Shown here one piece after another: positions 1 through 48,857 of a DNA stretch of 48,857 nucleotides. Below the pieces are notes generated by a model. The model was not told where the DNA came from and ran no database searches. It worked only from the letters and a program-made list of their open reading frames with translations. Numbering within the stretch: the stretch's first letter is position 1; every line of letters begins with the position of its first letter. Made by a program: the position numbers and the translations under genes. This DNA comes from a virus. The stretch lies in UHGV virus genome UHGV-0138835; one strand, 5' to 3'.

Positions 1-2375
1 CAGAAGATCTTTATAAAAAAGTTAAGGAAAACGCCGATGATATTGGTCAGCATGAGTCAAGAATTGACTCATTAGAAGTGTACAGCGAAAAAGTTGGCAG
101 CGAACTGGAGCAAGCAAAAGCAAGCCTGCAAAACGCGTCACTTGCTCTTATTAATAACTCACTTGCACAGACAAACACGCGCGTAACTCTTACCGCTCAG
201 TACAAGAAAGGCAGGACAGAGACTAAAGCGGAAATTGACCGTATTGACAACGTTATCGCTGAAGAGAAAAAAGCGACAGCGGAATCACTGGAAACCATCA
301 CAGCAGAAATGAATACGATGGATTCCAACCTTAAAGGTCAAATCTCTAACGTGCAACGAGCAGTAGCTGACGAGGCCAGCGCCCGCGCTGAAGCTATTAA
401 CGGTGTAAACGCCTCAATAAGCAATCTCGACAAGAAAACTGACGCCAGCGTTAACCGCCTTGATCAAGCTATCGCCGACGAAACAAGCGCACGCACCCAG
501 GCAGTCAGCGACGTTAACGCAAATATCTCAGCGCTTGATAAGAAAACTGACGCCAGCGTTAAACGTTTGGATCAAGCGATTGCAGACGAAACAAGCGCCC
601 GCAGCGAAGCCATCAGTGGAGTAAATGCCTCGGTATCAGCGCTCGACAAGAAAACTGACTCAAGTATAAGCCGTCTTGATAAGGCAATAGCAGACGAGAC
701 GAGCGCGAGAACTGAAGCCATTAACGGTGTGAAGGCGTCAATTTCCACACTTGACGGCAAGGTTACAAGTAACGTTAATCGTCTTGATAAGGCGATTGCA
801 GACGAAACGAAGGCACGCACTGACGCTATCAGTAGCGTGAATGCAAGCATTAGCACACTTGAAAGCAACACCGAATCAGAAGTAAGCAGACTTGATCAGG
901 CAATCGCTGACGAGGCCAGCGCTCGCGCACAAGCCATCAGCGGTGTGAATGCTTCGATAGAAAGTCTTGAAAGTAAAACCGATGCGAGCGTTTCCCGTCT
1001 TGATAAAGCAATAGCAGATGAAACGCAGGCAAGAAGCGACGCAATAACAGAGGTTAAAGCTGATTTAACAACACTAGAAAGCAACACAAACGCCAGCGTT
1101 AAGCGTCTTGATCAGGCAATTGCAGACGAAACAAGCGCCAGAGGACAAGCTATCAGCGAAGTTAGCGCAAGTGTCAGCACGCTTGATAATAAAGTGACAA
1201 GCAACGTCACCAGGATGGACAAAGCCATCGCCGACGAAACAAAAGCACGCACAGACGCAATAAGCGGCCTCAGTGCATCGCTTACCAGTACGATTAATTC
1301 AAAAGTATCTGAAGTGTCGACAGCGCTCTCTACGCATGAGGAATCAAGCGCGGAAAAATTTAGCCAGATCTCAGCGTCTTTCGAATCAGTAAACTCAAGT
1401 ATTACAGAATGGTCGCAGGCAATGGCAACGGCTGACGAGGCATTATCAAGCAAAATTGATCAGTTGACAGTAACAGTTAACGGGAACAAAACGGCGATAG
1501 AGACGACATCGAAAGCATTAACCGACTTCAAAGGTAATGTTGATGCGTCGTACTCTATCAAGCTGGCGACCGACAACAACGGAATGAAATACGCAACAGG
1601 TATGTCGCTTGGCCTCACTGGTGACGGCACTAACTTTCAGTCGCAGTGTATTTTCCTTGTTGACCGTTTCGTGTTAATGACCGCAGCAAACGGCACATAT
1701 ACAACGCCTTTCTATGTCACCAATGGCGCAATGTATGTAAGAGAAGCGTTTATTAAGGACGGAACTATCAACTCCGCCAAAATAGCTGATCAAATACAGT
1801 CAGTTAATTACAGCTGGGAAAACGGTACAGGATGGGCGATAAATAAAGCCGGTGACGCAGTATTTAACCAGGTAACCGTAAGGGGTACGGTATACGCTTA
1901 TGCTGGTGTGTTTAACGGTACTGTTTACGCAACTGGCGGTAAATTTACTGGAGCAGTTGAAGCTACAAGTTTTGTTGGTGACGTAGCAAGTATGTCAGTG
2001 ATAAACGAGGATGTATTTCCGTCAATGAGGGGAAATGGCAGCAGGCGCGTTTCGAAAACTTATCTTGATTCAAGTTCATCAAGTTTATCAAAAACAGTTT
2101 ACGTTATGATTCCGTATGATTTGTCATACTATACATATAGTGAATCTTCTCGCATCAATGTAACTATAAATATAAGCGGACACCAAAAAACAATTAATAT
2201 AGAAAGGCCAGCATCAACCCCAGCAATGTCAACTGTCGCGGTGCACTGTGTATCTGGCCTCACATACCCAACAATTACAGTAGAGGTGACGGAAAACTTT
2301 ACCAATACATCTAATGCAGCAATAAGAAAACCAGGTTTAATACTTATAACAAGAAGTTCAGGAACATGGATATAA
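1..2375 (+). CDS. tail fiber / host-specificity protein, 5'-partial (reading frame open to window start, codon phase from nt 3)
   Basis: No in-frame stop upstream of the track ORF start at 78; nine tandem 36-aa repeats of consensus RLDxAIADETSARxxAIxxVNASISxLDxKTxxSVx, then a Gly/Thr/Tyr-rich beta-type C-terminus typical of fibers; position just before a second fiber and attP/int. Confidence 0.7.
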   Translation, partial: EDLYKKVKENADDIGQHESRIDSLEVYSEKVGSELEQAKASLQNASLALINNSLAQTNTRVTLTAQYKKGRTETKAEIDRIDNVIAEEKKATAESLETITAEMNTMDSNLKGQISNVQRAVADEASARAEAINGVNASISNLDKKTDASVNRLDQAIADETSARTQAVSDVNANISALDKKTDASVKRLDQAIADETSARSEAISGVNASVSALDKKTDSSISRLDKAIADETSARTEAINGVKASISTLDGKVTSNVNRLDKAIADETKARTDAISSVNASISTLESNTESEVSRLDQAIADEASARAQAISGVNASIESLESKTDASVSRLDKAIADETQARSDAITEVKADLTTLESNTNASVKRLDQAIADETSARGQAISEVSASVSTLDNKVTSNVTRMDKAIADETKARTDAISGLSASLTSTINSKVSEVSTALSTHEESSAEKFSQISASFESVNSSITEWSQAMATADEALSSKIDQLTVTVNGNKTAIETTSKALTDFKGNVDASYSIKLATDNNGMKYATGMSLGLTGDGTNFQSQCIFLVDRFVLMTAANGTYTTPFYVTNGAMYVREAFIKDGTINSAKIADQIQSVNYSWENGTGWAINKAGDAVFNQVTVRGTVYAYAGVFNGTVYATGGKFTGAVEATSFVGDVASMSVINEDVFPSMRGNGSRRVSKTYLDSSSSSLSKTVYVMIPYDLSYYTYSESSRINVTINISGHQKTINIERPASTPAMSTVAVHCVSGLTYPTITVEVTENFTNTSNAAIRKPGLILITRSSGTWI
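348..1319 (+). repeat. 9 x 108-bp tandem coding repeats (36-aa units) inside the tail-fiber gene
   Basis: Repeat units read directly from the translated ORF (aa 91-414); explains the spurious minus-strand ORFs 572-871, 896-1087, 1112-1453. Confidence 0.85.
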
Positions 2376-2380
2376 AAAAT

Positions 2381-2408
2381 AACCCCGCTTCGCGCGGGGT
2401 TTTCTTTT
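2381..2408. terminator. bidirectional rho-independent terminator (stem CCCCGC/GCGGGG flanked by A-run and T-run)
   Basis: Hairpin ccccgc-ttcgc-gcgggg followed by ttttctttt on + and preceded by aaaaaataa; sits between convergent genes. Confidence 0.6.
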
Positions 2409-2655
2409 AGTAGTTAGCTACACAGTTAGAAGGGCTACCGATGCGGCGCATGTTGTGATCGAGTTCGTGACACCATTGACCAGTATAAGGCAGTTTTTCA
2501 GTGTCATAGACAAGATGCCCGTTAACATCATAAACAACATCCTGTGGAATTACTCCACTATTCGGCAGGTTATGCAATGCGGCTTCCTTATCAACAGCAC
2601 AGCCAGTAAGAGCTACAGCCGCAGCAAACAAAACCACTTTGAACATGTTTTTCAT
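2407..2655 (-). CDS. small lipoprotein (82 aa), candidate superinfection-exclusion / receptor-blocking lipoprotein (Cor/Llp-like by context only)
   Basis: N-terminal signal peptide MKNMFKVVLFAAAVALTGC with lipobox LTGC; antisense gene wedged between two tail-fiber genes. Confidence 0.55.
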   Translation of the reverse strand: MKNMFKVVLFAAAVALTGCAVDKEAALHNLPNSGVIPQDVVYDVNGHLVYDTEKLPYTGQWCHELDHNMRRIGSPSNCVANY

Positions 2656-2832
2656 TTTTAAAGCCTCATTCTCGTTTGTTCATCCGGTTCATCCGGTGGC
2701 TTAAATATCCGACAAAAGCACATTTCGTATATTGACACAAATCAACAAATACATTTTGTGTAAGCAGAAAATGCAACACAGATCACAAAATGGTAGAATT
2801 ATTCCGTTAATTAACAAAATGGAGTCATTGCG

Positions 2833-5800
2833 ATGATTTACACAACTGGAACAATTGCCATCAACGGCAATGCTGTTACAGGCACGGGAACAAACTTTTC
2901 CGCGCCGCTTTCTCTCATTCGTGTAGGCTGCACGCTCATTGCAATCGGCAATCCGGTGCAGATCTTTACCATCACAGAAATTAAAAGCGGTACTGAACTG
3001 TCAGTGACGCCAGCAGCTAACCCTGCAATCCCTGCGGGAACAAAATTTAGTATTCTGCTATCTGACTCAATCTCAGTTGATGGTCTTGCTCAGGACGTAG
3101 CTGAAACCCTGCGTTACTACCAGGGCAAGGAAACAGAGATCGCCGCCGCTGTCGAGTGGTGGGAAGATTTTGGCGGAGAAGGTCAGTTGGATCAGCTTCT
3201 TACCAACATTCGCGCAGAAACAGCCAAATCAACCGCCAATGCTCAAAAAACAGAAACTGACAAAAACGCAGCAGAAGCGTCAAAAACAGCGGCTGCAAAA
3301 TCCGCCACGGCAGCGAAAACATCAGAAACCAACGCTAAGGCAAGTGAGACAGCAGCAAAGACAAGCGAAACCAACGCCAAAACGTCAGAGAACAGGGCGC
3401 AAGAATATCTAAATCAAATGGGAAGGCTTACCAGTCCAATGGTTCAATGTGATTGGCCCGTTACAACTGGTACGACTGACGCTTACGTTAAGATAGCTAA
3501 AGTTACCAACCCAGGTAGCAGCTCCTGCCACATGACACTAATGATCACTAATGCCGGTAACTACGGGACAAGTTACGGAAACATTGATTTTGTCGAGATC
3601 TCCGCTCGCGGTTTTCCCGATGAACTGAACGCCGATAATGTATCTAAATACTTGAGTATCCGCCGCTTAGGTTCACCAAATCTGGCAACTGATAATCAGA
3701 TGCGTTATGGGCTTGTTAAGGGCGATAACTTTTTTGAGGTCTGGTGTCGTCAGCGAGCATTTACCGGAAGCGCAAAGGTCGCTGTACTGGCGCAGACTAA
3801 TCAAAACACGGAATTATACATTCCCGAAGGATTTGTTAAACAAGACAATGCACCATCAGGATTTATTGAAAGCCCGGCAGCAAGGATTTACGACCAGGTA
3901 AACAAACCCAGCAAGGCGGATTTGGGCCTTTCTAACGCTATGCTTATAGGCGCTTTTGGTCTTGGCGGTACTGGAATAGGGTTGACTGGTTACATGACTG
4001 ATCAGGAACTACTACAAGAGCTAAGGGCTAAAGGTGGGTGTTTCTGGAGATCAGGAAAACCAACAGGTAGCACGGCGACCATTTATAGCCACGGTTCTGG
4101 TATATTCTCGCGGTGCGCCGATACGTGGTCAGCGATCAATATCGACTACTCAACCGCGAAGGTTAAGGTCTATGCCGGTAACGACAATGGACTTAACAAT
4201 AACACTTTTGCCGTTAATGAGCTATACGGAACTAAAAACAAGCCGTCGAAATCAGATGTTGGACTTGGCAACGTAACGAACGATGCGCAGGTGAAAAAAA
4301 TCGGCGATGTTATGTCTGGTGACCTGGCGATCAAAAAAGGGACACCGTCATTCTTTCTGCGGTCAGACAGTGGAACCGCCCATGTATGGTTCCAAAATGC
4401 GGATCAGACGGAACGCGGCGTTATTTTTGCGCCTACAAATTCTGAGACGCTTGGTGAAGTTCACATCAGGGCTAAAAACGCAAAAGGTGAAACAAACGGT
4501 GATCTTATTGTTCGCCACGACGGGGTGGTTGAGGTTCAGAATCTCACAGCGGCTAAAAAAGCCAAAAGCGTAACCGCAGAATTTGCAAACACAAGCACTA
4601 GCTCCGATGATACCACGGTAAATATCAAAGGATCACAGCATACGCCTTTGGTTTTAACGCGCAACAACACAATTAAAAACTTATCCATTGGGTTTAAGGT
4701 TGATGATGTTGATCAAAAATACCTGGGTATAGCTGGCGACGGTGATTTGTATTTTGGTAGTTATTCTGACCACACAAAAAACAGCAAAGTGATCACACAA
4801 GCAATACTCGATAGCGGGGTAACGGTAGGCGGTAAAACAACCTTTTCTGACCTTGCCACATTCAGTGCTGGTATATATGGGGCCATAGAACCGGAAATAA
4901 TTAACAGCAAGACTGTAGATCTTAACAACCTTGTCATTAAGTCCTCTGATAAAGGTTCAGTTAAGTATTATCAATGCACATCTTCCGGGGCTGGTAACTC
5001 CATTACCAATAAGCCTGACGGCGTAGGCGGTAACTTTTTGCTACGTGTAGAATCTATTCGTAAGGTTACGGATTCAGATTATACAAACTTGCAAACCCTG
5101 GTTGGCACAGACACGAAACAAATATACGTTCGCTATTGTGAAAATGGCAATTGGTCCGCATGGAGTCAGGTTGTTGTTTCAGGAAGGAATCAGGATGTAA
5201 ACGTAAGGTCGTTAACCACTGGTACCCCTGTAAAATCTGGTGGCGGGCAAATTGATGTACTTGGGAGTACGTCAGATTATAGCGCGATGAATTGTACTGT
5301 GCGTGGTGTTGATAGCACTGGAACCAATTCGGCGTGGTCGGTAGGTACATCAGAAAGCACAGGAAAAATGTTGTACCTGAAAAACCACAGAAGCAGCGCT
5401 CAAGTGCTGTTAAATGGCGATGACGGCGCGGTGCAACTACTAAGCGGTACCGTCAACAGTGCTACAGCACAGGCGCTAACCATCAACAAAGATGAGGTTA
5501 ACTCAACTGCCGATTTAGTAATTAGAAAACAAACAGGGACTGGCAGTCGTTTTGCTTTACAGAACGCAGGTAATGCAGAACTACCGTTTTCTGTCAGTGT
5601 GTGGGGTTCCAGTACTCGACAAAACGTTTTTGAGGTTGCAACGTCTGCTGCGTATCTGTTTTATGCGCAAAGAACGCCAGCAGGCCAGTTGTTTGATGTA
5701 AATGGCGCTATTAATTGCACAACGCTGAATCAGTCATCAGACCGCGACCTTAAAGACGATATTCTCGTTATCAGCGACGCGACGAAAGCAATCCGTAAAA

Positions 5801-6150
5801 TGAACGGATACACCTACACGCTCAGGGAAAACGGGATGCCTTATGCTGGCGTTATTGCACAGGAAGTAATGGAGGCGATACCAGAAGCTGTGGGATCGTT
5901 TACTCATTACAGTGAAGAGTTGCAGGGACCAACGGTTGACGGCAACGAGCTACGCGAAGAAACGCGTTATCTCAATGTTGACTACGCCGCAGTAACTGGC
6001 TTACTTGTCCAGGTTGCACGCGAAACGGATAACCGCGTCACCGAACTGGAAGAGGAAAATGCCAGCTTACGCGCTAACATTGCTGTAATGGATGAGCGTA
6101 TCGCAAAACTTGAAGCGCTTGTCAGTAAGTTGACCGGAAGCGAAGAATAA
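2833..6150 (+). CDS. tail fiber protein with C-terminal intramolecular chaperone (peptidase S74-like) auto-processing domain
   Basis: 1105 aa; the C-terminal ~130 aa (DLKDDILVISDATKAIRKMNGYTYTL...YLNVDYAAVTGLLVQV...EEENASLRANIAVMDERIAKLEALV) matches the recalled endosialidase/T5 L-shaped-fiber chaperone domain; SD GGAG 8 nt upstream. Confidence 0.8.
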   Translation: MIYTTGTIAINGNAVTGTGTNFSAPLSLIRVGCTLIAIGNPVQIFTITEIKSGTELSVTPAANPAIPAGTKFSILLSDSISVDGLAQDVAETLRYYQGKETEIAAAVEWWEDFGGEGQLDQLLTNIRAETAKSTANAQKTETDKNAAEASKTAAAKSATAAKTSETNAKASETAAKTSETNAKTSENRAQEYLNQMGRLTSPMVQCDWPVTTGTTDAYVKIAKVTNPGSSSCHMTLMITNAGNYGTSYGNIDFVEISARGFPDELNADNVSKYLSIRRLGSPNLATDNQMRYGLVKGDNFFEVWCRQRAFTGSAKVAVLAQTNQNTELYIPEGFVKQDNAPSGFIESPAARIYDQVNKPSKADLGLSNAMLIGAFGLGGTGIGLTGYMTDQELLQELRAKGGCFWRSGKPTGSTATIYSHGSGIFSRCADTWSAINIDYSTAKVKVYAGNDNGLNNNTFAVNELYGTKNKPSKSDVGLGNVTNDAQVKKIGDVMSGDLAIKKGTPSFFLRSDSGTAHVWFQNADQTERGVIFAPTNSETLGEVHIRAKNAKGETNGDLIVRHDGVVEVQNLTAAKKAKSVTAEFANTSTSSDDTTVNIKGSQHTPLVLTRNNTIKNLSIGFKVDDVDQKYLGIAGDGDLYFGSYSDHTKNSKVITQAILDSGVTVGGKTTFSDLATFSAGIYGAIEPEIINSKTVDLNNLVIKSSDKGSVKYYQCTSSGAGNSITNKPDGVGGNFLLRVESIRKVTDSDYTNLQTLVGTDTKQIYVRYCENGNWSAWSQVVVSGRNQDVNVRSLTTGTPVKSGGGQIDVLGSTSDYSAMNCTVRGVDSTGTNSAWSVGTSESTGKMLYLKNHRSSAQVLLNGDDGAVQLLSGTVNSATAQALTINKDEVNSTADLVIRKQTGTGSRFALQNAGNAELPFSVSVWGSSTRQNVFEVATSAAYLFYAQRTPAGQLFDVNGAINCTTLNQSSDRDLKDDILVISDATKAIRKMNGYTYTLRENGMPYAGVIAQEVMEAIPEAVGSFTHYSEELQGPTVDGNELREETRYLNVDYAAVTGLLVQVARETDNRVTELEEENASLRANIAVMDERIAKLEALVSKLTGSEE

Positions 6151-6179
6151 TGGGTGATGTGCGAAGAACATCGCCGCGC

Positions 6180-6208
6180 GAAACGAGGCTAACGCCTCGT
6201 TTCTTTTT
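6180..6208 (+). terminator. rho-independent terminator after tail-fiber gene
   Basis: gaaacgaggc-taac-gcctcgtttc hairpin followed by TTTTT. Confidence 0.65.
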
Positions 6209-6229
6209 GTGTACCAAATAGTGACCAAA
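6208..6229 (+). repeat. 22-bp perfect direct repeat, copy 1 (tgtgtaccaaatagtgaccaaa); candidate integrase arm-type site / attP-region repeat
   Basis: Exact 22-mer recurs at 6439-6460, flanking a ~210-bp AT-rich tract just upstream of int. Confidence 0.5.
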
Positions 6230-6438
6230 ATGATAAATCAAAAACAAAAACATAACATAACACATTGAATACAAATGAATTTTTCATTAAGTTATCCATT
6301 CAAAAGATAAGTAGGTAGCGCCATTTCTATCATTTCATATCGTGTCACATCGTCACCGTTTCACGTTGATTTCAAAAGAAATATTTATTCTATCGTGTCA
6401 TATCGCTCCCCATCGTGTTACTATCCATGCGTAAAATG

Positions 6439-6460
6439 TGTGTACCAAATAGTGACCAAA
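6439..6460 (+). repeat. 22-bp perfect direct repeat, copy 2; ends 2 nt before the int start codon
   Basis: Identical to 6208-6229. Confidence 0.5.
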
Positions 6461-6462
6461 TT

Positions 6463-7662
6463 ATGCTTACAGATACCAAATTACGAAACATTCACGGCAA
6501 GCCATACGACGGCCCGGAAGAAGTACCGGACGCTGGCGGATTGTCTGCCAGGATAAGCCCGCGAGGAGTTATATCTTTCCAGTATCGCTACCGATTCAAC
6601 GGCAAGCCTCGACGGATGAAGATCGGCACATACGGAGAAATAACACTCAAAGAAGCGCGCGCGGAGGTGGCGGCGCACAAAGAAGTATTAAACTCAGGTC
6701 GAGATCCATCGGTAGCAAAAAGAATGCACCTTTCTCGCGTTACGACACGGGCAACGGTTGAGGATATTGTCAGGGAGTACATGGAATCAACGCAGGCAAG
6801 GAGCATGGTCAACTATAAGCAGGTTGAAGCGATGTTGAATAAGCACGTCATCAGGCCATACGGTAGCTATATAGTCGATGATATGGACGCTATGATGTGG
6901 GAGGGAGTTTTTAGAAAGGTAGCTAATGGTGGTGCGCCAGTTCAGGCGGGAATAGTTCTCAACAGAATGAAAGCGGTAATAAAATACGCCATGCGCCGCC
7001 GCCGCGTGGATCGTGACGACATATCGTTACTACGCGTGAAAGACGTTGGTAAAAACCCAGCGCAAGGGAAGCGGGTTTTGTCAATACAAGAGATTCGCCA
7101 TCTAATCAGCCTTATAGACAGTTCAAAAATGGCGCGTCTAAATCAGATATTGATGAAACTGATTATATTCACCGGATGCAGGACAAGCGAGCTAACAAAC
7201 GCAAGGCGAGAACATTTCGATCTTGATAACTGCGTGTGGACTGTGCCTGGTGCATTGAGTAAGAACAGAAACGAGTTTAAACGCGGTTTATCCGACGTTA
7301 GCGTCGATTTATTGCGTGAGGCTATGGATCTGCATAGCTTTGATTTTGTCTTCGTTCCTGTGCTTTCTGGAAGGGATGAGGCGGTGGACAGAAGCGTACC
7401 GAAAACAGCGGCAAGGGATTTAATGATGAGGATGGGCGGCGAGCCGTGGTCGTGTCACGATCTACGCCGCACCGTGAGGACAAACCTTTCAGCGCTTGGC
7501 GTTGCGCCTCACGTCGCTGAAAAGGTTTTGGGGCATAAGCTGGCGGGGATGTTGGCTATATACGATCAGTATGACTATGTGAGGGAACAAATAGAGGCGA
7601 TGAATAAACTGGCTGATTATTACATGAAGCCCATTGATTTACAAAATGAAATAACGTCCTGA
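6463..7662 (+). CDS. int: tyrosine recombinase / phage integrase (P4-type)
   Basis: N-terminal arm-binding-like region (ARISPRGVISFQYRYRFNGKPRRMKIGTYGEITLKEARAE) and C-terminal catalytic region with HDLRRT...LGH; start taken at ATG 6463 (the track ORF begins at 6415). Confidence 0.85.
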   Translation: MLTDTKLRNIHGKPYDGPEEVPDAGGLSARISPRGVISFQYRYRFNGKPRRMKIGTYGEITLKEARAEVAAHKEVLNSGRDPSVAKRMHLSRVTTRATVEDIVREYMESTQARSMVNYKQVEAMLNKHVIRPYGSYIVDDMDAMMWEGVFRKVANGGAPVQAGIVLNRMKAVIKYAMRRRRVDRDDISLLRVKDVGKNPAQGKRVLSIQEIRHLISLIDSSKMARLNQILMKLIIFTGCRTSELTNARREHFDLDNCVWTVPGALSKNRNEFKRGLSDVSVDLLREAMDLHSFDFVFVPVLSGRDEAVDRSVPKTAARDLMMRMGGEPWSCHDLRRTVRTNLSALGVAPHVAEKVLGHKLAGMLAIYDQYDYVREQIEAMNKLADYYMKPIDLQNEITS

Positions 7663-7838
7663 TAACGGTAAAGAGAGCCGCCGTGCTTTAATGCTGGCAT
7701 TCCCTTAACAGGTTCAGGGAATGGAGTACCTGAATCCTTCCATTTTTTAACCAGTTTAAAAAAGGCGGACTTACTAAGCCCGCCCAACATTTTTTGCACT
7801 TGCTCACGATTAATAAGAATTGCGCCGATCTTATCCAT
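7620..7838 (-). CDS. excisionase / AlpA-family small DNA-binding protein (putative Xis)
   Basis: 72 aa, HTH-like, convergent with and overlapping the int 3' end; family assignment from pattern only. Confidence 0.45.
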   Translation of the reverse strand: MDKIGAILINREQVQKMLGGLSKSAFFKLVKKWKDSGTPFPEPVKGMPALKHGGSLYRYQDVISFCKSMGFM

Positions 7839-8500
7839 TATCTTTTCCCCGTGTATTCAACGTGTCCGATACATCCATCAATAATAGCTTGCGCCATGTT
7901 GCGATAATCGCACGAAAATTCGTTGTCGCGGTTAAAGTTAATCTCTTTCGCCGCATCTTCACCGATAACCTTAGTAGCTAGTGCGAAAGCTATTTCAGCA
8001 AGCGCCTTTTCTTTCGGATCTACATGCAGCTTGAAAGCGCATGTTGTCCATGATAGCGGCCTCTCTAAGCATAAATCTTCCTTGCTTTCACATATAGCCC
8101 ATTTGTCACCAACATATTTAAATTTAACGACATCTAGAACCGTTCCGCTCGTAAGACCTACACAATCAAGCCACACGCCAACTGGAGGCTTTTCGCCTGC
8201 CAACCATTCCGTTTTTTCTTGTTGCGTTTCGCAATCATGCCGCTCATCTTCGATTAATTCATCAATGATTTCACTTTCTTTATTCATGCCGTCATCATCC
8301 TTATTCGATAAATTAGCGTATTTATCAAATTTCCAGCTTGCAGCCATAACCGAATAAGTGCCGCCAGTGTCAGCGCGAACACCCAATAAATAGTATGATC
8401 CAAAATTATATTCTGTGCGGCATGTTGTTACCTCAAACGATGGGTAACACTCAGGGTTAGTGCGATGGCTAATCACGCCAATTGCTTTAAGTTTATTCAT
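7838..8500 (-). CDS. hypothetical protein (220 aa), integrase-proximal accessory gene
   Basis: Long ORF, translationally coupled to downstream gene (TAATG overlap); no family recognised. Confidence 0.4.
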   Translation of the reverse strand: MNKLKAIGVISHRTNPECYPSFEVTTCRTEYNFGSYYLLGVRADTGGTYSVMAASWKFDKYANLSNKDDDGMNKESEIIDELIEDERHDCETQQEKTEWLAGEKPPVGVWLDCVGLTSGTVLDVVKFKYVGDKWAICESKEDLCLERPLSWTTCAFKLHVDPKEKALAEIAFALATKVIGEDAAKEINFNRDNEFSCDYRNMAQAIIDGCIGHVEYTGKR

Positions 8501-8514
8501 TTGCTTATCCTCGA

Positions 8515-8691
8515 TTACGCCACAGTTACATTGTCAACTTTGATAAAATATTCAGGATGATTTTCTATTTCGTTCTTGAAGTGCGCGTGACACAATCGCC
8601 ACTCCCGCGCCTGGTTGTGAAAATAGTAAACGTATTCGCCATCAATCTTGTATAAAATGCCTGTAGGTTTAGCCATGTAGTAACGAACCAT
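8515..8691 (-). CDS. hypothetical small protein
   Basis: Track ORF 8515-8745 trimmed to the internal ATG that overlaps the NinB stop by one base. Confidence 0.3.
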   Translation of the reverse strand: MVRYYMAKPTGILYKIDGEYVYYFHNQAREWRLCHAHFKNEIENHPEYFIKVDNVTVA

Positions 8692-9122
8692 TATTGCCCC
8701 CAGCGTTTTATAAATTCCTCGTTTAACTTCGTATCGCCAGACCACTGAACACCATGTTCAGCGCCGAACGAGTAGATCAGTTCGATTAATTCGCTAAATT
8801 CTGCTTTACCCATCCGGCTGGTTGACGTTCCCAGCACAACAAATCCTGATTTATCAAGATTAGGGACGACGCCATATTTTTTAAGCCCGGCAGTAAATAC
8901 CGCTTTCCAGTCTTCAGGTGACAGTTTTTTGCCGTACCAATTAACCTGATCGCTAATGTCGGTTAACAGCGCCCATAAAAGGCTATTTTGACTAAGCGAG
9001 CGGGTTTTCTCCTTGATGGTAATAATCAGCGGGCTTTTGCTATCAGGCTGGATTTCACTTATCTGCCTGATAGCGTTTTCTTTTACTGCGTCGTTTACTA
9101 TTTCAAATCTTATTTGCCTCAT
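8691..9122 (-). CDS. ninB: NinB recombination protein (lambda NinB/Orf family)
   Basis: Strong similarity to recalled lambda NinB (…RSLDQN..LWA.L.D.S.QV.W.G…VPNL…GFVV.G.STSRM…FSELIELI..FG…GV.WS). Confidence 0.85.
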   Translation of the reverse strand: MRQIRFEIVNDAVKENAIRQISEIQPDSKSPLIITIKEKTRSLSQNSLLWALLTDISDQVNWYGKKLSPEDWKAVFTAGLKKYGVVPNLDKSGFVVLGTSTSRMGKAEFSELIELIYSFGAEHGVQWSGDTKLNEEFIKRWGQ

Positions 9123-9837
9123 GGTTAGATAACGCCTCGTTTATTCTATTTGATGCAATTTCGAAATATTTTTCATCCTTTTCTATGCCGATAAAACGCC
9201 GATTAGTATTAATGCACGCAACGCCAGTAGTCCCGCTTCCCATGCAGTTATCAAGAACTAAATCACATTCGTTGGTATATGTTTTAATTAAATATTCCAT
9301 AAGCGCTACAGGCTTCTGTGTTGGGTGCAGCTTCACCCTATCTCGCGTAAACTCTAGTACCGTAACTGGATAGCGTTCGCCGCCACTCACCGTAGTTACA
9401 ATACCCGATGGATTGTAGTTAGATGTTTCCCCTCCTTTTTTACATTTATACGGCTTAAATCCCTCCCTCATTTGAGGGTTGTAAGTTGGCGGCTTATCAT
9501 AGAACACCAACACATTTTCATGATCCTTTAGCGGAGCGCGTTTAGCGTTCAGAAACCCTGTTCCAGCCTCTTTGCGCCAAATCCACTCATATCGAAGCAT
9601 ACCAAGATTGGACGCGCCTAAAACCTTGTCAAACGGCGTCTGGGCAGTCAGCACAATCGCCCCACAGCTTATGCGCTTGTATTCATCCCATAGAGACGGC
9701 AAATCAATAACGCTATCCCATTTGTTTCGCGTAGTCCCATACGGCAAATCACACAAAATCAAATTAATACTACAGTCTGGAATAGACTTCATAACCTCCA
9801 GGCAATCGCCTAACAATAATGCAATACCTTTACTCAT
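9103..9837 (-). CDS. DNA methyltransferase, beta-class N6-adenine/N4-cytosine (orphan)
   Basis: N-terminal motif IV DLPY (DPPY-like) and C-terminal motif I LDNCMGSGTTGVAC. Confidence 0.8.
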   Translation of the reverse strand: MSKGIALLLGDCLEVMKSIPDCSINLILCDLPYGTTRNKWDSVIDLPSLWDEYKRISCGAIVLTAQTPFDKVLGASNLGMLRYEWIWRKEAGTGFLNAKRAPLKDHENVLVFYDKPPTYNPQMREGFKPYKCKKGGETSNYNPSGIVTTVSGGERYPVTVLEFTRDRVKLHPTQKPVALMEYLIKTYTNECDLVLDNCMGSGTTGVACINTNRRFIGIEKDEKYFEIASNRINEALSNHEANKI

Positions 9838-9846
9838 GTTATAGCC

Positions 9847-10044
9847 TCATAATACACCGTTACTATTTTTCCACTGTGCCCGCGCATACATAATCGCCTG
9901 CAAAGAAATTAGCCGCGAGCTTGTCATGAAAGCGCCTTTTAAATATTTCATATCAACCGTGACAGGCTTATCAGGATCGTCGCCGCGCATGTATTCCGCA
10001 ATCGTGCTCAAATCCTCAACGGTTAAATCTAATTCCTTGTTCAT
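9847..10044 (-). CDS. hypothetical protein (65 aa)
   Basis: ORF in operon context. Confidence 0.3.
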   Translation of the reverse strand: MNKELDLTVEDLSTIAEYMRGDDPDKPVTVDMKYLKGAFMTSSRLISLQAIMYARAQWKNSNGVL

Positions 10045-10054
10045 GACTTACCCC

Positions 10055-10261
10055 TTACACAATCCGCATTGTGTTTCGTAATTCCCCGCGCAGCGCCTGC
10101 AAAGCGTAACGAATCGGCACAAAAGCCCGGTTAAATTTTACGTGCCTGTATTTGCGCATTAGTGGAGGCGTATAAACCATCGCGCCGCAAGAATTGCATG
10201 GAAATTTAAAGTGAGATTCATCAATGAATGTTTCAACTGAATAAAAAATTACACGTCTCAT
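10055..10261 (-). CDS. hypothetical protein (68 aa), Cys-containing
   Basis: ORF in operon context. Confidence 0.3.
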   Translation of the reverse strand: MRRVIFYSVETFIDESHFKFPCNSCGAMVYTPPLMRKYRHVKFNRAFVPIRYALQALRGELRNTMRIV

Positions 10262-10818
10262 AATTCCAACCCCGTTTCGCCGTTAAGTTTTTCGATCTCA
10301 AACACTGGTTTATCAGGAAGCAGGCCGTTATTTTTACGGTATTCGTTTAATAAGTTACTAAAATTAAATGCGACAACATTTGAATAACCATAAAAACGCG
10401 CGTTTCTGAAAAAATATTTACCGTCAAACTTATTAACGGTTAATAGATTCTCACTTCCTAACATCCGTAATATTCTGCCGACCTTTCCTTTGTTTATATT
10501 AATATTCAATTCATTCTTAACATCTTCCGCTGAAAAATACCCGCTGCTATTTGAAAACAAAGGGATTATATCCCTTATCGCCATTTCTCTTACTGACTTC
10601 AAGCAATATGATAATCTTTTACTATTTAGATCTACTTTTATAATAACGCCATCAGAAACCAAAGCATCCAAAGCGCAAATTATTTCACCTTCAGGTCCAG
10701 GAATAGATTTAACTATCGTTCCCTCACCTGAAATAACAGCGTCATTTAAAAAATCAATTATTTGTTGTTGGTATGAAGTTTTCATTTTCAGCCTCGCTTT
10801 AAACGCGATAACAGCCAC
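10258..10818 (-). CDS. hypothetical protein (186 aa) in a visibly AT-rich segment; possible acquired accessory gene
   Basis: Sequence is markedly AT-rich by eye compared with the flanking helicase and methyltransferase genes; no family recognised. Confidence 0.4.
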   Translation of the reverse strand: MAVIAFKARLKMKTSYQQQIIDFLNDAVISGEGTIVKSIPGPEGEIICALDALVSDGVIIKVDLNSKRLSYCLKSVREMAIRDIIPLFSNSSGYFSAEDVKNELNININKGKVGRILRMLGSENLLTVNKFDGKYFFRNARFYGYSNVVAFNFSNLLNEYRKNNGLLPDKPVFEIEKLNGETGLEL

Positions 10819-10861
10819 CAGAAAGCGGTAAACTTTCCGGTAAGCCGTTTGCTCATATTGA

Positions 10862-12277
10862 TTAAAAAGATGCGTTATTCTGATTGTTTCGTTGGCTAAA
10901 TCGGCTTGTACGATGATTCATGGACTGAATGCACGCGGCGGCGGCCTTACCCTGGTCGCATGGTAATATATTGCCGTTGTCATCAAACCGCTGGTAAATA
11001 GTACCAGTTTTCCCGTGACGGTTTTTAGATACAATTATTTCCATGTATTCGCGTGCTACAGACTGCTCATCGTAATAACCATCGCGGTAAACCATGATGA
11101 TCCTGTCAGCGTCTTGCTCAAGGTTCCCTGAATCTCGAAGATCTGAATTATTAGGGCGCTTGTTAGGTCGTTCCTCAACGCGGCGGGATAACTGGGCCAG
11201 CGCCAACACTGGTACACGCAATTCTTTCGCCATCATCTTCAACGACCATGACAATTGCCCTACAGCGAGATCGTGACGTTCGGCCTTAGCCAGCTTCATC
11301 AACCCGATGTAGTCAATCATTACCATACCCAGGTTGGGGTGTTCCTGTTTCATCCGTTCCGTGGTGGCGCGTATTTCCTCAACCGTTAACTGCGACGCGT
11401 CAACGATCCACACATCAAGATTAGCAAGTGCACTCATACCCTGGCCAACATGCGCCCACCCCTCATCATCAAGTTTTACCGGATTGCGCAGGCAGTCAGT
11501 TGATAAATTGCCAGCGCCAGCTATAGCGCGCTCAGTCATCTGATCGAGCGACATTTCAAGCGTGAATAACAAAACACCAACCCGCTGATCCTTGCTGCCA
11601 GGGTAAGGGCGCTCAGCAGCAGCGCGGGCAATCGCCAGCGCCAACGCAGATTTACCAGACCCAGGGCGTCCGGCGAGAAGTACCAAATCAGTGGCGTTAA
11701 TACCGCCTAACATTTCGTCGAGCGGTTCTATCCCTGTTTTGATGTTGTCAGAATTGACACCGCATTCCATGCGCTTGCTTAAAACCTCTGTGTATTCCTG
11801 TACCGCATCGCGCAACAGAACAGGGATAATCTTGTCTTTCGTTACCTTTAATTTTGAATACCGGGAATCAAAATCTTTCATCGTCTCTTTGACGACCTCA
11901 AGCGTACCCGTTTCCAGTTTGTAGCGCATATCGTCGATGAGTTCCAACATCTGACGCCGCTGGTGCTCTTCCCGTAGTAGCTGTGCGTACCCCTTCAGGT
12001 TGGCAGCAGAAGGACACGATCGCGCCGTTTGCATTAGCGGTACAAAGTTTTCGTTGCCAATCTCATCGCCAACCAATAACGCATCGATAAGATTCCTGTT
12101 TCTGGCTTGCGCCCTGATAATTTCAAACGCACGTTTATACAGCGGAATCGTGAACACTTCAGGATCAAGAGTGGCGAGAACATCTTGCGCGTTAGGAGTT
12201 AGGCCGCCTAACAGCAGCCCGCCGATAACTGACGCTTCACGTTCCTGCCGTAGTGAGTTTATTTGCTCAGTTACCAT
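10862..12277 (-). CDS. replicative DNA helicase, DnaB family
   Basis: N-terminal DnaB-like ERAVLGGLLL-type motif (EASVIGGLLLGG), Walker A GRPGSGKSA, length 471 aa. Confidence 0.85.
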   Translation of the reverse strand: MVTEQINSLRQEREASVIGGLLLGGLTPNAQDVLATLDPEVFTIPLYKRAFEIIRAQARNRNLIDALLVGDEIGNENFVPLMQTARSCPSAANLKGYAQLLREEHQRRQMLELIDDMRYKLETGTLEVVKETMKDFDSRYSKLKVTKDKIIPVLLRDAVQEYTEVLSKRMECGVNSDNIKTGIEPLDEMLGGINATDLVLLAGRPGSGKSALALAIARAAAERPYPGSKDQRVGVLLFTLEMSLDQMTERAIAGAGNLSTDCLRNPVKLDDEGWAHVGQGMSALANLDVWIVDASQLTVEEIRATTERMKQEHPNLGMVMIDYIGLMKLAKAERHDLAVGQLSWSLKMMAKELRVPVLALAQLSRRVEERPNKRPNNSDLRDSGNLEQDADRIIMVYRDGYYDEQSVAREYMEIIVSKNRHGKTGTIYQRFDDNGNILPCDQGKAAAACIQSMNHRTSRFSQRNNQNNASF

Positions 12278-12295
12278 TATGTTATTTCCTCCGGT

Positions 12296-13438
12296 TTACA
12301 AAATGGAATATTCAGGGTAATAAACAAAGCGCCCTATCTCACCATGATCCGGGCTGTAAATAATAACCGCCGCCAGGCGACGCGACCGCCATCCGCCATT
12401 AGTAGAATAAGCATCCTTACCGGCTAACGTGCCGTGATACTCAACAACGCCCAACGATGATTCAATCATCCGTTGATGATGCCAGTGCCCGCAGTGGGCG
12501 TAAACCGCCGCAGACTTCCCGAAATCATCGCGCCAGTCAGACACGCAAGCAGCCAATAAATTTTCCGGTTTTTTGATAGTGTGCCCGTGGTGGTAAGCAA
12601 GGAATGTTTTTCCGTACTGTGTGTGGTGGACGATGGCAGGGGACACATCAACCGTCACGCGCGGTTCATCTTCGTAAAAAGCCGCCAGCGACGCACGTAG
12701 CCATATCATTCCTGACTGGTCGTGATTGCCGGATAACACCTGTATTTCAACATCCTTATGATTTAATAACATCTTCCCTACCGCCCGCCGGACCGACCGG
12801 ATCGCTACATAAACAAGTTTTGCGTAGCGTGAATCGCAATCAAGTACGTGATTGCTTGATGGCGTAACTGGCAACAGACCGTCTGTGTGAAGAATATCCC
12901 CACCGAGAAGCAATACAGCTTTTTCAGACATCGGCGCAGCGCCTACAGCGTAGTCAAAGAAGTCATTCAACACGCGCTCAGCAATCCCAGTGTCGTAGCT
13001 CTCGCCGCATTCAGCTTTATGAGCAAGCGCCCCGATATGCAGATCAAATACCGGATAAAGGGCAAGGCTTTTTTGAAAATCAATTTCAGGCACTGGCACG
13101 GCCTCCGCGCGTGGTATTTCTTCCGTGAATGCGTCGCGGGCAGCTTCCATTACCTTTTCCATTTCATCGCGGTCACGGGCTGTTTTAATCCAGCGCATGA
13201 CTGTCTTCCCGTCTTTATCGACAAGAACAGATTCACCAGTAACGCCAAAACCCGGTGCGCGGCGCGTTGATAACAAACCGCGTTTCGCCAGCTTTGCGCC
13301 CAGACGCTCGACGTTGCGTTTTGACATGCAATATTTTTCAGCGATCTGTTTATACGTAAGACCGTTGTTATATTCAGCGATCAATTGCTCATCGCTGATT
13401 TTTCTTTGCGACATAATGTTAATTCCTCCAGTTAACAA
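12296..13438 (-). CDS. HTH domain fused to calcineurin-like metallophosphoesterase
   Basis: N-terminal HTH (LTYKQIAEKYCMSKRNVERL); phosphoesterase motifs DLH, GGDILHTDG, SGNHDQ, HHGH, GHWHH; start may be the internal ATG at 13414. Confidence 0.6.
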   Translation of the reverse strand: MLTGGINIMSQRKISDEQLIAEYNNGLTYKQIAEKYCMSKRNVERLGAKLAKRGLLSTRRAPGFGVTGESVLVDKDGKTVMRWIKTARDRDEMEKVMEAARDAFTEEIPRAEAVPVPEIDFQKSLALYPVFDLHIGALAHKAECGESYDTGIAERVLNDFFDYAVGAAPMSEKAVLLLGGDILHTDGLLPVTPSSNHVLDCDSRYAKLVYVAIRSVRRAVGKMLLNHKDVEIQVLSGNHDQSGMIWLRASLAAFYEDEPRVTVDVSPAIVHHTQYGKTFLAYHHGHTIKKPENLLAACVSDWRDDFGKSAAVYAHCGHWHHQRMIESSLGVVEYHGTLAGKDAYSTNGGWRSRRLAAVIIYSPDHGEIGRFVYYPEYSIL

Positions 13439-13447
13439 AATGTATAC

Positions 13448-14191
13448 CTACTTACACGCAAAAAGTTCAGATACCCAAAGCTGCCCCTTAGCGGTAAATA
13501 GTGATTGGACGTAACCTTCAGCCGAACATTTTACCACTCCATAGCCTTTTTCTACGAACCACTGTTTGAACATACGCCCACCGCGCTTAATTCGCGTATC
13601 GTACACGTCAACCTGTTCAAGTTTTTTGTTGAGTTGCGTAGCAGTCATACCCAAAGGCTTAGCGACCTGTGTAGCGTTGCGATGCTGTTCGTTTTTTGCA
13701 ATAGCATTATAAACAGCCGCTTTCGGTGCTAATTCCTTATTTTCCAGCGCCAGACGATCAACTTCTTTCTGTGCTAATAGTTTTTGCTCTACCTCATCCG
13801 CCCATGCGCGAGCAGCCGCAACCGGATCAGTGAAGTCCGGCAAAGCTGGTTTAAAACCGTAATGTCCATTTTCACGCAAAGCAGGGAGAACTTCTTCACA
13901 CACCCAATCCTGGAAGCGCTCAGCAAATTCTATTTTTGATCGCATCACAAGGCGGTACATATCTGATTCATGAATTAGCGTTACGCCTTGCGGTTTAGGG
14001 TCAAAACCCAAACACTGCATTTCACCGTATTTGATTTTAATCAATGACTTACAATGTTGTTTTAGAGCGTCCGCAGGTCTGATATACCCCAAAGCCCGCG
14101 CCACATCCATTGCAACAAAAGCAGGTTTACCATCATAAATTACAGCAGTGATTTTATTGTCATCAAAATTAAAACACATCAACTCAGACAT
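13448..14191 (-). CDS. antirepressor, Bro-N / KilA-C domain protein
   Basis: N-terminal Bro-N signature (FNFDDNKITAVIYDGKPAFVAMDVARALGY); start taken at ATG 14191 with GGGGAA SD. Confidence 0.7.
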   Translation of the reverse strand: MSELMCFNFDDNKITAVIYDGKPAFVAMDVARALGYIRPADALKQHCKSLIKIKYGEMQCLGFDPKPQGVTLIHESDMYRLVMRSKIEFAERFQDWVCEEVLPALRENGHYGFKPALPDFTDPVAAARAWADEVEQKLLAQKEVDRLALENKELAPKAAVYNAIAKNEQHRNATQVAKPLGMTATQLNKKLEQVDVYDTRIKRGGRMFKQWFVEKGYGVVKCSAEGYVQSLFTAKGQLWVSELFACK

Positions 14192-14323
14192 TGTAATTTC
14201 CCCGCAAAACGCTCTACAACGCAAAAATCCCACCGCGTAACACGTTCGCACATGTTGCAGTGTATTATTGCGCCAGAGGCGCTATCAGGTGGCTAATTTT
14301 TGATTTACAGACCGGTAGGTAGG

Positions 14324-14425
14324 TTATGGATTGACTAGAAGGAACAAACCGCCGAATAAGGCGACGTTAACAGCGATTGCCGCAGCGATGGCAAAAGCCA
14401 TGGCGAAAACGTGTTTACCGTCCAT
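14324..14425 (-). CDS. possible micro-ORF (33 aa), hydrophobic single-helix peptide MDGKHVFAMAFAIAAAIAVNVALFGGLFLLVNP
   Basis: Read by hand in the gap between the antirepressor and replication genes; weak SD. Confidence 0.25.
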   Translation of the reverse strand: MDGKHVFAMAFAIAAAIAVNVALFGGLFLLVNP

Positions 14426-14558
14426 TTTAAAATTCTCTCTGTAACGCTCTATAACGAGCTAATCGCAAAAAGGTAAGCAAGTATAGCACCACATGCGATT
14501 TATCTCGCTGGCGAGCTTGTTTTGCTGGTTATTTTGGGTTTTTGTGGATCGTGGTTAG

Positions 14559-15611
14559 TCAAAGAGCGCCAGCGCGTGTATCGCGTAGCGTTTTTGGTTT
14601 AAGCAGGAAATCAAGTGTCGCAGTGAAGCCATCGCCGAAGTAAAAATCTGAAGCCTTGTTTTTGAATGCTTCGAAGTAGGCGATAAAGCCGTTAATGCTT
14701 TTGTCTTTCAGGTAGTCAGTGAACGCATAGATCTTGCGTTCAAGATCCCGATCAAGTTCAGCAGGTGGCAACAGGCCGTCAAACGTGATGTTAAACTCTT
14801 CCACCACATCGGCAGCGTTTACAGTAGCTGATAGCTTGCGCCATTGTTCAGCGTCAGCCAGATACCCATCGAATTTAGTTACCCGGCAAATGTTAACAGG
14901 CTTAGGTGTTCCGCCACGGCTACGCCATTGCGTTAAAGCCCACTCAATCACTAATGTGATCTCATCCTCCGTATATGCTTTACGTGTTTTTGTTTCTGTC
15001 AGTAGTTCGATGAACGGTTTAGCATCACGACATTTACATCCTGCCTTGTCGTTGTAGAATGCCAGGCAACGCAATGCCGCTTCGTTTACGCCATCCTGAT
15101 TGAACATTTTTTGTTCATTTTCGACAATACACGAAGTGTATATATCTTTTTCTCTTTCTTTTTCTATTTCTAATTCTAATTCATGACCCTTTCCTGACCC
15201 GGTCATGACCCTATCATGACCTTTTTGTGTTGGATTGATTAACTTTTCTAATTTTAATTGCTCCTTCGCTGTGTTTATGGCGGCCCTGTAAGCGCTTTTA
15301 GAAGTCATTGATTGGTCCAGCCTTTTCAATAACTTTAAACAAGTTATGTGGCCTTGAGAACATTCAAACAAACCAATTTCGATGAAGTATTTCATCATTT
15401 CTTCTATACGTTTTTCAGTAGATCCGACGTTTCGCGCAATTATTCTTGCGTCATGTCGTAGGTCAAAAGTTAGATTGTGCTGATCTACGTCATAAGTTAT
15501 TAGTTCTAGGCAATACCAATAAAGCCCGTATCCTTCCAGTCCATAATCTAATAAAACGTTTTGAAGTTTTTCATCGCGGTTCGCATCGCTATCATGCTTA
15601 AACCACTTCAT
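14559..15611 (-). CDS. replication initiation protein (replisome-organizer-like N-terminal domain), contains internal iterons
   Basis: N-terminus MKWFKHDSDANRDEKL…GLEGYGLYWYCLE typical of phage replisome organizers; iterons in the linker region. Confidence 0.6.
   Translation of the reverse strand: MKWFKHDSDANRDEKLQNVLLDYGLEGYGLYWYCLELITYDVDQHNLTFDLRHDARIIARNVGSTEKRIEEMMKYFIEIGLFECSQGHITCLKLLKRLDQSMTSKSAYRAAINTAKEQLKLEKLINPTQKGHDRVMTGSGKGHELELEIEKEREKDIYTSCIVENEQKMFNQDGVNEAALRCLAFYNDKAGCKCRDAKPFIELLTETKTRKAYTEDEITLVIEWALTQWRSRGGTPKPVNICRVTKFDGYLADAEQWRKLSATVNAADVVEEFNITFDGLLPPAELDRDLERKIYAFTDYLKDKSINGFIAYFEAFKNKASDFYFGDGFTATLDFLLKPKTLRDTRAGAL
15138..15221. repeat. putative origin of replication: AT-rich tract plus four 9-bp iterons (TCATGACCC / TCCTGACCC) at exact 11-bp spacing
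   Basis: Iterons at 15181, 15192, 15203, 15214, immediately after the tract tatatatctttttctctttctttttctatttctaattctaat; located inside the initiator gene as in lambda O. Confidence 0.5.
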
Positions 15612-15614
15612 AGA

Positions 15615-15869
15615 TCATTCCTCCGGCAATGCAATGTCATAAATGTCGCCGTATTCGTCAGCGCGTTTAATGAATCCTTTGCGGATCAATGAATTTAATG
15701 CGTCAACAGTAGTATGCAGTGGTAGTTCGCACACTTTTGCGATCTCTTCGCGTGAAGCATGTGCGCGGCCTTTGTTGTCTGCCTTTTCTGCAAACGCAAT
15801 TAAGACAAGTTTTTGGATCGGGCTGTTAAGTTTTACGTTCCATACTTCATTCATCATGTGCATACTCAT
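15615..15869 (-). CDS. winged-helix HTH protein, first gene of the leftward early operon (Cro position)
   Basis: 84 aa, divergent from the repressor gene; HTH-like segment SREEIAKVCELPLHTTVDALNSLIRKGFI. Confidence 0.5.
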   Translation of the reverse strand: MSMHMMNEVWNVKLNSPIQKLVLIAFAEKADNKGRAHASREEIAKVCELPLHTTVDALNSLIRKGFIKRADEYGDIYDIALPEE

Positions 15870-16174
15870 CTTGTTTTTCTCCTATGGTTAGAGTGAACGC
15901 GCGGGCGGGCATCCCATTAGCATTAGATAGCAGTGACTGACCGCTCAACAGATCCCGCCGTTGCGTGATATTTGTTTTTCGCTTCGCAGCGACACCGGAT
16001 TTTTAAAGAGCTTAAGGAATTGGCCTTTTGTGCTTTCCTTTATCTTTTTTCTTGCATCATTGCAACTATGGCCTTACCTTGTCTGCAAGTTTACATAATG
16101 GCTTTAACAGGTCAAGGCTTGAAAAACACGTTTTGTGACTTGCATCAAACTTTTTTAGGTTATAGGGTAGCGAC
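15870..16174. promoter_or_regulatory. divergent immunity regulatory region (OR-like) with repeated CTTGCATCA motifs and a candidate leftward boxA/boxB
   Basis: CTTGCATCA at 16051 and 16139; TTTACATAATGG at 16090; minus-strand boxA-like GCTCTTTAAAAA (plus 16000-16011) followed by a hairpin at plus 15979-15992. Confidence 0.45.
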
Positions 16175-16822
16175 ATGAAAACAAAATGGTATGACTTAGC
16201 AAAGCAGCTCATGCGGGCGCAGGGCATGAGTCAGGATTCATTGGCTGATCTCATGGGGATAACCAAAGGTGGCCTTTCGCACTGGCTGAACGGTCGCCGT
16301 GAGCCAAATCTTGAAGATATTGCGCGGATCATGCGGGCGCTTGGGCGTCGGCAGTTTACTGTCACACATGACGGGATGGTTATCGATGATTCTGTTTCTA
16401 ACACGTTACCGGGAGCGCCACCGCGTGATTTAGGCAGTTACCCGGTTGTTGACTGGAAGGATGTAGCAAACAATATGGAAGGCACATGCCGATCAACATT
16501 GCCACACATTACTACTAGCGTTATTTGTTCGGATGATAGTTATTGGCTGGTTGCTAAAGGTGAATCAATGAACGCACCGCAGGGGTTAAGCATCCCGGCG
16601 GGGACTATGATACTCGTTGACCCGCACGCGCCAGCTATTGACGGAAAACTTGTTATAGCACAACTGGAGGAAGGGCAGATACCTACGTTTAAACAGTTGA
16701 TTATTGATGGAGGCCGAAAACTTTTGCGTTCACTGAATCCGTTGTATCCGCCGATCCCTATGAATCCAGAGTCAAAAATCATTGGCGTGGTTGTTGATGC
16801 GAAGATCGTAAACCTGCCATAA
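16175..16822 (+). CDS. CI-type repressor (HTH_XRE + LexA-like S24 peptidase domain), P22 C2-like
   Basis: C-terminal domain closely matches recalled P22 C2 (GSYP…SEDS.WL…G.SM.AP.GLSIP.G..ILVDP……GKLV.A.LE…..TFK.L..D.GRK.L..LNP.YP.I…….KIIGVVVDAK..NLP). Confidence 0.9.
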   Translation: MKTKWYDLAKQLMRAQGMSQDSLADLMGITKGGLSHWLNGRREPNLEDIARIMRALGRRQFTVTHDGMVIDDSVSNTLPGAPPRDLGSYPVVDWKDVANNMEGTCRSTLPHITTSVICSDDSYWLVAKGESMNAPQGLSIPAGTMILVDPHAPAIDGKLVIAQLEEGQIPTFKQLIIDGGRKLLRSLNPLYPPIPMNPESKIIGVVVDAKIVNLP

Positions 16823-16827
16823 ACATT

Positions 16828-16853
16828 AGCCGCCTGGTGGCGGCTTTTCTTTG
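16828..16853 (+). terminator. rho-independent terminator after repressor gene
   Basis: agccgcc-tggt-ggcggct hairpin followed by TTTCTTTGTT. Confidence 0.6.
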
Positions 16854-16946
16854 TTCGAAAAAACACCAAAACGTAAACAGAAAACGCTATTTATTGTTTA
16901 AATATCAATAGTATATAAAATATTTTAAAAAAGTATACAAAATGGA

Positions 16947-16975
16947 TTGACTCGATGTTATACGGGGAGTATATT
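16947..16975 (+). promoter_or_regulatory. candidate sigma70 early promoter (pL-like): -35 TTGACT, 17-bp spacer, -10 TATATT
   Basis: Hexamers and spacer read directly; upstream of the nut site and the N-like gene. Confidence 0.5.
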
Positions 16976-17016
16976 GCGAGTCAAAGGAGGCAGCAAGGCA
17001 GGGAAGGAAGGTTACT

Positions 17017-17054
17017 TGCTCTTTAATAATCTGGTCAGCCGCTGGAAGTGCGGC
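17017..17054 (+). promoter_or_regulatory. candidate nut site: boxA-like TGCTCTTTAA plus boxB hairpin GCCGC-UGGAAGU-GCGGC
   Basis: boxA 17017-17026 resembles the recalled rrn/lambda boxA; 11-nt spacer; boxB stem-loop 17038-17054. Confidence 0.5.
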
Positions 17055-17110
17055 AATTAACGAAGATGATTTTTTATTAAGTTTCATCAAGGATATACGG
17101 AGATCAGATT

Positions 17111-17401
17111 ATGAGCGTTACAATTATGTATGGAAAATGTGATAGCAAAATGAACGCCAGGGAACGCAGAAGGATAAAAAGAGAAAACGAAAGAAAATCA
17201 TCACCTGCAATTAATAAAACAGACAATGTGGATAAAGCTATTCGATTTGCAAACGAGGAAAGGTGCAAACCAAATAGCATTAAAGAACGTCGCAAAGGAT
17301 CAGTAAAATGGTATACGGAAAATGAAAGCGGCAGCTACTACCACGCAACGCAACCACGCCATTTAGGGGAGAAACCCCTGGATAAAGTCCGTTACCATTA
17401 A
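17111..17401 (+). CDS. N-like transcription antitermination protein (P22 gene 24-like)
   Basis: N-terminus MSVTIMYGKCDSKMNARERRRIKRENERK resembles recalled P22 gp24 (MTVITYGKS…AKTRRHERRRKLA) with an arginine-rich motif; first gene after promoter and nut. Confidence 0.6.
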   Translation: MSVTIMYGKCDSKMNARERRRIKRENERKSSPAINKTDNVDKAIRFANEERCKPNSIKERRKGSVKWYTENESGSYYHATQPRHLGEKPLDKVRYH

Positions 17402-17550
17402 TACAAAATGTAAACATTCGGAGGTTACATTATGGTTATCGAGGCGCTTCAATTCAAACTGACAGTAGCGGAAATGCTTCATGATGCCGAAATGTGGAGC
17501 GCCGCGAATAAAGCCTTATACATAGTGTTAACAGCGAAGGAGATTAAAGA

Positions 17551-18192
17551 GTGAAAACAGAGTTACACAAAAAACTGTGGACGATTCAGCAAACGCTGAA
17601 CGCGCCGAAAAATCAGCGTAATAATTTCGGCGGATACAATTACAGGTCGGCGGAGGATATTTTAGAAGCGGTCAAACCACTGCTTCAAAGTATTACGCTG
17701 ACTGTAAGCGATGAAATTGTCCTGATCGGCAATCGCTATTATGTGAAAGCCACTGCGACACTAAGCGACGGTGAGGATGAAATAGCGGTAACTGCTTACG
17801 CCAGGGAGGAAGAAAGCAAGAAGGGAATGGACGCAAGCCAGTTAACTGGCGCGACATCAAGTTACGCGCGTAAATACGCGTTGAACGGATTGTTCTGTAT
17901 TGACGATGCGCGTGATCCTGATACTGATGCATACGCCAAGCAGACAGGCCAGCAGCCTCGCCAACAGAAAAACCCACCAAAACAACAACCACAGCAGCAG
18001 AAGGCGCCGCCAAATCCTGACGAAGTGTTAGCGCGTTTCTGTGATGCAGCAGCGAAAGCGCCGGACGCTAACAAGTTACGCGAGATCTTCGGCAAGTGCT
18101 GGAAGCTATTGCCTAAGGATTCAGAACAACAACAGAAAGCGAAAGACGTTTATGACATTCGCTTGAAAGAGCTTAACGGGGAGATCGGTTAA
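17551..18192 (+). CDS. erf: Erf single-strand annealing recombinase
   Basis: Strong match to recalled P22 Erf (…LNAPKNQ.N.FG.Y.YRS.EDILE.VKPLL……SDEIVLIG.RYYVKATAT..DGE………AREEE.KKGMDA.Q.TGATSSYARKY.LNGLF.IDDA.D.DT); GTG start with AAGGAG SD. Confidence 0.9.
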   Translation: MKTELHKKLWTIQQTLNAPKNQRNNFGGYNYRSAEDILEAVKPLLQSITLTVSDEIVLIGNRYYVKATATLSDGEDEIAVTAYAREEESKKGMDASQLTGATSSYARKYALNGLFCIDDARDPDTDAYAKQTGQQPRQQKNPPKQQPQQQKAPPNPDEVLARFCDAAAKAPDANKLREIFGKCWKLLPKDSEQQQKAKDVYDIRLKELNGEIG

Positions 18193-18605
18193 TGAGCGTA
18201 AACTCAATCACACTTGGTGGTAACGTTGGCAACGATCTAGAAGTGCGCTACACGCCTAGCGGGAAAGCAATCGGTAGCTTCTCGTTGGCTGTTCAACAGG
18301 GCTACGGTGATAACAAACGTGCAATGTGGGTGACGTGCCTGATATTCGGTGAGCGTGCGGAAAAATTAGCGCCACATATCCGTAAGGGGACGAAGCTGGT
18401 TGTAAGTGGTCGTCTGGACGTTCGCCAGTACGATCGGAACGATGGCACGAAGGGGACGGCGGTCGAAGTAGCGGTTAATGACTTTGAGTTCATGGCAGGA
18501 GGTCAGCAGCAGGGCCAGCAGCAGGGCCAGCGCCAGCCACCGCAACAGAATCAAGGCGGCGGCAATCAACCTCCGATGGACTTCGATGATGATATTCCTT
18601 TTTGA
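18192..18605 (+). CDS. ssb: single-stranded DNA-binding protein
   Basis: OB-fold-like N-terminus, Gly/Gln-rich linker and acidic C-terminal tail DFDDDIPF. Confidence 0.85.
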   Translation: MSVNSITLGGNVGNDLEVRYTPSGKAIGSFSLAVQQGYGDNKRAMWVTCLIFGERAEKLAPHIRKGTKLVVSGRLDVRQYDRNDGTKGTAVEVAVNDFEFMAGGQQQGQQQGQRQPPQQNQGGGNQPPMDFDDDIPF

Positions 18606-18618
18606 TTCAATAGGTTAG

Positions 18619-18900
18619 GTGATGGGTTGTTATTTAAAAGCACCGCCACCGCCGCGAACAAAAGAGCAAGTATTGAAAGAAGCCCGTGATCAAATTGATC
18701 GCGGGTTTTTTATTGCTGGTAGTTCGGCTGAACGGATGGCGAAAAGATTTAGTGACCTGTACGCAAAACAAATATGGTTCGACAACTGGCAGGCAAGTTT
18801 TTACCCACCGCAAAGAAAACCGGATATGCACTGGCCTGAATATGTCGATCCACGCATGCGCAAATATCGCGGGCGTATGGGCCAGGTTATTAACGATTAA
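18619..18900 (+). CDS. hypothetical protein (93 aa)
   Basis: ORF in tightly packed + strand operon. Confidence 0.35.
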   Translation: MMGCYLKAPPPPRTKEQVLKEARDQIDRGFFIAGSSAERMAKRFSDLYAKQIWFDNWQASFYPPQRKPDMHWPEYVDPRMRKYRGRMGQVIND

Positions 18901-18914
18901 TGAGGTATTAAATC

Positions 18915-19139
18915 ATGATCGAAGATAAAGAAGTTGACAATGAAATTCCTGACGGCGCTGATGAACTTATTACTTTCGGTGGCGGGCTGTACGAGTTTGA
19001 AACGTCGGCAGGGTGGATCGATAAGTGGCCTTTTCCAACTCGACAGGAATTAAGCGAACGTAAATCATTTGGCGAAGATGCCGAACGGCTGGCTAATAAC
19101 AAATGGCTTGATAAGTTCATTGCGGAGGGTGGCAAATGA
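18915..19139 (+). CDS. hypothetical protein (74 aa)
   Basis: ORF in operon. Confidence 0.35.
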   Translation: MIEDKEVDNEIPDGADELITFGGGLYEFETSAGWIDKWPFPTRQELSERKSFGEDAERLANNKWLDKFIAEGGK

Positions 19140-19249
19140 ATCTTGCAAAAATTGCCGCATTGCTTGCGGCTTTATCTATCGCCGTGCTGTATCTCAGCGT
19201 GTCGCTTTATATCACGGTAGCGATCATTAAACTCATTACTAACATGTGA
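19136..19249 (+). CDS. micro-ORF (37 aa), hydrophobic membrane peptide MNLAKIAALLAALSIAVLYLSVSLYITVAIIKLITNM
   Basis: ATGA overlap with the upstream gene, SD GGAGGGTGG; below ORF-track cutoff. Confidence 0.35.
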   Translation: MNLAKIAALLAALSIAVLYLSVSLYITVAIIKLITNM

Positions 19250-19257
19250 GGCCAATC

Positions 19258-19377
19258 ATGAAAGTCGGTAAGGATATTGTGACTGTCGCGTTTTGCATTA
19301 TTTGCTTCCTGTTTGTGGTTGTTTCTTGTGGCGCATTTGCTGCGTTGGTTAGCTTTATTTTTAGAGGGTTGCCGTGA
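19258..19377 (+). CDS. micro-ORF (39 aa), hydrophobic membrane peptide MKVGKDIVTVAFCIICFLFVVVSCGAFAALVSFIFRGLP
   Basis: ATG 19258; its stop overlaps the start of the next gene (GTGATGA). Confidence 0.35.
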   Translation: MKVGKDIVTVAFCIICFLFVVVSCGAFAALVSFIFRGLP

Positions 19378-19646
19378 TGAAAACATGGGATGCAAAGGCT
19401 GGTGATCTTGTTGTGTTGCCTGAATATCGTGATGACCCTGGCCTGGTTGTACTGAATAAGGGGAGCTACGATCAGCGCCCGTTACTGGTTAAATATCTTG
19501 ACGGAACAATCATAGAGCCGCGTTTCTTTGACAATATTGAACTGAAGGCCCGCAATGTTCGCGTTAAGCCGTTCCGGGCTTATGTTGAAGACCACTGGCG
19601 GAAATTGTTCGCCGGACTGAATGGGATGTTTGGCGTATGGCTATAA
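19377..19646 (+). CDS. hypothetical protein (89 aa)
   Basis: ORF in operon. Confidence 0.35.
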   Translation: MKTWDAKAGDLVVLPEYRDDPGLVVLNKGSYDQRPLLVKYLDGTIIEPRFFDNIELKARNVRVKPFRAYVEDHWRKLFAGLNGMFGVWL

Positions 19647-19828
19647 AATTAGTGAAAGTTAAAGACCTGAAAGGCGGCGAAAAGATCCGCACGTGGTATG
19701 GCTATAAATTTATTGTCGCTGCCTTTTCTTTCGGGCCAGGGGGTCAAGTAACATTATTTGATGAAGAAGACGACGAGGTGGGTAAATGGCATCTTGAACA
19801 ATATGTTGAGGTGTTAAATGAAAATTAA
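19637..19828 (+). CDS. hypothetical protein (63 aa)
   Basis: ORF in operon. Confidence 0.3.
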   Translation: MAIKLVKVKDLKGGEKIRTWYGYKFIVAAFSFGPGGQVTLFDEEDDEVGKWHLEQYVEVLNEN

Positions 19829-20150
19829 ATTACATAAAGCGTATGATAGCCAGACAAACAAGCTATCACTATTTATTGAGTTCGAACGCCGGATCGTGTG
19901 TGTACCGTGGGCGCGGCGCTTTAATGATGCAGCAGGGCGGCGGCAGTTCGCGTTAGACATGTTGTTACGCGGTTGCGGCCTTATGCGCCCGCTATCTGAT
20001 TTAAAACGGATGATGCCTGGATCGTTCGGTCAGATTGATGAGATTGAAATAAGCCAGGAAGAACTAAAACGGGCGCGTGATTTATTCCTTTCAAGTGAAG
20101 GAAACCCGTTTAATCAAGAAACTGAAATGAAATGGCATCACCCACTATAA
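19818..20150 (+). CDS. hypothetical protein (110 aa)
   Basis: ORF in operon. Confidence 0.35.
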   Translation: MKIKLHKAYDSQTNKLSLFIEFERRIVCVPWARRFNDAAGRRQFALDMLLRGCGLMRPLSDLKRMMPGSFGQIDEIEISQEELKRARDLFLSSEGNPFNQETEMKWHHPL

Positions 20151-20163
20151 AAGGATGAACATC

Positions 20164-20784
20164 ATGAACGACATCAAAACAGCTTATTCACTTGGCAGCA
20201 ATGGCATGTTAATCACTCGCTACACTGAAGACGCAAGTTTTCATGAAGTGGAAACGAAGGATTATCACGAAGTATTAAAAGATATGGAAGCTGGCAAGTA
20301 TGACGCTGATTTGAATCTGGCGTTACAGATTGTTGATATTGTGATGGATGCGTCGATCCGCGATTATGTGTCTTTAAATGCTGAAGAAAAAACGGCTGTA
20401 GCTCGTTATGTCTTCTGCCTTACTTTCGTAAAACGAATGGAAGAAGAATTTGGACGAGTACCAGTGCCGGAAGAAATTGACCCGCTGGCGTTCGGAAGTG
20501 CTGTTATTTTCCCGTTAGATGAAAATCATATGGGTAGCGTTGCGCTGTATTCTATGCGCGGCGTAATGAAAGAAATATTCGAGGCTAAAGCGTTACAGAA
20601 GTGTATTGATGAAGGGCACAAAGAGGAAGACGTAAAGGCGATCATGCCATTGTTTTACGGCGAAATGGTTGGAAATAATATGCGTGCAAATGATTTAGGT
20701 ATACAGGCGGCTATAGCTGTGCTTAATGATGTACGGAAAAACGTGCAGCCAATGCCTGAACCTGAAAAGCGCGTACTTCATTAA
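20164..20784 (+). CDS. hypothetical protein (~206 aa)
   Basis: ORF; start moved to second ATG with better SD spacing. Confidence 0.4.
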   Translation: MNDIKTAYSLGSNGMLITRYTEDASFHEVETKDYHEVLKDMEAGKYDADLNLALQIVDIVMDASIRDYVSLNAEEKTAVARYVFCLTFVKRMEEEFGRVPVPEEIDPLAFGSAVIFPLDENHMGSVALYSMRGVMKEIFEAKALQKCIDEGHKEEDVKAIMPLFYGEMVGNNMRANDLGIQAAIAVLNDVRKNVQPMPEPEKRVLH

Positions 20785-20883
20785 CGTTGTGGTTGCGATC
20801 GCATAAATATACGTTTTGTGTTGCGATCGCAAATCCGTTTTGTGAACTGAAATCAAAAGGTTTACGGCGCGGAGGAAAACAAG

Positions 20884-21102
20884 ATGGCCCGCGAATTAAT
20901 GCTTTATTGTGTTGAGGGTGGAGTAGGTCACGATGCCTACATCGCCGGGAAAGGCTATCCAGCCGATGAAGTGCTTTCTAATATGCACTTCCGGGAAAAT
21001 GAAAGCCGGGTGTCTGTGTGGAAACGGTGTATTGATGGTATTGAAGTTGTAAGTATCGAACGGTATTTAGGCACATTTGATTACGGTGTTATTGAGGCTT
21101 AA
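20884..21102 (+). CDS. hypothetical protein (72 aa)
   Basis: ORF in operon. Confidence 0.3.
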   Translation: MARELMLYCVEGGVGHDAYIAGKGYPADEVLSNMHFRENESRVSVWKRCIDGIEVVSIERYLGTFDYGVIEA

Positions 21103-21200
21103 TTATGGACGACACATTGTTTTATATGTGCTGTTGCTGGGGTTTTATTGCCTTATGCCTGTTTATCAGGTGGTTTATTGAATACCATATGAGGTGATAT

Positions 21201-21395
21201 ATGAAAAAGGTTGGCGGTTATACGTTGCCTGATAACGCTAAATTGGCGGGAATTGGTTTTAGCGGCTGTTATTACTACAACAATGTAGGCGATATTTATT
21301 GCGTGCGTTTTGTCGATGGTGTACAGCATTTTCGCAGACTACCAGACATTGAATTGAGTAAACTTATCCGTGAGGTGTCATTACATGCGGTTTAA
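21201..21395 (+). CDS. hypothetical protein (64 aa)
   Basis: ORF in operon. Confidence 0.3.
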   Translation: MKKVGGYTLPDNAKLAGIGFSGCYYYNNVGDIYCVRFVDGVQHFRRLPDIELSKLIREVSLHAV

Positions 21396-21588
21396 ACATT
21401 ACAGAGAATGGATGATTCCAGAATCAGCAACAAAGGCAGCGCCCGGAATATTTTCGGGCGTTTATTTTTATATGGAAGGTAAATGGTATTTCGGCAGCAG
21501 GCCGGATCACTATTATCAAGAAGTGTGCAAATCTCACACATGGGACATTAATGAGCGCGTGCAAGGCGGTGTAATAGACGAGGTTTAA
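21370..21588 (+). CDS. hypothetical protein (72 aa)
   Basis: ORF in operon. Confidence 0.3.
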   Translation: MRCHYMRFKHYREWMIPESATKAAPGIFSGVYFYMEGKWYFGSRPDHYYQEVCKSHTWDINERVQGGVIDEV

Positions 21589-21589
21589 A

Positions 21590-21826
21590 ATGGTTAAGAG
21601 CTTTTTTAACTGGTTGGGGGCGTGGCTTTTGGCTACGCTTTTTGTTTTCCTGGCGGCCCTGACTGCTATCGGTGTTATCATGCTGGGGGCTATGTTTATT
21701 ACGTGGTCGCTGCCTGAATTTAACGACATTGGGAATATTCTTTTTGCAGCCCGCGCTTTATTGGCTGTTAGCGCATTCATTGGTTTTTGCTGGACTGTAG
21801 CGCCTGATTGGGGTGATGAATGGTGA
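21590..21826 (+). CDS. hypothetical membrane protein (78 aa, two hydrophobic helices)
   Basis: Hydrophobic composition. Confidence 0.35.
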   Translation: MVKSFFNWLGAWLLATLFVFLAALTAIGVIMLGAMFITWSLPEFNDIGNILFAARALLAVSAFIGFCWTVAPDWGDEW

Positions 21827-22064
21827 TCCTATGGCTTTGTTCAATATGTCAGAACTGCAATTTAATGCCGTAAAAGCTGCCGCCCGCGCTGCGCTTTCTG
21901 CCTGCAAAGCGGAGGTAGAAAGAAACGGCTACAGCGATAAAGCTACGCGGATGATATTAGAAAAGCATTATCGCAAGGTTGCCCCATTAATCAGTATTGA
22001 GCGCTTTGTGTGGTTGGTGGGGTATTTAAACAACCGTTGGGGGACGGAACAAGATTATTTCTAA
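21813..22064 (+). CDS. hypothetical protein (83 aa)
   Basis: ORF in operon. Confidence 0.3.
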   Translation: MMNGDPMALFNMSELQFNAVKAAARAALSACKAEVERNGYSDKATRMILEKHYRKVAPLISIERFVWLVGYLNNRWGTEQDYF

Positions 22065-22073
22065 GGGGGCGTA

Positions 22074-22613
22074 ATGAAAAATGATTTTGGAGGCAGCCAC
22101 ACTCCTAAGGAAATTAAAGATCTATGGCAGACGCCTAAACCAGTTTTCAGGGGAATGGATCGTGAATTTGAATTTGTCGCTGACGTTGCGGCAAACAAGG
22201 AAAATGCGCTAGTTCCTCGGTATATAACAGAAGAAATGGACACGCTGCATTATCCGTGGGGAGCGGTGGCAATGCCTGGTGAGTATGTCTGGATGAATCC
22301 GCCATATTCGAATCCGGGGCCATTCGTTGATAAAGCAGCGATTGAACACAGCCGAAATCACATAGGTTGCGTAATGTTATTGCCCGCTGACGTTTCTGTT
22401 AGCTGGTTTATGAACGGCATTGAGACGGCAAACGAATGCCGATTAATCACGCGCGGGCGGCTGGCGTTTATCAATGCTGCGACTGGTAAGCCAGTAAGCG
22501 GAAACAACAAAGGCAGTTTGTTTTTGATCTGGCATCCACGGTGCAGACATGAATGTATTTTTACACACATAACACGCAAAGAGCTATACGCAAGAGGTGC
22601 AGATAATGACTAG
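22074..22613 (+). CDS. phage Dam-like N6-adenine DNA methyltransferase (second orphan MTase)
   Basis: NPPY catalytic motif (WMNPPYSN) in a ~180-aa protein of the phage Dam family pattern. Confidence 0.7.
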   Translation: MKNDFGGSHTPKEIKDLWQTPKPVFRGMDREFEFVADVAANKENALVPRYITEEMDTLHYPWGAVAMPGEYVWMNPPYSNPGPFVDKAAIEHSRNHIGCVMLLPADVSVSWFMNGIETANECRLITRGRLAFINAATGKPVSGNNKGSLFLIWHPRCRHECIFTHITRKELYARGADND

Positions 22614-23103
22614 TGCGGCAGATTTATTGCGACTTGCAGAGGAAACAATTGAGCAAAGGGGGAAACAAAACGGCTACGACAGAAAAGAGGAAAAATCAGC
22701 GCCAAAAATAGCCACTATTTACAACGCTAAAAAGGGGGCGAATTTAACACCACTTGATGTATGGGATCTGTTGATTTGTCTCAAGGAGGCGCGATTAGAG
22801 GCAATTTTAGTTAATGGCGGGAATCCGGTTGATACACTGGTTGATTTAATTAGCTACAGCGCACTAAAAGCGGAGCAAATATTAAATGATCTGGAGAATG
22901 AACAAAATAAAAATCAGTTCACTGCCGCCAATATTAATGATGGAATAATAAATGACGCAGCAATAACAAGCTGTAAGGGATTGCCACCTTCAATGCTTAA
23001 CCCTCAATGCGGTTGTATTTCAACTCGGCTTGATTTGAGTTTTGACAGATCTGAAGCTATTCGCGATAAGAGGTATAACCCAAATGAAAAAGGTGACAAT
23101 TGA
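22597..23103 (+). CDS. conserved phage protein of unknown function (168 aa)
   Basis: ORF in operon; no confident family. Confidence 0.4.
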   Translation: MQIMTSAADLLRLAEETIEQRGKQNGYDRKEEKSAPKIATIYNAKKGANLTPLDVWDLLICLKEARLEAILVNGGNPVDTLVDLISYSALKAEQILNDLENEQNKNQFTAANINDGIINDAAITSCKGLPPSMLNPQCGCISTRLDLSFDRSEAIRDKRYNPNEKGDN

Positions 23104-23587
23104 CAGGTTACTGGCCTGCGTTTATGTCGCCGTTTTCGTAATCATCAACCTAATTGTTAACCATTGCGGCCCGTGGGTAATTCCGATCACCACGGTAGCC
23201 GCTGTGTGTGTCAATATGATGATCCGTGACTTCCTGTTATATGACGGCGGCCTGAAATGGTCGGCTACAACATGCGCCGCCGCTGGCGCAATCACGGTGC
23301 TGATAAATTACGATGCTGGAATGGTGGCGATTGCGTCATTCGTTGCGGTTGTTTCCGGTGCGCTTATTTCTGGCGGCGTTTACCGGGTTTTACCTGGTGA
23401 TTTCGATTCGAAACGATGGCCTGCAAATATAGCTTCAGCCATCGGTGATGCGTTGATTTTCCCTACGCTATCGTTCATGGCATTTATGCCTGAAATATCA
23501 GCTATGCAGTTCATCTCAAAAATGGCAGCGGTAACGGTGATCACTATCATCATGCGCCGCTATTTCACGTTTGAGGGAAGAAAATGA
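23084..23587 (+). CDS. integral membrane protein (~167 aa, multiple TM helices); very tentatively VUT/YhhQ-like
   Basis: Strongly hydrophobic; weak resemblance to recalled YhhQ segment (AS..G[DN]…F…F.AF); start at ATG 23084. Confidence 0.4.
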   Translation: MKKVTIDRLLACVYVAVFVIINLIVNHCGPWVIPITTVAAVCVNMMIRDFLLYDGGLKWSATTCAAAGAITVLINYDAGMVAIASFVAVVSGALISGGVYRVLPGDFDSKRWPANIASAIGDALIFPTLSFMAFMPEISAMQFISKMAAVTVITIIMRRYFTFEGRK

Positions 23588-24111
23588 ATTGGGAAGATTA
23601 TTTTATATACAATCCAGACACGGGTAAATTGTACTGGAAATGTAGAAATGATATAGATGAATCAAGGCGTAAACAATGGAATGCGTGCAACGCTGGTCAT
23701 GAAGTTGGATATATTGGCGGTAGCGGTGGTTATCTTAACACAGCGCTTACCGTAGGCGGGAAGCGTTATAATTTAAAAGTTCACAGAATATGTTATGAGA
23801 TGTACTATGGCCCAATACCTGAAGGTAAGGAGGTTGATCATATAAATCACATTAAAACAGACAATCGAGCCGTCAATCTTGAATTAAAAGACCATAAAGA
23901 TAATATGCGCAATATGTCTTTGATGGTAAACAATACCAGTGGATGCGCTGGTATCCATAAAAATAAACATGGTAAATGGGTTGTTAGAATAGGCGGAGGC
24001 AAAAGAGGCGAGAGGGTTTATATAGGGTGTTTTTCTGATATTAATGACGCAATAAAAGCACGACGCGACGCTGAAAAAGAGTATGGCTATCATGAAAACC
24101 ACGGCAAATAG
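23584..24111 (+). CDS. HNH homing endonuclease with AP2-like DNA-binding domain
   Basis: HNH core HRICYEMYYGPIPEGKEVDHINHIKTDNRAVNLE and AP2-like GIHKNKHGKWVVRIGG…YIGCFSDINDAIKARRDAE. Confidence 0.8.
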   Translation: MNWEDYFIYNPDTGKLYWKCRNDIDESRRKQWNACNAGHEVGYIGGSGGYLNTALTVGGKRYNLKVHRICYEMYYGPIPEGKEVDHINHIKTDNRAVNLELKDHKDNMRNMSLMVNNTSGCAGIHKNKHGKWVVRIGGGKRGERVYIGCFSDINDAIKARRDAEKEYGYHENHGK

Positions 24112-24370
24112 AACAACCCGCCAGCCGCCGCGCGGCTTTGCCAGTGCTGTATTCCTTGCTAACGACCGGGCCATCACGCGTACTACGCTCAACCGCGTTT
24201 TACCGGACTAAAGTTTACAAAATGGCGTCATTGCGTGATGTGGATCACATAATGGCGATTTTCACCTTGTTCTGACGTATCCATTTTGTATACTTCAAAC
24301 AAGAAAAATGCTCTTTAAAAATCCGGTAGCGCTGAAATGCGTAGAAATCACCTGAAAAGGAGAGAGCATT

Positions 24371-24547
24371 ATGCCTTTTGATAATTACCAATGGCATGAC
24401 GACTATGAACGAGAGAGCGTCATGCGTGCAATGTGCAATGTATGCAGCACGAAGAAAGGAGGCTGTAACGAGTGCAACGAATGCTTAGAACATTGGCTAA
24501 GGGCCGGACACGCCGAAAGGCTGAACGAAACAGAGAATCAAAAATAA
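24371..24547 (+). CDS. small Cys-rich (zinc-ribbon-like) protein, 58 aa
   Basis: Strong SD AAAGGAGAG 7 nt upstream; CNVCSTKKGGCNECNEC; below ORF-track cutoff. Confidence 0.35.
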   Translation: MPFDNYQWHDDYERESVMRAMCNVCSTKKGGCNECNECLEHWLRAGHAERLNETENQK

Positions 24548-24561
24548 TCGGGGTGGTTTTT

Positions 24562-25167
24562 ATGCAAAACCCTAAAAAACCCATAAGACGCCGTTGCAAA
24601 TGCTGCGGCGTTTTTTTTGAACCTAAATATCACAATCAAACGTGGTGCAGCGATGAATGTCTGGAAGAACTGAAGTTTGATCAGCTATGCCGCGAACGTG
24701 AAAAGGCTATGAAGGCTATGGAGCGGAAGAAACGCCGTGACAGCCAGCGTGAGGAACGCAACAGGAAGCGGAAACAGTTAAATCCGCGCAGCTACTGGAT
24801 TAAACAGGCGCAGGCCGTATTTAATGCCTATATCCGCGAACGTGACGCGCTATTGCCGTGCATATCCTGCGGGACTTATTACGGTGAGCAATGTTCATGG
24901 GATGCGGGACATTACAGGACGGTAGCCGCTGCCGGACACCTTCGCTTTAACGAGGATAATTGCCACAAACAATGCAGGCACTGCAACCAGACATTAGACG
25001 GCAACATCGGAGGGTATCGCCCAGCACTGATTCGAAAAATTGGCCTCGCCAGGGTGGTGGCGCTGGAGAACAACAACGAAACTCACAAATGGACGATAGA
25101 AGAATGTAAGGAAATCATAAAAGTCTATCAGGCGAAATTAGACGCCTTAAGGAGAAAGGCAGCATGA
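24562..25167 (+). CDS. ninG: NinG (Rap) recombination protein
   Basis: Strong match to recalled lambda NinG (RRRCK…C…PRSYWIKQAQ…N.FIRERD..LPCISCGT….WDAGHYRT.AAA..LRFNE.N.HKQC..CNQ…GN…YR..LI.RIG……E.N…H.WTIEECK.I). Confidence 0.85.
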   Translation: MQNPKKPIRRRCKCCGVFFEPKYHNQTWCSDECLEELKFDQLCREREKAMKAMERKKRRDSQREERNRKRKQLNPRSYWIKQAQAVFNAYIRERDALLPCISCGTYYGEQCSWDAGHYRTVAAAGHLRFNEDNCHKQCRHCNQTLDGNIGGYRPALIRKIGLARVVALENNNETHKWTIEECKEIIKVYQAKLDALRRKAA

Positions 25168-25571
25168 ATGAATATTCTTTTAGCCTGCCTTACCCGCCAT
25201 CGAATAATCGCTATTACCGACATTCACGCGGTTTTCACTATATCAGCAAAGTGGGGAAGGAATACAGGGAACAAGTAAGAGACATCATCGAGCTATTAAA
25301 TTTAAACATCAACCTATCTTGCCGACTGGCAATTACCATTCATGCCGCGCCGCCGGATAACCGAACCAGAGATCTGGATAATATCCCTAAATGCCTTTTT
25401 GATAGTCTTACTTATGCAGAGTTCTGGAAGGATGACGGACAAATCGACGCAATAAAAATTGTTCGCTGCCGGAAGGTAAAAGGCGGACGCTTGTTTATTA
25501 AGGTACGCGAACGCGGCGACCTGTTACCGGATATTGGTGAATACGAAACTAATATGTGGGGTGAGCAATGA
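25164..25571 (+). CDS. rusA: RusA Holliday-junction resolvase
   Basis: Match to recalled RusA (YSF.LPYPPSNNRYYRH.RG…RDLDN..K…D.LT.A.FW.DD.Q…….KGGRL). Confidence 0.85.
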   Translation: MNEYSFSLPYPPSNNRYYRHSRGFHYISKVGKEYREQVRDIIELLNLNINLSCRLAITIHAAPPDNRTRDLDNIPKCLFDSLTYAEFWKDDGQIDAIKIVRCRKVKGGRLFIKVRERGDLLPDIGEYETNMWGEQ

Positions 25572-25750
25572 AAAACGAAGTTAAAGATCTGCAAATAGAT
25601 ATTCAGCGCGATGAGCATGATTTAGCTACAGTCCGACAAATACAGGCTTTTCACATGAGAGAACTGCTTGCGCTGAAAGAGCTTGAAAGAAAGTTGGTCC
25701 AGTCAATATCTGATCGCAAAAGACTGGTTGCGCGTTACAGGGGAAAATAA
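25568..25750 (+). CDS. hypothetical protein (60 aa)
   Basis: ORF translationally coupled between rusA and Q. Confidence 0.3.
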   Translation: MKNEVKDLQIDIQRDEHDLATVRQIQAFHMRELLALKELERKLVQSISDRKRLVARYRGK

Positions 25751-26472
25751 TGAATCTGGAATCAATTCTTAAATTCCACTTCCCAAAATCACCGCGTTTG
25801 TCAGATGAAAGCCGGGGCACGTCCCCGGATGCGCTTAATACCACGGACGCACTAACTGCCGCAGGTATGGCGCAATCGCGCGTAGAGCTTGGTTATAGCG
25901 CTTTTTTGGGGAAGATGGAACTATCACAAGCCGAAAAACATAAGGCCGTAGTTTTGCTTACAGAGCGTTTAAGGGCTATGGCAAAAGATTATGAATACGT
26001 CATGGAACTGGACGAGGCCAAACGCAATGATCTCATTATTCTTGTTGCCGTTTTCGCGTTTCGGGATTATTGCCAGAGTGCAGCGACCGAAAAAGTTTGC
26101 CCGGAATGCGGCGGATATAAATTTACGTTTGACGAATACGGAGAAAAACACCTTTGCAAAAAATGCAAGGGGCATGGGAAAGTTCTTAATCATTGTAAAC
26201 AATGCAAGGGCCGTGGCGAAGTGCCGGATAAAGCAGCCAGCGAAGCGGCGGAAATGCCAGTATTCAAAACGTGTCAGCATTGCGGCGGGCGCGGGTACTC
26301 GCGTTTCCCTGTAGATCTCGTTCGGCAGGCTGTCAATCAGCTTGTCTTTCCGGTAAGCCGATCAACATGGTGGAAGAAATACCGCGCTTTCTATGAAGAC
26401 GCCATTGCTGAATTGTTCAAAGAAGAGGTGCGGGCAGATAACGAAATTAAACGAGTTACGCGGGGTGAATGA
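25750..26472 (+). CDS. Q: late-gene antitermination protein Q (lambda Q family)
   Basis: N-terminus MNLESILKFHFPKSPRLSD closely parallels recalled lambda Q (MRLESVAKFHSPKSPMMSD); Cys-rich zinc-binding region. Confidence 0.8.
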   Translation: MNLESILKFHFPKSPRLSDESRGTSPDALNTTDALTAAGMAQSRVELGYSAFLGKMELSQAEKHKAVVLLTERLRAMAKDYEYVMELDEAKRNDLIILVAVFAFRDYCQSAATEKVCPECGGYKFTFDEYGEKHLCKKCKGHGKVLNHCKQCKGRGEVPDKAASEAAEMPVFKTCQHCGGRGYSRFPVDLVRQAVNQLVFPVSRSTWWKKYRAFYEDAIAELFKEEVRADNEIKRVTRGE

Positions 26473-26672
26473 TGGATAAGCTGGAAATAAACGATCAGTT
26501 TGCTGTTATCTTGTTCGAAGATAAAACAGGCGGTGCATGGTGTAAGAAGGTCACTGGTGCGGAAGCGCGATTAATATTGGGTATGGCAAGCGCGTTAAAC
26601 GAAGGCGAATTGCCAGCCGTACCAATTGAGCCAGTTCATATTTACGGACGGAGCAAAGACAATGAAGCCTAA
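26469..26672 (+). CDS. hypothetical protein (67 aa)
   Basis: ORF overlapping Q stop (ATGA). Confidence 0.3.
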   Translation: MMDKLEINDQFAVILFEDKTGGAWCKKVTGAEARLILGMASALNEGELPAVPIEPVHIYGRSKDNEA

Positions 26673-26931
26673 ATTAAAGGAACATCTATTTGCAAAGCTG
26701 GTCAATGACCTGACGTTATCAGCGCGGTTATGTCGTGATACGCAACAATTGAGGGCGTGGATAGCAAGAGATTTAAAAAAATATATTGAGCCTGGCGGGC
26801 CAGGTGGCGAAATCACAATGGACGAGGCCATTAAACGCCGTTCGGCTGAATGGTCAGTTAGTAACACTGGTTTAACCGGATACATTGAAGGCTATAACGA
26901 CTGTTTACAGGATCATAGCGATGGCAAGTAA
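26662..26931 (+). CDS. hypothetical protein (~89 aa)
   Basis: ORF; start at internal ATG 26662. Confidence 0.3.
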   Translation: MKPKLKEHLFAKLVNDLTLSARLCRDTQQLRAWIARDLKKYIEPGGPGGEITMDEAIKRRSAEWSVSNTGLTGYIEGYNDCLQDHSDGK

Positions 26932-27220
26932 AGACCTACATTTGAACCTGAAAGGGGAATATTTCCACGCCATATTGACCGGAAAGAAGGTGGAGGAATA
27001 CCGGCTTTATAATGACTATTGGCGTAAACGTCTGGAAGGGCGGGAATATGAGCGCCTGATTATTAAATGGGGATACCCTGCCAACCACGAAAAACACAGG
27101 ATTATTAACCTTCCTTATTTTGGGTACGAAGTAAAAACTATCACACATCCATTATTCGGCCCTGATCCTGTTAAGGTATTCGCAATTAAATGTAACAGAA
27201 ATTGGATGTTGAGAGGTTAG
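26921..27220 (+). CDS. ASCH (PUA-like) domain protein
   Basis: GxKxxExR signature (TGKKVEEYR) in a ~100-aa protein. Confidence 0.45.
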   Translation: MASKDLHLNLKGEYFHAILTGKKVEEYRLYNDYWRKRLEGREYERLIIKWGYPANHEKHRIINLPYFGYEVKTITHPLFGPDPVKVFAIKCNRNWMLRG

Positions 27221-27435
27221 AAATGAAAAGTAACCGTAAACGCCTTGTAAGGGCATACGATAAAGCATTAAAGGCTTTTGATGATCTGCGACGCAATAAG
27301 CGCCAGCGCCGAAAATGGGCGCGTATGCTTGTAAGGGAGTGGCATAGCGAGGACTATTTCCTTGATGCCAGGCACATGACGCAGGATGTAGCGGACGCAT
27401 TAGCTGATGAGAACGTTTATTATATGATGTGGTGA
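27202..27435 (+). CDS. hypothetical basic protein (77 aa)
   Basis: ORF in operon. Confidence 0.3.
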   Translation: MDVERLEMKSNRKRLVRAYDKALKAFDDLRRNKRQRRKWARMLVREWHSEDYFLDARHMTQDVADALADENVYYMMW

Positions 27436-27439
27436 TAAT

Positions 27440-27805
27440 ATGCAAATAATCATTGATTATCTTTGCCATGCTGCAAATACAGTTTTTGGCATGTATCAAC
27501 AACCATTCCTGAAGGAATGGGATGATATGCTAAACGACATCCTCGACAAAGGATTAATAATGGAGGTTGACGAGCTTACAATCAAATTTAATTATGATGG
27601 TGAAATTTATCTAATTTGGGTCGGGAATAGATGGTATTCATACGGTCATATTTATTCAATTGGTGGTAAGTTCATTAAAAGAAACCAGGAGTTCAGACCG
27701 CGCTTCCGCACAATGCGCCGCCTGCATGATCTGCATATGAAGTTATTCGAAGATCAGGAAGCACGGGAATTATTCAAAATTTACGGGGATAAATCATGGA
27801 GCTAA
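27440..27805 (+). CDS. hypothetical protein (121 aa)
   Basis: ORF in operon. Confidence 0.35.
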   Translation: MQIIIDYLCHAANTVFGMYQQPFLKEWDDMLNDILDKGLIMEVDELTIKFNYDGEIYLIWVGNRWYSYGHIYSIGGKFIKRNQEFRPRFRTMRRLHDLHMKLFEDQEARELFKIYGDKSWS

Positions 27806-28026
27806 AAATCTGGCAGGCTATCGACGTAGTTGATAATGAATTGTCTATGTTCGCCACTAACGGGAAACGCGTTGTGATCGCTACATGGACACGTAACCAT
27901 GATGATATTGCTTTTCGTCGCGCTGCGGCGGAATTGCTTTTCTCTGATGGCGGCTACACGATGAATATCGCACAGCTTGCCAGAATGAAAGATGAAATAC
28001 TGGTGGACAGCTACACAACTGCATAA
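27796..28026 (+). CDS. hypothetical protein (76 aa)
   Basis: ORF in operon. Confidence 0.3.
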   Translation: MELKIWQAIDVVDNELSMFATNGKRVVIATWTRNHDDIAFRRAAAELLFSDGGYTMNIAQLARMKDEILVDSYTTA

Positions 28027-28036
28027 CGGGGTGAAT

Positions 28037-28270
28037 ATGCGTATCTATGAGCACAAGCGGGATAAAACCCGCTTTTTTGTTCGTGCTGGCGTGGCGTACT
28101 GGTATCACGAATGCGGATACATTGAGGCGCTTGCTTACGACCTTGATTTTGAGCAGGAAAAGGAATGGTTCGATTTTAAAATTTACCGGAAGCGCAAACC
28201 AACTCGCGACGAGCGACACGCTATCCGTGACTTTTTAATCAGTATTGAGCGCTGGGGGACAGAAGAGTGA
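28037..28270 (+). CDS. hypothetical protein (~77 aa)
   Basis: ORF; start at ATG 28037 with GGGGTGA SD. Confidence 0.3.
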   Translation: MRIYEHKRDKTRFFVRAGVAYWYHECGYIEALAYDLDFEQEKEWFDFKIYRKRKPTRDERHAIRDFLISIERWGTEE

Positions 28271-28494
28271 AAGTAAAATTCTTGCACGATCACGGTTATC
28301 CGTCGCTGAAACAGGTTGTTGGTAAGGTTGTTAACGTAGTTCATAGCGATGATGTTACTTGCATGATTAACGGTGCTGACCTAATTGCCGCTGGCGCTGA
28401 TGATCATTACATAAATCCGGCATGGTCGTATACGTTCAGCCTGAGTGACTTCGTTGGCGACAAGGGGCGCGGGCTGGAAGTAGTCGAGGGTTAA
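28267..28494 (+). CDS. hypothetical protein (75 aa)
   Basis: ORF in operon. Confidence 0.3.
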   Translation: MKVKFLHDHGYPSLKQVVGKVVNVVHSDDVTCMINGADLIAAGADDHYINPAWSYTFSLSDFVGDKGRGLEVVEG

Positions 28495-28498
28495 TATC

Positions 28499-28741
28499 AT
28501 GGACGTTTACGAAGATCTATACCTTCAGACGAATACCCACACTTTTTATTTTCTGAAAAACGGCGTCGTATATCGCAGTGACGACGGGGTAATAATGAAA
28601 GAATGGTTATTTAAGCGTAAAGACCTACTCGACGATCTGGTTTTTGCCGGGATATTTCGTAAACGTCCGGCTAACCTGGAAGAAGAAATGTTGATAGAGG
28701 TATATCAAAATGAAAATCAGGGTAAGTTATTTCCGGGCTAA
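28499..28741 (+). CDS. hypothetical protein (80 aa)
   Basis: ORF in operon. Confidence 0.3.
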   Translation: MDVYEDLYLQTNTHTFYFLKNGVVYRSDDGVIMKEWLFKRKDLLDDLVFAGIFRKRPANLEEEMLIEVYQNENQGKLFPG

Positions 28742-28763
28742 AGATAAGGCAACAGGAAAGCAG

Positions 28764-28961
28764 ATGGCGATCCTGGTTAACGAGGCCAATTATATGTTTG
28801 TACTTCAGCCGTGGTGCATAGCTGACTATAACGATGATTATCGTCGTCACGGTGCGCGGGGTGCTGTAGGCATGAAAGGATGGCAACCGCGCGACATGGA
28901 AAACTATTGTGAATGGAAATTGATAGCAAAATATACGGTCGATTATAAAGGGGTTTTCTGA
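28764..28961 (+). CDS. hypothetical protein (~65 aa)
   Basis: ORF; start at ATG 28764 with AGGAAA SD. Confidence 0.3.
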   Translation: MAILVNEANYMFVLQPWCIADYNDDYRRHGARGAVGMKGWQPRDMENYCEWKLIAKYTVDYKGVF

Positions 28962-28979
28962 TAGTGGTGAGGTGGTGTT

Positions 28980-29186
28980 ATGCAGGTTAAATGTGTCGAA
29001 TCAAATAGCGGCGTTTTTGTAGTCGATAAGATTTATCACGTCTATCAGGTTTTGGGCGTTGACTGCGATGAAAGAGATCAAGTGTTAATTGATGAAGATG
29101 GCGACCCGTGGAAATTCCTATATCGCTACGCCAGCGGCGGCGATGTTATTGGTATTCGCCTTCGTGCAAAATTTGAACTATGTTAA
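28980..29186 (+). CDS. hypothetical protein (68 aa)
   Basis: ORF in operon. Confidence 0.3.
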   Translation: MQVKCVESNSGVFVVDKIYHVYQVLGVDCDERDQVLIDEDGDPWKFLYRYASGGDVIGIRLRAKFELC

Positions 29187-29195
29187 GGTTTAATC

Positions 29196-29495
29196 ATGAA
29201 AAGCGATAAATTCATTGCGTGCTGTTTTGTTGAAGTGCCTAAAGGTGATGTTTTCTGCAATTATGAATTTAAAGACAGTTTAGGCCGATCTCATGTTGTA
29301 GTTGGTAAGCGCGGAGACTGGTTATACATCACTGATGGTGACAGGATCTTCACCAAAAACCAGTTATTAAGAATAAAGGCAGAAAATAATGAAATACCTG
29401 TTGGCAATATGGGGATTATGAACTACCACGCTGGTTTATCGTTAAAACACGATGCGGTGAATAAAGCGCGTAGCTTGCCTGGTGCTGAATTTTAA
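29196..29495 (+). CDS. hypothetical protein (99 aa)
   Basis: ORF in operon. Confidence 0.3.
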   Translation: MKSDKFIACCFVEVPKGDVFCNYEFKDSLGRSHVVVGKRGDWLYITDGDRIFTKNQLLRIKAENNEIPVGNMGIMNYHAGLSLKHDAVNKARSLPGAEF

Positions 29496-29518
29496 TTTCT
29501 TACGAAGGAGAATAACAA

Positions 29519-29842
29519 ATGTCTAAATTTATCAGCGTTAAGGTTTTCCGTGGCACTTTTCCAGAAGATGAGAAAAATGGACAATTCGCAGGACAGCCTG
29601 GCGCATGTTTCCGTGTAGCCACTGATGACGAAGCTAACGTCAAGTGCTTCCATGTATCTGAACCTCCTTTTGACGTGAAACATCTTGACGATGCAAATCA
29701 CGTTAAACATTTTGTTTTCGCATCTGTGGTGCTAAATCCTTGCCCTGATGCTGAAGTGGAATTACTTGGGGCTGAACTGGTTGCGGAATATAAAATGACT
29801 GAAGGAGAAGAGGGGGGAATTGAAATTGAGCGCATCAAATAA
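29519..29842 (+). CDS. hypothetical protein (107 aa)
   Basis: ORF with SD AAGGAG upstream. Confidence 0.35.
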   Translation: MSKFISVKVFRGTFPEDEKNGQFAGQPGACFRVATDDEANVKCFHVSEPPFDVKHLDDANHVKHFVFASVVLNPCPDAEVELLGAELVAEYKMTEGEEGGIEIERIK

Positions 29843-30077
29843 GCTGTATAAAGTCAGGTGTAAAGGAGAATACCCAGGCTTTACGATTGGTTGCGAATAC
29901 CTGGGCCACATTGGGTACGGACCTTTCGGTGAGTTGGGGATGAATACAATGGACGACGACGGCGACAGCCGGACGCTTGATCTTGATTCTGATGATTTCG
30001 AATACATCCCGCCAGTAACTTACCGTGCCGTTGATGATTTCCTGGCTGAACATGAAGACGAGGACGATGATGATTGA
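29820..30077 (+). CDS. hypothetical acidic protein (85 aa, C-terminal EDEDDDD)
   Basis: ORF in operon. Confidence 0.3.
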   Translation: MKLSASNKLYKVRCKGEYPGFTIGCEYLGHIGYGPFGELGMNTMDDDGDSRTLDLDSDDFEYIPPVTYRAVDDFLAEHEDEDDDD

Positions 30078-30264
30078 ATGCCTTATTGCTGTTATTGTTT
30101 TGCTTTATATCGCTGGCGCGATCCTGATGTCATGTTTTATTAAGTATAGCGGCGCTGAACCTGGTGGCCTCGAGATTCCTTTATGGCCTGCAGTGATGTT
30201 TCTCGCTTTCTTCGATGCTACGGTGGAGCAAATCAGGCGAGCTATTAAGGAGCGCAAGAAATGA
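30067..30264 (+). CDS. small membrane protein (~65 aa)
   Basis: Hydrophobic helix IECLIAVIVLLYIAGAILM; start at ATG 30067. Confidence 0.3.
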   Translation: MMIECLIAVIVLLYIAGAILMSCFIKYSGAEPGGLEIPLWPAVMFLAFFDATVEQIRRAIKERKK

Positions 30265-30443
30265 TCGAAGATGGTGTATACGCCGCAACAGTAGTAGACG
30301 GGTTGTTTTACCGCGTAGAAGGTGATGATATTCGCATTCGCGTTGGCGGTGGTGAGTGGGTATCGCCAATCATTAAGACGACACGAGAAACAATTAAAAT
30401 ATTTCTTGATGCTGGTGAACTGGCGAGGGTTAGCGACCTATGA
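30261..30443 (+). CDS. hypothetical protein (60 aa)
   Basis: ORF in operon. Confidence 0.3.
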   Translation: MIEDGVYAATVVDGLFYRVEGDDIRIRVGGGEWVSPIIKTTRETIKIFLDAGELARVSDL

Positions 30444-30616
30444 ACGAGATCGAAGATGGTATCTATTTGCACATGTTATTTAGCATCGCCTATTTGGTTA
30501 AAGGTGATAAGGTAATGACACAAAGCGCGGGCAATAAATATTGGGAATCAAGCGGCATGGATCGCGAACATATGCAAACATTGCTTGATAATGGCCTGAT
30601 ATACAGAAAGCAGTAA
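30440..30616 (+). CDS. hypothetical protein (58 aa)
   Basis: ATGA overlap with upstream gene; below ORF-track cutoff. Confidence 0.25.
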   Translation: MNEIEDGIYLHMLFSIAYLVKGDKVMTQSAGNKYWESSGMDREHMQTLLDNGLIYRKQ

Positions 30617-30624
30617 ATCCGTAT

Positions 30625-30653
30625 TTGTAGGGCGTAAACAAACAGATTAAAAT
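30625..30653 (+). promoter_or_regulatory. candidate late promoter (pR'-like): -35 TTGTAG, 17-bp spacer, -10 TAAAAT
   Basis: Hexamers read directly; ~30 nt upstream of a terminator hairpin and the lysis cassette. Confidence 0.4.
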
Positions 30654-30681
30654 ATTTCCTAACAATGCGAAATTGTAATTA

Positions 30682-30703
30682 CCCGGCCCAGCGCCGGGTT
30701 TTT
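30682..30703 (+). terminator. rho-independent terminator hairpin just upstream of holin (tR'-like)
   Basis: cccggc-ccagc-gccggg followed by TTTTT; SD GGAGG and holin ATG follow. Confidence 0.5.
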
Positions 30704-30723
30704 GCTTTGTTGGAGGTAAATCT

Positions 30724-30924
30724 ATGTTCGACAGAATACGGGAGGCGTGTGCGTATGTGACTGGTGCAGTAACCGCTTTTTTCGGTGCTATAACCATCAA
30801 TGACGTTGCAGTGTTCGTTGGTATCTTATCAACCATTGGCACATTTGCCGTTAATTATTACTTCAAATCACAGGAGAACAAGCGAGCGCAAGAGGAACAC
30901 GACGCGCGAATGGGGAATAAGTAA
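30724..30924 (+). CDS. holin (pinholin-like, two TM domains)
   Basis: 66 aa, two hydrophobic helices, basic C-terminus, directly upstream of a SAR endolysin as in phage 21. Confidence 0.7.
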
Positions 30925-30925
30925 A

Positions 30926-31417
30926 ATGATTAGCCAATCGCTGAAAAACAAGATTGTTGCGGCGGCGGCTGGTGGGGCGATCGCTATTGCGGCGGTGATG
31001 GTAAAAGATCTTGAGGGTGTGGAGTACAAGGCATACAGAGATGTCATCGGTGTTTACACGATATGTTATGGACACGTCGGGAAAGACATCATGCTTGGTA
31101 AGACTTACACGCAATCAGAATGCGATGCTTTGTTAAATAAAGATCTGCACAAGACCGCAAAAGCGATTGACCCATATATCAAAGTCGAAATATCAGATTT
31201 TACCCGCGCAGCACTTTATTCATTCGCCTATAACGTAGGCGCTACCAATTTCAAAACATCAACCTTATTGAAGCTACTCAATGACGGCAAGAAATCAGAG
31301 GCGTGCGCACAGCTTAAACGCTGGGTATACGCTGGCGGTAAGAAGTGGCAAGGCCTGGTAAACCGCCGCGAGGTTGAATATGCCGTTTGCGAATGGGGTG
31401 AAACATGGACAAGGTGA
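30926..31417 (+). CDS. SAR endolysin (GH24 lysozyme with N-terminal signal-arrest-release domain)
   Basis: Close match to recalled phage 21 R21 (GGAIAIA…LEGV.Y…[28 protein letters not shown]……YSF.YNVGA.NF.TSTLL……W.YAGGK.W.GL..RRE.E). Confidence 0.85.
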
Positions 31418-31875
31418 AGACGTTAATCATCGCCGTTGTTGTTTGCATTATTGCCAGCCTTACAGCCGTAACGTGTTATTACCAGGGTGAGGCAGCAAGG
31501 TTACAGGAAGAAGTCACGGTAACGAAAGGCGCACTGAAAACGGCAAGTAACACTATTCAGCAGATGAAGGAGCGAAACGCCGAACTGTCAAAACTTGATA
31601 AGAGGTATCACGATGAGATTAAAGCTATCAGATCTGACATTGCCGATCTGCGCACTGGCATTGATAACGGCACTATCAGGCTGCGCGTCAACGCAATACC
31701 CGTGCGAGTGTCCGACCCCGCCGGAACCGCCAGCGCCATTGATGGAGCCGCCTGTAGACTCACTCCCGACGCTGAATCGGCTTATCTATCCCTCAGAGAA
31801 CAACTAAAAGAGAAAGATGCGAAGATAACCGCGCTTCATGGCTACATCAAAACGCAGTGCTTACGCAAAGAATAA
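31405..31875 (+). CDS. Rz: Rz i-spanin
   Basis: N-terminal TM helix then coiled-coil periplasmic domain; contains embedded +1-frame Rz1. Confidence 0.75.
31613..31807 (+). CDS. Rz1: Rz1 o-spanin (lipoprotein embedded within Rz)
   Basis: Lipobox ITALSGC, proline-rich mature peptide, ATG 31613 with AGAGG SD, fully inside Rz in another frame. Confidence 0.7.
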   Translation: MRLKLSDLTLPICALALITALSGCASTQYPCECPTPPEPPAPLMEPPVDSLPTLNRLIYPSENN

Positions 31876-32202
31876 CAGCGCGTGGACGTGTCGCCGTTTC
31901 CGCCAGCCAGCCATAACCGGGCCAATCCTTCCCGCGAGCGGCGGCGGAAATTCAAAAACACGTAATACCGGATCAACAGTCCCATTAACAGGTCAGGCGC
32001 CACCTGGGTAGAAGAAAGCGCCATTTACTCACCTGCCACGCGTAGGACGAGCGCCCGGATCTGTTTATCAGAGATGTTAAGCAGGTCCAGTTTTATAAAA
32101 TTCTGCAAACGGTACTCACTAAGCGCCGTTTTCAGTGTTTTATGTCATTCCTGCCGCTGTATAAACAGGAAGTAAAAGCAAACCAGACAGGAGATTATTC
32201 TG

Positions 32203-32787
32203 ATGGCTAAGGCTAAAGGCATTAAGTTGCCTCAATTCAAAGTCCCGCTCTTTGAGCATACAACCGTTTTCTTTTGCCCGACCCGCGAGATGTTCTATGA
32301 ATTTTGCGAAAAGGCAGGGATCCCAATCGAACCTGATTTCGAACTGGCAGGGGGATTAACACTTACTTGCACTGGCGAGAAAGGCGGTAACTTCTATGTG
32401 ATCGCAGTATTCGACAATGAGTTAGGAACGCTGGTACATGAAGCGGCGCATACCACATTCCATGTTTTAAGCGATGTAGGCGTCGTTGCAACTACAGATC
32501 CAAGCCATCCGGCAAACGAGACTTATGCTTACATGGTGGGCCGTATCTTTGATGCATTTTTCCCCATCCTGGCAGAATCAAATGAAGCACAGGTTGCAGC
32601 AATGCAGGCCGCTGAAGTCGTAGAGAAGGCATTAGAACAGGCAGAAAAGGCGACTGATGCAGCAGAACAGGCAGTGGAACAGGCAGAGCAGCCGAAAGAA
32701 GAGAAAAAACCAGCTAAGAAAGGCAAACGTAAGCCTAAAGCAAAAGAAGCGCTTGTACCGCGTGTTATGAGCTTTAAACGGGGGTGA
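32203..32787 (+). CDS. HExxH-motif protein with Ala/Glu/Lys-rich C-terminal tail (possible zinc metallopeptidase)
   Basis: LVHEAAHTTFH motif; low-complexity basic C-terminus; between lysis cassette and micro-ORF array. Confidence 0.5.
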   Translation: MAKAKGIKLPQFKVPLFEHTTVFFCPTREMFYEFCEKAGIPIEPDFELAGGLTLTCTGEKGGNFYVIAVFDNELGTLVHEAAHTTFHVLSDVGVVATTDPSHPANETYAYMVGRIFDAFFPILAESNEAQVAAMQAAEVVEKALEQAEKATDAAEQAVEQAEQPKEEKKPAKKGKRKPKAKEALVPRVMSFKRG

Positions 32788-32789
32788 TT

Positions 32790-32858
32790 ATGGTTACTTT
32801 CCTGTTAGGTTTATTTATCGGAATGGCTGCCGCTGTAATATTACTGGTCGGTGAATAA
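32790..32858 (+). CDS. micro-ORF 1 (22 aa) hydrophobic single-helix peptide MVTFLLGLFIGMAAAVILLVGE
   Basis: SD GGGGGTGA 5 nt upstream; read by hand; below ORF-track cutoff. Confidence 0.45.
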   Translation: MVTFLLGLFIGMAAAVILLVGE

Positions 32859-32862
32859 TGTT

Positions 32863-32979
32863 ATGGACGATTATATCATCGCCGGATTAATCGGTATTTC
32901 TGTATTTCTTGTTGGTTCTATCATAGTTGCATTGATAAACGCATATATCAAGCATTGGGTGGGGTTGAAAGATGATTGA
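32863..32979 (+). CDS. micro-ORF 2 (38 aa) MDDYIIAGLIGISVFLVGSIIVALINAYIKHWVGLKDD
   Basis: SD GGTGA 9 nt upstream. Confidence 0.45.
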   Translation: MDDYIIAGLIGISVFLVGSIIVALINAYIKHWVGLKDD

Positions 32980-33046
32980 TCCGCTCATTATCCTTTCTGC
33001 CTGCGTCGCTGTATGGCTGGCGATCATGATATTCATTGAAAGCTGA
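32972..33046 (+). CDS. micro-ORF 3 (24 aa) MIDPLIILSACVAVWLAIMIFIES
   Basis: ATGATTGA overlap with micro-ORF 2; SD GGGTGGGG upstream. Confidence 0.4.
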   Translation: MIDPLIILSACVAVWLAIMIFIES

Positions 33047-33057
33047 AGGTATTCACC

Positions 33058-33132
33058 ATGAATATTTACGATCTAATATGGTGGTCAGTGGTCGCCGTCA
33101 TTATCTATTTCTGGTGGAAGAATGTTGTATAG
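33058..33132 (+). CDS. micro-ORF 4 (24 aa) MNIYDLIWWSVVAVIIYFWWKNVV
   Basis: SD GAAGGT 8 nt upstream. Confidence 0.45.
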   Translation: MNIYDLIWWSVVAVIIYFWWKNVV

Positions 33133-33139
33133 GTGAAGC

Positions 33140-33220
33140 ATGAACGCATACGAAATGCTATTGCTGGTGGCTGTAGTTGTAGTCATTGCTGTTGATTTTT
33201 ATAGAGGGTTTAAAAGATGA
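33140..33220 (+). CDS. micro-ORF 5 (26 aa) MNAYEMLLLVAVVVVIAVDFYRGFKR
   Basis: SD AGGTGA 4 nt upstream. Confidence 0.45.
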   Translation: MNAYEMLLLVAVVVVIAVDFYRGFKR

Positions 33221-33288
33221 GAGAAGCAGACTTCTTTTGCATAATTATAGTGATCGTCATCGTTGCGGTGCTTTTAAGCGTTAACTGA
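33217..33288 (+). CDS. micro-ORF 6 (23 aa) MREADFFCIIIVIVIVAVLLSVN
   Basis: ATGA overlap with micro-ORF 5; SD GAGGG upstream. Confidence 0.4.
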   Translation: MREADFFCIIIVIVIVAVLLSVN

Positions 33289-33305
33289 ATCGCAGGGGGT
33301 TGAAA

Positions 33306-33374
33306 ATGAAATGGCTTGATTTCTTTTTCCTGGTTGTTGCGATTGTTTTTACCATGACCGCGCTGACTCAATAG
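33306..33374 (+). CDS. micro-ORF 7 (22 aa) MKWLDFFFLVVAIVFTMTALTQ
   Basis: SD AGGGGG 7 nt upstream. Confidence 0.45.
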   Translation: MKWLDFFFLVVAIVFTMTALTQ

Positions 33375-33382
33375 GTGAATAT

Positions 33383-33457
33383 ATGGAAACTATCGAAGCC
33401 GTATTATTCGTATGTATCGCGGCGGTTGTTATTGTGGGGTTTATTATCAATGTCTGA
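33383..33457 (+). CDS. micro-ORF 8 (24 aa) METIEAVLFVCIAAVVIVGFIINV
   Basis: SD AGGTGA 5 nt upstream. Confidence 0.45.
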   Translation: METIEAVLFVCIAAVVIVGFIINV

Positions 33458-33518
33458 CGGTGATTTCTTAATCATGGCTATATGCACGTTGTTAGTCGTT
33501 ATCGTTTTCTTCGCATAA
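33450..33518 (+). CDS. micro-ORF 9 (22 aa) MSDGDFLIMAICTLLVVIVFFA
   Basis: ATGTCTGA overlap with micro-ORF 8 (coupled). Confidence 0.35.
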   Translation: MSDGDFLIMAICTLLVVIVFFA

Positions 33519-33527
33519 AGGTAAACA

Positions 33528-33611
33528 ATGAAAGAATTATTCGACTGGTTGGAAGTATTAACATACTGCGCAAGTTTTGTTGCTTGCGTATACATCATCA
33601 ATAAATATTGA
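33528..33611 (+). CDS. micro-ORF 10 (27 aa) MKELFDWLEVLTYCASFVACVYIINKY
   Basis: SD AAGG 7 nt upstream; stop 10 nt before the terminase small subunit start. Confidence 0.45.
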   Translation: MKELFDWLEVLTYCASFVACVYIINKY

Positions 33612-33621
33612 GAGGTGAAAT

Positions 33622-34107
33622 ATGGCCCGCACTAAAAAGGCAAAGGCTGACGATAAAAAGCCAGCAGCCAAAAAGGTGGGCCGTCCGCATGGTTATACCG
33701 AAGAAAAGGCATTAGAAATCTGTGAGCTGGTGGCGGACGGTCAGAGTATTAACAAAATTTCGAAGATGCCTGATATGCCTGCGCGTTCAACAATCCTTAA
33801 ATGGTTCAGAGACGTGCCAGAGTTCTCGGACATGTACATGCGCGCGAAGGAGATCGGTTTTGAGGTATTGGCTGATGAGATTATCGACATAGCCGACGCA
33901 GCGGAGAACACCGATAAAGACCAATGCCGCCGCCATCAACTGATGATTGAAACGCGCAAGTGGTTACTGGCAAAACTGCAACCGCGTAAATATGGTGAGC
34001 GCGTCACGCAGGAGATCGTAGGTAACAGGGAAGAAGCACCCGTCCAGGTTGAAGTAACGAAAGAAGAGATCGCCCGCATCGTCCAGGAAGTAGAAGATGA
34101 GGTGTGA
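33622..34107 (+). CDS. terminase small subunit
   Basis: 161 aa, basic N-terminus with HTH-like segment, immediately upstream of and overlapping the large terminase; SD GAGGTGA. Confidence 0.7.
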   Translation: MARTKKAKADDKKPAAKKVGRPHGYTEEKALEICELVADGQSINKISKMPDMPARSTILKWFRDVPEFSDMYMRAKEIGFEVLADEIIDIADAAENTDKDQCRRHQLMIETRKWLLAKLQPRKYGERVTQEIVGNREEAPVQVEVTKEEIARIVQEVEDEV

Positions 34108-35588
34108 TTATGTTGACAATCAAAGAACGAGTTATTCAGTCCAAATGTGAAAACGATGGCCTGTTTTTCAATCGCTACTTCTATAAGCAAGCGAACGGAA
34201 CGAAGATGTTAATCTCAGGCCATCATTTAGCTATCCGTGATGCACTGCAACGCGTTATTAAAGGTGAGATAACCCGACTCATCATTAACATCCCTCCAGG
34301 GTACGGCAAAACCATGATCGCGACTATCAACATGATGGCGCGGTCCCTCGCAATAAATCCCCGCACAAGATTCCTTCACGTTTCCTATTCCAACAACCTG
34401 GCGCTACTCAATTCCTCGACTGTAAGAAACATGATCTGTACGCCTGAATATCAGGCAATGTGGCCCATGAAGATCCGCAACGATGCAAACTCCAAATCGA
34501 TGTGGTGGACCGAATACGGTGGCGGCGTGTATGCGACGTCATCACTTGGTCAGGTGACTGGGTTCCGTGCGGGGTACATGGAATCAGGATTTAACGGCGC
34601 GTTAATCATCGACGACCCATTAAAACCCGCTGACGCTTACTCCGACGTGGTGAGAAAGCAGGTAAACACCAACTATAATGATACGCTTGCTTCACGTCTG
34701 GCAGTGCAAACGACGCCTGTTATCGTCATCATGCAGCGCATCCACTACGATGATTTGTCCGGCTACCTGCTACGCGGTGGGAGTGGTGAGAAGTGGTATC
34801 ACCTTAACCTGCCAGTGAAGATTGACAACAGCATCGACTATTGGGATCTGTACCCGGAAAACGAGTTCGCCATCCCTATCGCTCACAACCTGCCAGACGG
34901 CTGGCTATGGCCTAAAAAGCACAATGACAACCACGAAGCAGGACTGAAGGCGCACAGAAGGTCATTCGAGGCCCAGTACATGCAGCGCCCGCGTAAATTC
35001 GACGAAGAGGGCGCATTGTGGACTGAAGCGATGATAACCGCCGCGCACCGGATGCAGATAACGCAGGAGAAAATACGCACTGTAATAGCTATTGACCCTG
35101 CGACAACATCATCTGATGAGTCGGACGAAACGGGGATCGTGGCGTGTTCCGCTTATGGTGGCGGTAAGAATGCTCAGTATTCTGTTGATGGCGACTACTC
35201 AGGCCGCATGTCTCCTAACGACTGGGCGCAAGCCTCAATGAACGCCTACAACATCCATGAAGCTGACGCGATAGTTATCGAAACAAACCAGGGCGGCGAA
35301 ATGGCAGAGGCCACGCTACGCAATGCAGGATTTAAAGGCCGCATTGTTAAGGTGCACGCAAGTAAAGGTAAATTCGCCCGCGCCGAACCAATATCAGCAC
35401 TATATGCACAGGGCAGAGTAGCCCACACTGGCAGCCTGTACACGCTGGAAAATCAAATGATGGAATATGTGCCAGCTACCGCCAAAAAATCCCCTGACCG
35501 TATGGATGCGATGGTGTGGGGTATCACTGAATTAAGCCAACCACAGGCTATGGGCCTCATGTTACCGAAGCGCCTGCGCGGATTTTAA
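34104..35588 (+). CDS. terminase large subunit
   Basis: Walker A-like PPGYGKT, ATPase then nuclease-type C-terminal half, 494 aa. Confidence 0.85.
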   Translation: MIMLTIKERVIQSKCENDGLFFNRYFYKQANGTKMLISGHHLAIRDALQRVIKGEITRLIINIPPGYGKTMIATINMMARSLAINPRTRFLHVSYSNNLALLNSSTVRNMICTPEYQAMWPMKIRNDANSKSMWWTEYGGGVYATSSLGQVTGFRAGYMESGFNGALIIDDPLKPADAYSDVVRKQVNTNYNDTLASRLAVQTTPVIVIMQRIHYDDLSGYLLRGGSGEKWYHLNLPVKIDNSIDYWDLYPENEFAIPIAHNLPDGWLWPKKHNDNHEAGLKAHRRSFEAQYMQRPRKFDEEGALWTEAMITAAHRMQITQEKIRTVIAIDPATTSSDESDETGIVACSAYGGGKNAQYSVDGDYSGRMSPNDWAQASMNAYNIHEADAIVIETNQGGEMAEATLRNAGFKGRIVKVHASKGKFARAEPISALYAQGRVAHTGSLYTLENQMMEYVPATAKKSPDRMDAMVWGITELSQPQAMGLMLPKRLRGF

Positions 35589-35615
35589 AATCTGACTCAC
35601 AATCCCCCACAAGTT

Positions 35616-35650
35616 TTTCTATTTTTCGCGTAGCAACGCGTAAACATGTA
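35616..35650 (+). promoter_or_regulatory. conserved element with tandem CGCGTA (10-bp spacing), copy 1, in portal 5' leader
   Basis: tttctatttttcgcgtagcaacgcgtaaacatgta; a near-identical copy lies at 48240-48275 upstream of the M gene. Confidence 0.4.
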
Positions 35651-35666
35651 TTCAGGAGTAAACATT

Positions 35667-37037
35667 ATGCCATCAAATTTAGATTTGGCGGTTAACGCTG
35701 CCTTGTCACAACGTCAGGCGGCCTATGCCCGCTATGCCGCAGCCAACCCATTCACTATGGGGATAGATGCCAAACGTGATGCCGCGTGGAGTGAATACGG
35801 ATTCAAAGAAGAGATCACGTATGACGACCTGTATAAGCTGTACAGACGCGGTGGTATTGCTCACGGTGCTATTGAGAAAATCATCACGACTTGCTGGCGC
35901 ACCAGGCCAACGATGATCGAGGGAACAGAAGACGAGAAAGCGGAAACGGAAACACCCTGGGAAAGAGACATCAAGAAACAGTTTGATAACAGATTCTGGC
36001 GCATCATTGCTGAATGTGACCGCCGCCGCCTCATTGGTCGTTATGCTGGCCTGTTGATTCATGTCAGAGATAGCCAGCCGTGGGATCAGCCAGTGACAAA
36101 AGGCGTAGGCATTGCCAAATTTACCCCGGTATGGGCTGGCGCTCTTACGCCGAAGGAGTTCGAAGAAGACCCGAACAGTGAAAACTATGGCCTGCCTACA
36201 TGGTGGGAATACAAGGAGCGCATAAACAGCAAGACTATTGCCAGAAAGATCCACCCTGACCGCATATTTATCTTTGGTGACTATTCTGATGATGCCATCG
36301 CCTTCCTTGAACCGTCCTATAACGCCTTTGTGTCACTTGAGAAAGTGGAAGGCGGTAGCGGTGAATCATTCCTGAAAAACGCTGCCCGCCAGTTAGCTAT
36401 CTCGTTCGATAAAGAGATTGATTTCCGCTCCCTTGCTGCAACATACGGATGCGACGTCACAGAGCTACGCGAAAGATTCAATGAGGCTGCTGCTGAAATG
36501 AATAAGGGTAATGATGTGATGATGGCATTACAAGGGGCGACAGTAAGCCCGCTGGTGACTGCCGTATCTGACCCGTCGGCAACCTATGACGTCAACCTGC
36601 AAACCGCCGCCGCTGGTATTGATATTCCTACCCGCATCCTGGTTGGGAACCAGCAGGGGGAACGCGCATCAACCGAAGACCTGCGTTACTTCAACAGTCG
36701 CTGTATGACCCGCAGGGAGGAAATTGGCGGTGAGCTTGAGGATCTATTCCGCAAGATGGCAGATCTCCGCCTTATCAGTATGCCAATTGACGTATCAGTG
36801 ATATGGGACGACCTGAACGCCATGACAAAAGCCGAACTACTGGAAGCGGCACACAAAATGGCGCAAATCAATCAGGCTTGTTTGGCTACTGGTGAAGAAA
36901 TATTTAGCGGTGACGAGATCCGCGAGGCTGCCGGATACGATGGCCCTGCCAGTGTAGTGGAAATGGAAGAGGAAAACGATGATGAAGGTGAAGAAGATAA
37001 TCAGGCGAATACCTCCAGCCGCGATAATGCCATCTAA
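35667..37037 (+). CDS. portal protein (SPP1 gp6-like by size and context)
   Basis: ~456 aa gene directly after the large terminase and before a MuF-like gene; acidic C-terminus; start at ATG 35667 with CAGGAG SD. Confidence 0.65.
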   Translation: MPSNLDLAVNAALSQRQAAYARYAAANPFTMGIDAKRDAAWSEYGFKEEITYDDLYKLYRRGGIAHGAIEKIITTCWRTRPTMIEGTEDEKAETETPWERDIKKQFDNRFWRIIAECDRRRLIGRYAGLLIHVRDSQPWDQPVTKGVGIAKFTPVWAGALTPKEFEEDPNSENYGLPTWWEYKERINSKTIARKIHPDRIFIFGDYSDDAIAFLEPSYNAFVSLEKVEGGSGESFLKNAARQLAISFDKEIDFRSLAATYGCDVTELRERFNEAAAEMNKGNDVMMALQGATVSPLVTAVSDPSATYDVNLQTAAAGIDIPTRILVGNQQGERASTEDLRYFNSRCMTRREEIGGELEDLFRKMADLRLISMPIDVSVIWDDLNAMTKAELLEAAHKMAQINQACLATGEEIFSGDEIREAAGYDGPASVVEMEEENDDEGEEDNQANTSSRDNAI

Positions 37038-37053
37038 CACCGAAGACCCGACC

Positions 37054-37923
37054 ATGACAGGTAAGTTACGGTCGGGCGCTATCAAGCGTTTTAAAGCCTG
37101 CCTGAAGAAAGTTGCGGATCCGTATATTGCCATACTGGACAGAATGCAATATAGCCTGGCTGTTAATAAAAAATACACCTTTCAGATCTACATTGACGAA
37201 TTACATGACTTGCTGGAAGACGCCAGCGACATGATTGATGAGATATTCGAGTTAACAGACCCGGAAAACTTCTGGTTCTGGCAGGAATACGTGAAGGTGG
37301 CGTATCAGCGAGGCACTTCACAGGAATACGCCAACCTTGCTAACCAGTCAGTCACATACTCCAGGGCTTATCCTGAAGTGTCGGCGGTATTAACCAGCCA
37401 GACCTATCGCACGCGTCTTGCTCTGGTCCGTACCCGTGTATTTGAAGAGATGCGCGGACTGACAGCGCAGATCAAGAAGGATATGGCCCGTCGATTAACT
37501 GAAGGCATGGCCCGTGGCTTAAACCCACTTGAAATAGCGCGTACATTGCAGCAGGAAACGCAATTACCGCTATACAGGTGCAAACGTATTGCCCGTACTG
37601 AAATATGCACAGCGTTACGCACAGCGCGTATGGATGAGGCAGAAGCGGCGACGGAAGAGCTTAACTTGCGCACTATGCAAATGCACATTTCGGCATTGTC
37701 ACCGACTACCAGGCTATCACACGCACAGCGACACGGGAAAACATACACCATAGAAGAGCAGCGCGAATGGTGGAGCAGATCCCCTAATTCAATTAACTGC
37801 AAATGCAGCACTATTACCGTATTAGTTGACGAAGACGGTAATATATTAAACAAACGAATATTAGATCGGGCGCAAGAAAACTATAAGGTTGCGCACGCTA
37901 AATATGGCGAAGATTGGGAGTAA
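37054..37923 (+). CDS. head morphogenesis protein (Mu F-like / SPP1 gp7 family)
   Basis: Position after portal; recalled MuF-like pattern; start at ATG 37054. Confidence 0.65.
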   Translation: MTGKLRSGAIKRFKACLKKVADPYIAILDRMQYSLAVNKKYTFQIYIDELHDLLEDASDMIDEIFELTDPENFWFWQEYVKVAYQRGTSQEYANLANQSVTYSRAYPEVSAVLTSQTYRTRLALVRTRVFEEMRGLTAQIKKDMARRLTEGMARGLNPLEIARTLQQETQLPLYRCKRIARTEICTALRTARMDEAEAATEELNLRTMQMHISALSPTTRLSHAQRHGKTYTIEEQREWWSRSPNSINCKCSTITVLVDEDGNILNKRILDRAQENYKVAHAKYGEDWE

Positions 37924-39196
37924 AACCGTGAGTAAAGAATTGATTCAGGTTAATACCAAATTAACCGCTAATACCATCCGCCGGGAAACGTATAACGGGC
38001 GTGAGCATATTGTTGTTCCGTCTTATACGTTACCATTCAATATCGTTATGAACCGTGAATATTACCCGGAGGCTGAAATTATCGCTAATTATCAGTCACT
38101 GGAGGGCACACTCGCACCGCTGGGCCATCCTACCGTTGACGGTGAATTTGTTTCCGCATTTAGCCCTGAAGGACTAAATATTGGTTTTTGTGGTGCATGG
38201 AACAGGAATGTTGAATTGCGCGGGAACCGTGTTTATGTGGAAAAATGGGTGGATGTTGAAACCGCCAGCCATTCAGAACAGGGCCGCGAATTATTAAACC
38301 GACTGGAAGCGCTGGAAAAAGGCGAAAGCAAAGATCCGATCTGGTCATCCGTAGCCGTATATCGTCAGCGTATGCCAGCTACTGAAGAGATGAAAGCCCA
38401 GGGTGCTGACAGCGTTGTCAAAATCATGTCGATTGACCATGACGCCATCTTACTGCATGAACCGCCAGCCGCGTCACCAGAACAGGGCGTTGGCCTGATG
38501 GTTAACACTGACCAGGCGAAGCCTTTAATGGCGGTGGCAATGAAAGAAAACAGCTATCGCACGCTTGAAAGACAACTGACGGAAGCGGCGCGTGAATTAC
38601 TTCCTGATGCCGATTATGTCTATGTTGTGGACTTCACAGATAAAGAAGTGACAATTGCAACAAATAAAAATTACGCGGAAAAATACAACTACCAAAAACA
38701 GGCTGATAAAATTATTCTCAATAATGGCGAGCTTGCAACCAATGAGGAAGGTAAATCGTGGTTCTCTCAGTTCGCTGAACACTTATCTAATCTTTTCTCC
38801 CTGAATGAAAAAATTAAGGCCAATAAATCGGAGGGTGAACCCATGCCTTTGACCAAAGAAGAACGCGCCGAACTGGTAAAAGAAATTAACGAAGGTTTAG
38901 CCGCTAATATCGCTAATGCAGTAGCAGAGGCATTAAAACCAGTACAGGCAAGCGTAGAAGAATTACAGACCAATCAGAAAGCGATTAAAGAAGAGATCGC
39001 AGCAAACGCAGATAAAGAAGTAGCAGAAAAACGCGCCGCAGTAGCAAGAGTACACGGCGAAATTGTTGCTAACGCATTAAGTGGCGAAGCGTTAGAAGCA
39101 ATGTTTAAATCCCTGGGCAAAGCCGCGCCAATGGCAACCAATGCAGCAAGCGAAGGTAAAAAAGGCGAAGTACCAGACTTTAACACTTATTTCTAA
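37904..39196 (+). CDS. head scaffolding protein (possibly protease-scaffold); start uncertain (ATG 37904 or GTG 37928)
   Basis: Between MuF-like and capsid genes; C-terminal half alanine/glutamate-rich helical, scaffold-like. Confidence 0.45.
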   Translation: MAKIGSKTVSKELIQVNTKLTANTIRRETYNGREHIVVPSYTLPFNIVMNREYYPEAEIIANYQSLEGTLAPLGHPTVDGEFVSAFSPEGLNIGFCGAWNRNVELRGNRVYVEKWVDVETASHSEQGRELLNRLEALEKGESKDPIWSSVAVYRQRMPATEEMKAQGADSVVKIMSIDHDAILLHEPPAASPEQGVGLMVNTDQAKPLMAVAMKENSYRTLERQLTEAARELLPDADYVYVVDFTDKEVTIATNKNYAEKYNYQKQADKIILNNGELATNEEGKSWFSQFAEHLSNLFSLNEKIKANKSEGEPMPLTKEERAELVKEINEGLAANIANAVAEALKPVQASVEELQTNQKAIKEEIAANADKEVAEKRAAVARVHGEIVANALSGEALEAMFKSLGKAAPMATNAASEGKKGEVPDFNTYF

Positions 39197-39212
39197 TTAA
39201 AAGGGGATCACA

Positions 39213-39641
39213 ATGTTTCGTTTTCGTCGTGTAAATATTGATGGTAAGTCAATTACCGAAACCCGCCTTGCTGGTGCTGAATTAAAACCGGGTGAACTGG
39301 TTAAACTGGCTAGTGGTAAATTTGCTAAAGCCGCCCCAGCCGATGTAGGCGCAACTCAACTGTTTGTCGTTAACCCGGCATTCCATGAAGGTAAAACCAT
39401 TGCTGATGCAATCGCAGCTAATGCTACGGCTGTTGCTGATTATGTAGAGCAGGGCCGTGAGTTTGCTCTTCGTGTTCCCGCTGCCACTTACACCAAAGGC
39501 GCGGCTATCGCTCTTTCTGCTACTGGCGTCAAGCTGTTTACCGCGCCGAGTGATGAGGGTACTGCGGACCCAATCATCGCATACTGCCAGGAAGACGTAA
39601 CCCTGGAAGCGGAAGACTTCATTCGCGTTCGCGTCGCTTAA
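39213..39641 (+). CDS. virion structural protein (head decoration or scaffold-associated), 142 aa
   Basis: Strong SD AAAGGGGA; immediately upstream of the capsid gene. Confidence 0.35.
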   Translation: MFRFRRVNIDGKSITETRLAGAELKPGELVKLASGKFAKAAPADVGATQLFVVNPAFHEGKTIADAIAANATAVADYVEQGREFALRVPAATYTKGAAIALSATGVKLFTAPSDEGTADPIIAYCQEDVTLEAEDFIRVRVA

Positions 39642-39658
39642 TTTAAAAGGGGAAAAAC

Positions 39659-40708
39659 ATGTACTTTACTAAAGAAAACCTTGCTACCAACGCCCGTATG
39701 CAGGGCCATTGGAAAGAACTGTGGGCGCAACGCAACATCTTCAACGATCAGCATGACGCCATGATTGCAGCAAACAAGGCGAACATGACCGCTGAAATGA
39801 TTGCCTGTAACGCCGTTGGCGGCTTTGCAAAAGAGTTCTGGAAAGAAATCGACAACCAGATTATCGAACTGAATACCGAAGAAATCGGTATTGAAATCGT
39901 CAACGACCTGATGGGTGTGCAAACCGTACTGCCTATCGGTAAAACGCTGAAAATGTACAGCGTATCCGGCGACATCAACGATGAAGTCGTAATGTCTATG
40001 GATGGTCAGGCGCCTCACGGCTATGATCACACCGAATACGGCAGCGATGGCGACCCGATCCCGATGTTCGCAGCGGGTTACGGTGTTAACTGGCGTTTAG
40101 CTCAGGGCTTAAATACTGTAGGTATTGACCTTGCCCTGGACAGCCAGCGCCTGAAACTGAAAAAATTCAACAAAGCACGCGTTAAATTCTACCTTGAAGG
40201 TAACGAAAACATCGTGGTTGATGGTCATAAAGCTATGGGTATTAAAAAACATAAAAACACCCAGCAACTGACTCTGACCGCTGACCTTACCACTGCAAAA
40301 TTTGACGCACTGATCGACTTCTTCACCGTTGGTGAATTTGGTGTTCTGGCCCGCAATAACTTCGTTGCTAAATATGATGTGATGTGGGTATCACCTGAAA
40401 TCATGGCTAACCTGGCACGTCCGCATATCGTTAACGGTGCTGTCGTTGGCAGTGTACTTAATACGGTTATGCCGTTCGCCCCTGTTGGTGAAATCCGTCA
40501 GACCTTTGCACTGAAAGGCAACGAAATCATTGCTTATCAGCGCCGCCGTGACGTCATCACCCCGCTGATCGGTATGACTACTGGTGTAGTTCCTGTTCCG
40601 CGCATGATGCCTACTGATAACTACAACTTCAAAATCATGTCTGCCGAAGGCTTACAAATCACCTGCGACATGCTGGGCCGTTCCGGTGTCGTTTACGGTC
40701 ACAAATAA
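39659..40708 (+). CDS. major capsid protein
   Basis: 349 aa, strong SD, followed by a strong terminator, position in head module. Confidence 0.6.
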   Translation: MYFTKENLATNARMQGHWKELWAQRNIFNDQHDAMIAANKANMTAEMIACNAVGGFAKEFWKEIDNQIIELNTEEIGIEIVNDLMGVQTVLPIGKTLKMYSVSGDINDEVVMSMDGQAPHGYDHTEYGSDGDPIPMFAAGYGVNWRLAQGLNTVGIDLALDSQRLKLKKFNKARVKFYLEGNENIVVDGHKAMGIKKHKNTQQLTLTADLTTAKFDALIDFFTVGEFGVLARNNFVAKYDVMWVSPEIMANLARPHIVNGAVVGSVLNTVMPFAPVGEIRQTFALKGNEIIAYQRRRDVITPLIGMTTGVVPVPRMMPTDNYNFKIMSAEGLQITCDMLGRSGVVYGHK

Positions 40709-40727
40709 TTTCGTGTTTCCTGTAACT

Positions 40728-40755
40728 CCCCGGCGCGATGCCGGGGATTTTTTTT
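40728..40755 (+). terminator. strong rho-independent terminator after capsid gene
   Basis: ccccggc-gcgat-gccgggg followed by ATTTTTTTT. Confidence 0.7.
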
Positions 40756-40773
40756 GTATGTGGAGCAAACAAA

Positions 40774-41160
40774 ATGGTCACTACAGAACAGGCGCGGGAA
40801 TATCTTGAAAGCCAGGGTATTGACCTGCCAGACATTATCTTATCCTTGCTGGTGGAGCAGGCAAATAGCGTTAATGAATGCCTTGATGCCAACTATCCGG
40901 CCTCCACTGCAACATTGATCCAACTTTATCTTATCGGCCTGTTAGGACTCACCCAGGCTAACAAGTACGTTTCCTCGCAAACTGGTCCGAACGGTGCAGG
41001 CCAGTCATACCGCTATGTCGATTTTAATAAAAAATGGAAGGCAGCCTACTCGTTGCTTTACTCCCTTGATAAACATCACTGTACAGCCGAACTGATTCCA
41101 CCAGATCCAGAAAACACCGCGCACGCTGGGCTTTGGATAGGTAAAAGCGGGAGGATGTAA
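40774..41160 (+). CDS. head-tail connector / head completion protein (by position)
   Basis: 128 aa; start at ATG 40774 after the terminator. Confidence 0.4.
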   Translation: MVTTEQAREYLESQGIDLPDIILSLLVEQANSVNECLDANYPASTATLIQLYLIGLLGLTQANKYVSSQTGPNGAGQSYRYVDFNKKWKAAYSLLYSLDKHHCTAELIPPDPENTAHAGLWIGKSGRM

Positions 41161-41162
41161 CA

Positions 41163-41348
41163 ATGTGGAACGACCTGACATTACCGGATCCGCTATTGCC
41201 GAAACTGTTTACCCGCGTGTGGGTGAAGACTGACACCGGGCGACAGGTGGCGGCCTACCTCAATGATGCTGGCGAATGGGTAATTCTTTGCCCGCGCGTA
41301 GCGAAAACCCATCCGAAAATCGTTAAATGGAGCTATGGCTATGAGTAA
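41163..41348 (+). CDS. hypothetical small structural-module protein (61 aa)
   Basis: ORF in operon. Confidence 0.3.
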   Translation: MWNDLTLPDPLLPKLFTRVWVKTDTGRQVAAYLNDAGEWVILCPRVAKTHPKIVKWSYGYE

Positions 41349-41727
41349 GATCGCGAGATTCAGCTACAAGGCATTAGCCACCATTTACCCAGTAACGCGT
41401 GACGACTGGAATAATTCGAAGGTATACGGGCAACCTTACCTGATTGATTGCACCTGGACGTCTACGGAAGGTAAAGACGAAAACGAGCGCGGGAGTGAAA
41501 CCGATGTTAGTTACGTCATATTTACCGAACTGCTTTACAACCTGCAACCAGTGGAGCGCCCCCAGAAAGGGTGGATGATTGCACTAGGTGACACCACGGC
41601 TTTTTCTGATCCGCTTGAAGCTGGCGCGAATGAGATCTCCGGCGTGGTTGAATGGGATATGAGCATGTTTAACGACACGCCTGATTATAAAATCATTACA
41701 GGTAACAGCGTGCACAGTAAATATTAA
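41335..41727 (+). CDS. head-tail adaptor protein (by position)
   Basis: 130 aa ORF in head-tail joining region. Confidence 0.35.
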   Translation: MAMSKIARFSYKALATIYPVTRDDWNNSKVYGQPYLIDCTWTSTEGKDENERGSETDVSYVIFTELLYNLQPVERPQKGWMIALGDTTAFSDPLEAGANEISGVVEWDMSMFNDTPDYKIITGNSVHSKY

Positions 41728-41738
41728 AGGGGTTTTCT

Positions 41739-42179
41739 ATGCCTATTAAGGGTGTTAAACGCGTCAGGGAGCGATTGAAGCAGGAACTAAAGGAAATTAC
41801 AGACAGAAAAACTCACGATGTATTATGGCGCGTAGGGATGCTGGCTGGTGGCTTCGCGGCGAACATGACCCCAGTTGATACGGGTTTTTTAATTAACAGC
41901 CAATTTCAGTATATAGGTAACACGGCGGAGGGTATGCAATTACGGCTTGGATATACGGCCCGTTACGCCGAATGGGTGCATGACATGCCGGGTAAATTAA
42001 AAGGTCAGCCGCGCGAACATTTCGGCAAAACCAGAGAAGGGGTTGAATTTGGCGGCGGTACTGGTAAGGGTGATTACTGGGATCCAAACGCGGAACCTGA
42101 ATTTTTGCGCAAGGCATTCGAAGATCCAAACAACGCCGACGATATTTATAAAGAGATTGTGGAAGGTTACAAAACATGA
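41739..42179 (+). CDS. tail completion / head-tail joining protein (by position)
   Basis: 146 aa, SD AAAGGGG. Confidence 0.4.
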   Translation: MPIKGVKRVRERLKQELKEITDRKTHDVLWRVGMLAGGFAANMTPVDTGFLINSQFQYIGNTAEGMQLRLGYTARYAEWVHDMPGKLKGQPREHFGKTREGVEFGGGTGKGDYWDPNAEPEFLRKAFEDPNNADDIYKEIVEGYKT

Positions 42180-42562
42180 AACGCAGCGAAGTATACGACG
42201 AAATAAGGGATTGGATTAAATCCCACGGGTACGATGAAGGTTATATTTTGCAGGCCCGTTTCTGGAATGAGCGATCCAATTCGAATAACAGCAGATACAT
42301 TGTCATACAGCAAAACGGCGGCGCGGCTGGTGAGGAAGCAGTAACCCGTGACTACTTCCGCATCCTGGTTATTTCAGCGCGTAATGACGCAAATATCAGT
42401 GAAGTGGAAGATCTCGCCGACGCTATACGGCAAAGTATGATAACAGAGTATAAAACTGATAAAATTACACACATGAAGCCAGTTGGCGCTATTCCTGCTA
42501 TGCAGACAAGAGAAGGGCGCTTTATTTTTACCGTAGCTTTTCAAACCATAATATCCAGATAA
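42176..42562 (+). CDS. tail terminator / neck protein (by position)
   Basis: 128 aa, ATGA overlap with upstream gene. Confidence 0.4.
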   Translation: MKRSEVYDEIRDWIKSHGYDEGYILQARFWNERSNSNNSRYIVIQQNGGAAGEEAVTRDYFRILVISARNDANISEVEDLADAIRQSMITEYKTDKITHMKPVGAIPAMQTREGRFIFTVAFQTIISR

Positions 42563-42575
42563 GAGGTAACAAACC

Positions 42576-43052
42576 ATGTCTCAGACTTGCGAAAATGGCT
42601 CATTTACAGGCCGTGACGTTGCTGTATTCTTTGCTATCGCTTGCCCTAATGCGAAACCTGGTAAAGAAGCATATAAAGCGTTAGGCATGATGCGCGGCAA
42701 AACGCTTTCCGTAGAATGGGAAACCGCAGACGCCACCGCTGATAAATCCGCCGACTATACCAAAGAATCCCTGGTCACTTACAAATCTGTTTCTTTCTCC
42801 GGCGACGGCGTATCACGTAGTGATGCTCTACACAACCAGAAAGAACTAAAGCGGCATGTAATGTCACCGGGCACTGCTACCGGAAATCAGCCATACGTGT
42901 GGCTAAAAATCGTCACCCCCACCGATGTGACTGAGGGTCCATTCCTTTGCACATCTTTCGAAGAAGAAGCGCCGCATGATGATGTGACAACCTGGTCCAT
43001 TGAGTGCGAAAGCGCGGGCCAGGTAACTGTAACCGATCCGACCGCCGAATAA
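42576..43052 (+). CDS. major tail (tube) protein
   Basis: 158 aa, followed by a strong terminator, upstream of tail assembly and tape-measure genes. Confidence 0.5.
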   Translation: MSQTCENGSFTGRDVAVFFAIACPNAKPGKEAYKALGMMRGKTLSVEWETADATADKSADYTKESLVTYKSVSFSGDGVSRSDALHNQKELKRHVMSPGTATGNQPYVWLKIVTPTDVTEGPFLCTSFEEEAPHDDVTTWSIECESAGQVTVTDPTAE

Positions 43053-43059
43053 ATAATAA

Positions 43060-43085
43060 AGGGGCTAAATAGCCCCTTCCTTTTA
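43060..43085 (+). terminator. rho-independent terminator after tail tube gene
   Basis: aggggct-aaat-agcccct hairpin followed by T-rich run. Confidence 0.65.
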
Positions 43086-43096
43086 GGGTGAATACT

Positions 43097-43777
43097 ATGA
43101 TCCATGTTCGTACAGGACAATTTGCGGCTGTGGTGAACGGTAAGCGCTATGAGTTTAACCCGTGTTTCGCTGCGATGGCTAAAATCGGTAATGACAGGGA
43201 GCTTGTGGAATGTTTCGCAACCATCCACGGTAGCAAATACCCTTCACGATTACCTACAGATCCAGACCTCCGCAATCGCATTATGGCGCGGTGTTATGGT
43301 GAGATAGTGCAAACGTCTATGTACATCCTGAAATGTTGCTCAGACGACGAAACAGGCCCGTTATTAGGCGAATGCTGGTTTACTTCTTCGGGTAAATTAA
43401 GGTTAAAGCCCGGAATAATGCCAGTTGATGATGTTATCACGCTGGCGCAACACTGCATGTACCACGGTTTAATTGGTGACGGCCCTGAAGAGGTCGCAAG
43501 CGATAGACGGGAAGGTGAATACAAACCAACGTTCGACATACTGGAGTTTGTTTATTCTGCCGTTGCTCACCTGGGGTTATCAGAATCAGAAGCGTGGAAT
43601 ATGACAATGACCGGATATAGGGCCGCTGTGCGTGCTAAAACGCCGCCAGAAGCAAGAAACAAACAAAAACGACCAGATGTATTACTGGATAAAAAGGCTT
43701 ATGACGATGGAATGAGGGAGGCTATGGAGATACTAAAAAGAATGGAAAATAGCGAGCAAGAAAAAGCCCGGGATTAG
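43097..43777 (+). CDS. tail assembly protein / chaperone (by position)
   Basis: 227 aa gene between tube and tape measure; no frameshift partner evaluated. Confidence 0.4.
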   Translation: MIHVRTGQFAAVVNGKRYEFNPCFAAMAKIGNDRELVECFATIHGSKYPSRLPTDPDLRNRIMARCYGEIVQTSMYILKCCSDDETGPLLGECWFTSSGKLRLKPGIMPVDDVITLAQHCMYHGLIGDGPEEVASDRREGEYKPTFDILEFVYSAVAHLGLSESEAWNMTMTGYRAAVRAKTPPEARNKQKRPDVLLDKKAYDDGMREAMEILKRMENSEQEKARD

Positions 43778-43798
43778 CCGGGCCTCTAAAATTCTGTG

Positions 43799-44158
43799 TT
43801 AGTTGAAATACGCATCAACTCTGTGGGCCACGTTTACACCATAAGACTCGCCATCATTAAACGCATTTAGTGACGCTTTATTATTTTTTGCCGCCTCTTT
43901 TAATCCATTGTACTTGCTATTAAGATCTTTCCATTCAGCGGTTTTTTCTAATACTGGCTTCATTGCGTAATGAATACAGCCAACGTTAAATGGCATTTCC
44001 AGATCACCATTACCGTCACCATGCTTTATATCGTACAACTGAGCATTATGCGCACATTCACGAAGTATGTATTTTGCAGACGGAGAGTGCTCAGCATTAG
44101 CATTAAGCGCAACCCCTGCAAGTACCGCCACGATTAAGATTTTTGCCAGACTTTTCAT
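43799..44158 (-). CDS. secreted/periplasmic protein (119 aa, signal peptide), moron
   Basis: Signal peptide MKSLAKILIVAVLAGVALNANA; antisense to the tail operon. Confidence 0.55.
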   Translation of the reverse strand: MKSLAKILIVAVLAGVALNANAEHSPSAKYILRECAHNAQLYDIKHGDGNGDLEMPFNVGCIHYAMKPVLEKTAEWKDLNSKYNGLKEAAKNNKASLNAFNDGESYGVNVAHRVDAYFN

Positions 44159-44170
44159 ATTTCACCCCGC

Positions 44171-44260
44171 TTAGTTTTTGTTTTTCAGCGCTTTTAACAT
44201 TTGCTCGATGAAGTCAGCATAGCGCTCATGTTCGTTGGGGTGGTAGTTTACGTTTTTCAT
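44171..44260 (-). CDS. small ORF (29 aa) MKNVNYHPNEHERYADFIEQMLKALKNKN, upstream partner of the secreted-protein gene
   Basis: SD AAGAGGATAAG upstream of ATG on minus strand; below ORF-track cutoff. Confidence 0.3.
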   Translation of the reverse strand: MKNVNYHPNEHERYADFIEQMLKALKNKN

Positions 44261-44339
44261 TTTCTTATCCTCTTTTGCTTCCTCCGGTCAATCCGGTCTT
44301 TTAAATCCCTTTGCTCTATCCCTTTCCTTTATCTTCTTT

Positions 44340-44406
44340 ATACAAAATGTACTCGTTGAAGTGAAGCCATTTTGTATAAAATAGAGACATAGATCACATT
44401 TTGTAT
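44340..44406. promoter_or_regulatory. inverted/direct repeats of ATACAAAATG / CATTTTGTAT in the divergent region upstream of the tape-measure gene
   Basis: ATACAAAATG 44340-44349; CATTTTGTAT at 44368-44377 and 44397-44406. Confidence 0.45.
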
Positions 44407-44417
44407 GAGGTTAAATC

Positions 44418-47400
44418 ATGTCAACAAATTTGGGTACAATTTACTACGAGGTTGACGCGAAAACGGGTCAGCTTCTGACTGTTCAACGCGATGTAGATCG
44501 CGCAACTGGCAAAATGGAAAAGGATTTGGAGCGCGTGGATAGTGCCGCTACTCAGGCAAGTAAGTCACTGTCAAAACTATCCTCGATTGCCAGCGCCCTG
44601 GGTGCTGCAATGGCAGCGAAAAAAATCATTGAGTATGCAAACGCCTGGCAGGAGGTGAATAACAGGCTAATCAATAGCGTTCGTGCTGGTGAATCGCTGG
44701 CAGACGTTAATCAGCGTGTATTTCAGATCGCGCAAAATTCACGAAGCGACCTTGATGCTACGGCAGATCTTTACGGTAAATTAGAGCGCTCGACGCGCGA
44801 CGCTGGTTTATCGACGAAAGCACTTGGTGATATGGTTGAAACCATTAACAAAACATTCCGCATTTCTGGCGCTTCTGCCGCTGAAGCAGAAGGCGGGATC
44901 CGTCAGTTGGGTCAATCCCTCGCCAAAGGTGTTTTGAATGGCGATGAATTTAACTCCGTTACAGAAAACGCCACCAGGCTGTCAGAGGGTTTAGCTAAAT
45001 CACTGGGCGTATCGTCGGCAGAAATGCGCAAGATGGCAGCAGAAGGGAAAATCACCCGTGAAGCTATCATTAAAGCCCTTAAGGAAATGAAAGCGGAAGT
45101 TGATGCTGAGTTTTCTAAACTCACCCCAACTATGCAGGAGGCTTTCACTGTTGCAGGCAACAACGCAGCTAAATTTTTCGGCAGCAATTCGTCAATTATG
45201 GGCGGGATTGGTGCTTTTAATTCGGCAGTTGTAACCCTGTCAGAAAACCTTAACGAAATAGCTACCGCATTTATTGGCCTTGCCACTGTGATGGGTGGCA
45301 GAGTGGTAAATAAATTCGTAGCTGCAACAGCAGAGGCATTAACTAACGCTCAGGCAACCAGGGCACAAACGGCAGCGGCACGGCAGGCCGCTCAGAGTGA
45401 ATTGGCGCTAGCTAACGCTCAGGTGGTATCAGCACGGCAATCAGTAGCGGCGGCGGCGGCAAGGCTGAGAGAGGCGCAGGCTTATGCTGCGGCAAATGCC
45501 GGAACAAAATTCGAAGTTCAGACGCTGAAAGAGTTGGCTGTAGCCAAAGCACAGAACACAGCGGCATCAAACGCCCTTACTGCGGCAGAGCAGCGCCTTG
45601 CTGCGGCCCACACTGCGGCGGCGGCTAATGCAGGGCTACTAAAAACAGCATTTAGCGCTACTCTGGGCGCGATCGGCGGTATCCCTGGCGCGTTAATGCT
45701 TGCTGTTTACGGGTTGACAGCATATGTAGATCACGTAGATCAAACAGCAGAGGCAAACCGCAACCTTGCTGATTCAGTGGATGTTAGTACCGAATCACTG
45801 GAGCGAATGAGCAAGGCGGCTAAACTGGCTGGCGCAGATAAACTACAAATATCAATGGGTCAGTTAGAGGAAGACATTGACAGTCTTAACAAACAGATTG
45901 ACCAGGACACGCAGGCGCTGGAACTGAATAAGCGGGCACTGGAGAACGCCGAGGAGGGATCACGCGCTTACGCCAACCTATCGAAAGCTAATCAGGAAAT
46001 CACAGCCCGCCTGACCAGGGAAGAAGCACAGCGTGAAGATATTCTCGACCGCCTTAATCAAATGCAGCGCAAATATATTTTGCTTATGCAGGATACAGAT
46101 CCGCTAATGAAGACCCTTGCCACTTCATTGGGGTTGGTGGCGGATGCATACGGAAGAATCACCACAGAAGCAGAACGCGCAGCAGCAGCAACGCAACACG
46201 CTTCAGCAGCGCTTAACGCAGATCAACAAGAACTAATAGATCTGGCAAACCGCCGCCTGGAACTGGCAAAACTCGACTCCAAAACAGCCAGCAGGGAAAA
46301 GGCGATTGATGGGTTTAAGCGTGAGGCTGAGAAAGCAAACCTGACCGGGGAAGCGTATGAAAAATACATGGCTACAATGACCAAAGCATACGACACCGAG
46401 CAGAAACGCGCCGAAGCTGAAAGAAAGGCCAATCAAGGGAAGAAAACTGGCGAAAGCGAGGAAAAAAAACGTCTAAAAGAGGCTGAACGCCTACGCAAAG
46501 AGCTTGAGAAACGGGGACAGAATGTTGCAGACAAATACAACGTCGAAGCAGCCGCGCAACGTAAACTAAAAGAGGATCAGAAAGCACTAAACGCAGCATT
46601 AGAAAGCGGCAAAATAAGCGCGGAACAATATAATAAGGCATGGAAGGAATTAATTGGAACCGAGGAGCAACGCAAGCGCCAGGCTGGCTGGGATAATCTG
46701 GTAAACAATGAGCTGCAACTACGCGGGCAGCTAGACCCAATTCAGCAGGCGATGAACGAATGGGCGGTTCGCAAACAAATGCTCACAGATTTAGGCGCTA
46801 CAGAGCAATATATGAGGGAGCAAGAAAAAGCGCACGAGAGGGAAATGCTATCACTTCAGTGGGAGAGGTATAAGGCGCAGTCATTGACCAACCAACTGTT
46901 AGGTGATGCCGTTGATGCAATGAGCGGATCTGCAACTAACGCGCTTGTCGGCCTGATTAACGGTACTCAGAGCTGGCAACAGGCGCTTGCTAACATTGGC
47001 AATACGATTCTGTCATCCGTGATCGGTACGCTTGTTCAGATGGGCGCTGAATGGGTCAAGCAGCAATTAATAGGGGAGGCTGCCAGTGCCGCCGCAACAG
47101 CAAAGGCAATGGGCGAGGCGGTGGCGTTAAGTTCTGCATGGTCCACCCCGGCCTACCTAGCAAGCGTGGCAACAATGGGCGGCGCAGCGACGGCGGGATC
47201 AACAGCGATGGCCACCGGACTTGCTGGAGCAAAAGCGCTTGCTCTGGGTGGCGCTCGTTATAACGGCGGTGCGGTTAATGGTGGTAGCCTGTATCGCGTA
47301 GGGGAACACGGGATACCGGAGCTATTCCAGACGAGCAACGGGCGTCAGTATATGATTCCTGGTGAAAATGGCAGGGTCATTCCTGGCCGCGATCTTTTCA

Positions 47401-47567
47401 GCGGTGGCGGCATCAATATGCCTGTAAACATTAACGTTCAGACCACAAACGGGTTTAGCGATGAGGACAGTCGCAGGCTTGAACAAACGATGGAACGCGT
47501 AGCAATGAAAATGATGGCAAGGGAATCGCAACGACCGGGAGGAATGTTGCAACCGCGCCGCAAATAA
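44418..47567 (+). CDS. tail tape measure protein
   Basis: 1049 aa, Ala/Gln/Glu-rich helical, position before the M gene. Confidence 0.85.
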   Translation: MSTNLGTIYYEVDAKTGQLLTVQRDVDRATGKMEKDLERVDSAATQASKSLSKLSSIASALGAAMAAKKIIEYANAWQEVNNRLINSVRAGESLADVNQRVFQIAQNSRSDLDATADLYGKLERSTRDAGLSTKALGDMVETINKTFRISGASAAEAEGGIRQLGQSLAKGVLNGDEFNSVTENATRLSEGLAKSLGVSSAEMRKMAAEGKITREAIIKALKEMKAEVDAEFSKLTPTMQEAFTVAGNNAAKFFGSNSSIMGGIGAFNSAVVTLSENLNEIATAFIGLATVMGGRVVNKFVAATAEALTNAQATRAQTAAARQAAQSELALANAQVVSARQSVAAAAARLREAQAYAAANAGTKFEVQTLKELAVAKAQNTAASNALTAAEQRLAAAHTAAAANAGLLKTAFSATLGAIGGIPGALMLAVYGLTAYVDHVDQTAEANRNLADSVDVSTESLERMSKAAKLAGADKLQISMGQLEEDIDSLNKQIDQDTQALELNKRALENAEEGSRAYANLSKANQEITARLTREEAQREDILDRLNQMQRKYILLMQDTDPLMKTLATSLGLVADAYGRITTEAERAAAATQHASAALNADQQELIDLANRRLELAKLDSKTASREKAIDGFKREAEKANLTGEAYEKYMATMTKAYDTEQKRAEAERKANQGKKTGESEEKKRLKEAERLRKELEKRGQNVADKYNVEAAAQRKLKEDQKALNAALESGKISAEQYNKAWKELIGTEEQRKRQAGWDNLVNNELQLRGQLDPIQQAMNEWAVRKQMLTDLGATEQYMREQEKAHEREMLSLQWERYKAQSLTNQLLGDAVDAMSGSATNALVGLINGTQSWQQALANIGNTILSSVIGTLVQMGAEWVKQQLIGEAASAAATAKAMGEAVALSSAWSTPAYLASVATMGGAATAGSTAMATGLAGAKALALGGARYNGGAVNGGSLYRVGEHGIPELFQTSNGRQYMIPGENGRVIPGRDLFSGGGINMPVNINVQTTNGFSDEDSRRLEQTMERVAMKMMARESQRPGGMLQPRRK

Positions 47568-47572
47568 TAAAA

Positions 47573-47604
47573 ACCCCGGTACAATTCCGGGGTTATTTCG
47601 TATT
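47573..47604 (+). terminator. rho-independent terminator after tape-measure gene
   Basis: accccgg-tacaatt-ccggggt hairpin followed by TATTTCGTATTT. Confidence 0.6.
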
Positions 47605-47704
47605 TATAACCGACCATTCCGCACGATATATCCTCTTCCGAAAATTACCTGCCAGATGTTCCAGATCTCCAGCCAGGTGAATTTATCGCCTTCCATATCC
47701 CACC

Positions 47705-47959
47705 TCACTTATGCGCCCCTTTTACCCCGCAGTGTCTGTTATATTCCAGATGGTCGATAATTAACCACGCCTTTAAATCTTCGCTGAATAACCGCCAATC
47801 GGGGTTGATGTCAAATTTATAACCGTAGCCATCGCGTAATTTTTTGGGGTTGGCCTCTTTTTTCAGGAAAGCATTTAATAAAGCCTTGCCCTTTTTGATG
47901 ATCCGGTCCTGTGCGTTTTTTTGTGCTTTCAGATTTTTACCAATCGCTACCAATTTCAT
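47705..47959 (-). CDS. hypothetical basic protein (84 aa), moron; second gene of a minus-strand pair
   Basis: ORF antisense to the tail operon; SD GGGGTGAG upstream. Confidence 0.45.
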   Translation of the reverse strand: MKLVAIGKNLKAQKNAQDRIIKKGKALLNAFLKKEANPKKLRDGYGYKFDINPDWRLFSEDLKAWLIIDHLEYNRHCGVKGAHK

Positions 47960-47977
47960 AACTCACCCCACAATCCA

Positions 47978-48133
47978 TTAGTTGACCACTTTCAGGAAGA
48001 AATCACGGTATTCATCTTCTTTTGCATTCATCATGAATTGACCGTATTTGAATGCGTCATCAAAGCCTTTAACTATCGCCACTTCCACCTGTTCGAATGC
48101 GTTGTTCAGCATTACCACTACATAACGCTTCAT
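47978..48133 (-). CDS. small protein (51 aa) MKRYVVVMLNNAFEQVEVAIVKGFDDAFKYGQFMMNAKEDEYRDFFLKVVN, first gene of the minus-strand pair
   Basis: Strong SD AAGGAGG 6 nt upstream of ATG on minus strand; below ORF-track cutoff. Confidence 0.4.
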   Translation of the reverse strand: MKRYVVVMLNNAFEQVEVAIVKGFDDAFKYGQFMMNAKEDEYRDFFLKVVN

Positions 48134-48239
48134 GTTGGCCTCCTTTGTCGGTACTGCTTTTTCTTCTTGCTTACTATATACATCTTGTTACGTCCTGTGT
48201 GAAGCCATTTCGTAAACTGGGTATAATTCTTGTGATGAA

Positions 48240-48275
48240 TTTCTCATTTTTCGCGTAGAAGCGCGTAAAGATGTA
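48240..48275 (+). promoter_or_regulatory. conserved element with tandem CGCGTA, copy 2, in the M-gene 5' leader (with TATAAT at 48222-48227 upstream)
   Basis: tttctcatttttcgcgtagaagcgcgtaaagatgta; about 32 of 35 positions shared with 35616-35650. Confidence 0.4.
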
Positions 48276-48302
48276 CACAATATGTAACTTATAGGGGGAA
48301 TC

Positions 48303-48656
48303 ATGCCGGAAGTTTTCAGATGGACGCCGCAAAGAAGCTACAGCGTGACCAGGGAACCAAATGTGTCGGTCGTTAAACTTGGTGATGGTTATGAACAGCG
48401 CCAGGCGAAAGGGATTAACACGTTGCTTGATAAATACACCCTGGTTTTTAAAGGCAGTAGCGCAGGATGCGGTGATGGTAGAAACGTGGCGATCCAGGCA
48501 GAAGCATTCTTGAGGGCGCGCGGCGCTGTCGAGGCTTTTTACTGGTCGCCGTCTATGGATGGCGTGCAAAGGCTTTTTGTTTGCCGTAGCTGGAGTATGA
48601 CAAAGGACGGGCCTGTATACACGCTAAACGCAACGTTTGAGCAAGTTGTTGGCTAA
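48303..48656 (+). CDS. M: minor tail protein M (lambda gpM family)
   Basis: Match to recalled lambda M (FRW…GDGY.QR…FEQVV), 117 aa, follows the tape measure. Confidence 0.8.
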   Translation: MPEVFRWTPQRSYSVTREPNVSVVKLGDGYEQRQAKGINTLLDKYTLVFKGSSAGCGDGRNVAIQAEAFLRARGAVEAFYWSPSMDGVQRLFVCRSWSMTKDGPVYTLNATFEQVVG

Positions 48657-48853
48657 TGGGGGTTGATATGTACGGGACTTGTGTAGTTGACAAAACTGAC
48701 GCTTTTACATTGTTTGACGACTATGAAATCAACGACCTTACTGTAAAAGCTGACAACGGCGATATATGGTATCTTCACGACGTTGGTGATGGGTATGTGG
48801 GGTGTAGATCCTGGGAAGGGAAGGAGGTTTTATTTTTGGTTGATGGCGTATAA
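48656..48853 (+). CDS. hypothetical small protein (65 aa) downstream of M
   Basis: ORF; alternative start at ATG 48668 with GGGGG SD. Confidence 0.3.
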   Translation: MGVDMYGTCVVDKTDAFTLFDDYEINDLTVKADNGDIWYLHDVGDGYVGCRSWEGKEVLFLVDGV

Positions 48854-48857
48854 ACAC

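Follow-up and report, generated by a model that had tools for sequence, protein, structure and literature searches.

A candidate origin of replication within the initiator gene of a temperate mEpimmI-group coliphage

Positions 15127-15260 of the phage genome analysed here (UHGV-0138835, a stretch of 48,857 nucleotides referred to below as the window) very probably constitute the vegetative (theta-type) origin of replication of a temperate coliphage of the mEpimmI group, placed within that part of its initiator gene which codes for the linker. A candidate origin had been proposed at this site by a sequence-only reading, and comparison with other phages supports the proposal through a repeat pattern set at the level of DNA rather than protein, exchange of these repeats as a block with the N-terminal domain of the initiator, and a layout of iterons and tract equal to that in the rep genes of the lactococcal phages Tuc2009 and r1t. 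What is new is the previously unannotated origin in an mEpimmI phage, as the plan itself has already been demonstrated experimentally in lactococcal phages. The genes concerned are the following.

14559..15611, minus strand: replication initiator / replisome-organizer gene (rep), 350 aa, with N-terminal Lin1244_N domain, putative ori-encoding linker and C-terminal domain
15237-15611, minus strand: Lin1244_N winged-helix domain of Rep, about aa 1-125
14559-15086, minus strand: replication-initiator-like C-terminal domain of Rep, aa 176-350
15615..15869, minus strand: small winged-helix (HTH_36) ORF of 84 aa directly upstream of rep, inside an exchangeable cassette
10862..12277, minus strand: phage-encoded DnaB-family replicative helicase (Pfam DnaB_C, E 7e-76, plus a DnaB N-domain)

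The elements of the candidate origin itself lie in the middle of rep.

15181..15222, minus strand: array of four iterons with a start-to-start spacing of exactly 11 bp
15181-15189: iteron 1, TCATGACCC (+ strand)
15192-15200: iteron 2, TCCTGACCC (+ strand)
15203-15211: iteron 3, TCATGACCC (+ strand)
15214-15222: iteron 4, TCATGACCT (+ strand), its final letter T instead of C
15138..15180, minus strand: A+T-rich tract, purine-rich in gene sense, with a DNA period of 6 nt; candidate DNA-unwinding element
15127..15141, no strand assigned: 15-bp palindrome ATACAC-N3-GTGTAT at the distal end of the tract, unique in the window
15222..15260, no strand assigned: A+T-rich flank beyond the iterons, opposite the tract

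The consensus of the iterons reads TCATGACC(C/T)/TCCTGACCC on the + strand and GGTCATGA / GGTCAGGA in gene sense. Four repeats starting at 15181, 15192, 15203 and 15214 with an 11-bp periodicity had been noticed from the letters alone; they were confirmed on the sequence and by Tandem Repeats Finder, which reports 15180-15225 with period 11 and 4.2 copies; no other short-period array of the 48.9-kb window exceeds 3.5 copies. By lag-11 self-match, 15181-15228 is the best 48-nt segment window-wide (0.73; runner-up 0.57), and of the 6 occurrences of the word TCMTGACC in the window (1.7 expected), 5 are at the array (four on the + strand and one overlapping on the - strand). A second iteron cluster comparable to oriR of SPP1 is absent from the window, where, away from the array, TCATGACC turns up in a single isolated copy at 23695 and no further short-period array was found. 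Within the gene, the iterons occupy codons 131-144 of 350 and the tract codons 144-157, and both thus fall between the Pfam Lin1244_N match (aa 3-87; last modelled helix 106-125) and the C-terminal part (aa 176-350), in agreement with the earlier assignment of the array to the linker-coding part of a replisome-organizer-like gene.

An AT-rich tract of ~40 bp adjoining the repeats had also been pointed out and was borne out by composition: 15139-15179 is 83% A+T, with about 81% pyrimidine on the + strand. On the gene-sense strand the tract reads TTAGAA TTAGAA ATAGAA AAAGAA AGAGAA AAAGAT, for which Tandem Repeats Finder gives a period of 6/12. In duplex stability it ranks third from the bottom among the 40-bp segments of the window (nearest-neighbour dG z=3.4). 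In gene-sense order the iterons (15222 to 15181) are followed by the tract (15180 to 15138) and then by the palindrome (15141 to 15127). A 16-mer in the other flank, TTTTCTAATTTTAATT at 15244-15259, is a second copy of the tract 16-mer at 15160-15175, 84 bp apart, and the pair is present in the window, MagusPhagus and mEp515. The palindrome was found in 33/37 E. coli-group loci and in 0/43 more distant loci of a viral-contig scan; 4/5 type-B mEp phages have it too, in another reading frame (IYTSCIV versus NNTLRVL). It is possibly an accessory element of the origin or a junction for module exchange.

As the array and tract are part of a coding sequence, they could represent no more than a protein linker that is repetitive or of low complexity (GHD-VM..., ELELEIEKEREKD), devoid of any DNA function. 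The segment does encode a charged interdomain linker, and the hexamers of the tract keep to the reading frame. The 11-nt period of the iterons, however, is out of frame and puts the iteron word in frames 0, 2, 1, 0 (GHDRVMTGSGKGHE), so that one DNA word encodes three different peptides. The lag-11 self-match of the iterons (0.70) exceeds that obtained after synonymous-codon resampling (0.41±0.07, p=0.0004), and in a within-gene control p<0.01 was reached only by windows starting at codons 123-137. The lag-6 periodicity of the tract is likewise above synonymous resampling (p=0.0002). In eight relatives, r1t and Tuc2009 the periodicity of iterons and tract is above it as well (p<=0.009 for each), and the tract of the relatives has a period of 5 nt, which is out of frame. 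Furthermore, the variation sits in the spacers and not in the cores: across 22 distinct close relatives, 2/32 sites are variable in the iteron cores against 6/9 in the spacers (Fisher p=4.5e-4), and variable third codon positions amount to 1/10 in the cores against 69/130 upstream (p=0.017; 22 distinct sequences). These patterns are consistent with purifying selection on the iteron cores and, in the case of the periodicity, with selection at the level of DNA. That the repeats might only reflect amino-acid motifs had been named at the outset as a possible refutation; this amino-acid-repeat reading of the array is ruled out by the frame argument and the resampling with its within-gene control, and the view that repeats and tract together are only a protein linker is highly improbable.

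The array and the tract belong to a larger unit that is exchanged between sibling phages.

15081..15875, minus strand: exchangeable specificity cassette comprising the small winged-helix ORF, the N-domain of Rep, the iterons and the tract

Alignment with the sibling genomes shows that iterons and tract are swapped as one block with the initiator N-domain. In the type-B siblings mEp021, mEp010, mEp554, mEp044 and mEp013 the cassette is replaced as a whole, with BLASTN break-points at 15080/15116 and 15875/15876 and flanks of 88-98% identity. The replacing block carries an HTH_36 N-domain, four 22-23-bp lambda-like dyad iterons and an ATATAT tract in the same linker position. The C-terminal domain is common to the siblings and near-identical in 7/8, with mEp013 diverging in its first part. 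A mosaic break-point (15080-15116) and a shared palindrome (15127-15141) right beside the array could also be expected of a module-exchange hotspot or junction, and phased direct repeats may serve terminases as recognition sites, so that the array might be another helically phased protein site, such as a pac- or cos-B-like site for the small terminase. Yet the array is located in the early replication operon, it is swapped with the initiator N-domain and with no packaging gene, its core changes along the N-domain family, and the position of the break-point is as expected if N-domain and origin must swap together. A packaging site or a mere junction is barely credible.

The cassette encodes two winged-helix candidates for binding the iterons. 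Phages whose iterons are the same have versions of the small upstream ORF that are 58-100% identical. The ORF is missing from the distant loci L045-L087 as well as from L043, among them distant relatives that keep the array. On these grounds it was rejected as the main iteron binder and, judging from this distribution, is probably not an iteron binder. As it does not track the iterons, the N-domain of Rep is left as the candidate.

The Rep N-domain belongs to a recognised family, Lin1244_N (PF14297, formerly DUF4373), which Rep passes with 43.3 bits against a gathering cut-off of 25 at aa 3-87 and the N-domain alone with 45.4 bits. E. coli prophage copies in RefSeq are named 'Lin1244/Lin1753 domain-containing protein', RefSeq and many phage records leave Lin1244_N/DUF4373 as a 'domain of unknown function', and a literature search on it gave unrelated Bacteroides papers only. 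The structural model of the N-domain is a winged helix compatible with DNA binding, predicted with moderate confidence (pLDDT 70); it resembles the ORC2 WH, staphylococcal RepA and DnaD-NTD, with Foldseek matches to the PDB being non-significant (E>=0.16). A sequence search of solved structures gave no significant match, and NCBIfam no family. In Pfam, neither a Rep_3 or related iteron-plasmid domain nor a rolling-circle RepB-type domain matched Rep at E <= 0.01, and Phage_rep_O (PF04492) matched neither the whole protein nor the N-domain (for the latter among matches listed nominally to E=5, most of those above about 0.1 being dropped).

Beyond the close relatives, the arrangement persists while the iteron word changes. 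With N-domains 41-75% identical to that of the window phage, most of 35 distinct relatives have 3-5 iterons at ~11-bp spacing with an abutting purine tract, at codons ~105-140. These arrays were scored by inspection aligned on the purine tract together with lag autocorrelation, which replaced a strict-chain repeat detector because the latter under-called arrays in divergent relatives. The cores include GGTCATGA, RCCATGG x5 (L043/L044), RTCATGA x3-5 (e.g. L053, L067) and, in L077-L086, GTCCCGACA/GTCGGGACA, and in most relatives, as in r1t and Tuc2009, an equivalent purine tract comes after the iterons. Alignment of these loci shows the iteron core changing along the N-domain family, a trend that is confounded with phylogeny. 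A correlation between residues of the recognition region and the iteron core is visible as well (e.g. KRLDQ against SRTDE); it was not used as evidence because it is confounded by phylogeny.

The closest known model is the origin of the P335-type lactococcal replisome organizers, Rep2009 of Tuc2009, whose ori has been shown experimentally, and ORF11 of r1t. In both, as proposed for the window phage, the origin is in the gene between the N- and C-terminal domains, with four iterons of 6-bp core at 11-bp spacing followed by a purine-rich tract; comparison of the sequences shows the layout to be equal. Tuc2009 carries CAACCA x4 at 11 bp and a tract of AGGWW pentamers (repeats at 3437-3476 of locus L090, within rep 3097-3879, whose GenBank note reads 'contains origin of replication'), and r1t carries GGAACC x4 at 11 bp and (AGATAAGAATAGATT)x3 (repeats at 4211-4249 of locus L089, within ORF11 3896-4630). 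The systems differ in their Firmicutes hosts, in these iteron cores, in a tract period of 5 nt against 6 nt in the window phage, in N-domains that do not match Lin1244_N, and in C-terminal domains of the Rep_Org_C and Phg_2220_C families, whereas the C-domain of the window phage matches no Pfam family. In addition, r1t has a DnaC-like loader as partner while the window phage has its own DnaB-type helicase. At the level of protein families, the window protein matches phrog_1163 (E 7e-9) and phrog_5968 (E 1e-4), as does Tuc2009 Rep, and r1t ORF11 matches phrog_20981 (E 1e-17) and phrog_428. These cross-PHROG matches may be partly driven by the low-complexity segment encoded by the tract, and an hhalign comparison of the N-domain profile with r1t ORF11 aligned only the tract-encoded peptide (probability 14%), with no homology of the N-domains detected.

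The non-palindromic cores of the two lactococcal phages also bear on the possibility that the array is an intrinsic terminator on the + strand or a structured RNA, antisense to rep. A hairpin of iterons 3 and 4 (15201-15221) followed by TTTTTGTGTT would then end a short antisense transcript from promoter-like sites at 15033-15060 or 15121-15148. The segment does give a terminator-like match, and the RNA hairpin has -11.4 kcal/mol (z=-4.3 vs shuffles). Such a hairpin, however, arises by itself wherever two copies of the palindromic core TCATGA stand side by side, and r1t (GGAACC) and Tuc2009 (CAACCA) keep the array without it. Promoter-like matches show no excess (5 vs 2.9±1.9 in shuffles), and iterons 1 and 2 as well as the strict 11-bp phasing would be left unexplained, which makes a terminator very unlikely.

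A regulatory role deserves more weight. Plasmid iterons commonly double as autoregulatory sites. The repeats could be operators for Rep or for the small winged-helix protein that serve regulation only, through autorepression, a transcriptional roadblock or titration. Replication would then begin at another place, such as the extremely A+T-rich segment 16897-16937, or depend on recombination via Erf and SSB. The former is the least stable 40-mer of the window, and Erf-type recombinase-like and SSB-like genes are present at 17551-18605 (homologous ORFs of related phages are so annotated). Against this, 16897-16937 has no accompanying repeat array and looks promoter-like, since it sits between the cI terminator and the next operon. 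The iterons and the tract are kept together across the whole family, and a conserved melting tract alongside would be needless for a purely regulatory site. The origins of Tuc2009 and TP901-1 have moreover been placed at direct repeats inside the rep genes, where Rep2009 and TP901-1 ORF13 bind the repeats of their own genes and the repeats serve as ori (PMC8965321). Regulation alone is thus unlikely, though the iterons of the proposed origin could also, or instead, be autoregulatory.

The sequence-only reading had likened the site to the lambda ori within gene O, a likeness that holds in part. In lambda, ori lies in the middle of gene O and consists of four iterons, a ~40-bp A+T-rich strand-asymmetric tract and a palindrome, and the window shows the same order of iterons, A+T-rich strand-asymmetric tract and palindrome in the direction of the gene. 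The lambda iterons are dyads of ~18-19 bp bound by O dimers at ~20-23-bp spacing, while those of the window are 8-9 bp long at one-turn spacing of 11 bp, and the window N-domain is Lin1244_N rather than Phage_rep_O, with no P-type loader recognised among the proteins scanned. It is the type-B mEp siblings (mEp021 etc.), with their long dyad iterons and HTH_36 N-domain, that are truly lambda-like. The N-terminal domain of O determines ori specificity and its C-terminal domain the specificity for the helicase system; N-domain and ori are therefore exchanged together. P22, with gene 18 and the gene 12 helicase, has a phage-encoded DnaB-type helicase. PMC7466680 gives context on iterons and the O protein.

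SPP1 offers a further parallel, as its gp38 (G38P) binds the oriL repeats inside gene 38 beside an AT-rich DUE and its replicative helicase is a phage-encoded DnaB-family protein (PMC6316719). Both in-gene direct repeats beside an AT-rich tract and a phage DnaB-family helicase are shared with the window phage, but SPP1 has the second origin oriR and a dedicated loader, gp39. Iteron plasmids (RepA/RepE/pi/TrfA) resemble the window in having direct repeats beside an A+T-rich DUE and winged-helix initiator domains, and differ in iterons of 17-22 bp outside the rep gene, against intragenic iterons of 8-9 bp here. The Rep proteins of such plasmids have tandem winged-helix domains, and RepB of pMV158 is a rolling-circle nuclease. 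The 'bind' locus of pMV158 RepB has 11-bp direct repeats (PMC4753449 and PMC9943647).

Taken as an origin, the site would operate as follows. Transcription from the early promoter region beside the cI-like repressor gene would supply Rep, whose Lin1244_N winged-helix domain would bind the four GGTCA(T/G)GA iterons. Given the 11-bp spacing, bound protomers would sit on approximately the same side of the helix, where they could oligomerise and distort the DNA, and the strand-asymmetric purine hexamer tract of low stability would then melt. The C-domain of Rep would recruit the phage DnaB-type helicase, its proposed partner, whose gene lies about 3 kb downstream; the host replisome would join thereafter. 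A Pfam scan covered six window proteins (Rep, the small winged-helix ORF, three genes downstream of rep and the cI-like repressor) and a PHROG search three. Neither recognised a P-like protein or helicase loader in the proteins covered, and there is no DnaA box within 2 kb of the array. With neither a nearby DnaA box nor a recognised loader, the helicase-loading step is one that we purely infer. The minimum of the cumulative GC skew at ~15-15.5 kb coincides with the iteron site, an observation that was not used as evidence because it is confounded with the switch in transcription direction.

Perhaps the tract is more than a passive melting element. The purine repeats occur in each of the three reading frames and are kept in phages of Lactococcus as well as in those of marine and enteric Proteobacteria, even as iterons and N-domains diverge. 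Tentatively, and with considerable doubt, this distribution would suggest a sequence-specific array of 5-6-nt purine-strand repeats (AGAWW / NNAGAA). Such an array could offer the organizer or the helicase an ordered lattice of binding sites, on single-stranded DNA or on duplex phased by half turns, in a role that could be analogous to that of DnaA-trios at bacterial origins. If true, a widespread bipartite grammar of origins would combine one-turn iterons with half-turn purine repeats.

The mEpimmI group is common in the human gut, and the paper describing its genomes makes no mention of an origin or iterons (PMC11893012). The site described here is the first concrete, testable candidate origin for these coliphages. 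It extends the embedded-origin layout of lactococcal phages to phages of Proteobacteria and indicates that Lin1244_N/DUF4373 is probably the origin-binding domain of a replisome organizer. The 130-bp fragment could find use in typing replication modules, as a marker, or in titration, as a 'phage-encoded resistance' element. Within the mEpimmI group, at least two interchangeable cassettes of origin and initiator specificity appear to be mounted on a common C-domain that would recruit the helicase.

Four short iterons and an adjoining A+T-rich tract, both inside the initiator-like gene rep, very probably form the origin of replication of this phage. The relevant features of the region are as follows.

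14559..15611, minus strand: rep, a 350-aa ORF containing the iterons and the tract
15615..15869, minus strand: small stand-alone winged-helix (HTH_36) ORF, 84 aa, directly upstream of rep
16175..16822, divergent: cI-like S24 repressor, beyond the small winged-helix ORF
10862..12277: DnaB-family helicase, transcriptionally downstream of rep
15181, 15192, 15203 and 15214 (starts), plus-strand reading: four iteron 9-mers, the fourth ending in T, not C
15139-15179: tract, 83% A+T, strongly pyrimidine-rich on the plus strand
15127-15141: palindrome ATACAC-N3-GTGTAT, 15 bp, at the end of the tract, unique in the window

Residues 3-87 of Rep match Pfam Lin1244_N (PF14297, formerly DUF4373) above threshold; for the C-terminal part (aa ~176-350) the matches are to PHROG 'replication initiation protein / O-like' families. 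Read along the gene, codons 131-144 hold the iterons and codons 144-157 the tract. Both come after the last modelled N-domain helix (106-125) and before the C-domain, in the linker-coding position that the sequence-only reading had proposed. The small winged-helix ORF is the first of at least 40 aa on the rep strand past the cI-rep intergenic region, and downstream of rep lie also a Bro-N/ANT anti-repressor-like gene and an exonuclease-like gene. The interval between rep and the helicase (12296-14251) is variable among mEp phages (window compared with L001-L007), holding the anti-repressor-like gene in the window and HNH/homing endonuclease, zinc-ribbon protein or other ORFs elsewhere; it looks like a moron/insertion hotspot within the replication operon. 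With Escherichia phage MagusPhagus the region shares 95% identity, with mEp515 93%; its similarity to mEp021, mEp010, mEp554, mEp044 and mEp013 is partial. All these phages belong to the Nus-dependent non-lambdoid 'mEpimmI' group (PMC11893012), the description of which mentions neither an origin nor iterons. Of 5,426 complete E. coli genomes, 28 have the module in a prophage, where its sole annotation is 'Lin1244/Lin1753 domain-containing protein'.

Across 15120-15260 the plus strand reads ...CAATACACGAAGTGTATATATCTTTTTCTCTTTCTTTTTCTATTTCTAATTCTAAT TCATGACCC TT TCCTGACCC GG TCATGACCC TA TCATGACCT TTTTGTG..., and the four repeat starts given by the sequence-only reading proved exact. Tandem Repeats Finder reports a period-11 array of 4.2 copies at 15180-15225; no other array of short period in the 48.9-kb window exceeds 3.5 copies. 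Lag-11 self-match is highest at 15181-15228 among all 48-nt segments (0.73; runner-up 0.57), and TCMTGACC occurs six times against 1.7 expected, five times at the array. An origin in the repetitiveness of the protein linker fails as an explanation, being contradicted by frame and resampling tests. A period of 11 nt is necessarily out of frame, and the word GGTCATGA accordingly encodes GH(D), (R)VM, (G)SG and GHE in its successive copies, which makes the repeats elements of the DNA and not of the peptide. When synonymous codons were drawn with the window's own codon usage, the observed iteron self-match of 0.70 at lag 11 stood against 0.41±0.07 (p=0.0004) and that of the hexamer tract, 0.83, against 0.59±0.06 (p=0.0002); over all 16-codon windows of rep, p<0.01 was reached only for starts at codons 123-137. 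With an out-of-frame period and this resampling result, the computation speaks against the repeats being amino-acid motifs only, the outcome that the sequence-only reading had named as fatal to its proposal. Constraint is also visible among 22 distinct sequences, namely the E. coli-group loci from a viral-contig scan (80 loci encoding N-domain relatives) with the window, MagusPhagus and mEp515. Here 2/32 iteron core sites vary compared with 6/9 spacer sites (Fisher p=4.5e-4), and 1/10 third-codon positions within cores compared with 69/130 in upstream coding sequence (p=0.017), both variable core positions falling in the already degenerate iteron 3.

The tract, likewise noticed beforehand, ranks third among the window's 40-bp segments for low duplex stability (z=3.4) and is a period-6/12 repeat by Tandem Repeats Finder; one of its 16-mers has a second copy across the iterons, 84 bp away. 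The least stable segment (16897-16937, 93% A+T) is without accompanying repeats, follows the terminator-like hairpin of the cI-like gene (about 16829-16856), precedes the next plus-strand genes and is probably a promoter/UP region. The palindrome recurs in 33/37 E. coli-group loci and is not found in distant relatives in the viral-contig scan; it is also present in four of five type-B mEp phages (mEp021, mEp010, mEp554, mEp044 and mEp013), there in another reading frame (IYTSCIV vs NNTLRVL). Its retention in different frames indicates DNA-level conservation or, alternatively, a shared exchange junction; its role may thus be accessory to the ori, or it may mark where modules are exchanged. It adjoins a mosaic break-point (15080-15116). 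In ori-lambda the gene-sense order is iterons, A+T tract, palindrome, and the order in the window is similar.

Comparison of the sibling phages shows the element to be exchanged together with part of the initiator. When Rep from eight phages is aligned, the final ~85 residues show hardly any variation, and the whole C-terminal domain is common to seven phages, mEp013 differing in its first ~90 residues; the N-terminal halves are of two unrelated kinds. In DNA the break-points of the swap lie at 15080/15116 and 15875/15876 of the window, and the sequence flanking them is 88-98% identical. The type-B block encodes an HTH_36, lambda-O-like N-domain. Its linker has, in the corresponding place, four iterons of 22-23 bp, each with internal dyad symmetry (GGTAGTGACACAGAGTCACCGG, gene sense), followed by an ATATAT-containing tract, a putative lambda-like origin; an example lies at 3785-3872 of L003 (mEp010). 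The type-B iteron sequence varies by phage (mEp021 GGTTGCTCTCTGCCAC..., mEp010 GGTGACTCTGTGACAC..., mEp554 GGTGTCTCTCTGACAC...), so that several subtypes of specificity may exist. N-domain, iterons and melting tract are thus passed on together as a single cassette while the C-domain stays constant, a pattern that is classical for modules of origin specificity. A packaging site or recombination hotspot does not fit an array exchanged jointly with the initiator domain.

In most of the 35 distinct relatives with N-domains 41-75% identical, a two-part element recurs at codons ~105-140, in which short iterons, 3-5 in number and spaced by about 11 bp, abut a purine-rich repeat tract. In each of eight relatives tested, iterons and tract both exceed synonymous resampling (p<=0.009). 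The iteron cores are:

E. coli group: GGTCATGA
L043/L044: RCCATGG x5
Many marine and Vibrio-like sequences: RTCATGA x3-5, e.g. L053 GAGTCATGATG x5
Most distant branch, L077-L086: GTCCCGACA/GTCGGGACA

This covariation of core and N-domain, confounded with phylogeny, is supportive rather than conclusive. Where phages have identical iterons and N-domains that are 94-99% identical, the small winged-helix ORF ranges from 58 to 100% identity, and tblastn (E<0.01) does not detect it in L043 or in the distant loci L045-L087, most of which keep the array. Thus, it is the N-domain, and not the small ORF, that goes with the iterons. As modelled by AlphaFold (36-sequence alignment, pLDDT 70), the N-domain has a helix-turn-helix and a beta-hairpin; Foldseek returned no significant match to it. 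Lin1244_N is the probable iteron binder in Proteobacteria phages. The small ORF is possibly a Cro-like regulator or initiation modulator. It resembles the type-B Rep N-terminal origin-binding domain (34% identity) and the N-termini of PHROG 'replication initiation protein' members.

Purine tract repeats were located as follows.

L053: 2900-2955
L058 and L067: present
L089 (r1t): 4252-4296
L090 (Tuc2009): 3488-3545
Window: 15138-15180

Marine relatives, r1t and Tuc2009 have a unit of 5 nt (AGATW / AGGWW), the window one of 6 nt; the repeat is read in all three frames and exceeds synonymous resampling, and its sequence is nearly the same in phages of Lactococcus and marine Proteobacteria. Perhaps the tract, a 5-6-nt DNA-level repeat kept across phyla, is a sequence-specific lattice instead of a passive DUE (melting tract), although this seems rather unlikely.

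The replisome organizers TP901-1 ORF13 and Tuc2009 Rep2009 bind direct repeats in their own genes that serve as ori (PMC8965321), and SPP1 gp38 binds oriL direct repeats within gene 38, beside an AT-rich DUE (PMC6316719). The GenBank note of Tuc2009 rep reads 'contains origin of replication'; the gene has CAACCA x4 at exact 11-bp spacing, then a run of about ten pentamers (AGGWW) and CAACCA for a fifth time. In r1t ORF11, GGAACC x4 at 11-bp spacing precedes (AGATAAGAATAGATT)x3, and both phages also exceed synonymous resampling. Iterons at 11 bp with purine repeats make the window element one of the same design. Reciprocal PHROG cross-hits link Rep to the Tuc2009/r1t organizers; hhalign, with the N-domain against r1t ORF11, aligns the tract-encoded peptide only, so protein homology is only suggested and family membership at that level is not claimed. 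Iterons with a role in regulation only are conceivable, but this would leave both the conserved melting tract and the Tuc2009 precedent unexplained. Iterons 3-4 can also form a terminator-like hairpin antisense to rep (15201-15231, plus strand: GGTCATGA-ccctA-TCATGACC, then TTTTTGTGTT; RNA dG -11.4 kcal/mol, z -4.3), and weak promoter-like plus-strand matches precede it at 15033-15060 and 15121-15148. The hairpin probably arises only because the TCATGA core is palindromic; where cores are non-palindromic it is absent.

Cumulative GC skew has its minimum at ~15-15.5 kb, at the proposed origin and also near the leftward-to-rightward transcription switch at ~16 kb. One perfect DnaA box, TTATCCACA, lies at 17227-17235 (minus strand); none is near the iteron array. 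Elsewhere, ORF 78..2375 (plus strand) has 108-bp (36-aa) tandem repeats at 426-659, with LDKKTDASVxRLDQAIADETSAR-type units and many further degenerate copies along its 765-aa product, probably a tail-fibre-like protein.

At the proposed origin, Rep would be made from the early operon, and covariation, fold and precedent suggest that it would occupy the four iterons through its winged-helix N-domain. Spacing by one helical turn would set protomers on roughly one face, favouring oligomerisation and DNA distortion, and the adjacent tract, of low computed stability, may then open. By mosaic logic and analogy to lambda O/P and P22 gp18/gp12, the constant C-domain would recruit the phage DnaB-type helicase. 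Neither this instance nor Lin1244_N as its probable binder in Proteobacteria phages was found in the literature searched; the kind is already known, an origin within an initiator/replisome-organizer gene built from short phased iterons and a melting tract.

Follow-up and report, generated by a model that had tools for sequence, protein, structure and literature searches.

The 9-mer ACAAAATGG, repeated across a viral genome of 48,857 nucleotides (UHGV-0138835; the window, meaning the whole stretch of DNA analysed), is very probably the centre of the operator to which this gut coliphage's own repressor Rep, a protein of the lambda CI type, binds, and this is the best explanation of the sequence data. 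The motif is enriched, has a defined site anatomy, is conserved among relatives, and co-occurs with the Rep family. It is reasoned that the motif is the Rep operator because the dyad accompanies Rep homologues, is absent at a control repressor of another type, and forms sites of lambdoid geometry.

Enrichment and anatomy of the motif

Counted on both strands, ACAAAATGG occurs exactly in 10 copies, whereas in 100 shuffles that preserve dinucleotides the count averages 0.80 and never exceeds 4, so the original prediction of a motif above chance holds. Against an order-3 Markov background it ranks first among the window's 9-mers (10 versus 0.73, p=6e-9); among 8-mers, ACAAAATG leads (17 versus 3.0). 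The looser form ACAWAATGK has 20 copies versus 2.5 in shuffles. Fifteen of these 20 are non-coding or straddle a gene edge, with non-coding DNA making up 10.5% of the window (binomial P=2e-11); a similar frequency in coding and intergenic DNA, named beforehand as an outcome that would count against a regulatory site, was thus not found. Every motif coordinate listed in the original prediction carries the sequence assigned to it, and the GATCACA said to precede several copies is recognisable as GATCAC before three sites (2781, 24243, 44392). The present list adds the site pairs 12270/12294, 13407/13431, 17399/17423, and 20807/20831, a fourth junction cluster (48176/48201/48273), a site at 2716, and a motif copy at 16181-16189, inside rep codons 3-5. 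The motif thereby extends to about 27 candidate sites at 10 loci.

The 9-mer had been taken as the recognition site itself. It stands as the operator centre, and the whole site is a longer pseudo-dyad of 15-17 bp, GTWTAC-AAAAT-GKAWAC in the window lineage and WATAC-RWWWY-GTATW when generalised across the wider Rep family; foreign Rep-family operators have the consensus nWATAC-RWWWY-GTATWn. Pseudo-palindromes of about 17 bp are found in the window, for example at 24277 (GTATCCATTTTGTATAC) and 13431 (GTTAACAAAATGTATAC), and many sites have one good half only, the other half being weaker. Information content over ±25 bp shows the 13-17 bp block alone, with no distant second half-site. The centre is more conserved than the arms in the mEp lineage, whereas the arms are more conserved than the centre in foreign prophages. 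Both orientations occur within one operon, as 12270 (-) with 12294 (+) and 24213 (+) with 24277 (-).

An external PWM was built solely from 20 operators of foreign prophages carrying Rep homologues. At a threshold of at least 14 bits it finds 6 window sites versus 0.28 in shuffles (maximum 1), and all six lie in regulatory gaps. Many other window sites score low on it, such as 24213 (0.6) and 2781 (-3.8), their second half being poor, which counts against the operator reading. Seven site pairs have a centre-to-centre spacing of 24-25 bp, which is the spacing of lambda operators that are bound cooperatively. By analogy with lambda, these pairs suggest pairwise cooperativity. The spacing is counted for the operator reading, as is the homology of the Rep C-terminal domain to that of lambda CI.

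A generic sigma-70 element or extended -10 was considered, since many sites abut -10-like hexamers, and was rejected: the orientation of the sites to the -10 varies (2781 versus 24277), at PR the site is found upstream of the -35, and ten identical 9-mers go beyond a generic element. Viral contigs scanned with AAGTWTACAAAATGG gave mostly single chance matches; several per contig were seen in mEp-like contigs only, and these were used for footprint comparison.

The repressor and its phage group

Rep has the HTH (Cro/C1-type) plus S24 (LexA-like) architecture of lambda-type CI repressors. It matches lambda repressor (PDB 3bdn) with E=1.6e-18 over residues 15-208, the HTH domain included, and its close homologues carry PF01381 and PF00717. 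The phage belongs to the mEpimmI group (mEp021-like), set apart in 2025 as a coliphage family of its own, equalling the lambdoid phages in frequency in human faeces (PMC11893012). Its Rep is 96% identical to that of mEp021, for which the conferral of immunity was shown experimentally (PMC11893012). The same paper provides immunity data for the repressor, defines no operator, and reports that mEpimmI Rep is without the Ala-Gly cleavage site and that the lysogens are not UV-inducible (PMC11893012). A full-text literature search combining the sequence with repressor and operator returned nothing relevant; a 2023 paper on Gp17 and nut may have drawn promoters or operators.

Sites in the immunity region

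In the lambda manner, the repressor gene is flanked by sites that lie over the predicted PL, PRM, and PR: 16089, 16124, and 16933, with 16177 and 16958 as candidates (Table 1).

Table 1. Candidate operators, predicted promoters and the repressor gene in the window
Feature	Position	Strand	Sequence	Context
Cluster A, four sites	2716-32, 2747-63, 2781-97, 2810-26			Between minus-strand 82-aa moron and 1105-aa tail gene
Operator pair, 24 bp	12270..12310			Brackets Shine-Dalgarno and covers ATG of DnaB-type helicase gene (10862-12277, minus)
Operator pair, 24 bp	13407..13447			Ribosome-binding region and ATG of 372-aa gene (12296-13414, minus)
Operator O1	16089..16105	+	GTTTACATAATGGCTTT	Over -10/spacer of predicted leftward early PL
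Predicted PL	-35 16115-16110; -10 16093-16088		TTGACC; TAAACT	Consensus prediction
Operator O2	16124..16140	-	AGTCACAAAACGTGTTT	35 bp from O1
Predicted PRM	16140-45; 16163-68		TTGCAT; TAGGGT	17-bp spacer; consensus prediction
rep	16175..16822	+		Lambda-CI-type repressor, HTH_3 N-terminal and S24 peptidase C-terminal domain; proposed motif binder
Candidate O3	16177..16193	+	GAAAACAAAATGGTATG	Inside rep codons 1-7
Candidate distal operator	16862..16878	-	GTTTACGTTTTGGTGTT	Between rep terminator and PR; core regex
Strong operator	16933..16949	+	GTATACAAAATGGATTG	Overlaps first 3 bp of predicted PR -35
Predicted PR, rightward early	16947-52; 16970-75		TTGACT; TATATT	17-bp spacer; feeds nutR1 and N-like gene
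Candidate weak operator	16958..16974	+	TTATAC-GGGGA-GTATAT	Over PR spacer and -10; 25 bp from strong site
Operator pair, 24 bp	17399..17439			Ribosome-binding region and ATG of 40-aa Kil-like gene (17432-17554)
Operator pair, 24 bp	20807..20847			Within tandem duplication, 20785-20883 intergenic gap
Cluster B, three sites	24213-29, 24243-59, 24277-93			Between HNH gene and ninF/ninG
Cluster C	44338-54, 44363-79, 44392-408			First two 25 bp apart, in spacers of divergent predicted promoters
Cluster D	48176-92, 48201-17, 48273-89			First two 25 bp apart, just upstream of perfect TATAAT (48222-27)

The O1 core reads ACAAAATGG, ACAGAATGG or ACATAATGG in relatives, and its flanks are conserved. O2 is centred about -43 from the rep ATG, the predicted transcription start of a leaderless PRM. 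Its CGTTTTGTG at 16129-16137 had been assigned to the motif family, an assignment borne out by the relatives L015, L106, L111, and L114, where O2 is a perfect ACAAAATGT. The geometry of O2 agrees with that of O2 in the Tatumella and Serratia prophages. Candidate O3 is invariant in 7 phages, but it is coding, its right arm is off the dyad, and its external PWM score is 0.1; it could serve negative autoregulation or could be a coding coincidence of Met-Lys-Thr-Lys-Trp. The 16862 candidate sits in a block invariant in 7/7 phages, which weakly suggests a distal operator.

The strong operator at PR scores 16.1 bits on the external PWM, is invariant in 7 phages, and is centred about -41, the activating position in lambda PRM. 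PR itself was predicted with scores of 10/12 and 15.0 in two scans. The candidate at 16958 corresponds in position to a consensus operator in PL of L131, L135, and L136, and in relatives its left arm reads TATAC, TTTAC, or ATCAC only, the same variants as in the rest of the family. Its centre is G-rich, of a kind never seen in the training operators, and it scores poorly (2.1 bits). These two features of PR count against the operator reading, as do the possible coding origin of candidate O3 and the lack of conservation of the third site of cluster C. A palindrome around PR, TTGACTCG...CGAGTCAA, was discarded, as relatives do not conserve it.

Dispersed sites

About 20 sites lie at eight further loci (2.7, 12.3, 13.4, 17.4, 20.8, 24.2, 44.3, and 48.2 kb), and dispersed sites are retained in mEp021 and in a distant mEp-like phage (L128). 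At PL, PR, and the four junction clusters, window sites coincide with part of the best predicted promoters, either the -10/spacer or the -35 edge. Transcription is predicted to start near 16081 (PL), 16175 (leaderless rep), 16982 (PR), 24301 (before nutR2), 2806, 44388, 44330 (minus strand), and 48234. In cluster A, which adjoins a moron at the Lpp position of mEp021, site 2781 abuts an extended -10, TGGTAGAAT (2791-2799), and site 2810 overlaps a Shine-Dalgarno; the cluster is kept in mEp021 at 52947/52981/53010. In cluster B, a predicted promoter (TTGTTC 24267-72, 16-bp spacer, TATACT 24289-94) lies 15 bp upstream of nutR2 boxA (24309-21); the third site occupies its spacer and abuts its -10. 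Among 8 relatives, substitutions in cluster B fall between the sites and the site cores are invariant. Like the survival in mEp013 of a 66-bp operator block of cluster C, this pattern is counted as a footprint in favour of the operator reading. The divergent predicted promoters of cluster C point toward a minus-strand moron and toward the tape-measure gene; its third site is not conserved. Cluster D stands at the end of a minus-strand moron island with a ParE-like gene, its site 48273-89 precedes the minor-tail gene (48303-48656), and the mEp021 equivalent is at 42049.

The repeats might instead be cassettes of module boundaries or promoters, disseminated through recombination or mobile HNH genes and conserved as joints for recombination or as generic promoter cores, in which case they would not be sites for a protein. 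Homology breakpoints do fall at clusters: mEp013 and the window have only a 66-bp operator block of cluster C in common, between unrelated flanks, and the homology of mEp021 and mEp515 to cluster A begins at 2749. HNH genes adjoin sites, and many sites abut -10-like hexamers. Such cassettes are nevertheless very unlikely, as they leave unexplained the dyad at Rep homologues in unrelated prophages and the canonical tripartite operators there, the 24-25 bp pairing, and a 9-bp core that is invariant while the -35, -10, and Shine-Dalgarno contexts vary. The operator and recombination-joint ideas are compatible, and shared operators could serve as joints.

The other four loci are pairs. The helicase-gene pair recurs at 6042/6066 in mEp021 and at 6686/6710 in L128. 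The 372-aa gene lies directly downstream of a Bro-N/ANT gene, and its pair is present in the relatives L034, L102, and L114. The 40-aa gene matches a Kil-like Pfam family with E=1.8e-4, below the curated cut-off, and site 17399 scores 16.4 on the external PWM. The 20807/20831 pair scores 16.3 and 9.4 and has its mEp021 equivalent at 16542. At three genes the Shine-Dalgarno lies between two copies, of which the second includes the AUG, as would be expected if the inverted copies formed RNA hairpins hiding the Shine-Dalgarno or start codon for translational control or attenuation. We regard this as highly improbable and rejected it: near-palindromic operators are inevitably mutually complementary, the hairpins predicted are of low stability (-4.6 to -6.1 kcal/mol) and do not outperform shuffles (z = +0.95, -0.31, +0.43), the L128 helicase pair is a direct repeat that is unable to pair, and at PL and PR the sites are upstream of where transcription is predicted to start.

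The motif follows the Rep family

The same dyad flanks Rep homologues in six other contexts, the distant mEp-like phage and five prophages, of Enterobacter, Citrobacter, Serratia, Tatumella, and Shewanella. In the distant phage, whose Rep is 56% identical and has the same recognition helix, the sites flank rep and the motif is again the top 9-mer (8 versus 0.41). A second, forward PWM was trained on window sites alone. In the Enterobacter case (L131), where the Rep homologue lies beside bacterial genes, 5/5 of its matches adjoin rep; in the other four prophages its matches cluster in the cro-rep gap and at a PL-type promoter, located on the downstream side of rep and, in two of these prophages, ahead of N. 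In a control prophage (L138), whose repressor has an N-terminal domain of the P22-C2 type, the window PWM has 0 matches. In lambdoid relatives, sites over PR and PRM are arranged as an O1/O2/O3 set and those over PL as an A/B pair; the same geometries recur in the window at PL/PRM and PR. From Escherichia to Shewanella, the half-site beside Rep homologues becomes TGTAC where the recognition helix differs. The original prediction of a dimeric protein, possibly a CI-type repressor, which would imply repressor control outside the immunity region, thus gains strong comparative support: the motif follows Rep into unrelated prophages and is absent at L138, where a paralogous repressor has another DNA-binding domain.

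Two other kinds of binder have to be weighed here. The first is another phage protein as the main binder (a Cro analogue, an 84-aa winged-helix protein, or a late regulator), with Rep binding elsewhere. Lambda shows that two unrelated proteins can use the same operators, and the window phage, where a Cro-like operator-sharer would be expected, has no identified Cro, which makes a second binder possible; the 84-aa HTH_36 protein is encoded first in the PL operon, at the Cro position, which in L128 and the lambdoid relatives is held by HTH_3 Cro-like genes. This protein resembles DnaD_N/HTH_36, varies along with the replication module, and is only 35% identical between the window and the homoimmune mEp021, yet the motif is identical, so it is not supported as the binder. 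In seven contexts a Rep homologue is the sole common neighbour of the motif, and in L131, a contig that starts about 200 bp upstream of rep and is all bacterial downstream, rep is the only called gene beside the sites. A different phage protein is therefore unlikely as the main binder.

The second is a host factor, for example IHF, Fis, CRP, DnaA, or TyrR, that phage promoters would recruit. The core is A/T-rich and partly resembles the Fis and TyrR half-site consensus; to our knowledge, none of the consensus sequences of IHF, Fis, CRP, DnaA, TyrR, or OmpR is a good fit to the motif. A host-factor site would be found regardless of the repressor. Instead, the motif tracks repressor type and not host, with matches concentrated at Rep homologues from Escherichia to Shewanella and 0 in the enterobacterial prophage with a P22-type repressor (L138), which makes a host protein scarcely credible.

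Proposed mechanism

From these patterns we infer that Rep physically binds the sites, and likewise the cooperativity, promoters, and direction of regulation in what follows. The proposed Rep target is GTATACAAAATGGATAC-type DNA, with GTATACAAAATGTATAC as the proposed site for a Rep dimer. Rep dimers on O1, over the -10/spacer, would shut off the leftward PL. O2, about -43 of a leaderless PRM-type promoter and placed like lambda OR2, may stimulate rep transcription. At PR, the strong site at the -35 edge and the weaker site in the spacer/-10, 25 bp apart, would be filled cooperatively. Elsewhere, 24-25 bp pairs cover the ribosome-binding region and start codon of the helicase, 372-aa, and kil-like genes, and clusters overlap predicted sigma-70 promoters ahead of nutR2/ninG and of the tape-measure, minor-tail, and tail-fibre genes, the four points at which plus-strand transcription starts again. 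In the lysogen, the dispersed sites may silence secondary promoters or act as a roadblock to read-through into replication, toxic, and late genes.

A wider reading, which with all its parts taken jointly we hold to be possible rather than probable, is that a lambda-CI-family repressor runs a genome-wide network of the P1/L5 kind, with about 27 operators at about 10 loci. Three early promoters would be repressed, including a previously unrecognised one immediately upstream of nutR2; three nut sites would be needed in this phage group because this extra repressor-controlled early promoter precedes nutR2. A separate sigma-70 promoter would be repressed before each late block that follows a minus-strand moron island, and cooperative pairs seated on the ribosome-binding regions of genes such as the helicase and kil-like genes would act as roadblocks. 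The operator clusters would double as joints for module exchange between phages.

Significance

The analysis offers a proposed operator consensus, with a site map, for the mEpimmI repressor and for a wider CI-like clade in Enterobacterales and Shewanella. A CI-type repressor may control many loci beyond OL and OR, a layout previously known from the unrelated P1 and mycobacteriophage systems. If true, a repressor-controlled promoter of its own may serve the third nut site, there would be a route to silencing for late genes that moron islands interrupt, and the positions of virulent mutations could be predicted. The map may be of use in prophage annotation and in the engineering of mEpimmI phages.

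Comparison with known systems

Phage P1 C1 acts through 22 operators with a 17-bp consensus (PMC8546580). Like the proposed Rep system, it is one immunity repressor with about 20 dispersed operators over many separate operons, and only this dispersed layout is shared. C1 has no relationship to CI and recognises the fully asymmetric operator ATTGCTCTAATAAATTT, and P1, unlike the window phage, is a plasmid prophage with a Coi/Lxc/C4 circuit.

In mycobacteriophage L5 and cluster A, stoperators bound by the repressor occur in large numbers in short intergenic gaps across the genome, with a proposed role in silencing prophage genes beyond the early promoters (PMC9283540). The window resembles them in having sites scattered in short intergenic gaps. 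The L5 repressor is a monomer with two DNA-binding domains that recognises an asymmetric 13-mer, whereas Rep belongs to the dimeric CI-type family; L5 sites work in one orientation to transcription, whereas window sites are pseudo-dyads in both orientations and often in 24-25 bp pairs.

In repressor and sites there is a likeness to lambda CI with OR and OL, and to the 434 and P22 C2 equivalents, whose HTH + S24 repressors are homologous to Rep. In both systems the sites are pseudo-dyads of 17 bp, one half strong and the other weak, the repressor gene is flanked by operator sets over early promoters, one site lies about -42 of the repressor's own, probably leaderless, promoter, neighbours are about 24 bp apart, and N-type antitermination sites follow the controlled promoters. 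The Rep recognition helix (TKGGLSHW) and operator (ATAC-N5-GTAT) differ from those of lambda, the rep gene points the same way as the N-side operon, and Cro was not recognised in the window. The chief contrast lies in layout: whereas lambda has two operator sets, OL and OR, the window's candidate sites are not confined to two: it adds about 20 at eight further loci, among them ribosome-binding-region pairs and late-region clusters.

Motif abundance and site anatomy

A 9-mer, ACAAAATGG or a near variant, had been proposed to recur in the immunity region and elsewhere as the recognition site of a dimeric DNA-binding protein, possibly a CI-type repressor. The sequences quoted in that original prediction are all present at their positions, and the over-representation is borne out. 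The window contains 10 copies of ACAAAATGG; dinucleotide shuffles average 0.80 copies and never exceed 4. Among all 9-mers of the window, it has the strongest over-representation under an order-3 Markov model (p=6e-9), and ACAAAATG ranks first among the 8-mers. The looser form ACAWAATGK occurs 20 times versus 2.5 expected. Its frequency is not similar in coding and intergenic DNA: 15 of the 20 copies are non-coding or at gene edges, and the non-coding share of the window is 10.5% (P=2e-11).

In an alignment of 17 sites, all from the window, information peaks in the 13-mer G-T-W-T-ACAAAATG-K with a weak right-hand mirror image, and the best sites are 17-bp pseudo-dyads (see Table for examples). 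Thus, the 9-mer is real as a motif, but it is only the centre of a longer site. Three candidate operators begin with GATCAC (2781-2786, 24243-24248, 44392-44397), which places a Dam site across the operator arm. Genes for Dam-type methyltransferases are present in relatives (gp30 of mEp021; PF05869 in L128, a distant mEp-like phage), and repressor binding might be modulated by methylation at these sites. The fourth most over-represented 8-mer of the window, CTTGATAA (15 vs 2.7), is probably of another kind: five copies lie on the same strand within 534-1182, inside a 765-aa tail-fibre ORF (78-2375), which points to a repeated coding sequence rather than a regulatory element.

Probable assignment of the motif to Rep

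Rep, the repressor of the window, is truly homologous to lambda CI along almost its full length (3bdn, E=1.6e-18), and its N-terminal domain is identical to that in mEp021. The Cro position is occupied by a winged-helix protein of the HTH_36/DnaD_N-like type. Its window and mEp021 versions share only 35% identity, yet the two phages have an identical motif. A second protein, a Cro analogue, may share the Rep sites. The decisive test was to trace Rep homologues with a conserved recognition helix (GITKGGLSHWLNGRRE or a close variant) into other genomes. In L128, whose Rep is 56% identical, ACAAAATGG again ranks first among 9-mers (8 vs 0.41) and rep is flanked by sites. On an Enterobacter contig (L131), which starts ~200 bp upstream of rep and whose downstream genes are all bacterial, rep has TATAC-N5-GTAT dyads directly on both its upstream and its downstream side. 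In lambdoid-type prophages of Citrobacter, Serratia and Tatumella (L132, L135 and L136, respectively), the cro-rep gap is filled by three such dyads, and a further two with 25-bp spacing cover a PL-type promoter (in Tatumella, upstream of N). The same layout is found around a Shewanella homologue (L137), where dyads at 2912-2990 and 5868-5910 have TGTAC-N5-GTACA in place of TATAC-N5-GTATA and the helix is TPGGMGHW in place of TKGGLSHW. This shift, seen in a single lineage, may reflect a change of specificity code. A control prophage (L138) shares the repressor C-terminal domain and has a P22-C2-type N-terminal domain; no TATAC-N5-GTAT-type dyad was found in it, and P22-type ATTTAAG...CTTAAAT operators are present instead.

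Two PWM tests were designed against circularity. With a PWM built from window sites only, all five matches in the Enterobacter contig adjoin rep, those in the Citrobacter, Serratia, Tatumella and Shewanella loci cluster by rep or at PL, and the control prophage has no match. Conversely, a PWM from 20 foreign operators only finds six window sites at >=14 bits vs 0.28 in shuffles, all six in regulatory gaps. Based on the homologue tracing and these two tests, the motif is very probably the Rep operator, which upholds the reading as a CI-type repressor site. A host factor as binder is at odds with the tie to repressor type, seen in the lack of matches in the control, and the sites vary too much in orientation and position for a generic promoter element.

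Organization of the immunity region

The immunity region is 90-98% identical to those of six sequenced mEpimmI phages (mEp021, 010, 013, 044, 515, 554), and prophages with the same region occur in 35 of 5,426 complete E. coli genomes. A 2025 paper introduced the mEpimmI phages as a coliphage family that is non-lambdoid and Nus-dependent, with immunity conferred by Rep021 (the Rep homologue of mEp021), which resembles lambda CI, and with three nut sites defined for the N-like Gp17; the operator is not given, only that Rep 'may' recognise different operators (PMC11893012). Late genes of the window run rightward and are broken up by minus-strand moron islands. A ~216-bp segment between PR and nutR1 (window ~17003), with the small gp16 ORF, is present in mEp021, mEp515 and mEp010 and absent in the window, mEp554, mEp044 and mEp013. 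A run of eight or so very short ORFs (32790-33620) separates the lysis region from the small terminase gene; each has its own Shine-Dalgarno-like sequence, and the products are small hydrophobic peptides.

Features of the window and candidate Rep sites
Feature	Position	Strand	Remarks
rep	16175-16822	+	
Leftward replication operon	start 15869		
Rightward operon	start 17111		first gene N-like
O1	16089-16105		over -10/spacer of best leftward predicted promoter (TTGACC, 16-bp spacer, TAAACT)
O2	16124-16140		abuts -35 of predicted TTGCAT-17-TAGGGT; start would be A of rep ATG
Third motif copy	rep codons 3-5		
Strong site right of rep	16933-16949		overlaps first three bases of PR -35 (predicted TTGACT-17-TATATT)
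Second PR site, TTATAC-GGGGA-GTATAT	centre 25 bp downstream of strong site		overlaps PR spacer and -10
Pair, exactly 24 bp	12270/12294		brackets Shine-Dalgarno sequence, covers ATG of DnaB-type helicase gene
Pair, exactly 24 bp	13407/13431		brackets Shine-Dalgarno sequence, covers ATG of 372-aa gene just after Bro-N/ANT gene
Pair, exactly 24 bp	17399/17423		brackets Shine-Dalgarno sequence, covers ATG of 40-aa Kil-like gene
Pair, exactly 24 bp	20807/20831		
Cluster A	2716-2826		before 1105-aa tail gene
Cluster B	24213-24293		before nutR2/ninG
Cluster C	44338-44408		before tape-measure gene
Cluster D	48176-48289		before minor-tail gene
Pseudo-dyad GTATACAAAATGGATAC	24277-24293		
Pseudo-dyad GTTAACAAAATGTATAC	13431-13447		
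ParE-like toxin gene	47705-47959	-	in moron island
Bro-N/ANT antirepressor-type gene	13448-14251	-	in leftward early operon
Kil-like 40-aa gene	17432-17554	+	after N-like gene; weak Pfam match

The wiring of the region is read from geometry, with predicted promoters. In the prophages of Tatumella and Serratia, O1 occupies the PR spacer and -10, the O2 centre is ~42 bp upstream of the rep ATG, and O3 lies over a -10 whose placement would make the rep mRNA leaderless. This design is probably repeated left of rep in the window, where the predicted promoter under O1 leads into nutL. The copy within rep may have a true autoregulatory role, or it may be there because the sequence encodes Lys-Thr-Lys-Trp. 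The second PR site takes the exact position of a consensus operator in PL of L131, L135 and L136, and in relatives its left arm is only TATAC, TTTAC or ATCAC, all of which recur in other family members; judging by its G-rich centre, the site may be weak and in need of cooperative help.

The rep gene has no Shine-Dalgarno sequence, and its ATG comes 6 nt after the end of the -10-like hexamer TAGGGT (window 16140-16177); in the Tatumella homologue, TATTAT stands in that register (L136 2978-3003). The rep mRNA is probably leaderless, and lambda cI mRNA from PRM is leaderless as well. A stem-loop after rep (16828-16852) scores as an intrinsic terminator on both strands and could insulate rep from PR-side antisense transcription.

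Candidate sites outside the immunity region

The window contains ~27 candidate sites at 10 loci. Seven pairs have a spacing of 24-25 bp, which is that of cooperatively bound lambda operators. The 20785-20850 segment contains a tandem duplication of ~24-28 bp, each copy with the palindrome TGCGATCGCA followed by an operator. RNA hairpins over ribosome-binding sites were considered as an alternative; their stability is no better than in shuffles, and the direct-repeat arrangement of the L128 pair makes them impossible there.

Clusters of three or four putative Rep sites are found at every point where plus-strand transcription resumes, and in each cluster one site fills the spacer beside the -10 of the best predicted promoter. 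That of cluster B (TTGTTC, 16-bp spacer, TATACT; 24267-24345 region) has the same register as PL, and the nutR2 boxA TGCTCTTTAAAAA (24309-21) follows the end of its -10 by 15 bp, which suggests a third Rep-controlled early promoter. Since the boxA regions of nutL and nutR2 are also almost identical (GCTCTTTAAAAATCCGGT), nutR2 may be served by its own repressor-controlled promoter and not by PR read-through.

The motif is present at all four moron/late junctions of mEp021, and the dispersed layout is kept in the distant L128 phage. Across eight relatives, cluster B varies between its sites and not within them, and at cluster C, mEp013 (L139) and the window have only a 66-bp operator block in common; both footprints support function. 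The third site of cluster C is not conserved. Homology breakpoints among mEpimmI phages coincide with clusters, at window 44333-44398 (cluster C, mEp013) and 2749, and the homology of mEp021 and mEp515 to cluster A starts at the 2747 site. Shared operators may be recombination joints for module exchange. As a secondary role, the sites may be recombination cassettes, in keeping with these mosaic joints, but this would leave the link to rep unexplained. We lean towards most extra-immunity sites being functional Rep sites that repress or act as roadblocks. Free-standing HNH endonuclease genes differ in position between phages (window 23584-24111; mEp021 6080-6583 and 45958-46524; L007, L008), and at least two adjoin operator sites, the window gene before cluster B and mEp021 gp10 by the pair at the helicase ribosome-binding region.

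Because mEpimmI lysogens are not UV-inducible and Rep has no Ala-Gly cleavage site (PMC11893012), induction via an antirepressor route is worth considering.

Comparison with known systems

As far as the literature search reached, no earlier description of this Rep operator was found; what is new here is the putative operator together with a genome-wide network of candidate sites given to a CI-type repressor. The homology of its protein and the shape, placement and spacing of its sites make the system a member of the lambda OR/OL-CI family, although the lambda operators are confined to two sets and the candidate operators of the window are not. Its dispersed layout resembles that of P1 C1, with 22 operators (PMC8546580), and of mycobacteriophage stoperators (PMC9283540). 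However, Rep is unrelated to either repressor, and its sites are pseudo-dyads, which, unlike stoperators, follow no orientation rule.

Follow-up and report, generated by a model that had tools for sequence, protein, structure and literature searches.

The question raised by the DNA behind the repressor gene of virus genome UHGV-0138835 is whether its hairpins, promoter-like hexamers and small gene make up an early antitermination unit, and to which phages such a unit would belong. The whole stretch of 48,857 nucleotides (hereafter the window) was analysed, and it very probably holds a lambda/P22-style early antitermination unit of an mEp021-group temperate coliphage, working like lambda N or P22 gp24. 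This antitermination system is already described in the mEp021 group, and it occurs here in a new mosaic member of that described group. The main use of the analysis is therefore annotation: the genome is placed in the mEpimmI group, and exact coordinates are assigned to the N-like gene, the early promoters and the three nut sites. Beyond correct annotation the significance is small.

An early transcription unit behind the repressor gene

The original prediction, made from the letters of the sequence, put a terminator, a promoter, a boxA with a hairpin and an N-like gene directly after the repressor gene, with a mirror site on the leftward transcript. Every element that it listed is present where it was predicted, and the ensemble exceeds chance. 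The features of the rightward unit are the following.

16175..16822, + strand: CI-type repressor gene (Rep021/gp15 orthologue), 215 aa; HTH_3 (E=5e-13), Peptidase_S24 (E=1.7e-18), PHROG 4 transcriptional repressor
16828..16853, + strand: intrinsic terminator of the repressor transcript; 7-bp stem, 4-nt loop, T-run
16932..16945, + strand: operator-like 14-mer AGTATACAAAATGG, 1 nt 5' of the -35 hexamer; conserved in relatives
16947..16975, + strand: early promoter of the N operon, TTGACT-17-TATATT; 10/12 sigma-70 match
17017..17026, + strand: boxA of nutR1, TGCTCTTTAA; one of three exact GCTCTTTAA copies
17038..17054, + strand: boxB hairpin of nutR1, GCCGC-UGGAAGU-GCGGC; -10.1 kcal/mol, invariant in 7 phages
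17111..17401, + strand: N-like antiterminator gene (Gp17 orthologue), 96 aa; GGAG ribosome-binding site 10 nt upstream

The repressor gene is the upstream boundary of the module, and its product is 91-96% identical among relatives, divergent ones included, with an invariant HTH. The hairpin of the terminator, AGCCGCC-TGGT-GGCGGCT, spans 16828-16845 and runs on into TTTTCTTTG; its stem is invariant in the 7 phages compared, only the loop varying, and the element is annotated as a terminator in mEp021, mEp010, mEp515 and other records. The terminator was correctly predicted directly 3' of the repressor gene, but a role as a target of N does not fit its position. Since it lies 5' of the N promoter, it ends the repressor (immunity) transcript and is no substrate for N-modified polymerase coming from that promoter.

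The predicted promoter TTGACT-17-TATATT was the top match in a 2.1-kb promoter scan, and transcription of the N operon would start from it at about 16982. Both hexamers and the 17-nt spacing are invariant in the 7 close phages. Distant relatives have TTGACA-17-TATATT or TTGACA-17-TATAGT, so that hexamers and spacing are retained around a spacer of unrelated sequence. As an exact AGTWTACAWAATGG the operator-like motif occurs only at 16088, 16932, 24212 and 24281(-), and 13 matches are found with up to 2 mismatches where 1.6 are expected. Further downstream, the boxA and the GCCGC-UGGAAGU-GCGGC hairpin claimed to follow it by 11 nt were both recovered, the boxB of nutR1 beginning exactly 11 nt past its boxA.

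Three nut sites and their covariation

The mirror candidate predicted on the leftward transcript at 15979-16011 proved exact in its range, with a minus-strand boxA (16011->16003) and a hairpin (15992->15979) downstream of a leftward promoter-like site (16115->16088, - strand). A third nut site, nutR2, absent from the original prediction, lies at 24310-24342 (+).

16088..16115, - strand: leftward promoter-like site (replication operon), TTGACC-16-TAAACT; the operator-like motif overlaps its -10
16003..16011, - strand: boxA of nutL, GCTCTTTAA; identical in relatives
15979..15992, - strand: boxB hairpin of nutL, UCGCU-GCGA-AGCGA (GNRA tetraloop); -6.5 kcal/mol, conserved in relatives
24310..24318, + strand: boxA of nutR2, exact GCTCTTTAA; same position 5' of ninF/ninG in mEp021 and in the related loci L009-L012
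24329..24342, + strand: boxB hairpin of nutR2, GCGC-UGAAAU-GCGU; -5.5 kcal/mol

The boxA sequence GCTCTTTAA is found exactly three times in the 48.9 kb, and none of 100 shuffles, which average 0.54 copies, reaches three. All three copies are intergenic and oriented along local transcription, with a short G+C hairpin 9-11 nt later, and the interval between boxA and hairpin has an extension, AA(A/T)AATC(C/T)GGT, common to all three sites. Among the 7 close phages boxA is either GCTCTTTAA or GCTCATTAA. The energies of the single hairpins are modestly better than those of shuffled sequences (z about -2), and because this is only some two standard deviations, the case rests on recurrence and covariation rather than on energy.

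Covariation was examined in an alignment of 13 nut sites, P22 nutL included, and 96.6% of the stem cells form standard pairs in this hand-picked set, which mixes three paralogous sites and is supportive rather than a formal test. Four of the five pairs change on both sides, and the covariation score of 0.513 compares with 0.168±0.047 in shuffles, none of 500 of which reaches the observed score; when the 3' partner is slid the signal is lost (at most 0.12). The divergent relatives were found by a protein-anchored search and chosen for an N-like protein only 66-72% identical. Their nutR1 hairpins are GCUAC-UGAAAU-GUAGC, GCAC-UGAAAA-GUGC, GCAC-UGAAAU-GUGC and CGC-UGAAAU-GCG, giving the stem variants GCCGC/GCGGC, GCUAC/GUAGC, GCAC/GUGC and CGC/GCG when the present genome is included. 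A compensatory change, G.U to C-G, is also seen in the boxB of nutR2 in L010.

The invariant part of boxB, C-UG..A..-G, amounts to a loop of GNRA type (GAAA, GCGA) with U.U or U-A as its closing pair. The P22 boxB, GCGCU-GACAA-AGCGC, follows the same pattern, as does the boxB of lambda. The three loops of the present genome differ from one another, and the nutR1 loop GGAAG (UGGAAGU) is the least canonical of them, being no canonical GNRA-type pentaloop. In the divergent relatives nutL and nutR2 are unchanged, and only the arginine-rich motif of N and nutR1 diversify. The motif and the nutR1 boxB thus change together on a background of constant repressor, nutL and nutR2, and the covariation across these relatives adds independent support, from sequence only, for the published nut sites. 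Promoter-nut regions were compared by eye, a three-way alignment being uninformative owing to the differing promoter-to-nut distances. A search of the whole window against Rfam at gathering thresholds matched no family; nut sites are not modelled in Rfam.

The N-like protein

The N-terminus of the 96-aa protein reads MSVTIMYGKCDSKMNARERRRIKRENERK, and an arginine-rich motif, NARERRRIKRENERK, occupies residues 15-29 with R17, R19, R20, R21 and R24; its arginines are conserved across homologues. The whole protein matches PHROG 271, 'anti-termination protein N-like' (E=4.7e-13), and the Pfam N_peptide family PF25694 scores 17 bits, below the gathering cut-off of 27.9. With Gp17 of mEp021 the protein shares 94% identity and the arginines R17, R19, R20, R21 and R24. 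The counterpart in phage MagusPhagus is 99% identical and is annotated 'anti-termination protein N-like'. The gp17 orthologue is still labelled 'hypothetical protein' in most public records, those of the mEp genomes included. A word-indexed search of 5.8 billion proteins returned only a narrow family of 61-99% identity, all members of which were unnamed or 'hypothetical'.

The P22 gp24-like N-terminus with an arginine-rich motif, as originally predicted, is real, with the resemblance confined to the N-terminal part. BLASTP aligned the extreme N-terminus with 10/20 identities (E=0.014), and hhalign aligned residues 3-48 with 36% probability, including TDNVDKAIRFAN against IDRVTKAISLAG; no BLAST similarity to lambda N or P22 gp24 extends beyond about 20 residues. 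In tblastn against 50,697 phage records (E<=10) the protein found mEp-group phages only, neither P22 nor lambda among them, and a PDB search with a 9-sequence profile gave only spurious SRP68 matches (E>0.7), the N peptides of lambda, P22 and phi21 being absent from its results. Within the family alignment residues 1-35 are variable and residues 38-96 nearly invariant. By analogy with lambda N, this conservation pattern fits a variable RNA-binding end that tracks its target and an opposite end that may be constrained by host NusA or RNA polymerase.

Proposed mechanism and alternatives

In mEp021 nutR2 reportedly lies more than 7.9 kbp downstream of nutR1, and the homologous boxA sites of mEp021 at 12225 and 20172 are 7947 bp apart. 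This agreement in distance, together with the position described in PMC11893012, is the ground on which nutR1 is identified. Since the N-like protein is 94% identical to Gp17 and has the same arginines, the nut site and the mirror site of the original prediction are the published nutR1 and nutL, respectively. PMC11893012, citing Valencia-Toxqui 2023 (Arch Virol 168:92), presents Gp17 as the experimentally shown early antiterminator of mEp021. Its sites of action, according to that paper, are nutR1, placed upstream of gp17, nutL, which lies upstream of gp15, the repressor gene, and nutR2, located downstream of gp32. All 48 genomes of the group have gp17, with R17, R19, R20 and R24 fully conserved and R21 in 45/48 (PMC11893012, Front Microbiol 2025); among the three nut sites nutR1 varies most, and the group depends on host Nus factors (PMC11893012). 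The present analysis itself shows that the elements are there, recur, are conserved and covary, and that the protein is homologous; Gp17-dependent antitermination, the need for the arginines and the Nus dependence come from the literature on the 94%-identical orthologue. The checks proposed with the original prediction have largely been made already on this orthologue.

In the absence of the CI-type repressor, host RNA polymerase would start at TTGACT-17-TATATT and transcribe nutR1 about 35 nt into the RNA, so that boxA and boxB would both stand within the first 75 nt or so, followed by the N-like gene. The N-terminal arginine-rich motif of the protein would bind the boxB hairpin, boxA would recruit host NusB/NusE, and with NusA and NusG the complex, through these presumed contacts, would stay on the elongating polymerase. 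The polymerase so modified would ignore downstream terminators, allowing the recombination, nin and Q genes to be expressed. The protein would also act on nutL in the divergent replication operon and on nutR2, just 5' of ninF-ninG-rusA-Q.

Such an N/nut reading of the locus has to be set against the idea that boxA alone acts, as in the host rRNA operons, through factor-only antitermination by NusB/NusE (and SuhB), the hairpins and the arginine-rich ORF being irrelevant. The boxA sequence here, and TGCTCTTTAACAA in mEp044, equal the rrn-type boxA consensus, and unrelated viral contigs widely contain the extended string GCTCTTTAANAATCNGG; in a scan of IMG/VR with this string only about 5 loci belonged to the present group and most matches were unrelated phages without a boxB. 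In the present group, however, each boxA has a hairpin at a fixed distance with a covarying stem, the neighbouring gene codes for an N-like protein that has an arginine-rich motif, and antitermination in mEp021 is reported as Gp17-dependent in PMC11893012, which makes action of boxA by itself very improbable. The chance that string and hairpin came together by accident, next to an ORF for an unrelated small basic protein, is smaller still and practically negligible. Short hairpins and 9-10-mers are indeed common and the Pfam match is below threshold, but an accident is effectively refuted by the shuffles, none of which held three boxA copies, and by the covariation, and it would leave unexplained three copies of the same architecture and orientation, the PHROG 271 match and conservation over 50+ loci. 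The PHROG match, the 94% identity to Gp17 and the covarying boxB stems all support early antitermination by an N-like protein at nut sites, as originally predicted.

Gene layout and group membership

The layout was originally described as placing N, recombination genes, nin genes and Q on one strand and the replication genes on the other, and this was upheld. The genes for N, Erf, SSB, NinG, RusA and Q read along the + strand and those for the DnaB-type helicase and the replication initiator along the - strand, unlike in lambda. This strand split is already published and is the published reason for the name 'non-lambdoid'. On the + strand, N is followed by a Kil-like ORF of 40 aa, Erf and SSB, then by methylase and HNH genes and nutR2. 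On the - strand, nutL is followed by an 84-aa HTH_36 protein, a Lin1244-type replication initiator, an Ant/Bro antirepressor and the DnaB-type helicase. No convincing candidate of at least 30 aa for a cro-like ORF was found in the interval from the leftward promoter to the first replication gene. All three nut sites have predicted terminators on their downstream side.

19154..19170, + strand: predicted intrinsic terminator, the first 3' of nutR1 and a likely read-through target; position of mEp021 TERM_2
21438..21462, + strand: predicted strong terminator with an 11-bp stem, further down the N operon; position of mEp021 TERM_3
24592-24610, + strand: predicted intrinsic terminator 3' of nutR2
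14348..14365, - strand: predicted terminator 3' of nutL, after the replication initiator gene
24472-25167, + strand: NinG
25164-25571, + strand: RusA
25750..26472, + strand: Q-type late antiterminator gene, downstream of nutR2; Pfam Antiterm PF03589, E=1.4e-28

By its sequence the genome belongs to the mEpimmI (mEp021-like) temperate E. coli phages, among which it is a distinct mosaic. In nucleotide comparison its 2-kb immunity/N region is 92-98% identical to mEp515, mEp010, mEp044, mEp554, mEp013 and mEp021, with phage MagusPhagus also among the matches, and a 24-kb stretch has about 90% DNA identity to described mEp phages over 77-91% of its length. The repressor is 96% identical to that of mEp021 (Rep021 type, immunity group I) with an invariant HTH region. 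In similarity and in gene order, which is the same as in mEp021, the genome agrees with mEpimmI, and it has the Gp17 orthologue with R17, R19, R20 and R24 and the three nut sites at the published positions. The six mEp phages that match the 2-kb region are Mexican E. coli phages. Related prophages are found in 35 of 5,426 complete E. coli genomes.

A possible third early promoter

The one point that may go beyond the published account is the arrangement of elements before nutR2, where a further promoter-like element is found.

24269..24296, + strand: promoter-like element TTGTTC-16-TATACT (inferred); 8/12 match, below the scan threshold; conserved in 6 loci

The series begins with a small hairpin-plus-T element at about 24124-24145. 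Next the operator-like motif occurs three times, at 24212, 24246 and 24281, and then comes TTGTTC-16-TATACT, which ends 13 nt 5' of the nutR2 boxA. From -35 to -10 this element is identical, ungapped, to the leftward promoter TTGACC-16-TAAACT at 19 of 28 positions, and it contains the operator-like motif, the complement of which (CCATTWTG) runs into the -10 hexamer in both elements. In addition, nutL and nutR2 have 18 identical nucleotides of boxA plus spacer, GCTCTTTAAAAATCCGGT. In sequence the nutR2 cassette resembles a duplicate of the leftward promoter-nut cassette, repeating the pattern of terminator, promoter and nut site.

These observations suggest, tentatively, that a third early promoter at about 24269-24296, separate and under repressor control, has nutR2 in its leader, and that nutR2 is not mainly reached by polymerase started 7.3 kb upstream. 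The order of hairpin, operator-like copies and promoter-like element, the likeness to the leftward promoter and to nutL, and the retention of the region in 6 loci speak for such a promoter. Against it stands a -35 hexamer that matches at only 3/6 positions in a site not called by the consensus scan; the operator-like motif alone could also account for the conservation, and the published interpretation of nutR2 is said to be read-through from nutR1. With these points on both sides, we regard a third promoter as a possibility worth naming, to which we give somewhat less than even weight. If it is true, the phage would have three N-boosted early transcription units, each a promoter-nut cassette, and the nin/Q block would be directly controlled by the repressor. 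The terminator, operator-like repeats and promoter-like element before nutR2 suggest a third early promoter that is open to test.

Comparison with known systems

Like the present protein, lambda N is small, has an N-terminal arginine-rich motif and is encoded by the first gene after an early promoter with a promoter-proximal boxA-boxB. A second nut site in the divergent early operon, and a repressor gene with a terminator directly 5' of the N promoter, are also common to both phages, the terminator here resembling that of the lambda immunity operon in closing the repressor transcript. Lambda uses host NusA/B/E/G, and the mEp021 group is likewise reported to be Nus-dependent (PMC11893012). The two differ in that lambda has two nut sites and the present genome three, and in that Q and the nin genes belong to the replication operon of lambda but to the N operon here. 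Moreover, no cro or cII ORF is evident in the present genome, and its N-like protein has no pairwise similarity to lambda N.

P22 agrees in several details. The N-termini of gp24 and the present protein are similar (MTVITYGK...NAKTRR against MSVTIMYGK...NARERR), as is a downstream motif (IDRVTKAI against TDNVDKAI), whereas the C-terminal half of gp24 has no detectable similarity to the present protein. The boxA core GCTCTTTAA is identical to that in the P22 nutL boxA CGCTCTTTAAC, and the boxB form CGCUG-loop-GCG is held in common; P22 has a GACAA pentaloop, in contrast to the GAAA, GCGA or GGAAG closed by U.U or U-A found here. The operon order of N, kil-like gene, erf and then ssb or abc is the same in both. 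P22 differs in having two nut sites, in possessing cro and c1, and in carrying Q (gene 23) on the replication side.

The closest match is the Gp17 system of mEp021. The boxA of the present genome is the consensus GCTCTTTAA rather than GCTCATTAA, and mEp021, mEp515 and mEp010 have an insertion of about 214 nt with the gp16 ORF between promoter and nutR1, which the present genome, like mEp044, mEp554 and mEp013, does not carry. The nutR1 boxB, nutL and the nutR2 boxB of mEp021 are identical to those described here, and the gene order and strand layout are the same.

Operator-like repeats around the nut sites

In the genome studied here, exact copies of a 14-nucleotide motif, AGTWTACAWAATGG, are confined to the three intergenic regions that are associated with nut sites. 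When up to two mismatches are allowed, the motif is found 13 times in the window against an expected 1.6, the weaker copies including three related ones that cluster between late genes as TACAAAATG[GT]. As a candidate operator, the motif could belong to the Rep021-type repressor or to a different regulator.

Occurrences of the 14-mer
16088-16101, exact copy
16932-16945, exact copy
24212-24225, exact copy
24281-24294, minus strand, exact copy
12293, weaker copy
48205, weaker copy
44341-44405, weaker copies, the cluster between late genes

The arrangement of terminator, promoter and nut is repeated upstream of the third nut site, nutR2, at 24120-24345, with its elements in the order listed.

Elements in front of nutR2
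~24124-24145, GCCGCGCGGC hairpin plus T element
24212, 24246 and 24281 (the last on the minus strand), operator-like motifs
24269-24296, promoter-like TTGTTC-16-TATACT
24310, boxA of nutR2

A third early promoter may be present here.

Distribution of the boxA extension and variation among relatives

The extended boxA string, GCTCTTTAA(C/A)AATC(T/A/C)GG, was found in at least 119 viral contigs from IMG/VR (loci L015-L133), many of which carry ATATCC next after it. Since the majority of these contigs are unrelated to the mEpimmI group and are devoid of a CGCUG-type boxB, the string points to a boxA-plus-extension element that is widespread among other phages.

Within the group, about half of the relatives, including mEp021 (positions 1490-1725 of its locus, L007), mEp515, mEp010 and the related loci L010-L012, have a G+C-rich insertion of about 214 nucleotides between the N promoter and the first nut site, nutR1, which is absent from the window. 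Besides the ORF annotated as gp16, the insertion holds a second boxA-like string, GCACTTTAAAAAATCAGG; its predicted fold has an energy of -79.7 kcal/mol (z=-2.15), and it had no match in Rfam.

The GenBank records of the mEp phages (PP180001-PP180005, MH706966) still list the orthologues of gp17, the family of the N-like gene, as 'hypothetical protein', and each of the family's 31 database clusters is either unnamed or called 'hypothetical'. The MagusPhagus copy alone is labelled 'anti-termination protein N-like'.

Neighbouring genes and comparison with lambda and P22

No Cro-like or CII-like ORF was found between the leftward promoter and nutL and the first gene of the leftward operon (15870-16175). 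This first gene encodes a protein similar to the N-terminal domain of replication initiators.

Genes of the regions flanking the repressor and N-like genes
15615-15869, minus strand, HTH_36 protein of 84 amino acids, first gene of the leftward operon
13448-14251, minus strand, Ant/Bro antirepressor
17432-17554, ORF of 40 amino acids directly 3' of the N-like gene

A terminator-like hairpin lies on the minus strand within the N-like gene (17328-17344), and the records of mEp044 and mEp013 annotate the minus-strand hairpin inside this gene as terminator 'T3'. Antisense or convergent transcription might be halted by it.

At the repressor start (16140-16177), a -10-like hexamer, TATAGG, is located about 7 nucleotides before the ATG at 16175, and no Shine-Dalgarno sequence is evident before this codon. 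The maintenance transcript of the repressor may be leaderless, as is that of lambda cI from PRM. The 40-amino-acid ORF matched PHROG 34942 strongly and Lambda_Kil weakly (21.3 bits against a cut-off of 27.6), and the gene order N, kil-like, erf, ssb mirrors that of the P22 PL operon.

Follow-up and report, generated by a model that had tools for sequence, protein, structure and literature searches.

Small, non-essential peptides that serve in host takeover are encoded in phage early operons, among them Kil/KilR of lambda, P22 and Rac and gp56 of SPO1. The Kil-type peptides lie just downstream of recombination and anti-RecBCD genes in an N-antiterminated operon, as do the two open reading frames described here, ORF1 and ORF2; lambda Kil itself is not a transmembrane peptide, unlike the predicted products of these two. 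The likeness is one of genomic neighbourhood only, with neither ORF having a PHROG or Pfam match that would point to Kil/KilR homology. Small membrane proteins as a class are typically missed by annotation, and their known functions consist of intramembrane helix-helix binding (PMC12648545). For coliphage mEp021, an antitermination system based on the N-like protein Gp17 has been described (PMC11893012).

The window studied (the whole 48,857-nt stretch of virus genome UHGV-0138835) comes, to judge by its sequence, from a temperate coliphage of the mEp021-like (mEpimmI) group; the region's DNA is 86-88% identical to that of mEp010, mEp021 and related phages. The early operon begins at the N-like antiterminator gene gp17 (window 17111-17401) and runs through erf, ssb and abc2. 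Besides the products of these three, an S24 repressor is encoded in the neighbourhood of the two ORFs. Of 5426 complete E. coli genomes, 35 carry the locus. When contigs were scanned with the 90-aa neighbour, at one genome for each species, no relative was found, so that evidence for the locus comes from E. coli strains only.

Two tightly packed reading frames

Two ORFs of 37 and 39 codons, proposed as coupled micro-cistrons by the initial annotation of this DNA, lie where it had placed them and fit exactly between the genes for a 74-aa and a 90-aa protein:

18915-19139, plus strand: upstream 74-aa gene, homologue of mEp021 gp22 (phrog_28542, E 6.5e-50; weak DUF2737 match)
19124-19128, plus strand: GGAGG, Shine-Dalgarno (SD) site of ORF1 as read from the sequence, 7 nt before the ATG
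19136-19249, plus strand: ORF1, 37 aa, MNLAKIAALLAALSIAVLYLSVSLYITVAIIKLITNM, predicted hydrophobic single-helix micropeptide
19248-19251, plus strand: GAGG, SD site of ORF2, overlapping the ORF1 stop, 6 nt before the ATG
19258-19377, plus strand: ORF2, 39 aa, MKVGKDIVTVAFCIICFLFVVVSCGAFAALVSFIFRGLP, ATG at 19258, predicted hydrophobic single-helix micropeptide
19377-19646, plus strand: downstream 89/90-aa gene, homologue of mEp021 gp23 (phrog_28396, E 7.5e-54)

The ATGA-type overlaps that had been described hold at one end only. The ATG of ORF1 does overlap the TGA of the upstream gene in this way, while the ORF2 TGA and the ATG of the 90-aa gene share 1 nt in GTGATGA, which is not strictly ATGA, and 8 nt separate the ORF1 stop from the ORF2 start. 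With SD sites of their own, tight packing against their neighbours and overlapping starts and stops, the two ORFs are probably translationally coupled. The SD site upstream of ORF1 is GGAGG in all 39 distinct relatives, and that of ORF2 is GAGG or GGGG in every relative. The flanking genes give no functional lead, both proteins having been searched against the PDB with no match; no HMM match was found to support the PGAP label of gp23, "toxin-antitoxin system toxin subunit".

Conservation in relatives, which had been named as a check on the two ORFs, was examined in a set of 55 related loci. The reading frame is intact in 54 of these for ORF1 and in all 55 for ORF2, the flanking genes lie 228 or 237-239 nt apart in all but one of the loci, and the indels within the ORFs, of 6 and 3 nt, are multiples of three. 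Variable sites are concentrated at third codon positions (24, 19 and 35 at positions 1, 2 and 3 of ORF1; 21, 22 and 35 in ORF2). Pooled pN/pS is 0.30 for ORF1 and 0.41 for ORF2, as against 0.81-1.46 in the remaining frames, with the exception of one antisense frame that shares the third positions (0.48); it is below 0.55 in each half of both ORFs. Constraint on ORF2 is the weaker, with values of up to 0.8 in some pairs and 0.52 in its C-terminal half. These figures show purifying selection on the amino-acid sequences of both ORFs, which, together with the conserved SD sites and the integrity of the frames, makes it probable that both are translated. A KilA-N gene inserted in the STEC308 prophage lies exactly at the ORF1/ORF2 boundary and leaves both ORFs intact. 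The preserved frames, in-frame indels, third-position bias, conserved SD sites, boundary-exact insertion and AlphaFold helices (below) all favour the original proposal of two coupled micro-cistrons for single-helix membrane peptides. Rare natural frameshift or deletion alleles do occur (L033, P0082, P0083, P0132); either the genes are dispensable or these alleles are assembly errors.

Among the relatives, the spacer between the two ORFs measures 2, 3, 7, 8 or 9 nt, so that their relative frame varies and no fused product is conserved; on the same ground a split or frameshifted gene with two transmembrane segments was rejected.

The ORF track shows a longer frame on the other strand:

19207-19395, minus strand: antisense ORF of 62 codons, judged spurious, pN/pS 0.84 in its own frame

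One could suppose that the sense ORFs are chance open frames, and that the antisense ORF is the real gene or that there is none here. PGAP leaves the interval without annotation in most E. coli prophages, as this would predict, and in no relative is the antisense frame open over fewer than 46 codons. It stays open, however, because sense codons seldom yield antisense stops, and its first codon position falls on the sense third position, which holds the most variable sites. A pN/pS of 0.84 is not a coding signature, and the earlier dismissal of this ORF as spurious was sound. With the sense frames open in 54 or 55 of the 55 loci, the changes within them in frame, their SD sites conserved and variability peaking at sense third positions, the chance-frame reading is extremely improbable; ORF integrity and codon statistics together essentially refute it.

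A terminator-like hairpin within ORF1

In the GenBank record of mEp021 (MH706966), no gene is given in this interval; at the position of ORF1 there is instead a terminator, TERM_2 (14882-14898), an annotation that an earlier reading of this DNA had overlooked. The corresponding element in the window is:

19154-19180, plus strand: GC hairpin GCCGCA-TTGCT-TGCGGC followed by TTTATCTATC, in ORF1 codons 7-15, equivalent to mEp021 TERM_2

A simple scan detects the stem-loop proper at 19154-19170 (ORF1 codons 7-12). According to the legend of Fig. 7 in PMC11893012, terminators t1, t2 and t5 of mEp021 have been demonstrated experimentally, and t2 is taken here, by inference, to be the TERM_2 of GenBank. 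The hairpin of mEp021 TERM_2/t2 is the same and lies at the homologous position, with a tail that differs by one base (TTTG against TTTA); the published annotation has no gene around it, whereas in the window and most relatives it falls inside a conserved coding sequence.

These observations could be taken to mean that the interval is mainly a regulatory spacer, in which TERM_2/t2 gates the delayed-early genes while the ORFs serve as mere translational-coupling relays whose peptides are irrelevant. The absence of genes from the mEp021 record and the reported activity of t2 are in keeping with this, as is the finding of a terminator-like motif in 22 of 31 distinct ORF1 sequences, where synonymous resampling leads one to expect 7.7; the lineages are related, so that this excess is no more than suggestive. 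The 6-bp stem of the hairpin contains 5 GC pairs, with a folding energy of -11.3 kcal/mol and a folding z-score of -0.34, and 4 of the 6 pairs are forced by the codons of an Ala-Ala-x-x-Ala-Ala stretch; observed stem pairing is 87%, where synonymous resampling leads one to expect 76%, and P for the single lineages does not fall below 0.14. In the tail, UUUAUCUAUC, no more than 3 U follow one another, and the T-tract is weak (UUUAUCU) and missing from 9 of the 31 variants. The hairpin thus appears to be largely a by-product of the alanine codons, though it may still act as a terminator. Amino acids are conserved while synonymous sites vary, most clearly in the parts that lie outside the hairpin (ORF2 and the ORF1 C-terminal half). 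The purely regulatory reading is thus improbable, and it fails only in calling the peptides irrelevant, for ORF1 could both encode a peptide and contain a terminator. If the hairpin does terminate, then the two ORFs, with every gene downstream of them, would be delayed-early and dependent on Gp17 antitermination. An efficient terminator embedded there would often truncate the ORF1 mRNA, a counter-point to the coding role favoured below.

Predicted membrane peptides and their possible role

Ranked by hydrophobicity among the 323 ORFs of 30-60 aa in the window, ORF2 comes first and ORF1 ninth, their maximum 19-residue hydropathies being 2.85 and 2.39. Uncharged spans of 26 residues in ORF1 (between K5 and K32) and 29 in ORF2 (between D6 and R36) leave at most 6 residues at either end. 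AlphaFold predicts one helix in each, over residues 3-36 of ORF1 (pLDDT 95.5) and 5-36 of ORF2 (pLDDT 87.6). Hydropathy rank, uncharged spans and predicted structure thus agree with the initial description of both products as single-helix membrane peptides, and each has the marks of a small single-pass membrane protein (about 50 aa or fewer, one helix, at least 19 uncharged residues). Each helix has nearly as many Lys and Arg residues on one side as on the other, making the topology ambiguous. ORF1 has a conserved motif, Y19-x3-S23-x-Y25, and its C-terminal half (YLxxSLYITVAIIKLITNM) hardly varies within the commonest clade (A); in ORF2, residues F12, F17, V22 and G25 are invariant and there is a small-residue motif, G25-x2-A28-A29. 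The two are not paralogues (hhalign probability 0.8%).

Two other assignments were considered and rejected. ORF2 has a lipobox-like VVSC, which is VVFC or VIAG in relatives, and is not a lipoprotein. Nor are these a holin, antiholin or spanin: the lysis genes, recognised as homologues of mEp021 gp46-48, are some 11 kb further downstream (window ~30.7-31.9 kb), and the peptides have only 4-6 terminal residues, against the charged C-terminal cytoplasmic tail of such proteins.

The explanation that seems to us probable is that ORF1 and ORF2 are separate coding cistrons of the early operon, whose products are accessory single-pass peptides of the inner membrane, dependent on antitermination, that act by helix-helix contact. 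The peptides would insert into the inner membrane and, as they have no soluble domain, could act only within the bilayer, most likely by lateral association with a host inner-membrane protein or of ORF1 with ORF2. The ORF1 contacts might be made through its conserved hydroxyl stripe (Y19/S23/Y25/T27) and the C-terminal KLITNM, and those of ORF2 through the F12/F17/V22/G25xxAA face. Neither would be essential; both would serve in host takeover or as accessory factors, with production in lytic growth or after induction. This mechanism is a best guess, reasoned from peptide anatomy and genomic position alone.

A more specific version, rather unlikely as it stands, would have the two form a phage-specific intramembrane effector pair, expressed in dependence on Gp17 and disabling a host inner-membrane machine, with ORF1 dual-coded with the terminator. 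Candidate targets would be the divisome, a component of DNA entry or transport, or a defence system embedded in the membrane, and ribosome traffic across the ATGA junction could then influence termination in ORF1 codons 7-12. If true, this would make the pair a new host-takeover micropeptide family in phages of a group that gut E. coli commonly carry.

The peptides might instead be membrane-damaging toxins, of a type I toxin or holin-like kind, that oligomerise into pores and depolarise the inner membrane without binding any specific partner, leading to host shut-off or abortive death; this differs from the explanation preferred here only in the target. In size and in having a single, entirely hydrophobic helix they do resemble toxins of the TisB, Ldr, Ibs and Hok classes, prophages often carry such peptides (PMC12648545), and the Ser, Thr and Tyr residues of the ORF1 helix could line an oligomer. 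The locus, however, lacks type I toxin-antitoxin architecture, the ORFs being internal cistrons of a long operon, with strong SD sites and no separate promoter. ORF1 overlaps the gene upstream and hence has no leader, ORF2 starts after an 8-nt spacer that holds only its own SD site, and promoter-like sites are at chance level (3 found, 2.7 expected). No antisense RNA was found at the locus, and Rfam gave 0 matches over 18600-19900. Pfam, NCBIfam and PADLOC contain no match that would place either peptide in a known toxin family; BLASTP of ORF1 against a TisB sequence gave no alignment, and the membrane span is without charged or polar residues of the TisB kind. Expression so early in infection would also be a risk for the phage. 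A toxin role is thus doubtful, and accessory helix-helix-acting membrane peptides remain the preferred reading.

Distribution, annotation and comparison with known systems

Homologous proteins were sought with extended queries: ORF1 with three upstream in-frame codons, a 43-aa GTG-extended ORF2, and an alignment headed by a 40-aa homologue. Scans of Pfam, PHROGs, NCBIfam and PADLOC returned nothing significant for either peptide, and a PDB sequence search with both profiles gave 0 matches at E up to 10. Against 1.84 billion representative proteins (HMMER), the ORF1 profile had 5 matches, all in the mEp021-like phage group. The ORF2 profile hit 73 clusters, whose members have 37-40 aa with few exceptions, among them two 48-aa frameshift fusions; all the source-given names of these clusters are E. 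coli or Caudoviricetes. In tblastn against phage records, ORF2 was found only in the 7 mEpimmI phages; ORF1 gave nothing, even known relatives being missed, probably through masking of the query as low-complexity. As far as these searches reach, both families are confined to the mEp021-like (mEpimmI) group. The exact ORF2 peptide occurs in 902 blocks of the assembly collection.

These are not new genes. Six relatives (mEp010, mEp013, mEp044, mEp515, mEp554 and MagusPhagus) already have them in their annotation as hypothetical proteins, and both are called by independent gene callers (PHANOTATE, Pharokka and that of the assembly collection); the record of the archetype, mEp021, and most PGAP annotations omit them. 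Neither is Ipe, an identification that was rejected: Ipe is mEp021_29, of 77 aa, about 2.5 kb downstream. Mass spectrometry for mEp021 has covered virions only. The suggestion that this phage has an unusually large complement of membrane micropeptides finds some backing in the roughly 13 candidate hydrophobic micro-ORFs in its sense-strand gaps, a count that refers to this window alone.

Recognition of the interval as coding corrects the gene map of the mEpimmI group, whose prophages are frequent in human-gut E. coli; in the mEp021 record, a terminator is all that the interval contains. Two orphan families of predicted transmembrane micropeptides, without a match in Pfam or PHROGs, are added to the possible agents of phage-host interaction at the membrane, and attention is drawn to a possible terminator embedded in a micro-ORF that is probably translated.

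ORF1 and ORF2 are an ordinary example of a well-known class, that of small hydrophobic phage genes. With the type I toxins (TisB, Ldr, Ibs and Hok, and BsrG, TxpA and YonT of prophages) they share size, hydrophobicity, membrane targeting as predicted, and carriage by prophages; they differ in being coupled operon cistrons, with no independent transcription unit, antisense RNA or sequence similarity. AcrZ, KdpF, MgtS, MgtR, CydX and SidA (PMC12648545) are, like them, of 50 aa or fewer, with one hydrophobic helix and almost no extramembrane residues, whereas ORF1 and ORF2 have no sequence relationship to these (Pfam, NCBIfam, PDB) and form a phage-encoded tandem pair in an antiterminated early operon. 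Small phage genes left unannotated or labelled hypothetical, and the intergenic smORFs of enterobacteria that evolve under purifying selection, such as those of "The Cryptic Bacterial Microproteome" (PMC11188072), are also short and mostly hydrophobic, lie in PGAP gaps and are recognised by dN/dS and synteny; for ORF1 and ORF2 the evidence is, by comparison, specific to the locus, consisting of 55 loci, a conserved SD site for each ORF and an insertion at the boundary between them.

Position and architecture of ORF1 and ORF2

Between the genes for a 74-aa protein (mEp021 gp22 homologue) and a 90-aa protein (gp23 homologue), the genome encodes two conserved, tightly packed cistrons for single hydrophobic helices, each equipped with a Shine-Dalgarno sequence. 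The initial annotation had placed both of these micro-ORFs exactly. The region shares 86-88% DNA identity with temperate coliphages of the mEp021 group (mEp010, mEp013, mEp021, mEp044, mEp515, mEp554 and MagusPhagus). Among 5426 complete E. coli genomes, 35 have prophages with the same segment. An S24-type repressor comes first in the gene order of the region, followed by gp17, a 40-aa gene, erf, ssb, abc2, the 74-aa gene, ORF1, ORF2, the 90-aa gene and further genes. N-like antitermination by Gp17 at nutR1, upstream of gp17, has been described for the group (PMC11893012), so that the earlier label of "early operon" is a reasonable one.

Features of the region
16175-16822, S24-type repressor gene
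17111-17401, gp17, encoding an arginine-rich N-like protein
19136-19249, plus strand, ORF1, 37 aa, MNLAKIAALLAALSIAVLYLSVSLYITVAIIKLITNM
19154-19170 (with tail to 19180), hairpin GCCGCA-TTGCT-TGCGGC, then TTTATCTATC, spanning ORF1 codons 7-15
19207-19395, minus strand, antisense ORF in the ORF list
19258 (ATG)-19377, plus strand, ORF2, 39 aa, MKVGKDIVTVAFCIICFLFVVVSCGAFAALVSFIFRGLP
19377-19646, gene for the 90-aa neighbour

The ATG of ORF1 overlaps the TGA of the 74-aa gene (ATGA) and lies 7 nt downstream of a GGAGG. Eight nucleotides separate the ORF1 stop from the ORF2 ATG, the GAGG that serves ORF2 overlaps that stop codon, and the ATG of the next gene shares one base with the ORF2 TGA (GTGATGA). 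The product of that next gene is named "toxin-antitoxin system toxin subunit" by PGAP in some E. coli genomes; nothing in Pfam, NCBIfam, PADLOC or PDB matches it, which leaves that name without support, and a scan covering one genome per prokaryotic species also gave no match to it.

Database records of six relatives already list both ORFs as hypothetical proteins; five of these were annotated with PHANOTATE (mEp010, mEp013, mEp044, mEp515, mEp554) and the sixth is MagusPhagus. The gene caller of a large assembly collection also predicts both. In the record of the archetype, mEp021, this interval carries no gene and just one feature, "terminator TERM_2", which falls within ORF1. Of four prophages inspected, PGAP has no gene here in three, and in the fourth, UMNK88, it marks ORF2 but not ORF1. 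Recognition of the interval as coding thus corrects the mEp021 and PGAP gene maps.

Conservation and coding constraint

When 1.84 billion representative proteins were scanned with an ORF1 profile in HMMER, just five matched, all from this phage group. Word-indexed searches, covering 5.8 billion proteins, yielded 57 clusters for ORF1 and 73 for ORF2, almost all of them 35-40 aa long; the source names, where given, are all E. coli or Caudoviricetes. By tblastn against 50,697 phage records, the conservation check proposed at the outset, ORF2 occurs in the seven mEpimmI phages only. Neither peptide has a match in Pfam, PHROGs, NCBIfam, PADLOC or PDB. On these comparisons both ORFs, though deposited as hypothetical proteins, fall in no described sequence family and are orphan families of a single phage lineage. 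The exact ORF2 peptide is nevertheless abundant, the index of the assembly collection listing it in 902 blocks, and the two are nominated for experiment as abundant gut-phage micropeptides.

The comparison drew on 55 homologous loci, 44 from IMG/VR contigs, 7 from phages and 4 from E. coli prophages. All but one have 228 or 237-239 nt between the two neighbouring genes; ORF1 is open in 54 and ORF2 in all 55. The sole ORF1 exception, a metagenomic contig (2260-2290), has a 1-nt deletion, one A being missing from an A5 run. Rare single-contig protein variants (P0082, P0083, P0132) were also seen; in some of them ORF2 or ORF1 runs on out of frame into the sequence behind it, for a product of 48-49 aa. 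These variants and the deletion represent either loss alleles present in nature or mistakes in assembly. Indels inside the ORFs measure 6 and 3 nt, and the spacer between them is 2, 3, 7, 8 or 9 nt across relatives; with in-frame indels and a variable spacer, the two are independent cistrons whose relative frame is not conserved, and a single gene, split or frameshifted, is excluded. In the prophage of E. coli STEC308 (locus positions 635-1370) a KilA-N domain gene sits exactly between the two intact ORFs, taking over the ORF2 Shine-Dalgarno and ATG position, and the junction motif ATGTRAGG(n)AATCATG is repeated on each side of it. The repeat and the intact ORFs are as expected for a real gene boundary, and the motif has the look of a boundary at which gene cassettes recombine.

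Substitutions were analyzed in 31 distinct nucleotide sequences for ORF1 and 33 for ORF2. Variable sites at codon positions 1/2/3 number 24/19/35 and 21/22/35, respectively, and pooled pN/pS is 0.30 for ORF1 and 0.41 for ORF2, against 0.81-1.46 in other frames save one antisense frame, whose third positions coincide with those of the sense frame (0.48). By halves the ratios are 0.35 and 0.25 for ORF1 and 0.31 and 0.52 for ORF2, comparable to those of the flanking genes in an 8-genome comparison. All distinct sequences have GGAGG ahead of ORF1 and either GAGG or GGGG ahead of ORF2. This constraint at the amino acid level contradicts the suggestions that these are chance ORFs or that the interval is a regulatory spacer only, and ORF1 and ORF2 are, with high confidence, real genes for membrane-helix peptides. 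The antisense ORF, already dismissed as spurious by the initial annotation, has a pN/pS of 0.84 in its own frame and is an artefact; that frame is also open in relatives, presumably because its stops would need sense TTA, CTA or TCA codons.

A hairpin within ORF1

TERM_2 of mEp021 (MH706966, 14882-14898) corresponds to 19154-19170, placing the hairpin itself in ORF1 codons 7-12. According to the Fig. 7 legend of PMC11893012, terminators t1, t2 and t5 have been experimentally demonstrated; t2 is probably TERM_2. Across the 31 distinct sequences 87% of stem cells are paired, with some changes compensatory. Four of the six stem pairs are forced by Ala-Ala-x-x-Ala-Ala codons (GCNGCN...GCNGCN), resampling of synonymous codons gives an expectation of 76% pairing with no individual lineage unusual (P >= 0.14), the fold is no stabler than shuffled sequence (z = -0.34), and the T-tract is weak. 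Our reading is thus that the hairpin mostly follows from the encoded peptide. The ORF1 clades carry GC hairpins of different kinds and positions, followed by T-rich tails, within that one stretch of the ORF. Under a lax definition, 22 of the 31 distinct sequences carry a terminator-like motif somewhere in the first half of ORF1, versus 7.7 expected under synonymous resampling; given the relatedness of the sequences and the nine without the motif, this excess, perhaps selected, is suggestive only. The hairpin may terminate transcription in mEp021-type members, including the phage studied here, a function that does not conflict with coding. If so, ORF1, ORF2 and all downstream genes would depend on Gp17 antitermination. 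The case is flagged as a possible terminator within a translated micro-ORF.

The peptides, other micro-ORFs and possible action

The window holds 323 ORFs of 30-60 aa; in hydrophobicity ORF2 ranks first among them and ORF1 ninth. The typical uncharged span is 26 residues in ORF1 and 29 in ORF2 (79 and 91 variants), flanked by Lys or Arg at either end, and the termini have no more than 6 residues. AlphaFold2 with family alignments predicts one continuous helix for each, over residues 3-36 of ORF1 (pLDDT 95.5) and 5-36 of ORF2 (pLDDT 87.6); together these features bear out the single-helix character first proposed. Charge counts are almost the same at both ends of the span, so topology is not assignable. 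ORF1 falls into clades A (37 aa, ending AIIKLITNM), B (35 aa, AIVKLITDM) and C (39 aa, FIAELIVALLG), all of which keep a mid-helix Y-x3-S-x-Y; in clade A the C-terminal half is near-invariant and the N-terminal half varies among hydrophobic residues. ORF2 conserves F12, F17, V22, G25 and a G-x2-A-A small-residue patch. The two peptides are not paralogues.

Many further candidate hydrophobic micro-ORFs lie in sense-strand gaps of the window, among them those of the two regions singled out earlier as part of what appeared an unusually large complement, 32790-33611 and 14324-14425.

Other candidate hydrophobic micro-ORFs
14324-14425, minus strand, candidate 33-aa ORF in an intergenic gap
21105-21197, plus strand, 30-aa Cys/Trp-rich ORF with an SD-like motif in a gap between annotated genes, MDDTLFYMCCCWGFIALCLFIRWFIEYHMR
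32784-33611, plus strand, chain of about nine back-to-back ORFs of 22-42 codons
44228-44359, plus strand, candidate 43-aa ORF in an intergenic gap

A 30-aa gene at the apparent equivalent of 21105-21197 is annotated in mEp010 (mEp010_37) and predicted in loci L057-L060. The chain, between a 194-aa gene and the small terminase gene, has SD-like motifs and stop/start overlaps in several of its ORFs; the homologous region of seven mEp relatives is 58-91% covered, in 2-4 pieces, with 4-7 annotated hypothetical proteins, which suggests a variable cassette array.

We infer that the ORF1 and ORF2 peptides insert into the inner membrane and, because they have no soluble domain, would act within the bilayer, with an accessory role during lytic development. 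Most likely they would associate laterally, either with one another or with a membrane protein of the host, through a conserved stripe of polar residues in ORF1 and a face of small residues in ORF2, though partner binding as the specific mechanism is a tentative and rather doubtful proposal. Its main rival is a toxic activity by non-specific membrane damage, like that of type I toxins; type I toxin-antitoxin architecture is absent at these genes, but the peptides may still be toxic. Their anatomy places ORF1 and ORF2 in a familiar class, that of small membrane proteins with a single pass and of hypothetical phage genes of small size (PMC12648545, PMC11188072).

Follow-up and report, generated by a model that had tools for sequence, protein, structure and literature searches.

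A predicted delayed-early gene string of an mEp021-like coliphage encodes an orphan Dam methyltransferase, a homing-type endonuclease and a short VUT/YhhQ-type transporter without a DpdA partner

Organization of the gene string

The DNA analysed here is the viral genome UHGV-0138835, a stretch of 48,857 nucleotides that is referred to as the window. It is the genome of a temperate, mEp021-like gut coliphage belonging to the mEpimmI phage group, which has already been described (PMC11893012). Comparison across the whole window gave a nucleotide identity of approximately 91% to mEp021, mEp010 and their relatives. The interval at 22074–24111 is composed of four overlapping genes on the + strand, encoding a Dam methyltransferase, a DUF6378 protein, a six-helix membrane protein and an HNH_3 endonuclease. 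The open reading frames named in the original prediction lie at or very near the positions given for them, and they match their families far beyond chance. Between two terminators, a string of six genes (21590–24111) encodes, in this order, a small membrane protein, Ipe, Dam, DUF6378, a short VUT/YhhQ-type transporter and HNH; the interval forms the distal part of this string. Start and stop codons within the Dam-DUF6378-transporter-HNH run overlap by 8, 20 and 4 nt, an arrangement that indicates tight coupling, and on this reading of the sequence the genes of 21590–24111 are translationally coupled.

The upstream boundary of the string is an intrinsic-terminator-like hairpin of 11 pairs followed by a T-run (21438–21462, + strand), which corresponds to TERM_3 of mEp021. 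Downstream, RNA folding identified a hairpin with a U-run (24223–24264, + strand) that corresponds to the mEp021 terminator TERM_4 (t4). The nutR2 site of mEp021 is reported to lie immediately downstream of the slot that follows the transporter gene (PMC11893012). As published for mEp021, the string would be read from the early rightward promoter through N-type antitermination during lytic growth, and by this analogy 21590–24111 is inferred to be a delayed-early string.

The first gene of the string encodes a small hydrophobic protein of 78 aa (21590–21826, + strand; phrog_14059). It exhibits 58% amino acid identity with its mEp021 counterpart, with 33 non-synonymous to 14 synonymous codon changes, and diverges rapidly between relatives; the name 'FtsK' given to some of these relatives by PGAP is probably wrong. 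A small ORF further upstream, at 21370–21588 of the window, encodes DUF7274, which was considered as a variant of the slot after the transporter and ruled out. The second gene (21831–22064, + strand; phrog_303) encodes a 77 aa homologue of Ipe, the 'inducer of pleiotropic effects' of mEp021 (PMC11893012), with 97.4% amino acid identity to the mEp021 protein. Ipe, Dam, DUF6378 and the transporter form a conserved core of the mEpimmI group, and the Dam-DUF6378-transporter run is kept in all seven isolates (7/7) and in all related viral contigs (44/44).

DNA methyltransferases

The third gene encodes a phage Dam-type N6-adenine DNA methyltransferase of 179 aa (22074–22613, + strand). The protein matches Pfam PF05869 (E 3.4e-52, 177 bits, cut-off 28.1) and the NCBIfam equivalog TIGR01712 'phage N-6-adenine-methyltransferase' (142.8 bits, cut-off 97.05), and the catalytic (D/N)PPY motif is present as VWMNPPYS at residues 71–78. 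PADLOC identifies it as an 'orphan methyltransferase' (oMTase, E 1.8e-25). No restriction endonuclease gene is found beside Dam, the neighbours of which are Ipe and DUF6378.

A second orphan enzyme, a beta-class N6-adenine/N4-cytosine DNA methyltransferase, is encoded on the − strand at 9103–9837 in the leftward replication operon, where it adjoins NinB. This protein matches PF01555 (N6_N4_Mtase; E 5e-28, 98.9 bits, cut-off 26.7) and the PADLOC entry MTase_II (E 1.7e-80), and its solved relatives are DpnA, CcrM and MboIIA. The catalytic motif IV (CDLPYG, residues 29–34) is N-terminal and the AdoMet motif I (DNCMGSGTTG, near residue 205) is C-terminal, which is the beta-class order; the catalytic residues had been predicted as DPPY, and the actual reading is D-L-P-Y. 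The genes beside it are NinB and small ORFs, with no restriction endonuclease gene among them. Two of the seven isolates (mEp515 and mEp021) carry this gene and the five others do not, marking it as accessory. The expectation of two orphan DNA methyltransferases from different families, neither with an adjacent restriction endonuclease, was thus borne out. The two do not form the single cargo unit that had been proposed, being located in separate operons, one core (Dam, 7/7 isolates) and the other accessory (2/7).

Protection against restriction by these methylases is plausible from the known roles of their families. The characterised T1, VT2 and HP1 enzymes methylate GATC. If the Dam enzyme of the window shares this specificity, a simple anti-restriction reading would be weakened, since a dam+ E. 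coli host supplies the mark itself. The literature on PF05869 specificity provided nothing useful. Both GATC (217 sites vs 149±11) and CCWGG (99 vs 55±7) are over-represented in the window. Avoidance of these sites was rejected on the same counts, each motif being commoner than expected, a result that speaks on avoidance only and not on the methylating enzyme.

DUF6378 protein

The next gene (22606–23103, + strand) encodes a protein of 165 aa and is likely to start at ATG 22606, not at GTG 22597. It had been noticed only as a conserved unknown protein following Dam, and is now recognised as a DUF6378 protein (PF19905; 31.7 bits, cut-off 27.1). The alignment shows a conserved four-helix N-terminal domain (approximately 95 aa) and, behind it, a C-terminal tail (approximately 65 aa) that is mosaic in nature; the charged residues R18, D25, E29, K60, R63, D76 and D80 are conserved. 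The homologue search provided close relatives only among the best 120 listed, sequence and profile searches against the PDB gave no match, and the AlphaFold model (pLDDT 44, from a shallow alignment of 12 close sequences) is unusable. The PHROG label 'phosphofructokinase' was found to be without support. The domain occurs in 226 phage records; in the three that were checked (EK99P-1, 9NA and AH01) no transporter gene lies near it.

HNH endonuclease and the lost Dcm-like methyltransferase

The final gene of the string encodes a free-standing HNH_3 homing-type endonuclease of approximately 175 aa (23584–24111, + strand), the start codon of which overlaps the stop codon of the transporter gene (ATGA). 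The protein matches Pfam HNH_3 (PF13392; E 9e-18, 64 bits, cut-off 24.8) and the PADLOC 'homing endonuclease' entry (HEase, E 1.7e-8), and among solved structures I-HmuI (1u3e, E 1.4e-3) is the closest. An 'HNH-AP2' architecture had been proposed for it. The HNH part of that assignment holds at the E value above, while AP2 is a by-eye resemblance of the C-terminal pattern SG..GI...GKW..RI...G.F....A, for which no Pfam AP2 match was obtained at E values up to 10.

Across the 44 related viral contigs, the slot after the transporter is occupied by a Dcm-like gene in 42, by HNH in one, and is empty in one. Among the E. coli prophage matches listed, four records carry HNH in this slot and cover 98–100% of the query (the STEC306–308 trio and E21845/O/A). 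DNA alignment places the replacement of the Dcm-like gene by HNH at exactly the start codon of the former, with approximately 85 nt of its 3′ end left behind. This 3′ remnant of a Dcm-like C5 methyltransferase gene (24128–24211, + strand) encodes ...PRGFASAVFLAND...RVLPD, ends at the same stop position as mEp021_33, and was detected by tblastn with residues 234–252 of mEp021_33 as well as by the DNA alignment. The genes of the closest HNH homologues (74–75% amino acid identity) directly precede Dcm-like genes in Drexlerviridae (T1-like phages); in one of these phages, PeterMerian, the Dcm-like protein has 49% identity to mEp021_33 (E 5e-75).

The HNH gene is assigned on its sequence as a mobile homing-type nuclease. 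It would be a selfish homing endonuclease that usually resides next to Dcm-like methylase genes, and it would add nothing to the protection of the phage. Its proposed place in an anti-restriction cargo could not be upheld, as the gene encodes a homing-type nuclease, is present in 1/44 contigs and has displaced a methylase. Since the displaced gene was a third, Dcm-like methylase, the window is left with a smaller set of modification genes than its relatives.

Membrane transporter

Between DUF6378 and HNH lies the gene for a short six-helix membrane protein of 167 aa of the VUT/YhhQ type (23084–23587, + strand; phrog_4899; COG1738, PF02592). The likely start is ATG 23084, which is preceded by AAGAGGT, rather than TTG 23042. 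A YhhQ-like identity had been offered for this protein as a weak guess, with HMM classification as the check. The direct match to Vut_1 (PF02592) has an E value of 0.24 and 12.2 bits (cut-off 27.2) and is collinear over profile positions 6–149 of 152, and it is through homologues that the family link is made. An exhaustive search with a profile of the window protein's family found 261 representative relatives; 81 of 87 homologues match Vut_1 (best E 2.5e-15), the phrog_4899 members in PEAT2 and AB3P2 exceed the Vut_1 cut-off with 38–39 bits, and some phage homologues carry the annotation 'VUT family protein'. The AlphaFold model has six helices (pLDDT 92), and its best viral fold matches in BFVD (probability 1.0, TM 0.55–0.58) include a 'Putative vitamin uptake transporter'. 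Against the PDB, which holds no YhhQ structure, the best matches were ECF S-components with a non-significant E of approximately 1. These intermediates and the fold support the original guess, and the protein is classified from its sequence within the VUT/YhhQ superfamily of queuosine-precursor transporters, of which it is a short and divergent member. In the published account of the mEpimmI group the membrane protein is not named VUT/YhhQ-like, and queuosine and deazaguanine are not mentioned (PMC11893012).

The invariant or nearly invariant family residues N22, G29, R48, D49, S85, N115, D122, F126 and K146 are kept, and the nearly invariant S123 (81/87 homologues) is replaced by Ala. An Asp-to-Asn change at position 44 was considered as a signature of the branch without DpdA and rejected, this position being variable across the family (D in 57, N in 14, others in 16). 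Comparison of the gene with that of mEp021 gave 33 synonymous to 1 non-synonymous codon changes, which indicates strong purifying selection.

Outside the mEpimmI group, the transporter gene has a near-constant neighbour. It abuts a gene for a DpdA-like DNA transglycosylase (phrog_887, 'queuine tRNA-ribosyltransferase') in 45 of the 46 more distant phage loci examined, in which the transporters are 28–37% identical to that of the window. The pairing is found in 8/8 isolate phages outside the mEp group, 35/36 distant viral contigs and 2/2 short metagenome contigs. In many of the GenBank records the transporter and the DpdA-like gene are both labelled 'hypothetical'. Phage-encoded YhhQ-type copies, such as the 'preQ0 transporters' of Seuratvirus/EC151, have been described within 7-deazaguanine DNA-modification clusters (PMC8310023; PMC6884629), and it was suggested earlier that phages with DpdA only import a 7-deazaguanine precursor (PMC6884629).

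The whole mEpimmI group is without a DpdA-like gene beside the transporter. For DpdA in the window, tblastn gave a best E of 0.76 and an HMM of seven DpdA-like proteins searched against all six-frame ORFs a best E of 1.9, and a search of 50 kb of MagusPhagus, a relative, yielded no DpdA. The preQ0 synthesis genes (FolE, QueD, QueE and QueC) are absent from the 37 window ORFs scanned and from the annotations of relatives. The mEp021_33 protein was suspected to be a mis-annotated DpdA because its size and position match the DpdA of other phages; it exhibits no similarity to DpdA, matches phrog_757 'DNA methyltransferase' (E 8e-87) and contains C5-methylase-like motifs by eye. The order Dam-DUF6378-transporter is retained where transporter identity is as low as 52%. 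The transporters closest to that of the window (44–52% identity) all occur without DpdA and lie near methylases instead, so this sub-branch may have changed substrate. From the family and from the neighbourhood in other phages, the transporter would most likely still import a 7-deazaguanine-type base (preQ0/preQ1), and its usual partner, the DpdA-like DNA transglycosylase, is missing from this phage.

Predicted role of the string

Taken jointly, these genes probably represent a delayed-early string of the mEpimmI group that combines predicted active methylases with a selfish HNH endonuclease and a transporter without DpdA. Dam and, from its separate location, the beta-class methylase would modify the replicating phage DNA, so that the progeny might enter the next host pre-methylated, or with methylation complete in spite of rapid replication. 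The cluster as a whole is ordinary, and the orphan transporter is a modest oddity. Phages commonly carry orphan methylases and homing endonucleases, and the finding as first stated is routine.

The original prediction went further, in that the two methylases, DUF6378, the membrane protein and HNH would act as a coordinated anti-restriction cargo against several host restriction systems. This is doubtful. Both methylases are real and orphan, GATC and CCWGG are not avoided, and relatives carry the third, Dcm-like methylase in the same string, which makes this a region rich in DNA-modification genes. Against coordination, HNH is sporadic (1/44 contigs) and destroyed a methylase gene, the beta-class methylase is accessory and located in another operon, neither DUF6378 nor the transporter has a PADLOC match or is known to act against restriction, and the host already has Dam and Dcm.

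The transporter may instead take part in DNA or RNA base modification, with an imported 7-deazaguanine or other base being inserted by an unrecognised phage enzyme (DUF6378, for example) or by a host enzyme. The near-universal pairing with DpdA elsewhere, the strong purifying selection on the transporter, the order kept with Dam and DUF6378 down to 52% transporter identity and the conserved charged residues of DUF6378 are all consistent with such a role. It is nonetheless improbable, as no DpdA/TGT-like gene was found in the window or in MagusPhagus, que genes were seen neither among the ORFs scanned nor in relatives as annotated, and the approximately 95 aa DUF6378 domain is distributed over 226 phage records, the three checked being without a nearby transporter. 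In a broader form, the importer, kept under strong selection without DpdA and fixed between DNA methyltransferase genes, would feed an unrecognised route of nucleic-acid modification through a new enzyme that exchanges or uses bases, such as DUF6378, through a host enzyme, or through a changed substrate that serves the methylases; this too has a slim chance of being correct.

A role in translation is an outside prospect of similar standing. The transporter would supply preQ0, preQ1 or queuine to the host Tgt and so keep tRNAs with GUN anticodons queuosine-modified during infection or in the gut. According to papers citing Zallot 2017, queuosine precursor salvage is the one experimentally known role of the family; the host has Tgt, and the phage group is gut-associated. 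However, E. coli makes queuosine de novo and has a YhhQ itself, NAU usage in the phage shows no increase (Asn 0.45, Asp 0.59, His 0.47 and Tyr 0.51), and the gene belongs to an early lytic string and has no separate promoter signal.

A small restriction-modification or defence pair made up of HNH and a methylase, with the former attacking unmodified DNA of competitors or of the host and the latter protecting phage DNA, is very improbable: HNH genes of this lineage do adjoin Dcm-like methylase genes in T1-like phages, but the Dcm-like partner is destroyed in the window, most relatives keep methylases without an HNH gene, and PADLOC identifies a homing endonuclease, not a restriction enzyme, with I-HmuI as the nearest structure.

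Two points have a bearing beyond this phage. The location of phrog_4899 ('unknown function') beside a DpdA-like gene supports the import of a precursor by DpdA-only phages (PMC6884629), and phrog_4899-DpdA pairs flag unrecognised candidates for modified DNA among the T1-like phages. The mEpimmI group is a natural exception, carrying the transporter without DpdA, and offers a tractable K-12 system for other roles of the transporter. The exchange of the Dcm-like gene for HNH is a clean case of a selfish nuclease eroding the modification repertoire of its own phage.

Comparison with known systems

The closest counterpart of the string is formed by genes 28–33 of mEp021 (MH706966), which have the same order, approximately 91% nucleotide identity and the same terminators. 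The small membrane protein, Ipe, Dam, a hypothetical protein (DUF6378) and a 'putative membrane protein' are followed in both by the NinF/NinG/RusA/Q region. They differ in that mEp021 encodes a 'cytosine methyltransferase' (gp33, Dcm-like, phrog_757) where the window has HNH and the Dcm remnant.

The Dam enzyme resembles the phage Dams of T1, VT2-Sa (933W) and HP1 (PF05869) in being an orphan, phage-encoded protein of approximately 180 aa with an NPPY motif, and it passes both curated thresholds. The membrane protein shares with E. coli YhhQ (QPTR, COG1738) the six-helix architecture and the Vut_1 superfamily, but it is shorter (167 aa, compared with 221 aa for YhhQ) and alone falls under the Pfam threshold. 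In Pectobacterium phage PEAT2, gp18 and gp19 are a VUT-DpdA pair, whereas the window transporter lies amid methylase genes without DpdA or preQ0-synthesis genes.

The HNH protein is similar to HNH homing endonucleases of the I-HmuI type, being free-standing, containing an HNH_3 domain, and being present or absent between otherwise collinear genomes. The copies in Drexlerviridae (for example in phage PeterMerian/Bas05) are 74–75% identical to it at the amino acid level; there the adjoining Dcm-like gene is intact, whereas in the window all but its last approximately 85 nt have been replaced.

Genome setting and organization of the gene string

The cluster represents an ordinary, mosaic stretch of early genes from an already known phage group, and holds two orphan methylases together with a selfish nuclease that took the place of a third methylase. 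The region from 21500 to 24600 shares approximately 91% identity with the temperate coliphages mEp021, mEp010, mEp013, mEp044, mEp515, mEp554 and MagusPhagus, and 35 of 5426 complete E. coli genomes contain prophages that match it. Phage mEp021 and its relatives have been described as the mEpimmI group, gut coliphages that are non-lambdoid and Nus-dependent (PMC11893012). The remainder of the window is consistent with this assignment, as it encodes tail fibres, an integrase, a leftward operon for replication that includes DnaB and NinB, a repressor resembling CI, and Erf, SSB and Abc2, followed by NinG, RusA and Q, with the structural genes last. The Abc2-type anti-RecBCD gene (18619–18900; phrog_656, E 3e-29) lies 3' of Erf and SSB and is a counter-defence gene absent from the original prediction. 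The NinG/Rap and RusA junction resolvase genes are adjacent (24562–25167 and 25164–25571), and several relatives carry an extra, different HNH gene between or 3' of them (contig L002, 6633–7109; contigs L042, L050, L056 and L058, ~7160–8110). A more distant relative of the group encodes a Lar-type restriction-alleviation gene (PF14354) right after Q (L100, 9188–9415).

The gene string (21590–24111) is composed of six genes encoding a small membrane protein, an Ipe homologue, Dam, a DUF6378 protein, a transporter and an HNH endonuclease, and includes every ORF previously named here. The last four genes overlap pairwise by 8, 20 and 4 nt. By sequence inspection, the preferred starts of the DUF6378 and transporter genes are ATG 22606 and ATG 23084, since each lies 3' of a Shine-Dalgarno-like AAGAGGT and the resulting lengths agree with the mEp021 and prophage annotation. 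The string is flanked 5' by a terminator-like hairpin (21438–21462), the counterpart of mEp021 terminator t3, and 3' by a hairpin with a U-run (~24223–24264), the counterpart of t4; nutR2 of mEp021 is reported just past t4 (PMC11893012). No excess of promoter-like sites was found within the string.

The first gene (21590–21826) encodes a 78-aa hydrophobic protein that diverges far faster than its neighbours, with 58% amino acid identity to mEp021 and 33 non-synonymous against 14 synonymous codon changes. The PGAP label "cell division protein FtsK" on its relatives looks spurious. Directly 5' of Dam, the Ipe homologue (21831–22064) belongs to the conserved core of the group and is 97% identical to mEp021 Ipe, the over-expression of which is reported to cause haemolysis via HlyE vesicles and cell death (PMC11893012).

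DNA methylases and the DUF6378 protein

The product of 22074–22613 is an orphan Dam methylase with an NPPY motif, as originally proposed, based on matches to PF05869 (Pfam Dam, E 3.4e-52) and to TIGR01712, an NCBIfam equivalog, and on the PADLOC call "orphan methyltransferase". The second enzyme, encoded on the reverse strand at 9103–9837, is beta-class by PF01555 and motif order, but its catalytic motif is DLPY rather than the DPPY first described. PADLOC classifies it as a type II methylase, and its solved relatives are DpnA, CcrM and MboIIA. No restriction enzyme gene adjoins either methylase gene. Dam is found in every relative examined; the beta-class methylase is present in mEp515 and mEp021, absent from five other isolates, and is an accessory gene of the phage group.

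Characterised relatives of this Dam methylate GATC, and if the window enzyme does likewise, a dam+ host would already provide the mark. Both GATC (217 against 149±11 expected from dinucleotide-preserving shuffles) and CCWGG (99 against 55±7) are strongly over-represented in the whole window, thus neither site is avoided. Orphan phage methylases are usually taken to act in anti-restriction, and those of the window may do so.

The conserved protein following Dam is present as described and belongs to DUF6378 (PF19905, just over the cut-off). Its N-terminal ~95 residues are conserved and its C-terminal ~65 are mosaic; among close relatives the N-terminal domain is >80% identical, and the C-terminal portion (window 22900–23103) occurs in at least three unrelated versions. 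In total, 226 phage records carry the domain; the examples inspected (Dhillonvirus EK99P-1, Salmonella phage 9NA and Pantoea phage AH01) have it in a small early protein or as one domain of a larger protein, and no transporter gene lies nearby. PDB searches with DUF6378 gave no match.

Replacement of a Dcm-like gene by an HNH endonuclease

The final gene of the string (23584–24111) encodes an endonuclease with an HNH_3 domain (E 9e-18), although the AP2 domain also assigned to it was not detected by Pfam. In mEp021 the same slot 3' of the transporter gene holds mEp021_33; this protein has 252 aa, carries the annotation cytosine methyltransferase, matches phrog_757 "DNA methyltransferase" (E 8e-87), has C5-methylase-like motifs by eye and shows no similarity to DpdA-like proteins. 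In a three-way DNA alignment, the window runs collinear with mEp021 as far as a common ATGA comprising the transporter stop and the next start, after which the two diverge fully and realign ~85 nt 5' of the Dcm-like stop codon, leaving a Dcm-like 3' remnant that includes the stop codon (24128–24211). The slot is Dcm-like in 42 of 44 related contigs, with one HNH gene and one empty site. Among the E. coli prophage matches listed, the four with 98–100% query coverage (STEC306-308, E21845/O/A) carry the HNH allele.

PADLOC identifies the HNH protein as a homing endonuclease, and its only solved relative is I-HmuI. The closest homologues (74–75% amino acid identity) are found in T1-like Drexlerviridae, directly 5' of an intact Dcm-like gene whose product is 49% identical to mEp021_33, and further, more distantly related HNH genes occur here and there around NinG in relatives. 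This is the pattern expected of a free-standing homing endonuclease with a Dcm-like methylase gene as its habitual niche, and the alignment indicates that in the window the HNH gene eliminated that methylase gene. The observation of the original prediction is confirmed and its interpretation partly supported: two orphan methylases of different families stand as possible anti-restriction cargo, but the HNH gene encodes a homing-type nuclease that removed a Dcm-like methylase.

The transporter/slot junction appears recombination-prone. Deletion variants include a 78-aa fusion of the transporter N-terminus to the Dcm-like tail (P0139), the empty slot (L052, ~5494–5505) and truncated Dcm-like genes in three contigs (L053, L054 and L057, 5492–6073).

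A VUT/YhhQ-type transporter without DpdA

The membrane protein encoded at 23084–23587 (167 aa) retrieves only close E. coli prophage relatives by word-indexed search and is placed in phrog_4899, "unknown function". Alone, it scores below threshold against Pfam Vut_1 (E 0.24), yet aligns end-to-end. A profile built from six close relatives and searched exhaustively (E ≤ 1e-3) recovered 261 cluster representatives, and 81 of 87 aligned family members have an individual Vut_1 match (best E 2.5e-15). The window protein retains the invariant or near-invariant residues N22, G29, R48, D49, S85, N115, D122, F126 and K146, and has Ala in place of S123 (81/87 members). AlphaFold confidently predicts six helices (pLDDT 92). 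The best PDB fold matches are ECF S-components with non-significant scores, YhhQ itself being absent from the PDB; the top three predicted viral structures match with probability 1.0 (TM 0.55–0.58), one named "Putative vitamin uptake transporter". Taken together, the profile, residue, model and fold evidence bears out, at superfamily level, the earlier weak guess of a YhhQ-like transporter: the protein is a short and divergent member of VUT/YhhQ (COG1738). Within the family, relatives of ~300 aa (P0150, P0158, P0159, P0162, P0168, P0169 and similar) carry a C-terminal extension after a second hydrophobic segment, and two of the 87 aligned members match DUF5020 (E 1.5e-22).

This conserved transporter without its usual partner DpdA, the DNA transglycosylase of phage 7-deazaguanine modification, is the one unexplained feature of the cluster, "usual" referring to nearly all more distant phage loci examined. 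No DpdA-like gene was found in the window by tblastn (best E 0.76) or by HMM search of all six-frame ORFs (best E 1.9), nor in 50 kb of MagusPhagus, and the mEpimmI paper makes no mention of queuine or deazaguanine (PMC11893012). The order Ipe-Dam-DUF6378-transporter is present in 44/44 mEpimmI-like viral contigs, and a relative with a 52%-identical transporter retains Ipe-Dam-DUF6378-transporter-Dcm-like-NinG. In relatives at 44–47% identity, also without DpdA, the transporter gene lies ~0.8 kb from a beta-class methylase; these neighbourhoods indicate that the branch nearest the window goes with methylases rather than DpdA. With 33 synonymous codon changes and one non-synonymous change relative to mEp021, the tightest constraint in the cluster, the transporter gene is not decaying. 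As to a queuosine-linked effect on decoding, the NAU codon share of the window is unremarkable.

In other sequenced phages, tblastn identified homologues of 30–36% identity in Drexlerviridae, Pectobacterium phage PEAT2, Acinetobacter phage AB3P2, a bat-faeces siphovirus and others. The adjoining gene bears the label "queuine tRNA-ribosyltransferase" in PEAT2 and AB3P2, and is unannotated or "hypothetical" in a set of Drexlerviridae and other phages (Opt-719, LHE71, Phc, Tbat1_6, RCIP0319 and ECO111 5-P), where it is clearly homologous to its PEAT2 and AB3P2 counterparts (E 1e-39 to 1e-151). The family corresponds to phrog_887 (E 3e-86), the PHROG of phage DpdA-type transglycosylases, and in these six phages the unlabelled genes lie beside a short VUT transporter at L010 5561–6304, L014 4477–5304, L015 4476–5297, L016 4507–5247, L017 ~4465–5240 and L018 4474–5301. 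A DpdA-like gene abuts the transporter gene in 35 of 36 distant IMG/VR loci, the single exception stopping at a contig edge, and the same pairing occurs in two short metagenome contigs. Phages encoding only DpdA have been suggested to take up 7-deazaguanine precursors (PMC6884629), and phage "preQ0 transporters" have been reported (PMC8310023); the pairing fits both. Opt-719, LHE71, Phc, Tbat1_6, RCIP0319 and ECO111 5-P may carry unrecognised 7-deazaguanine DNA modification made from an imported precursor.
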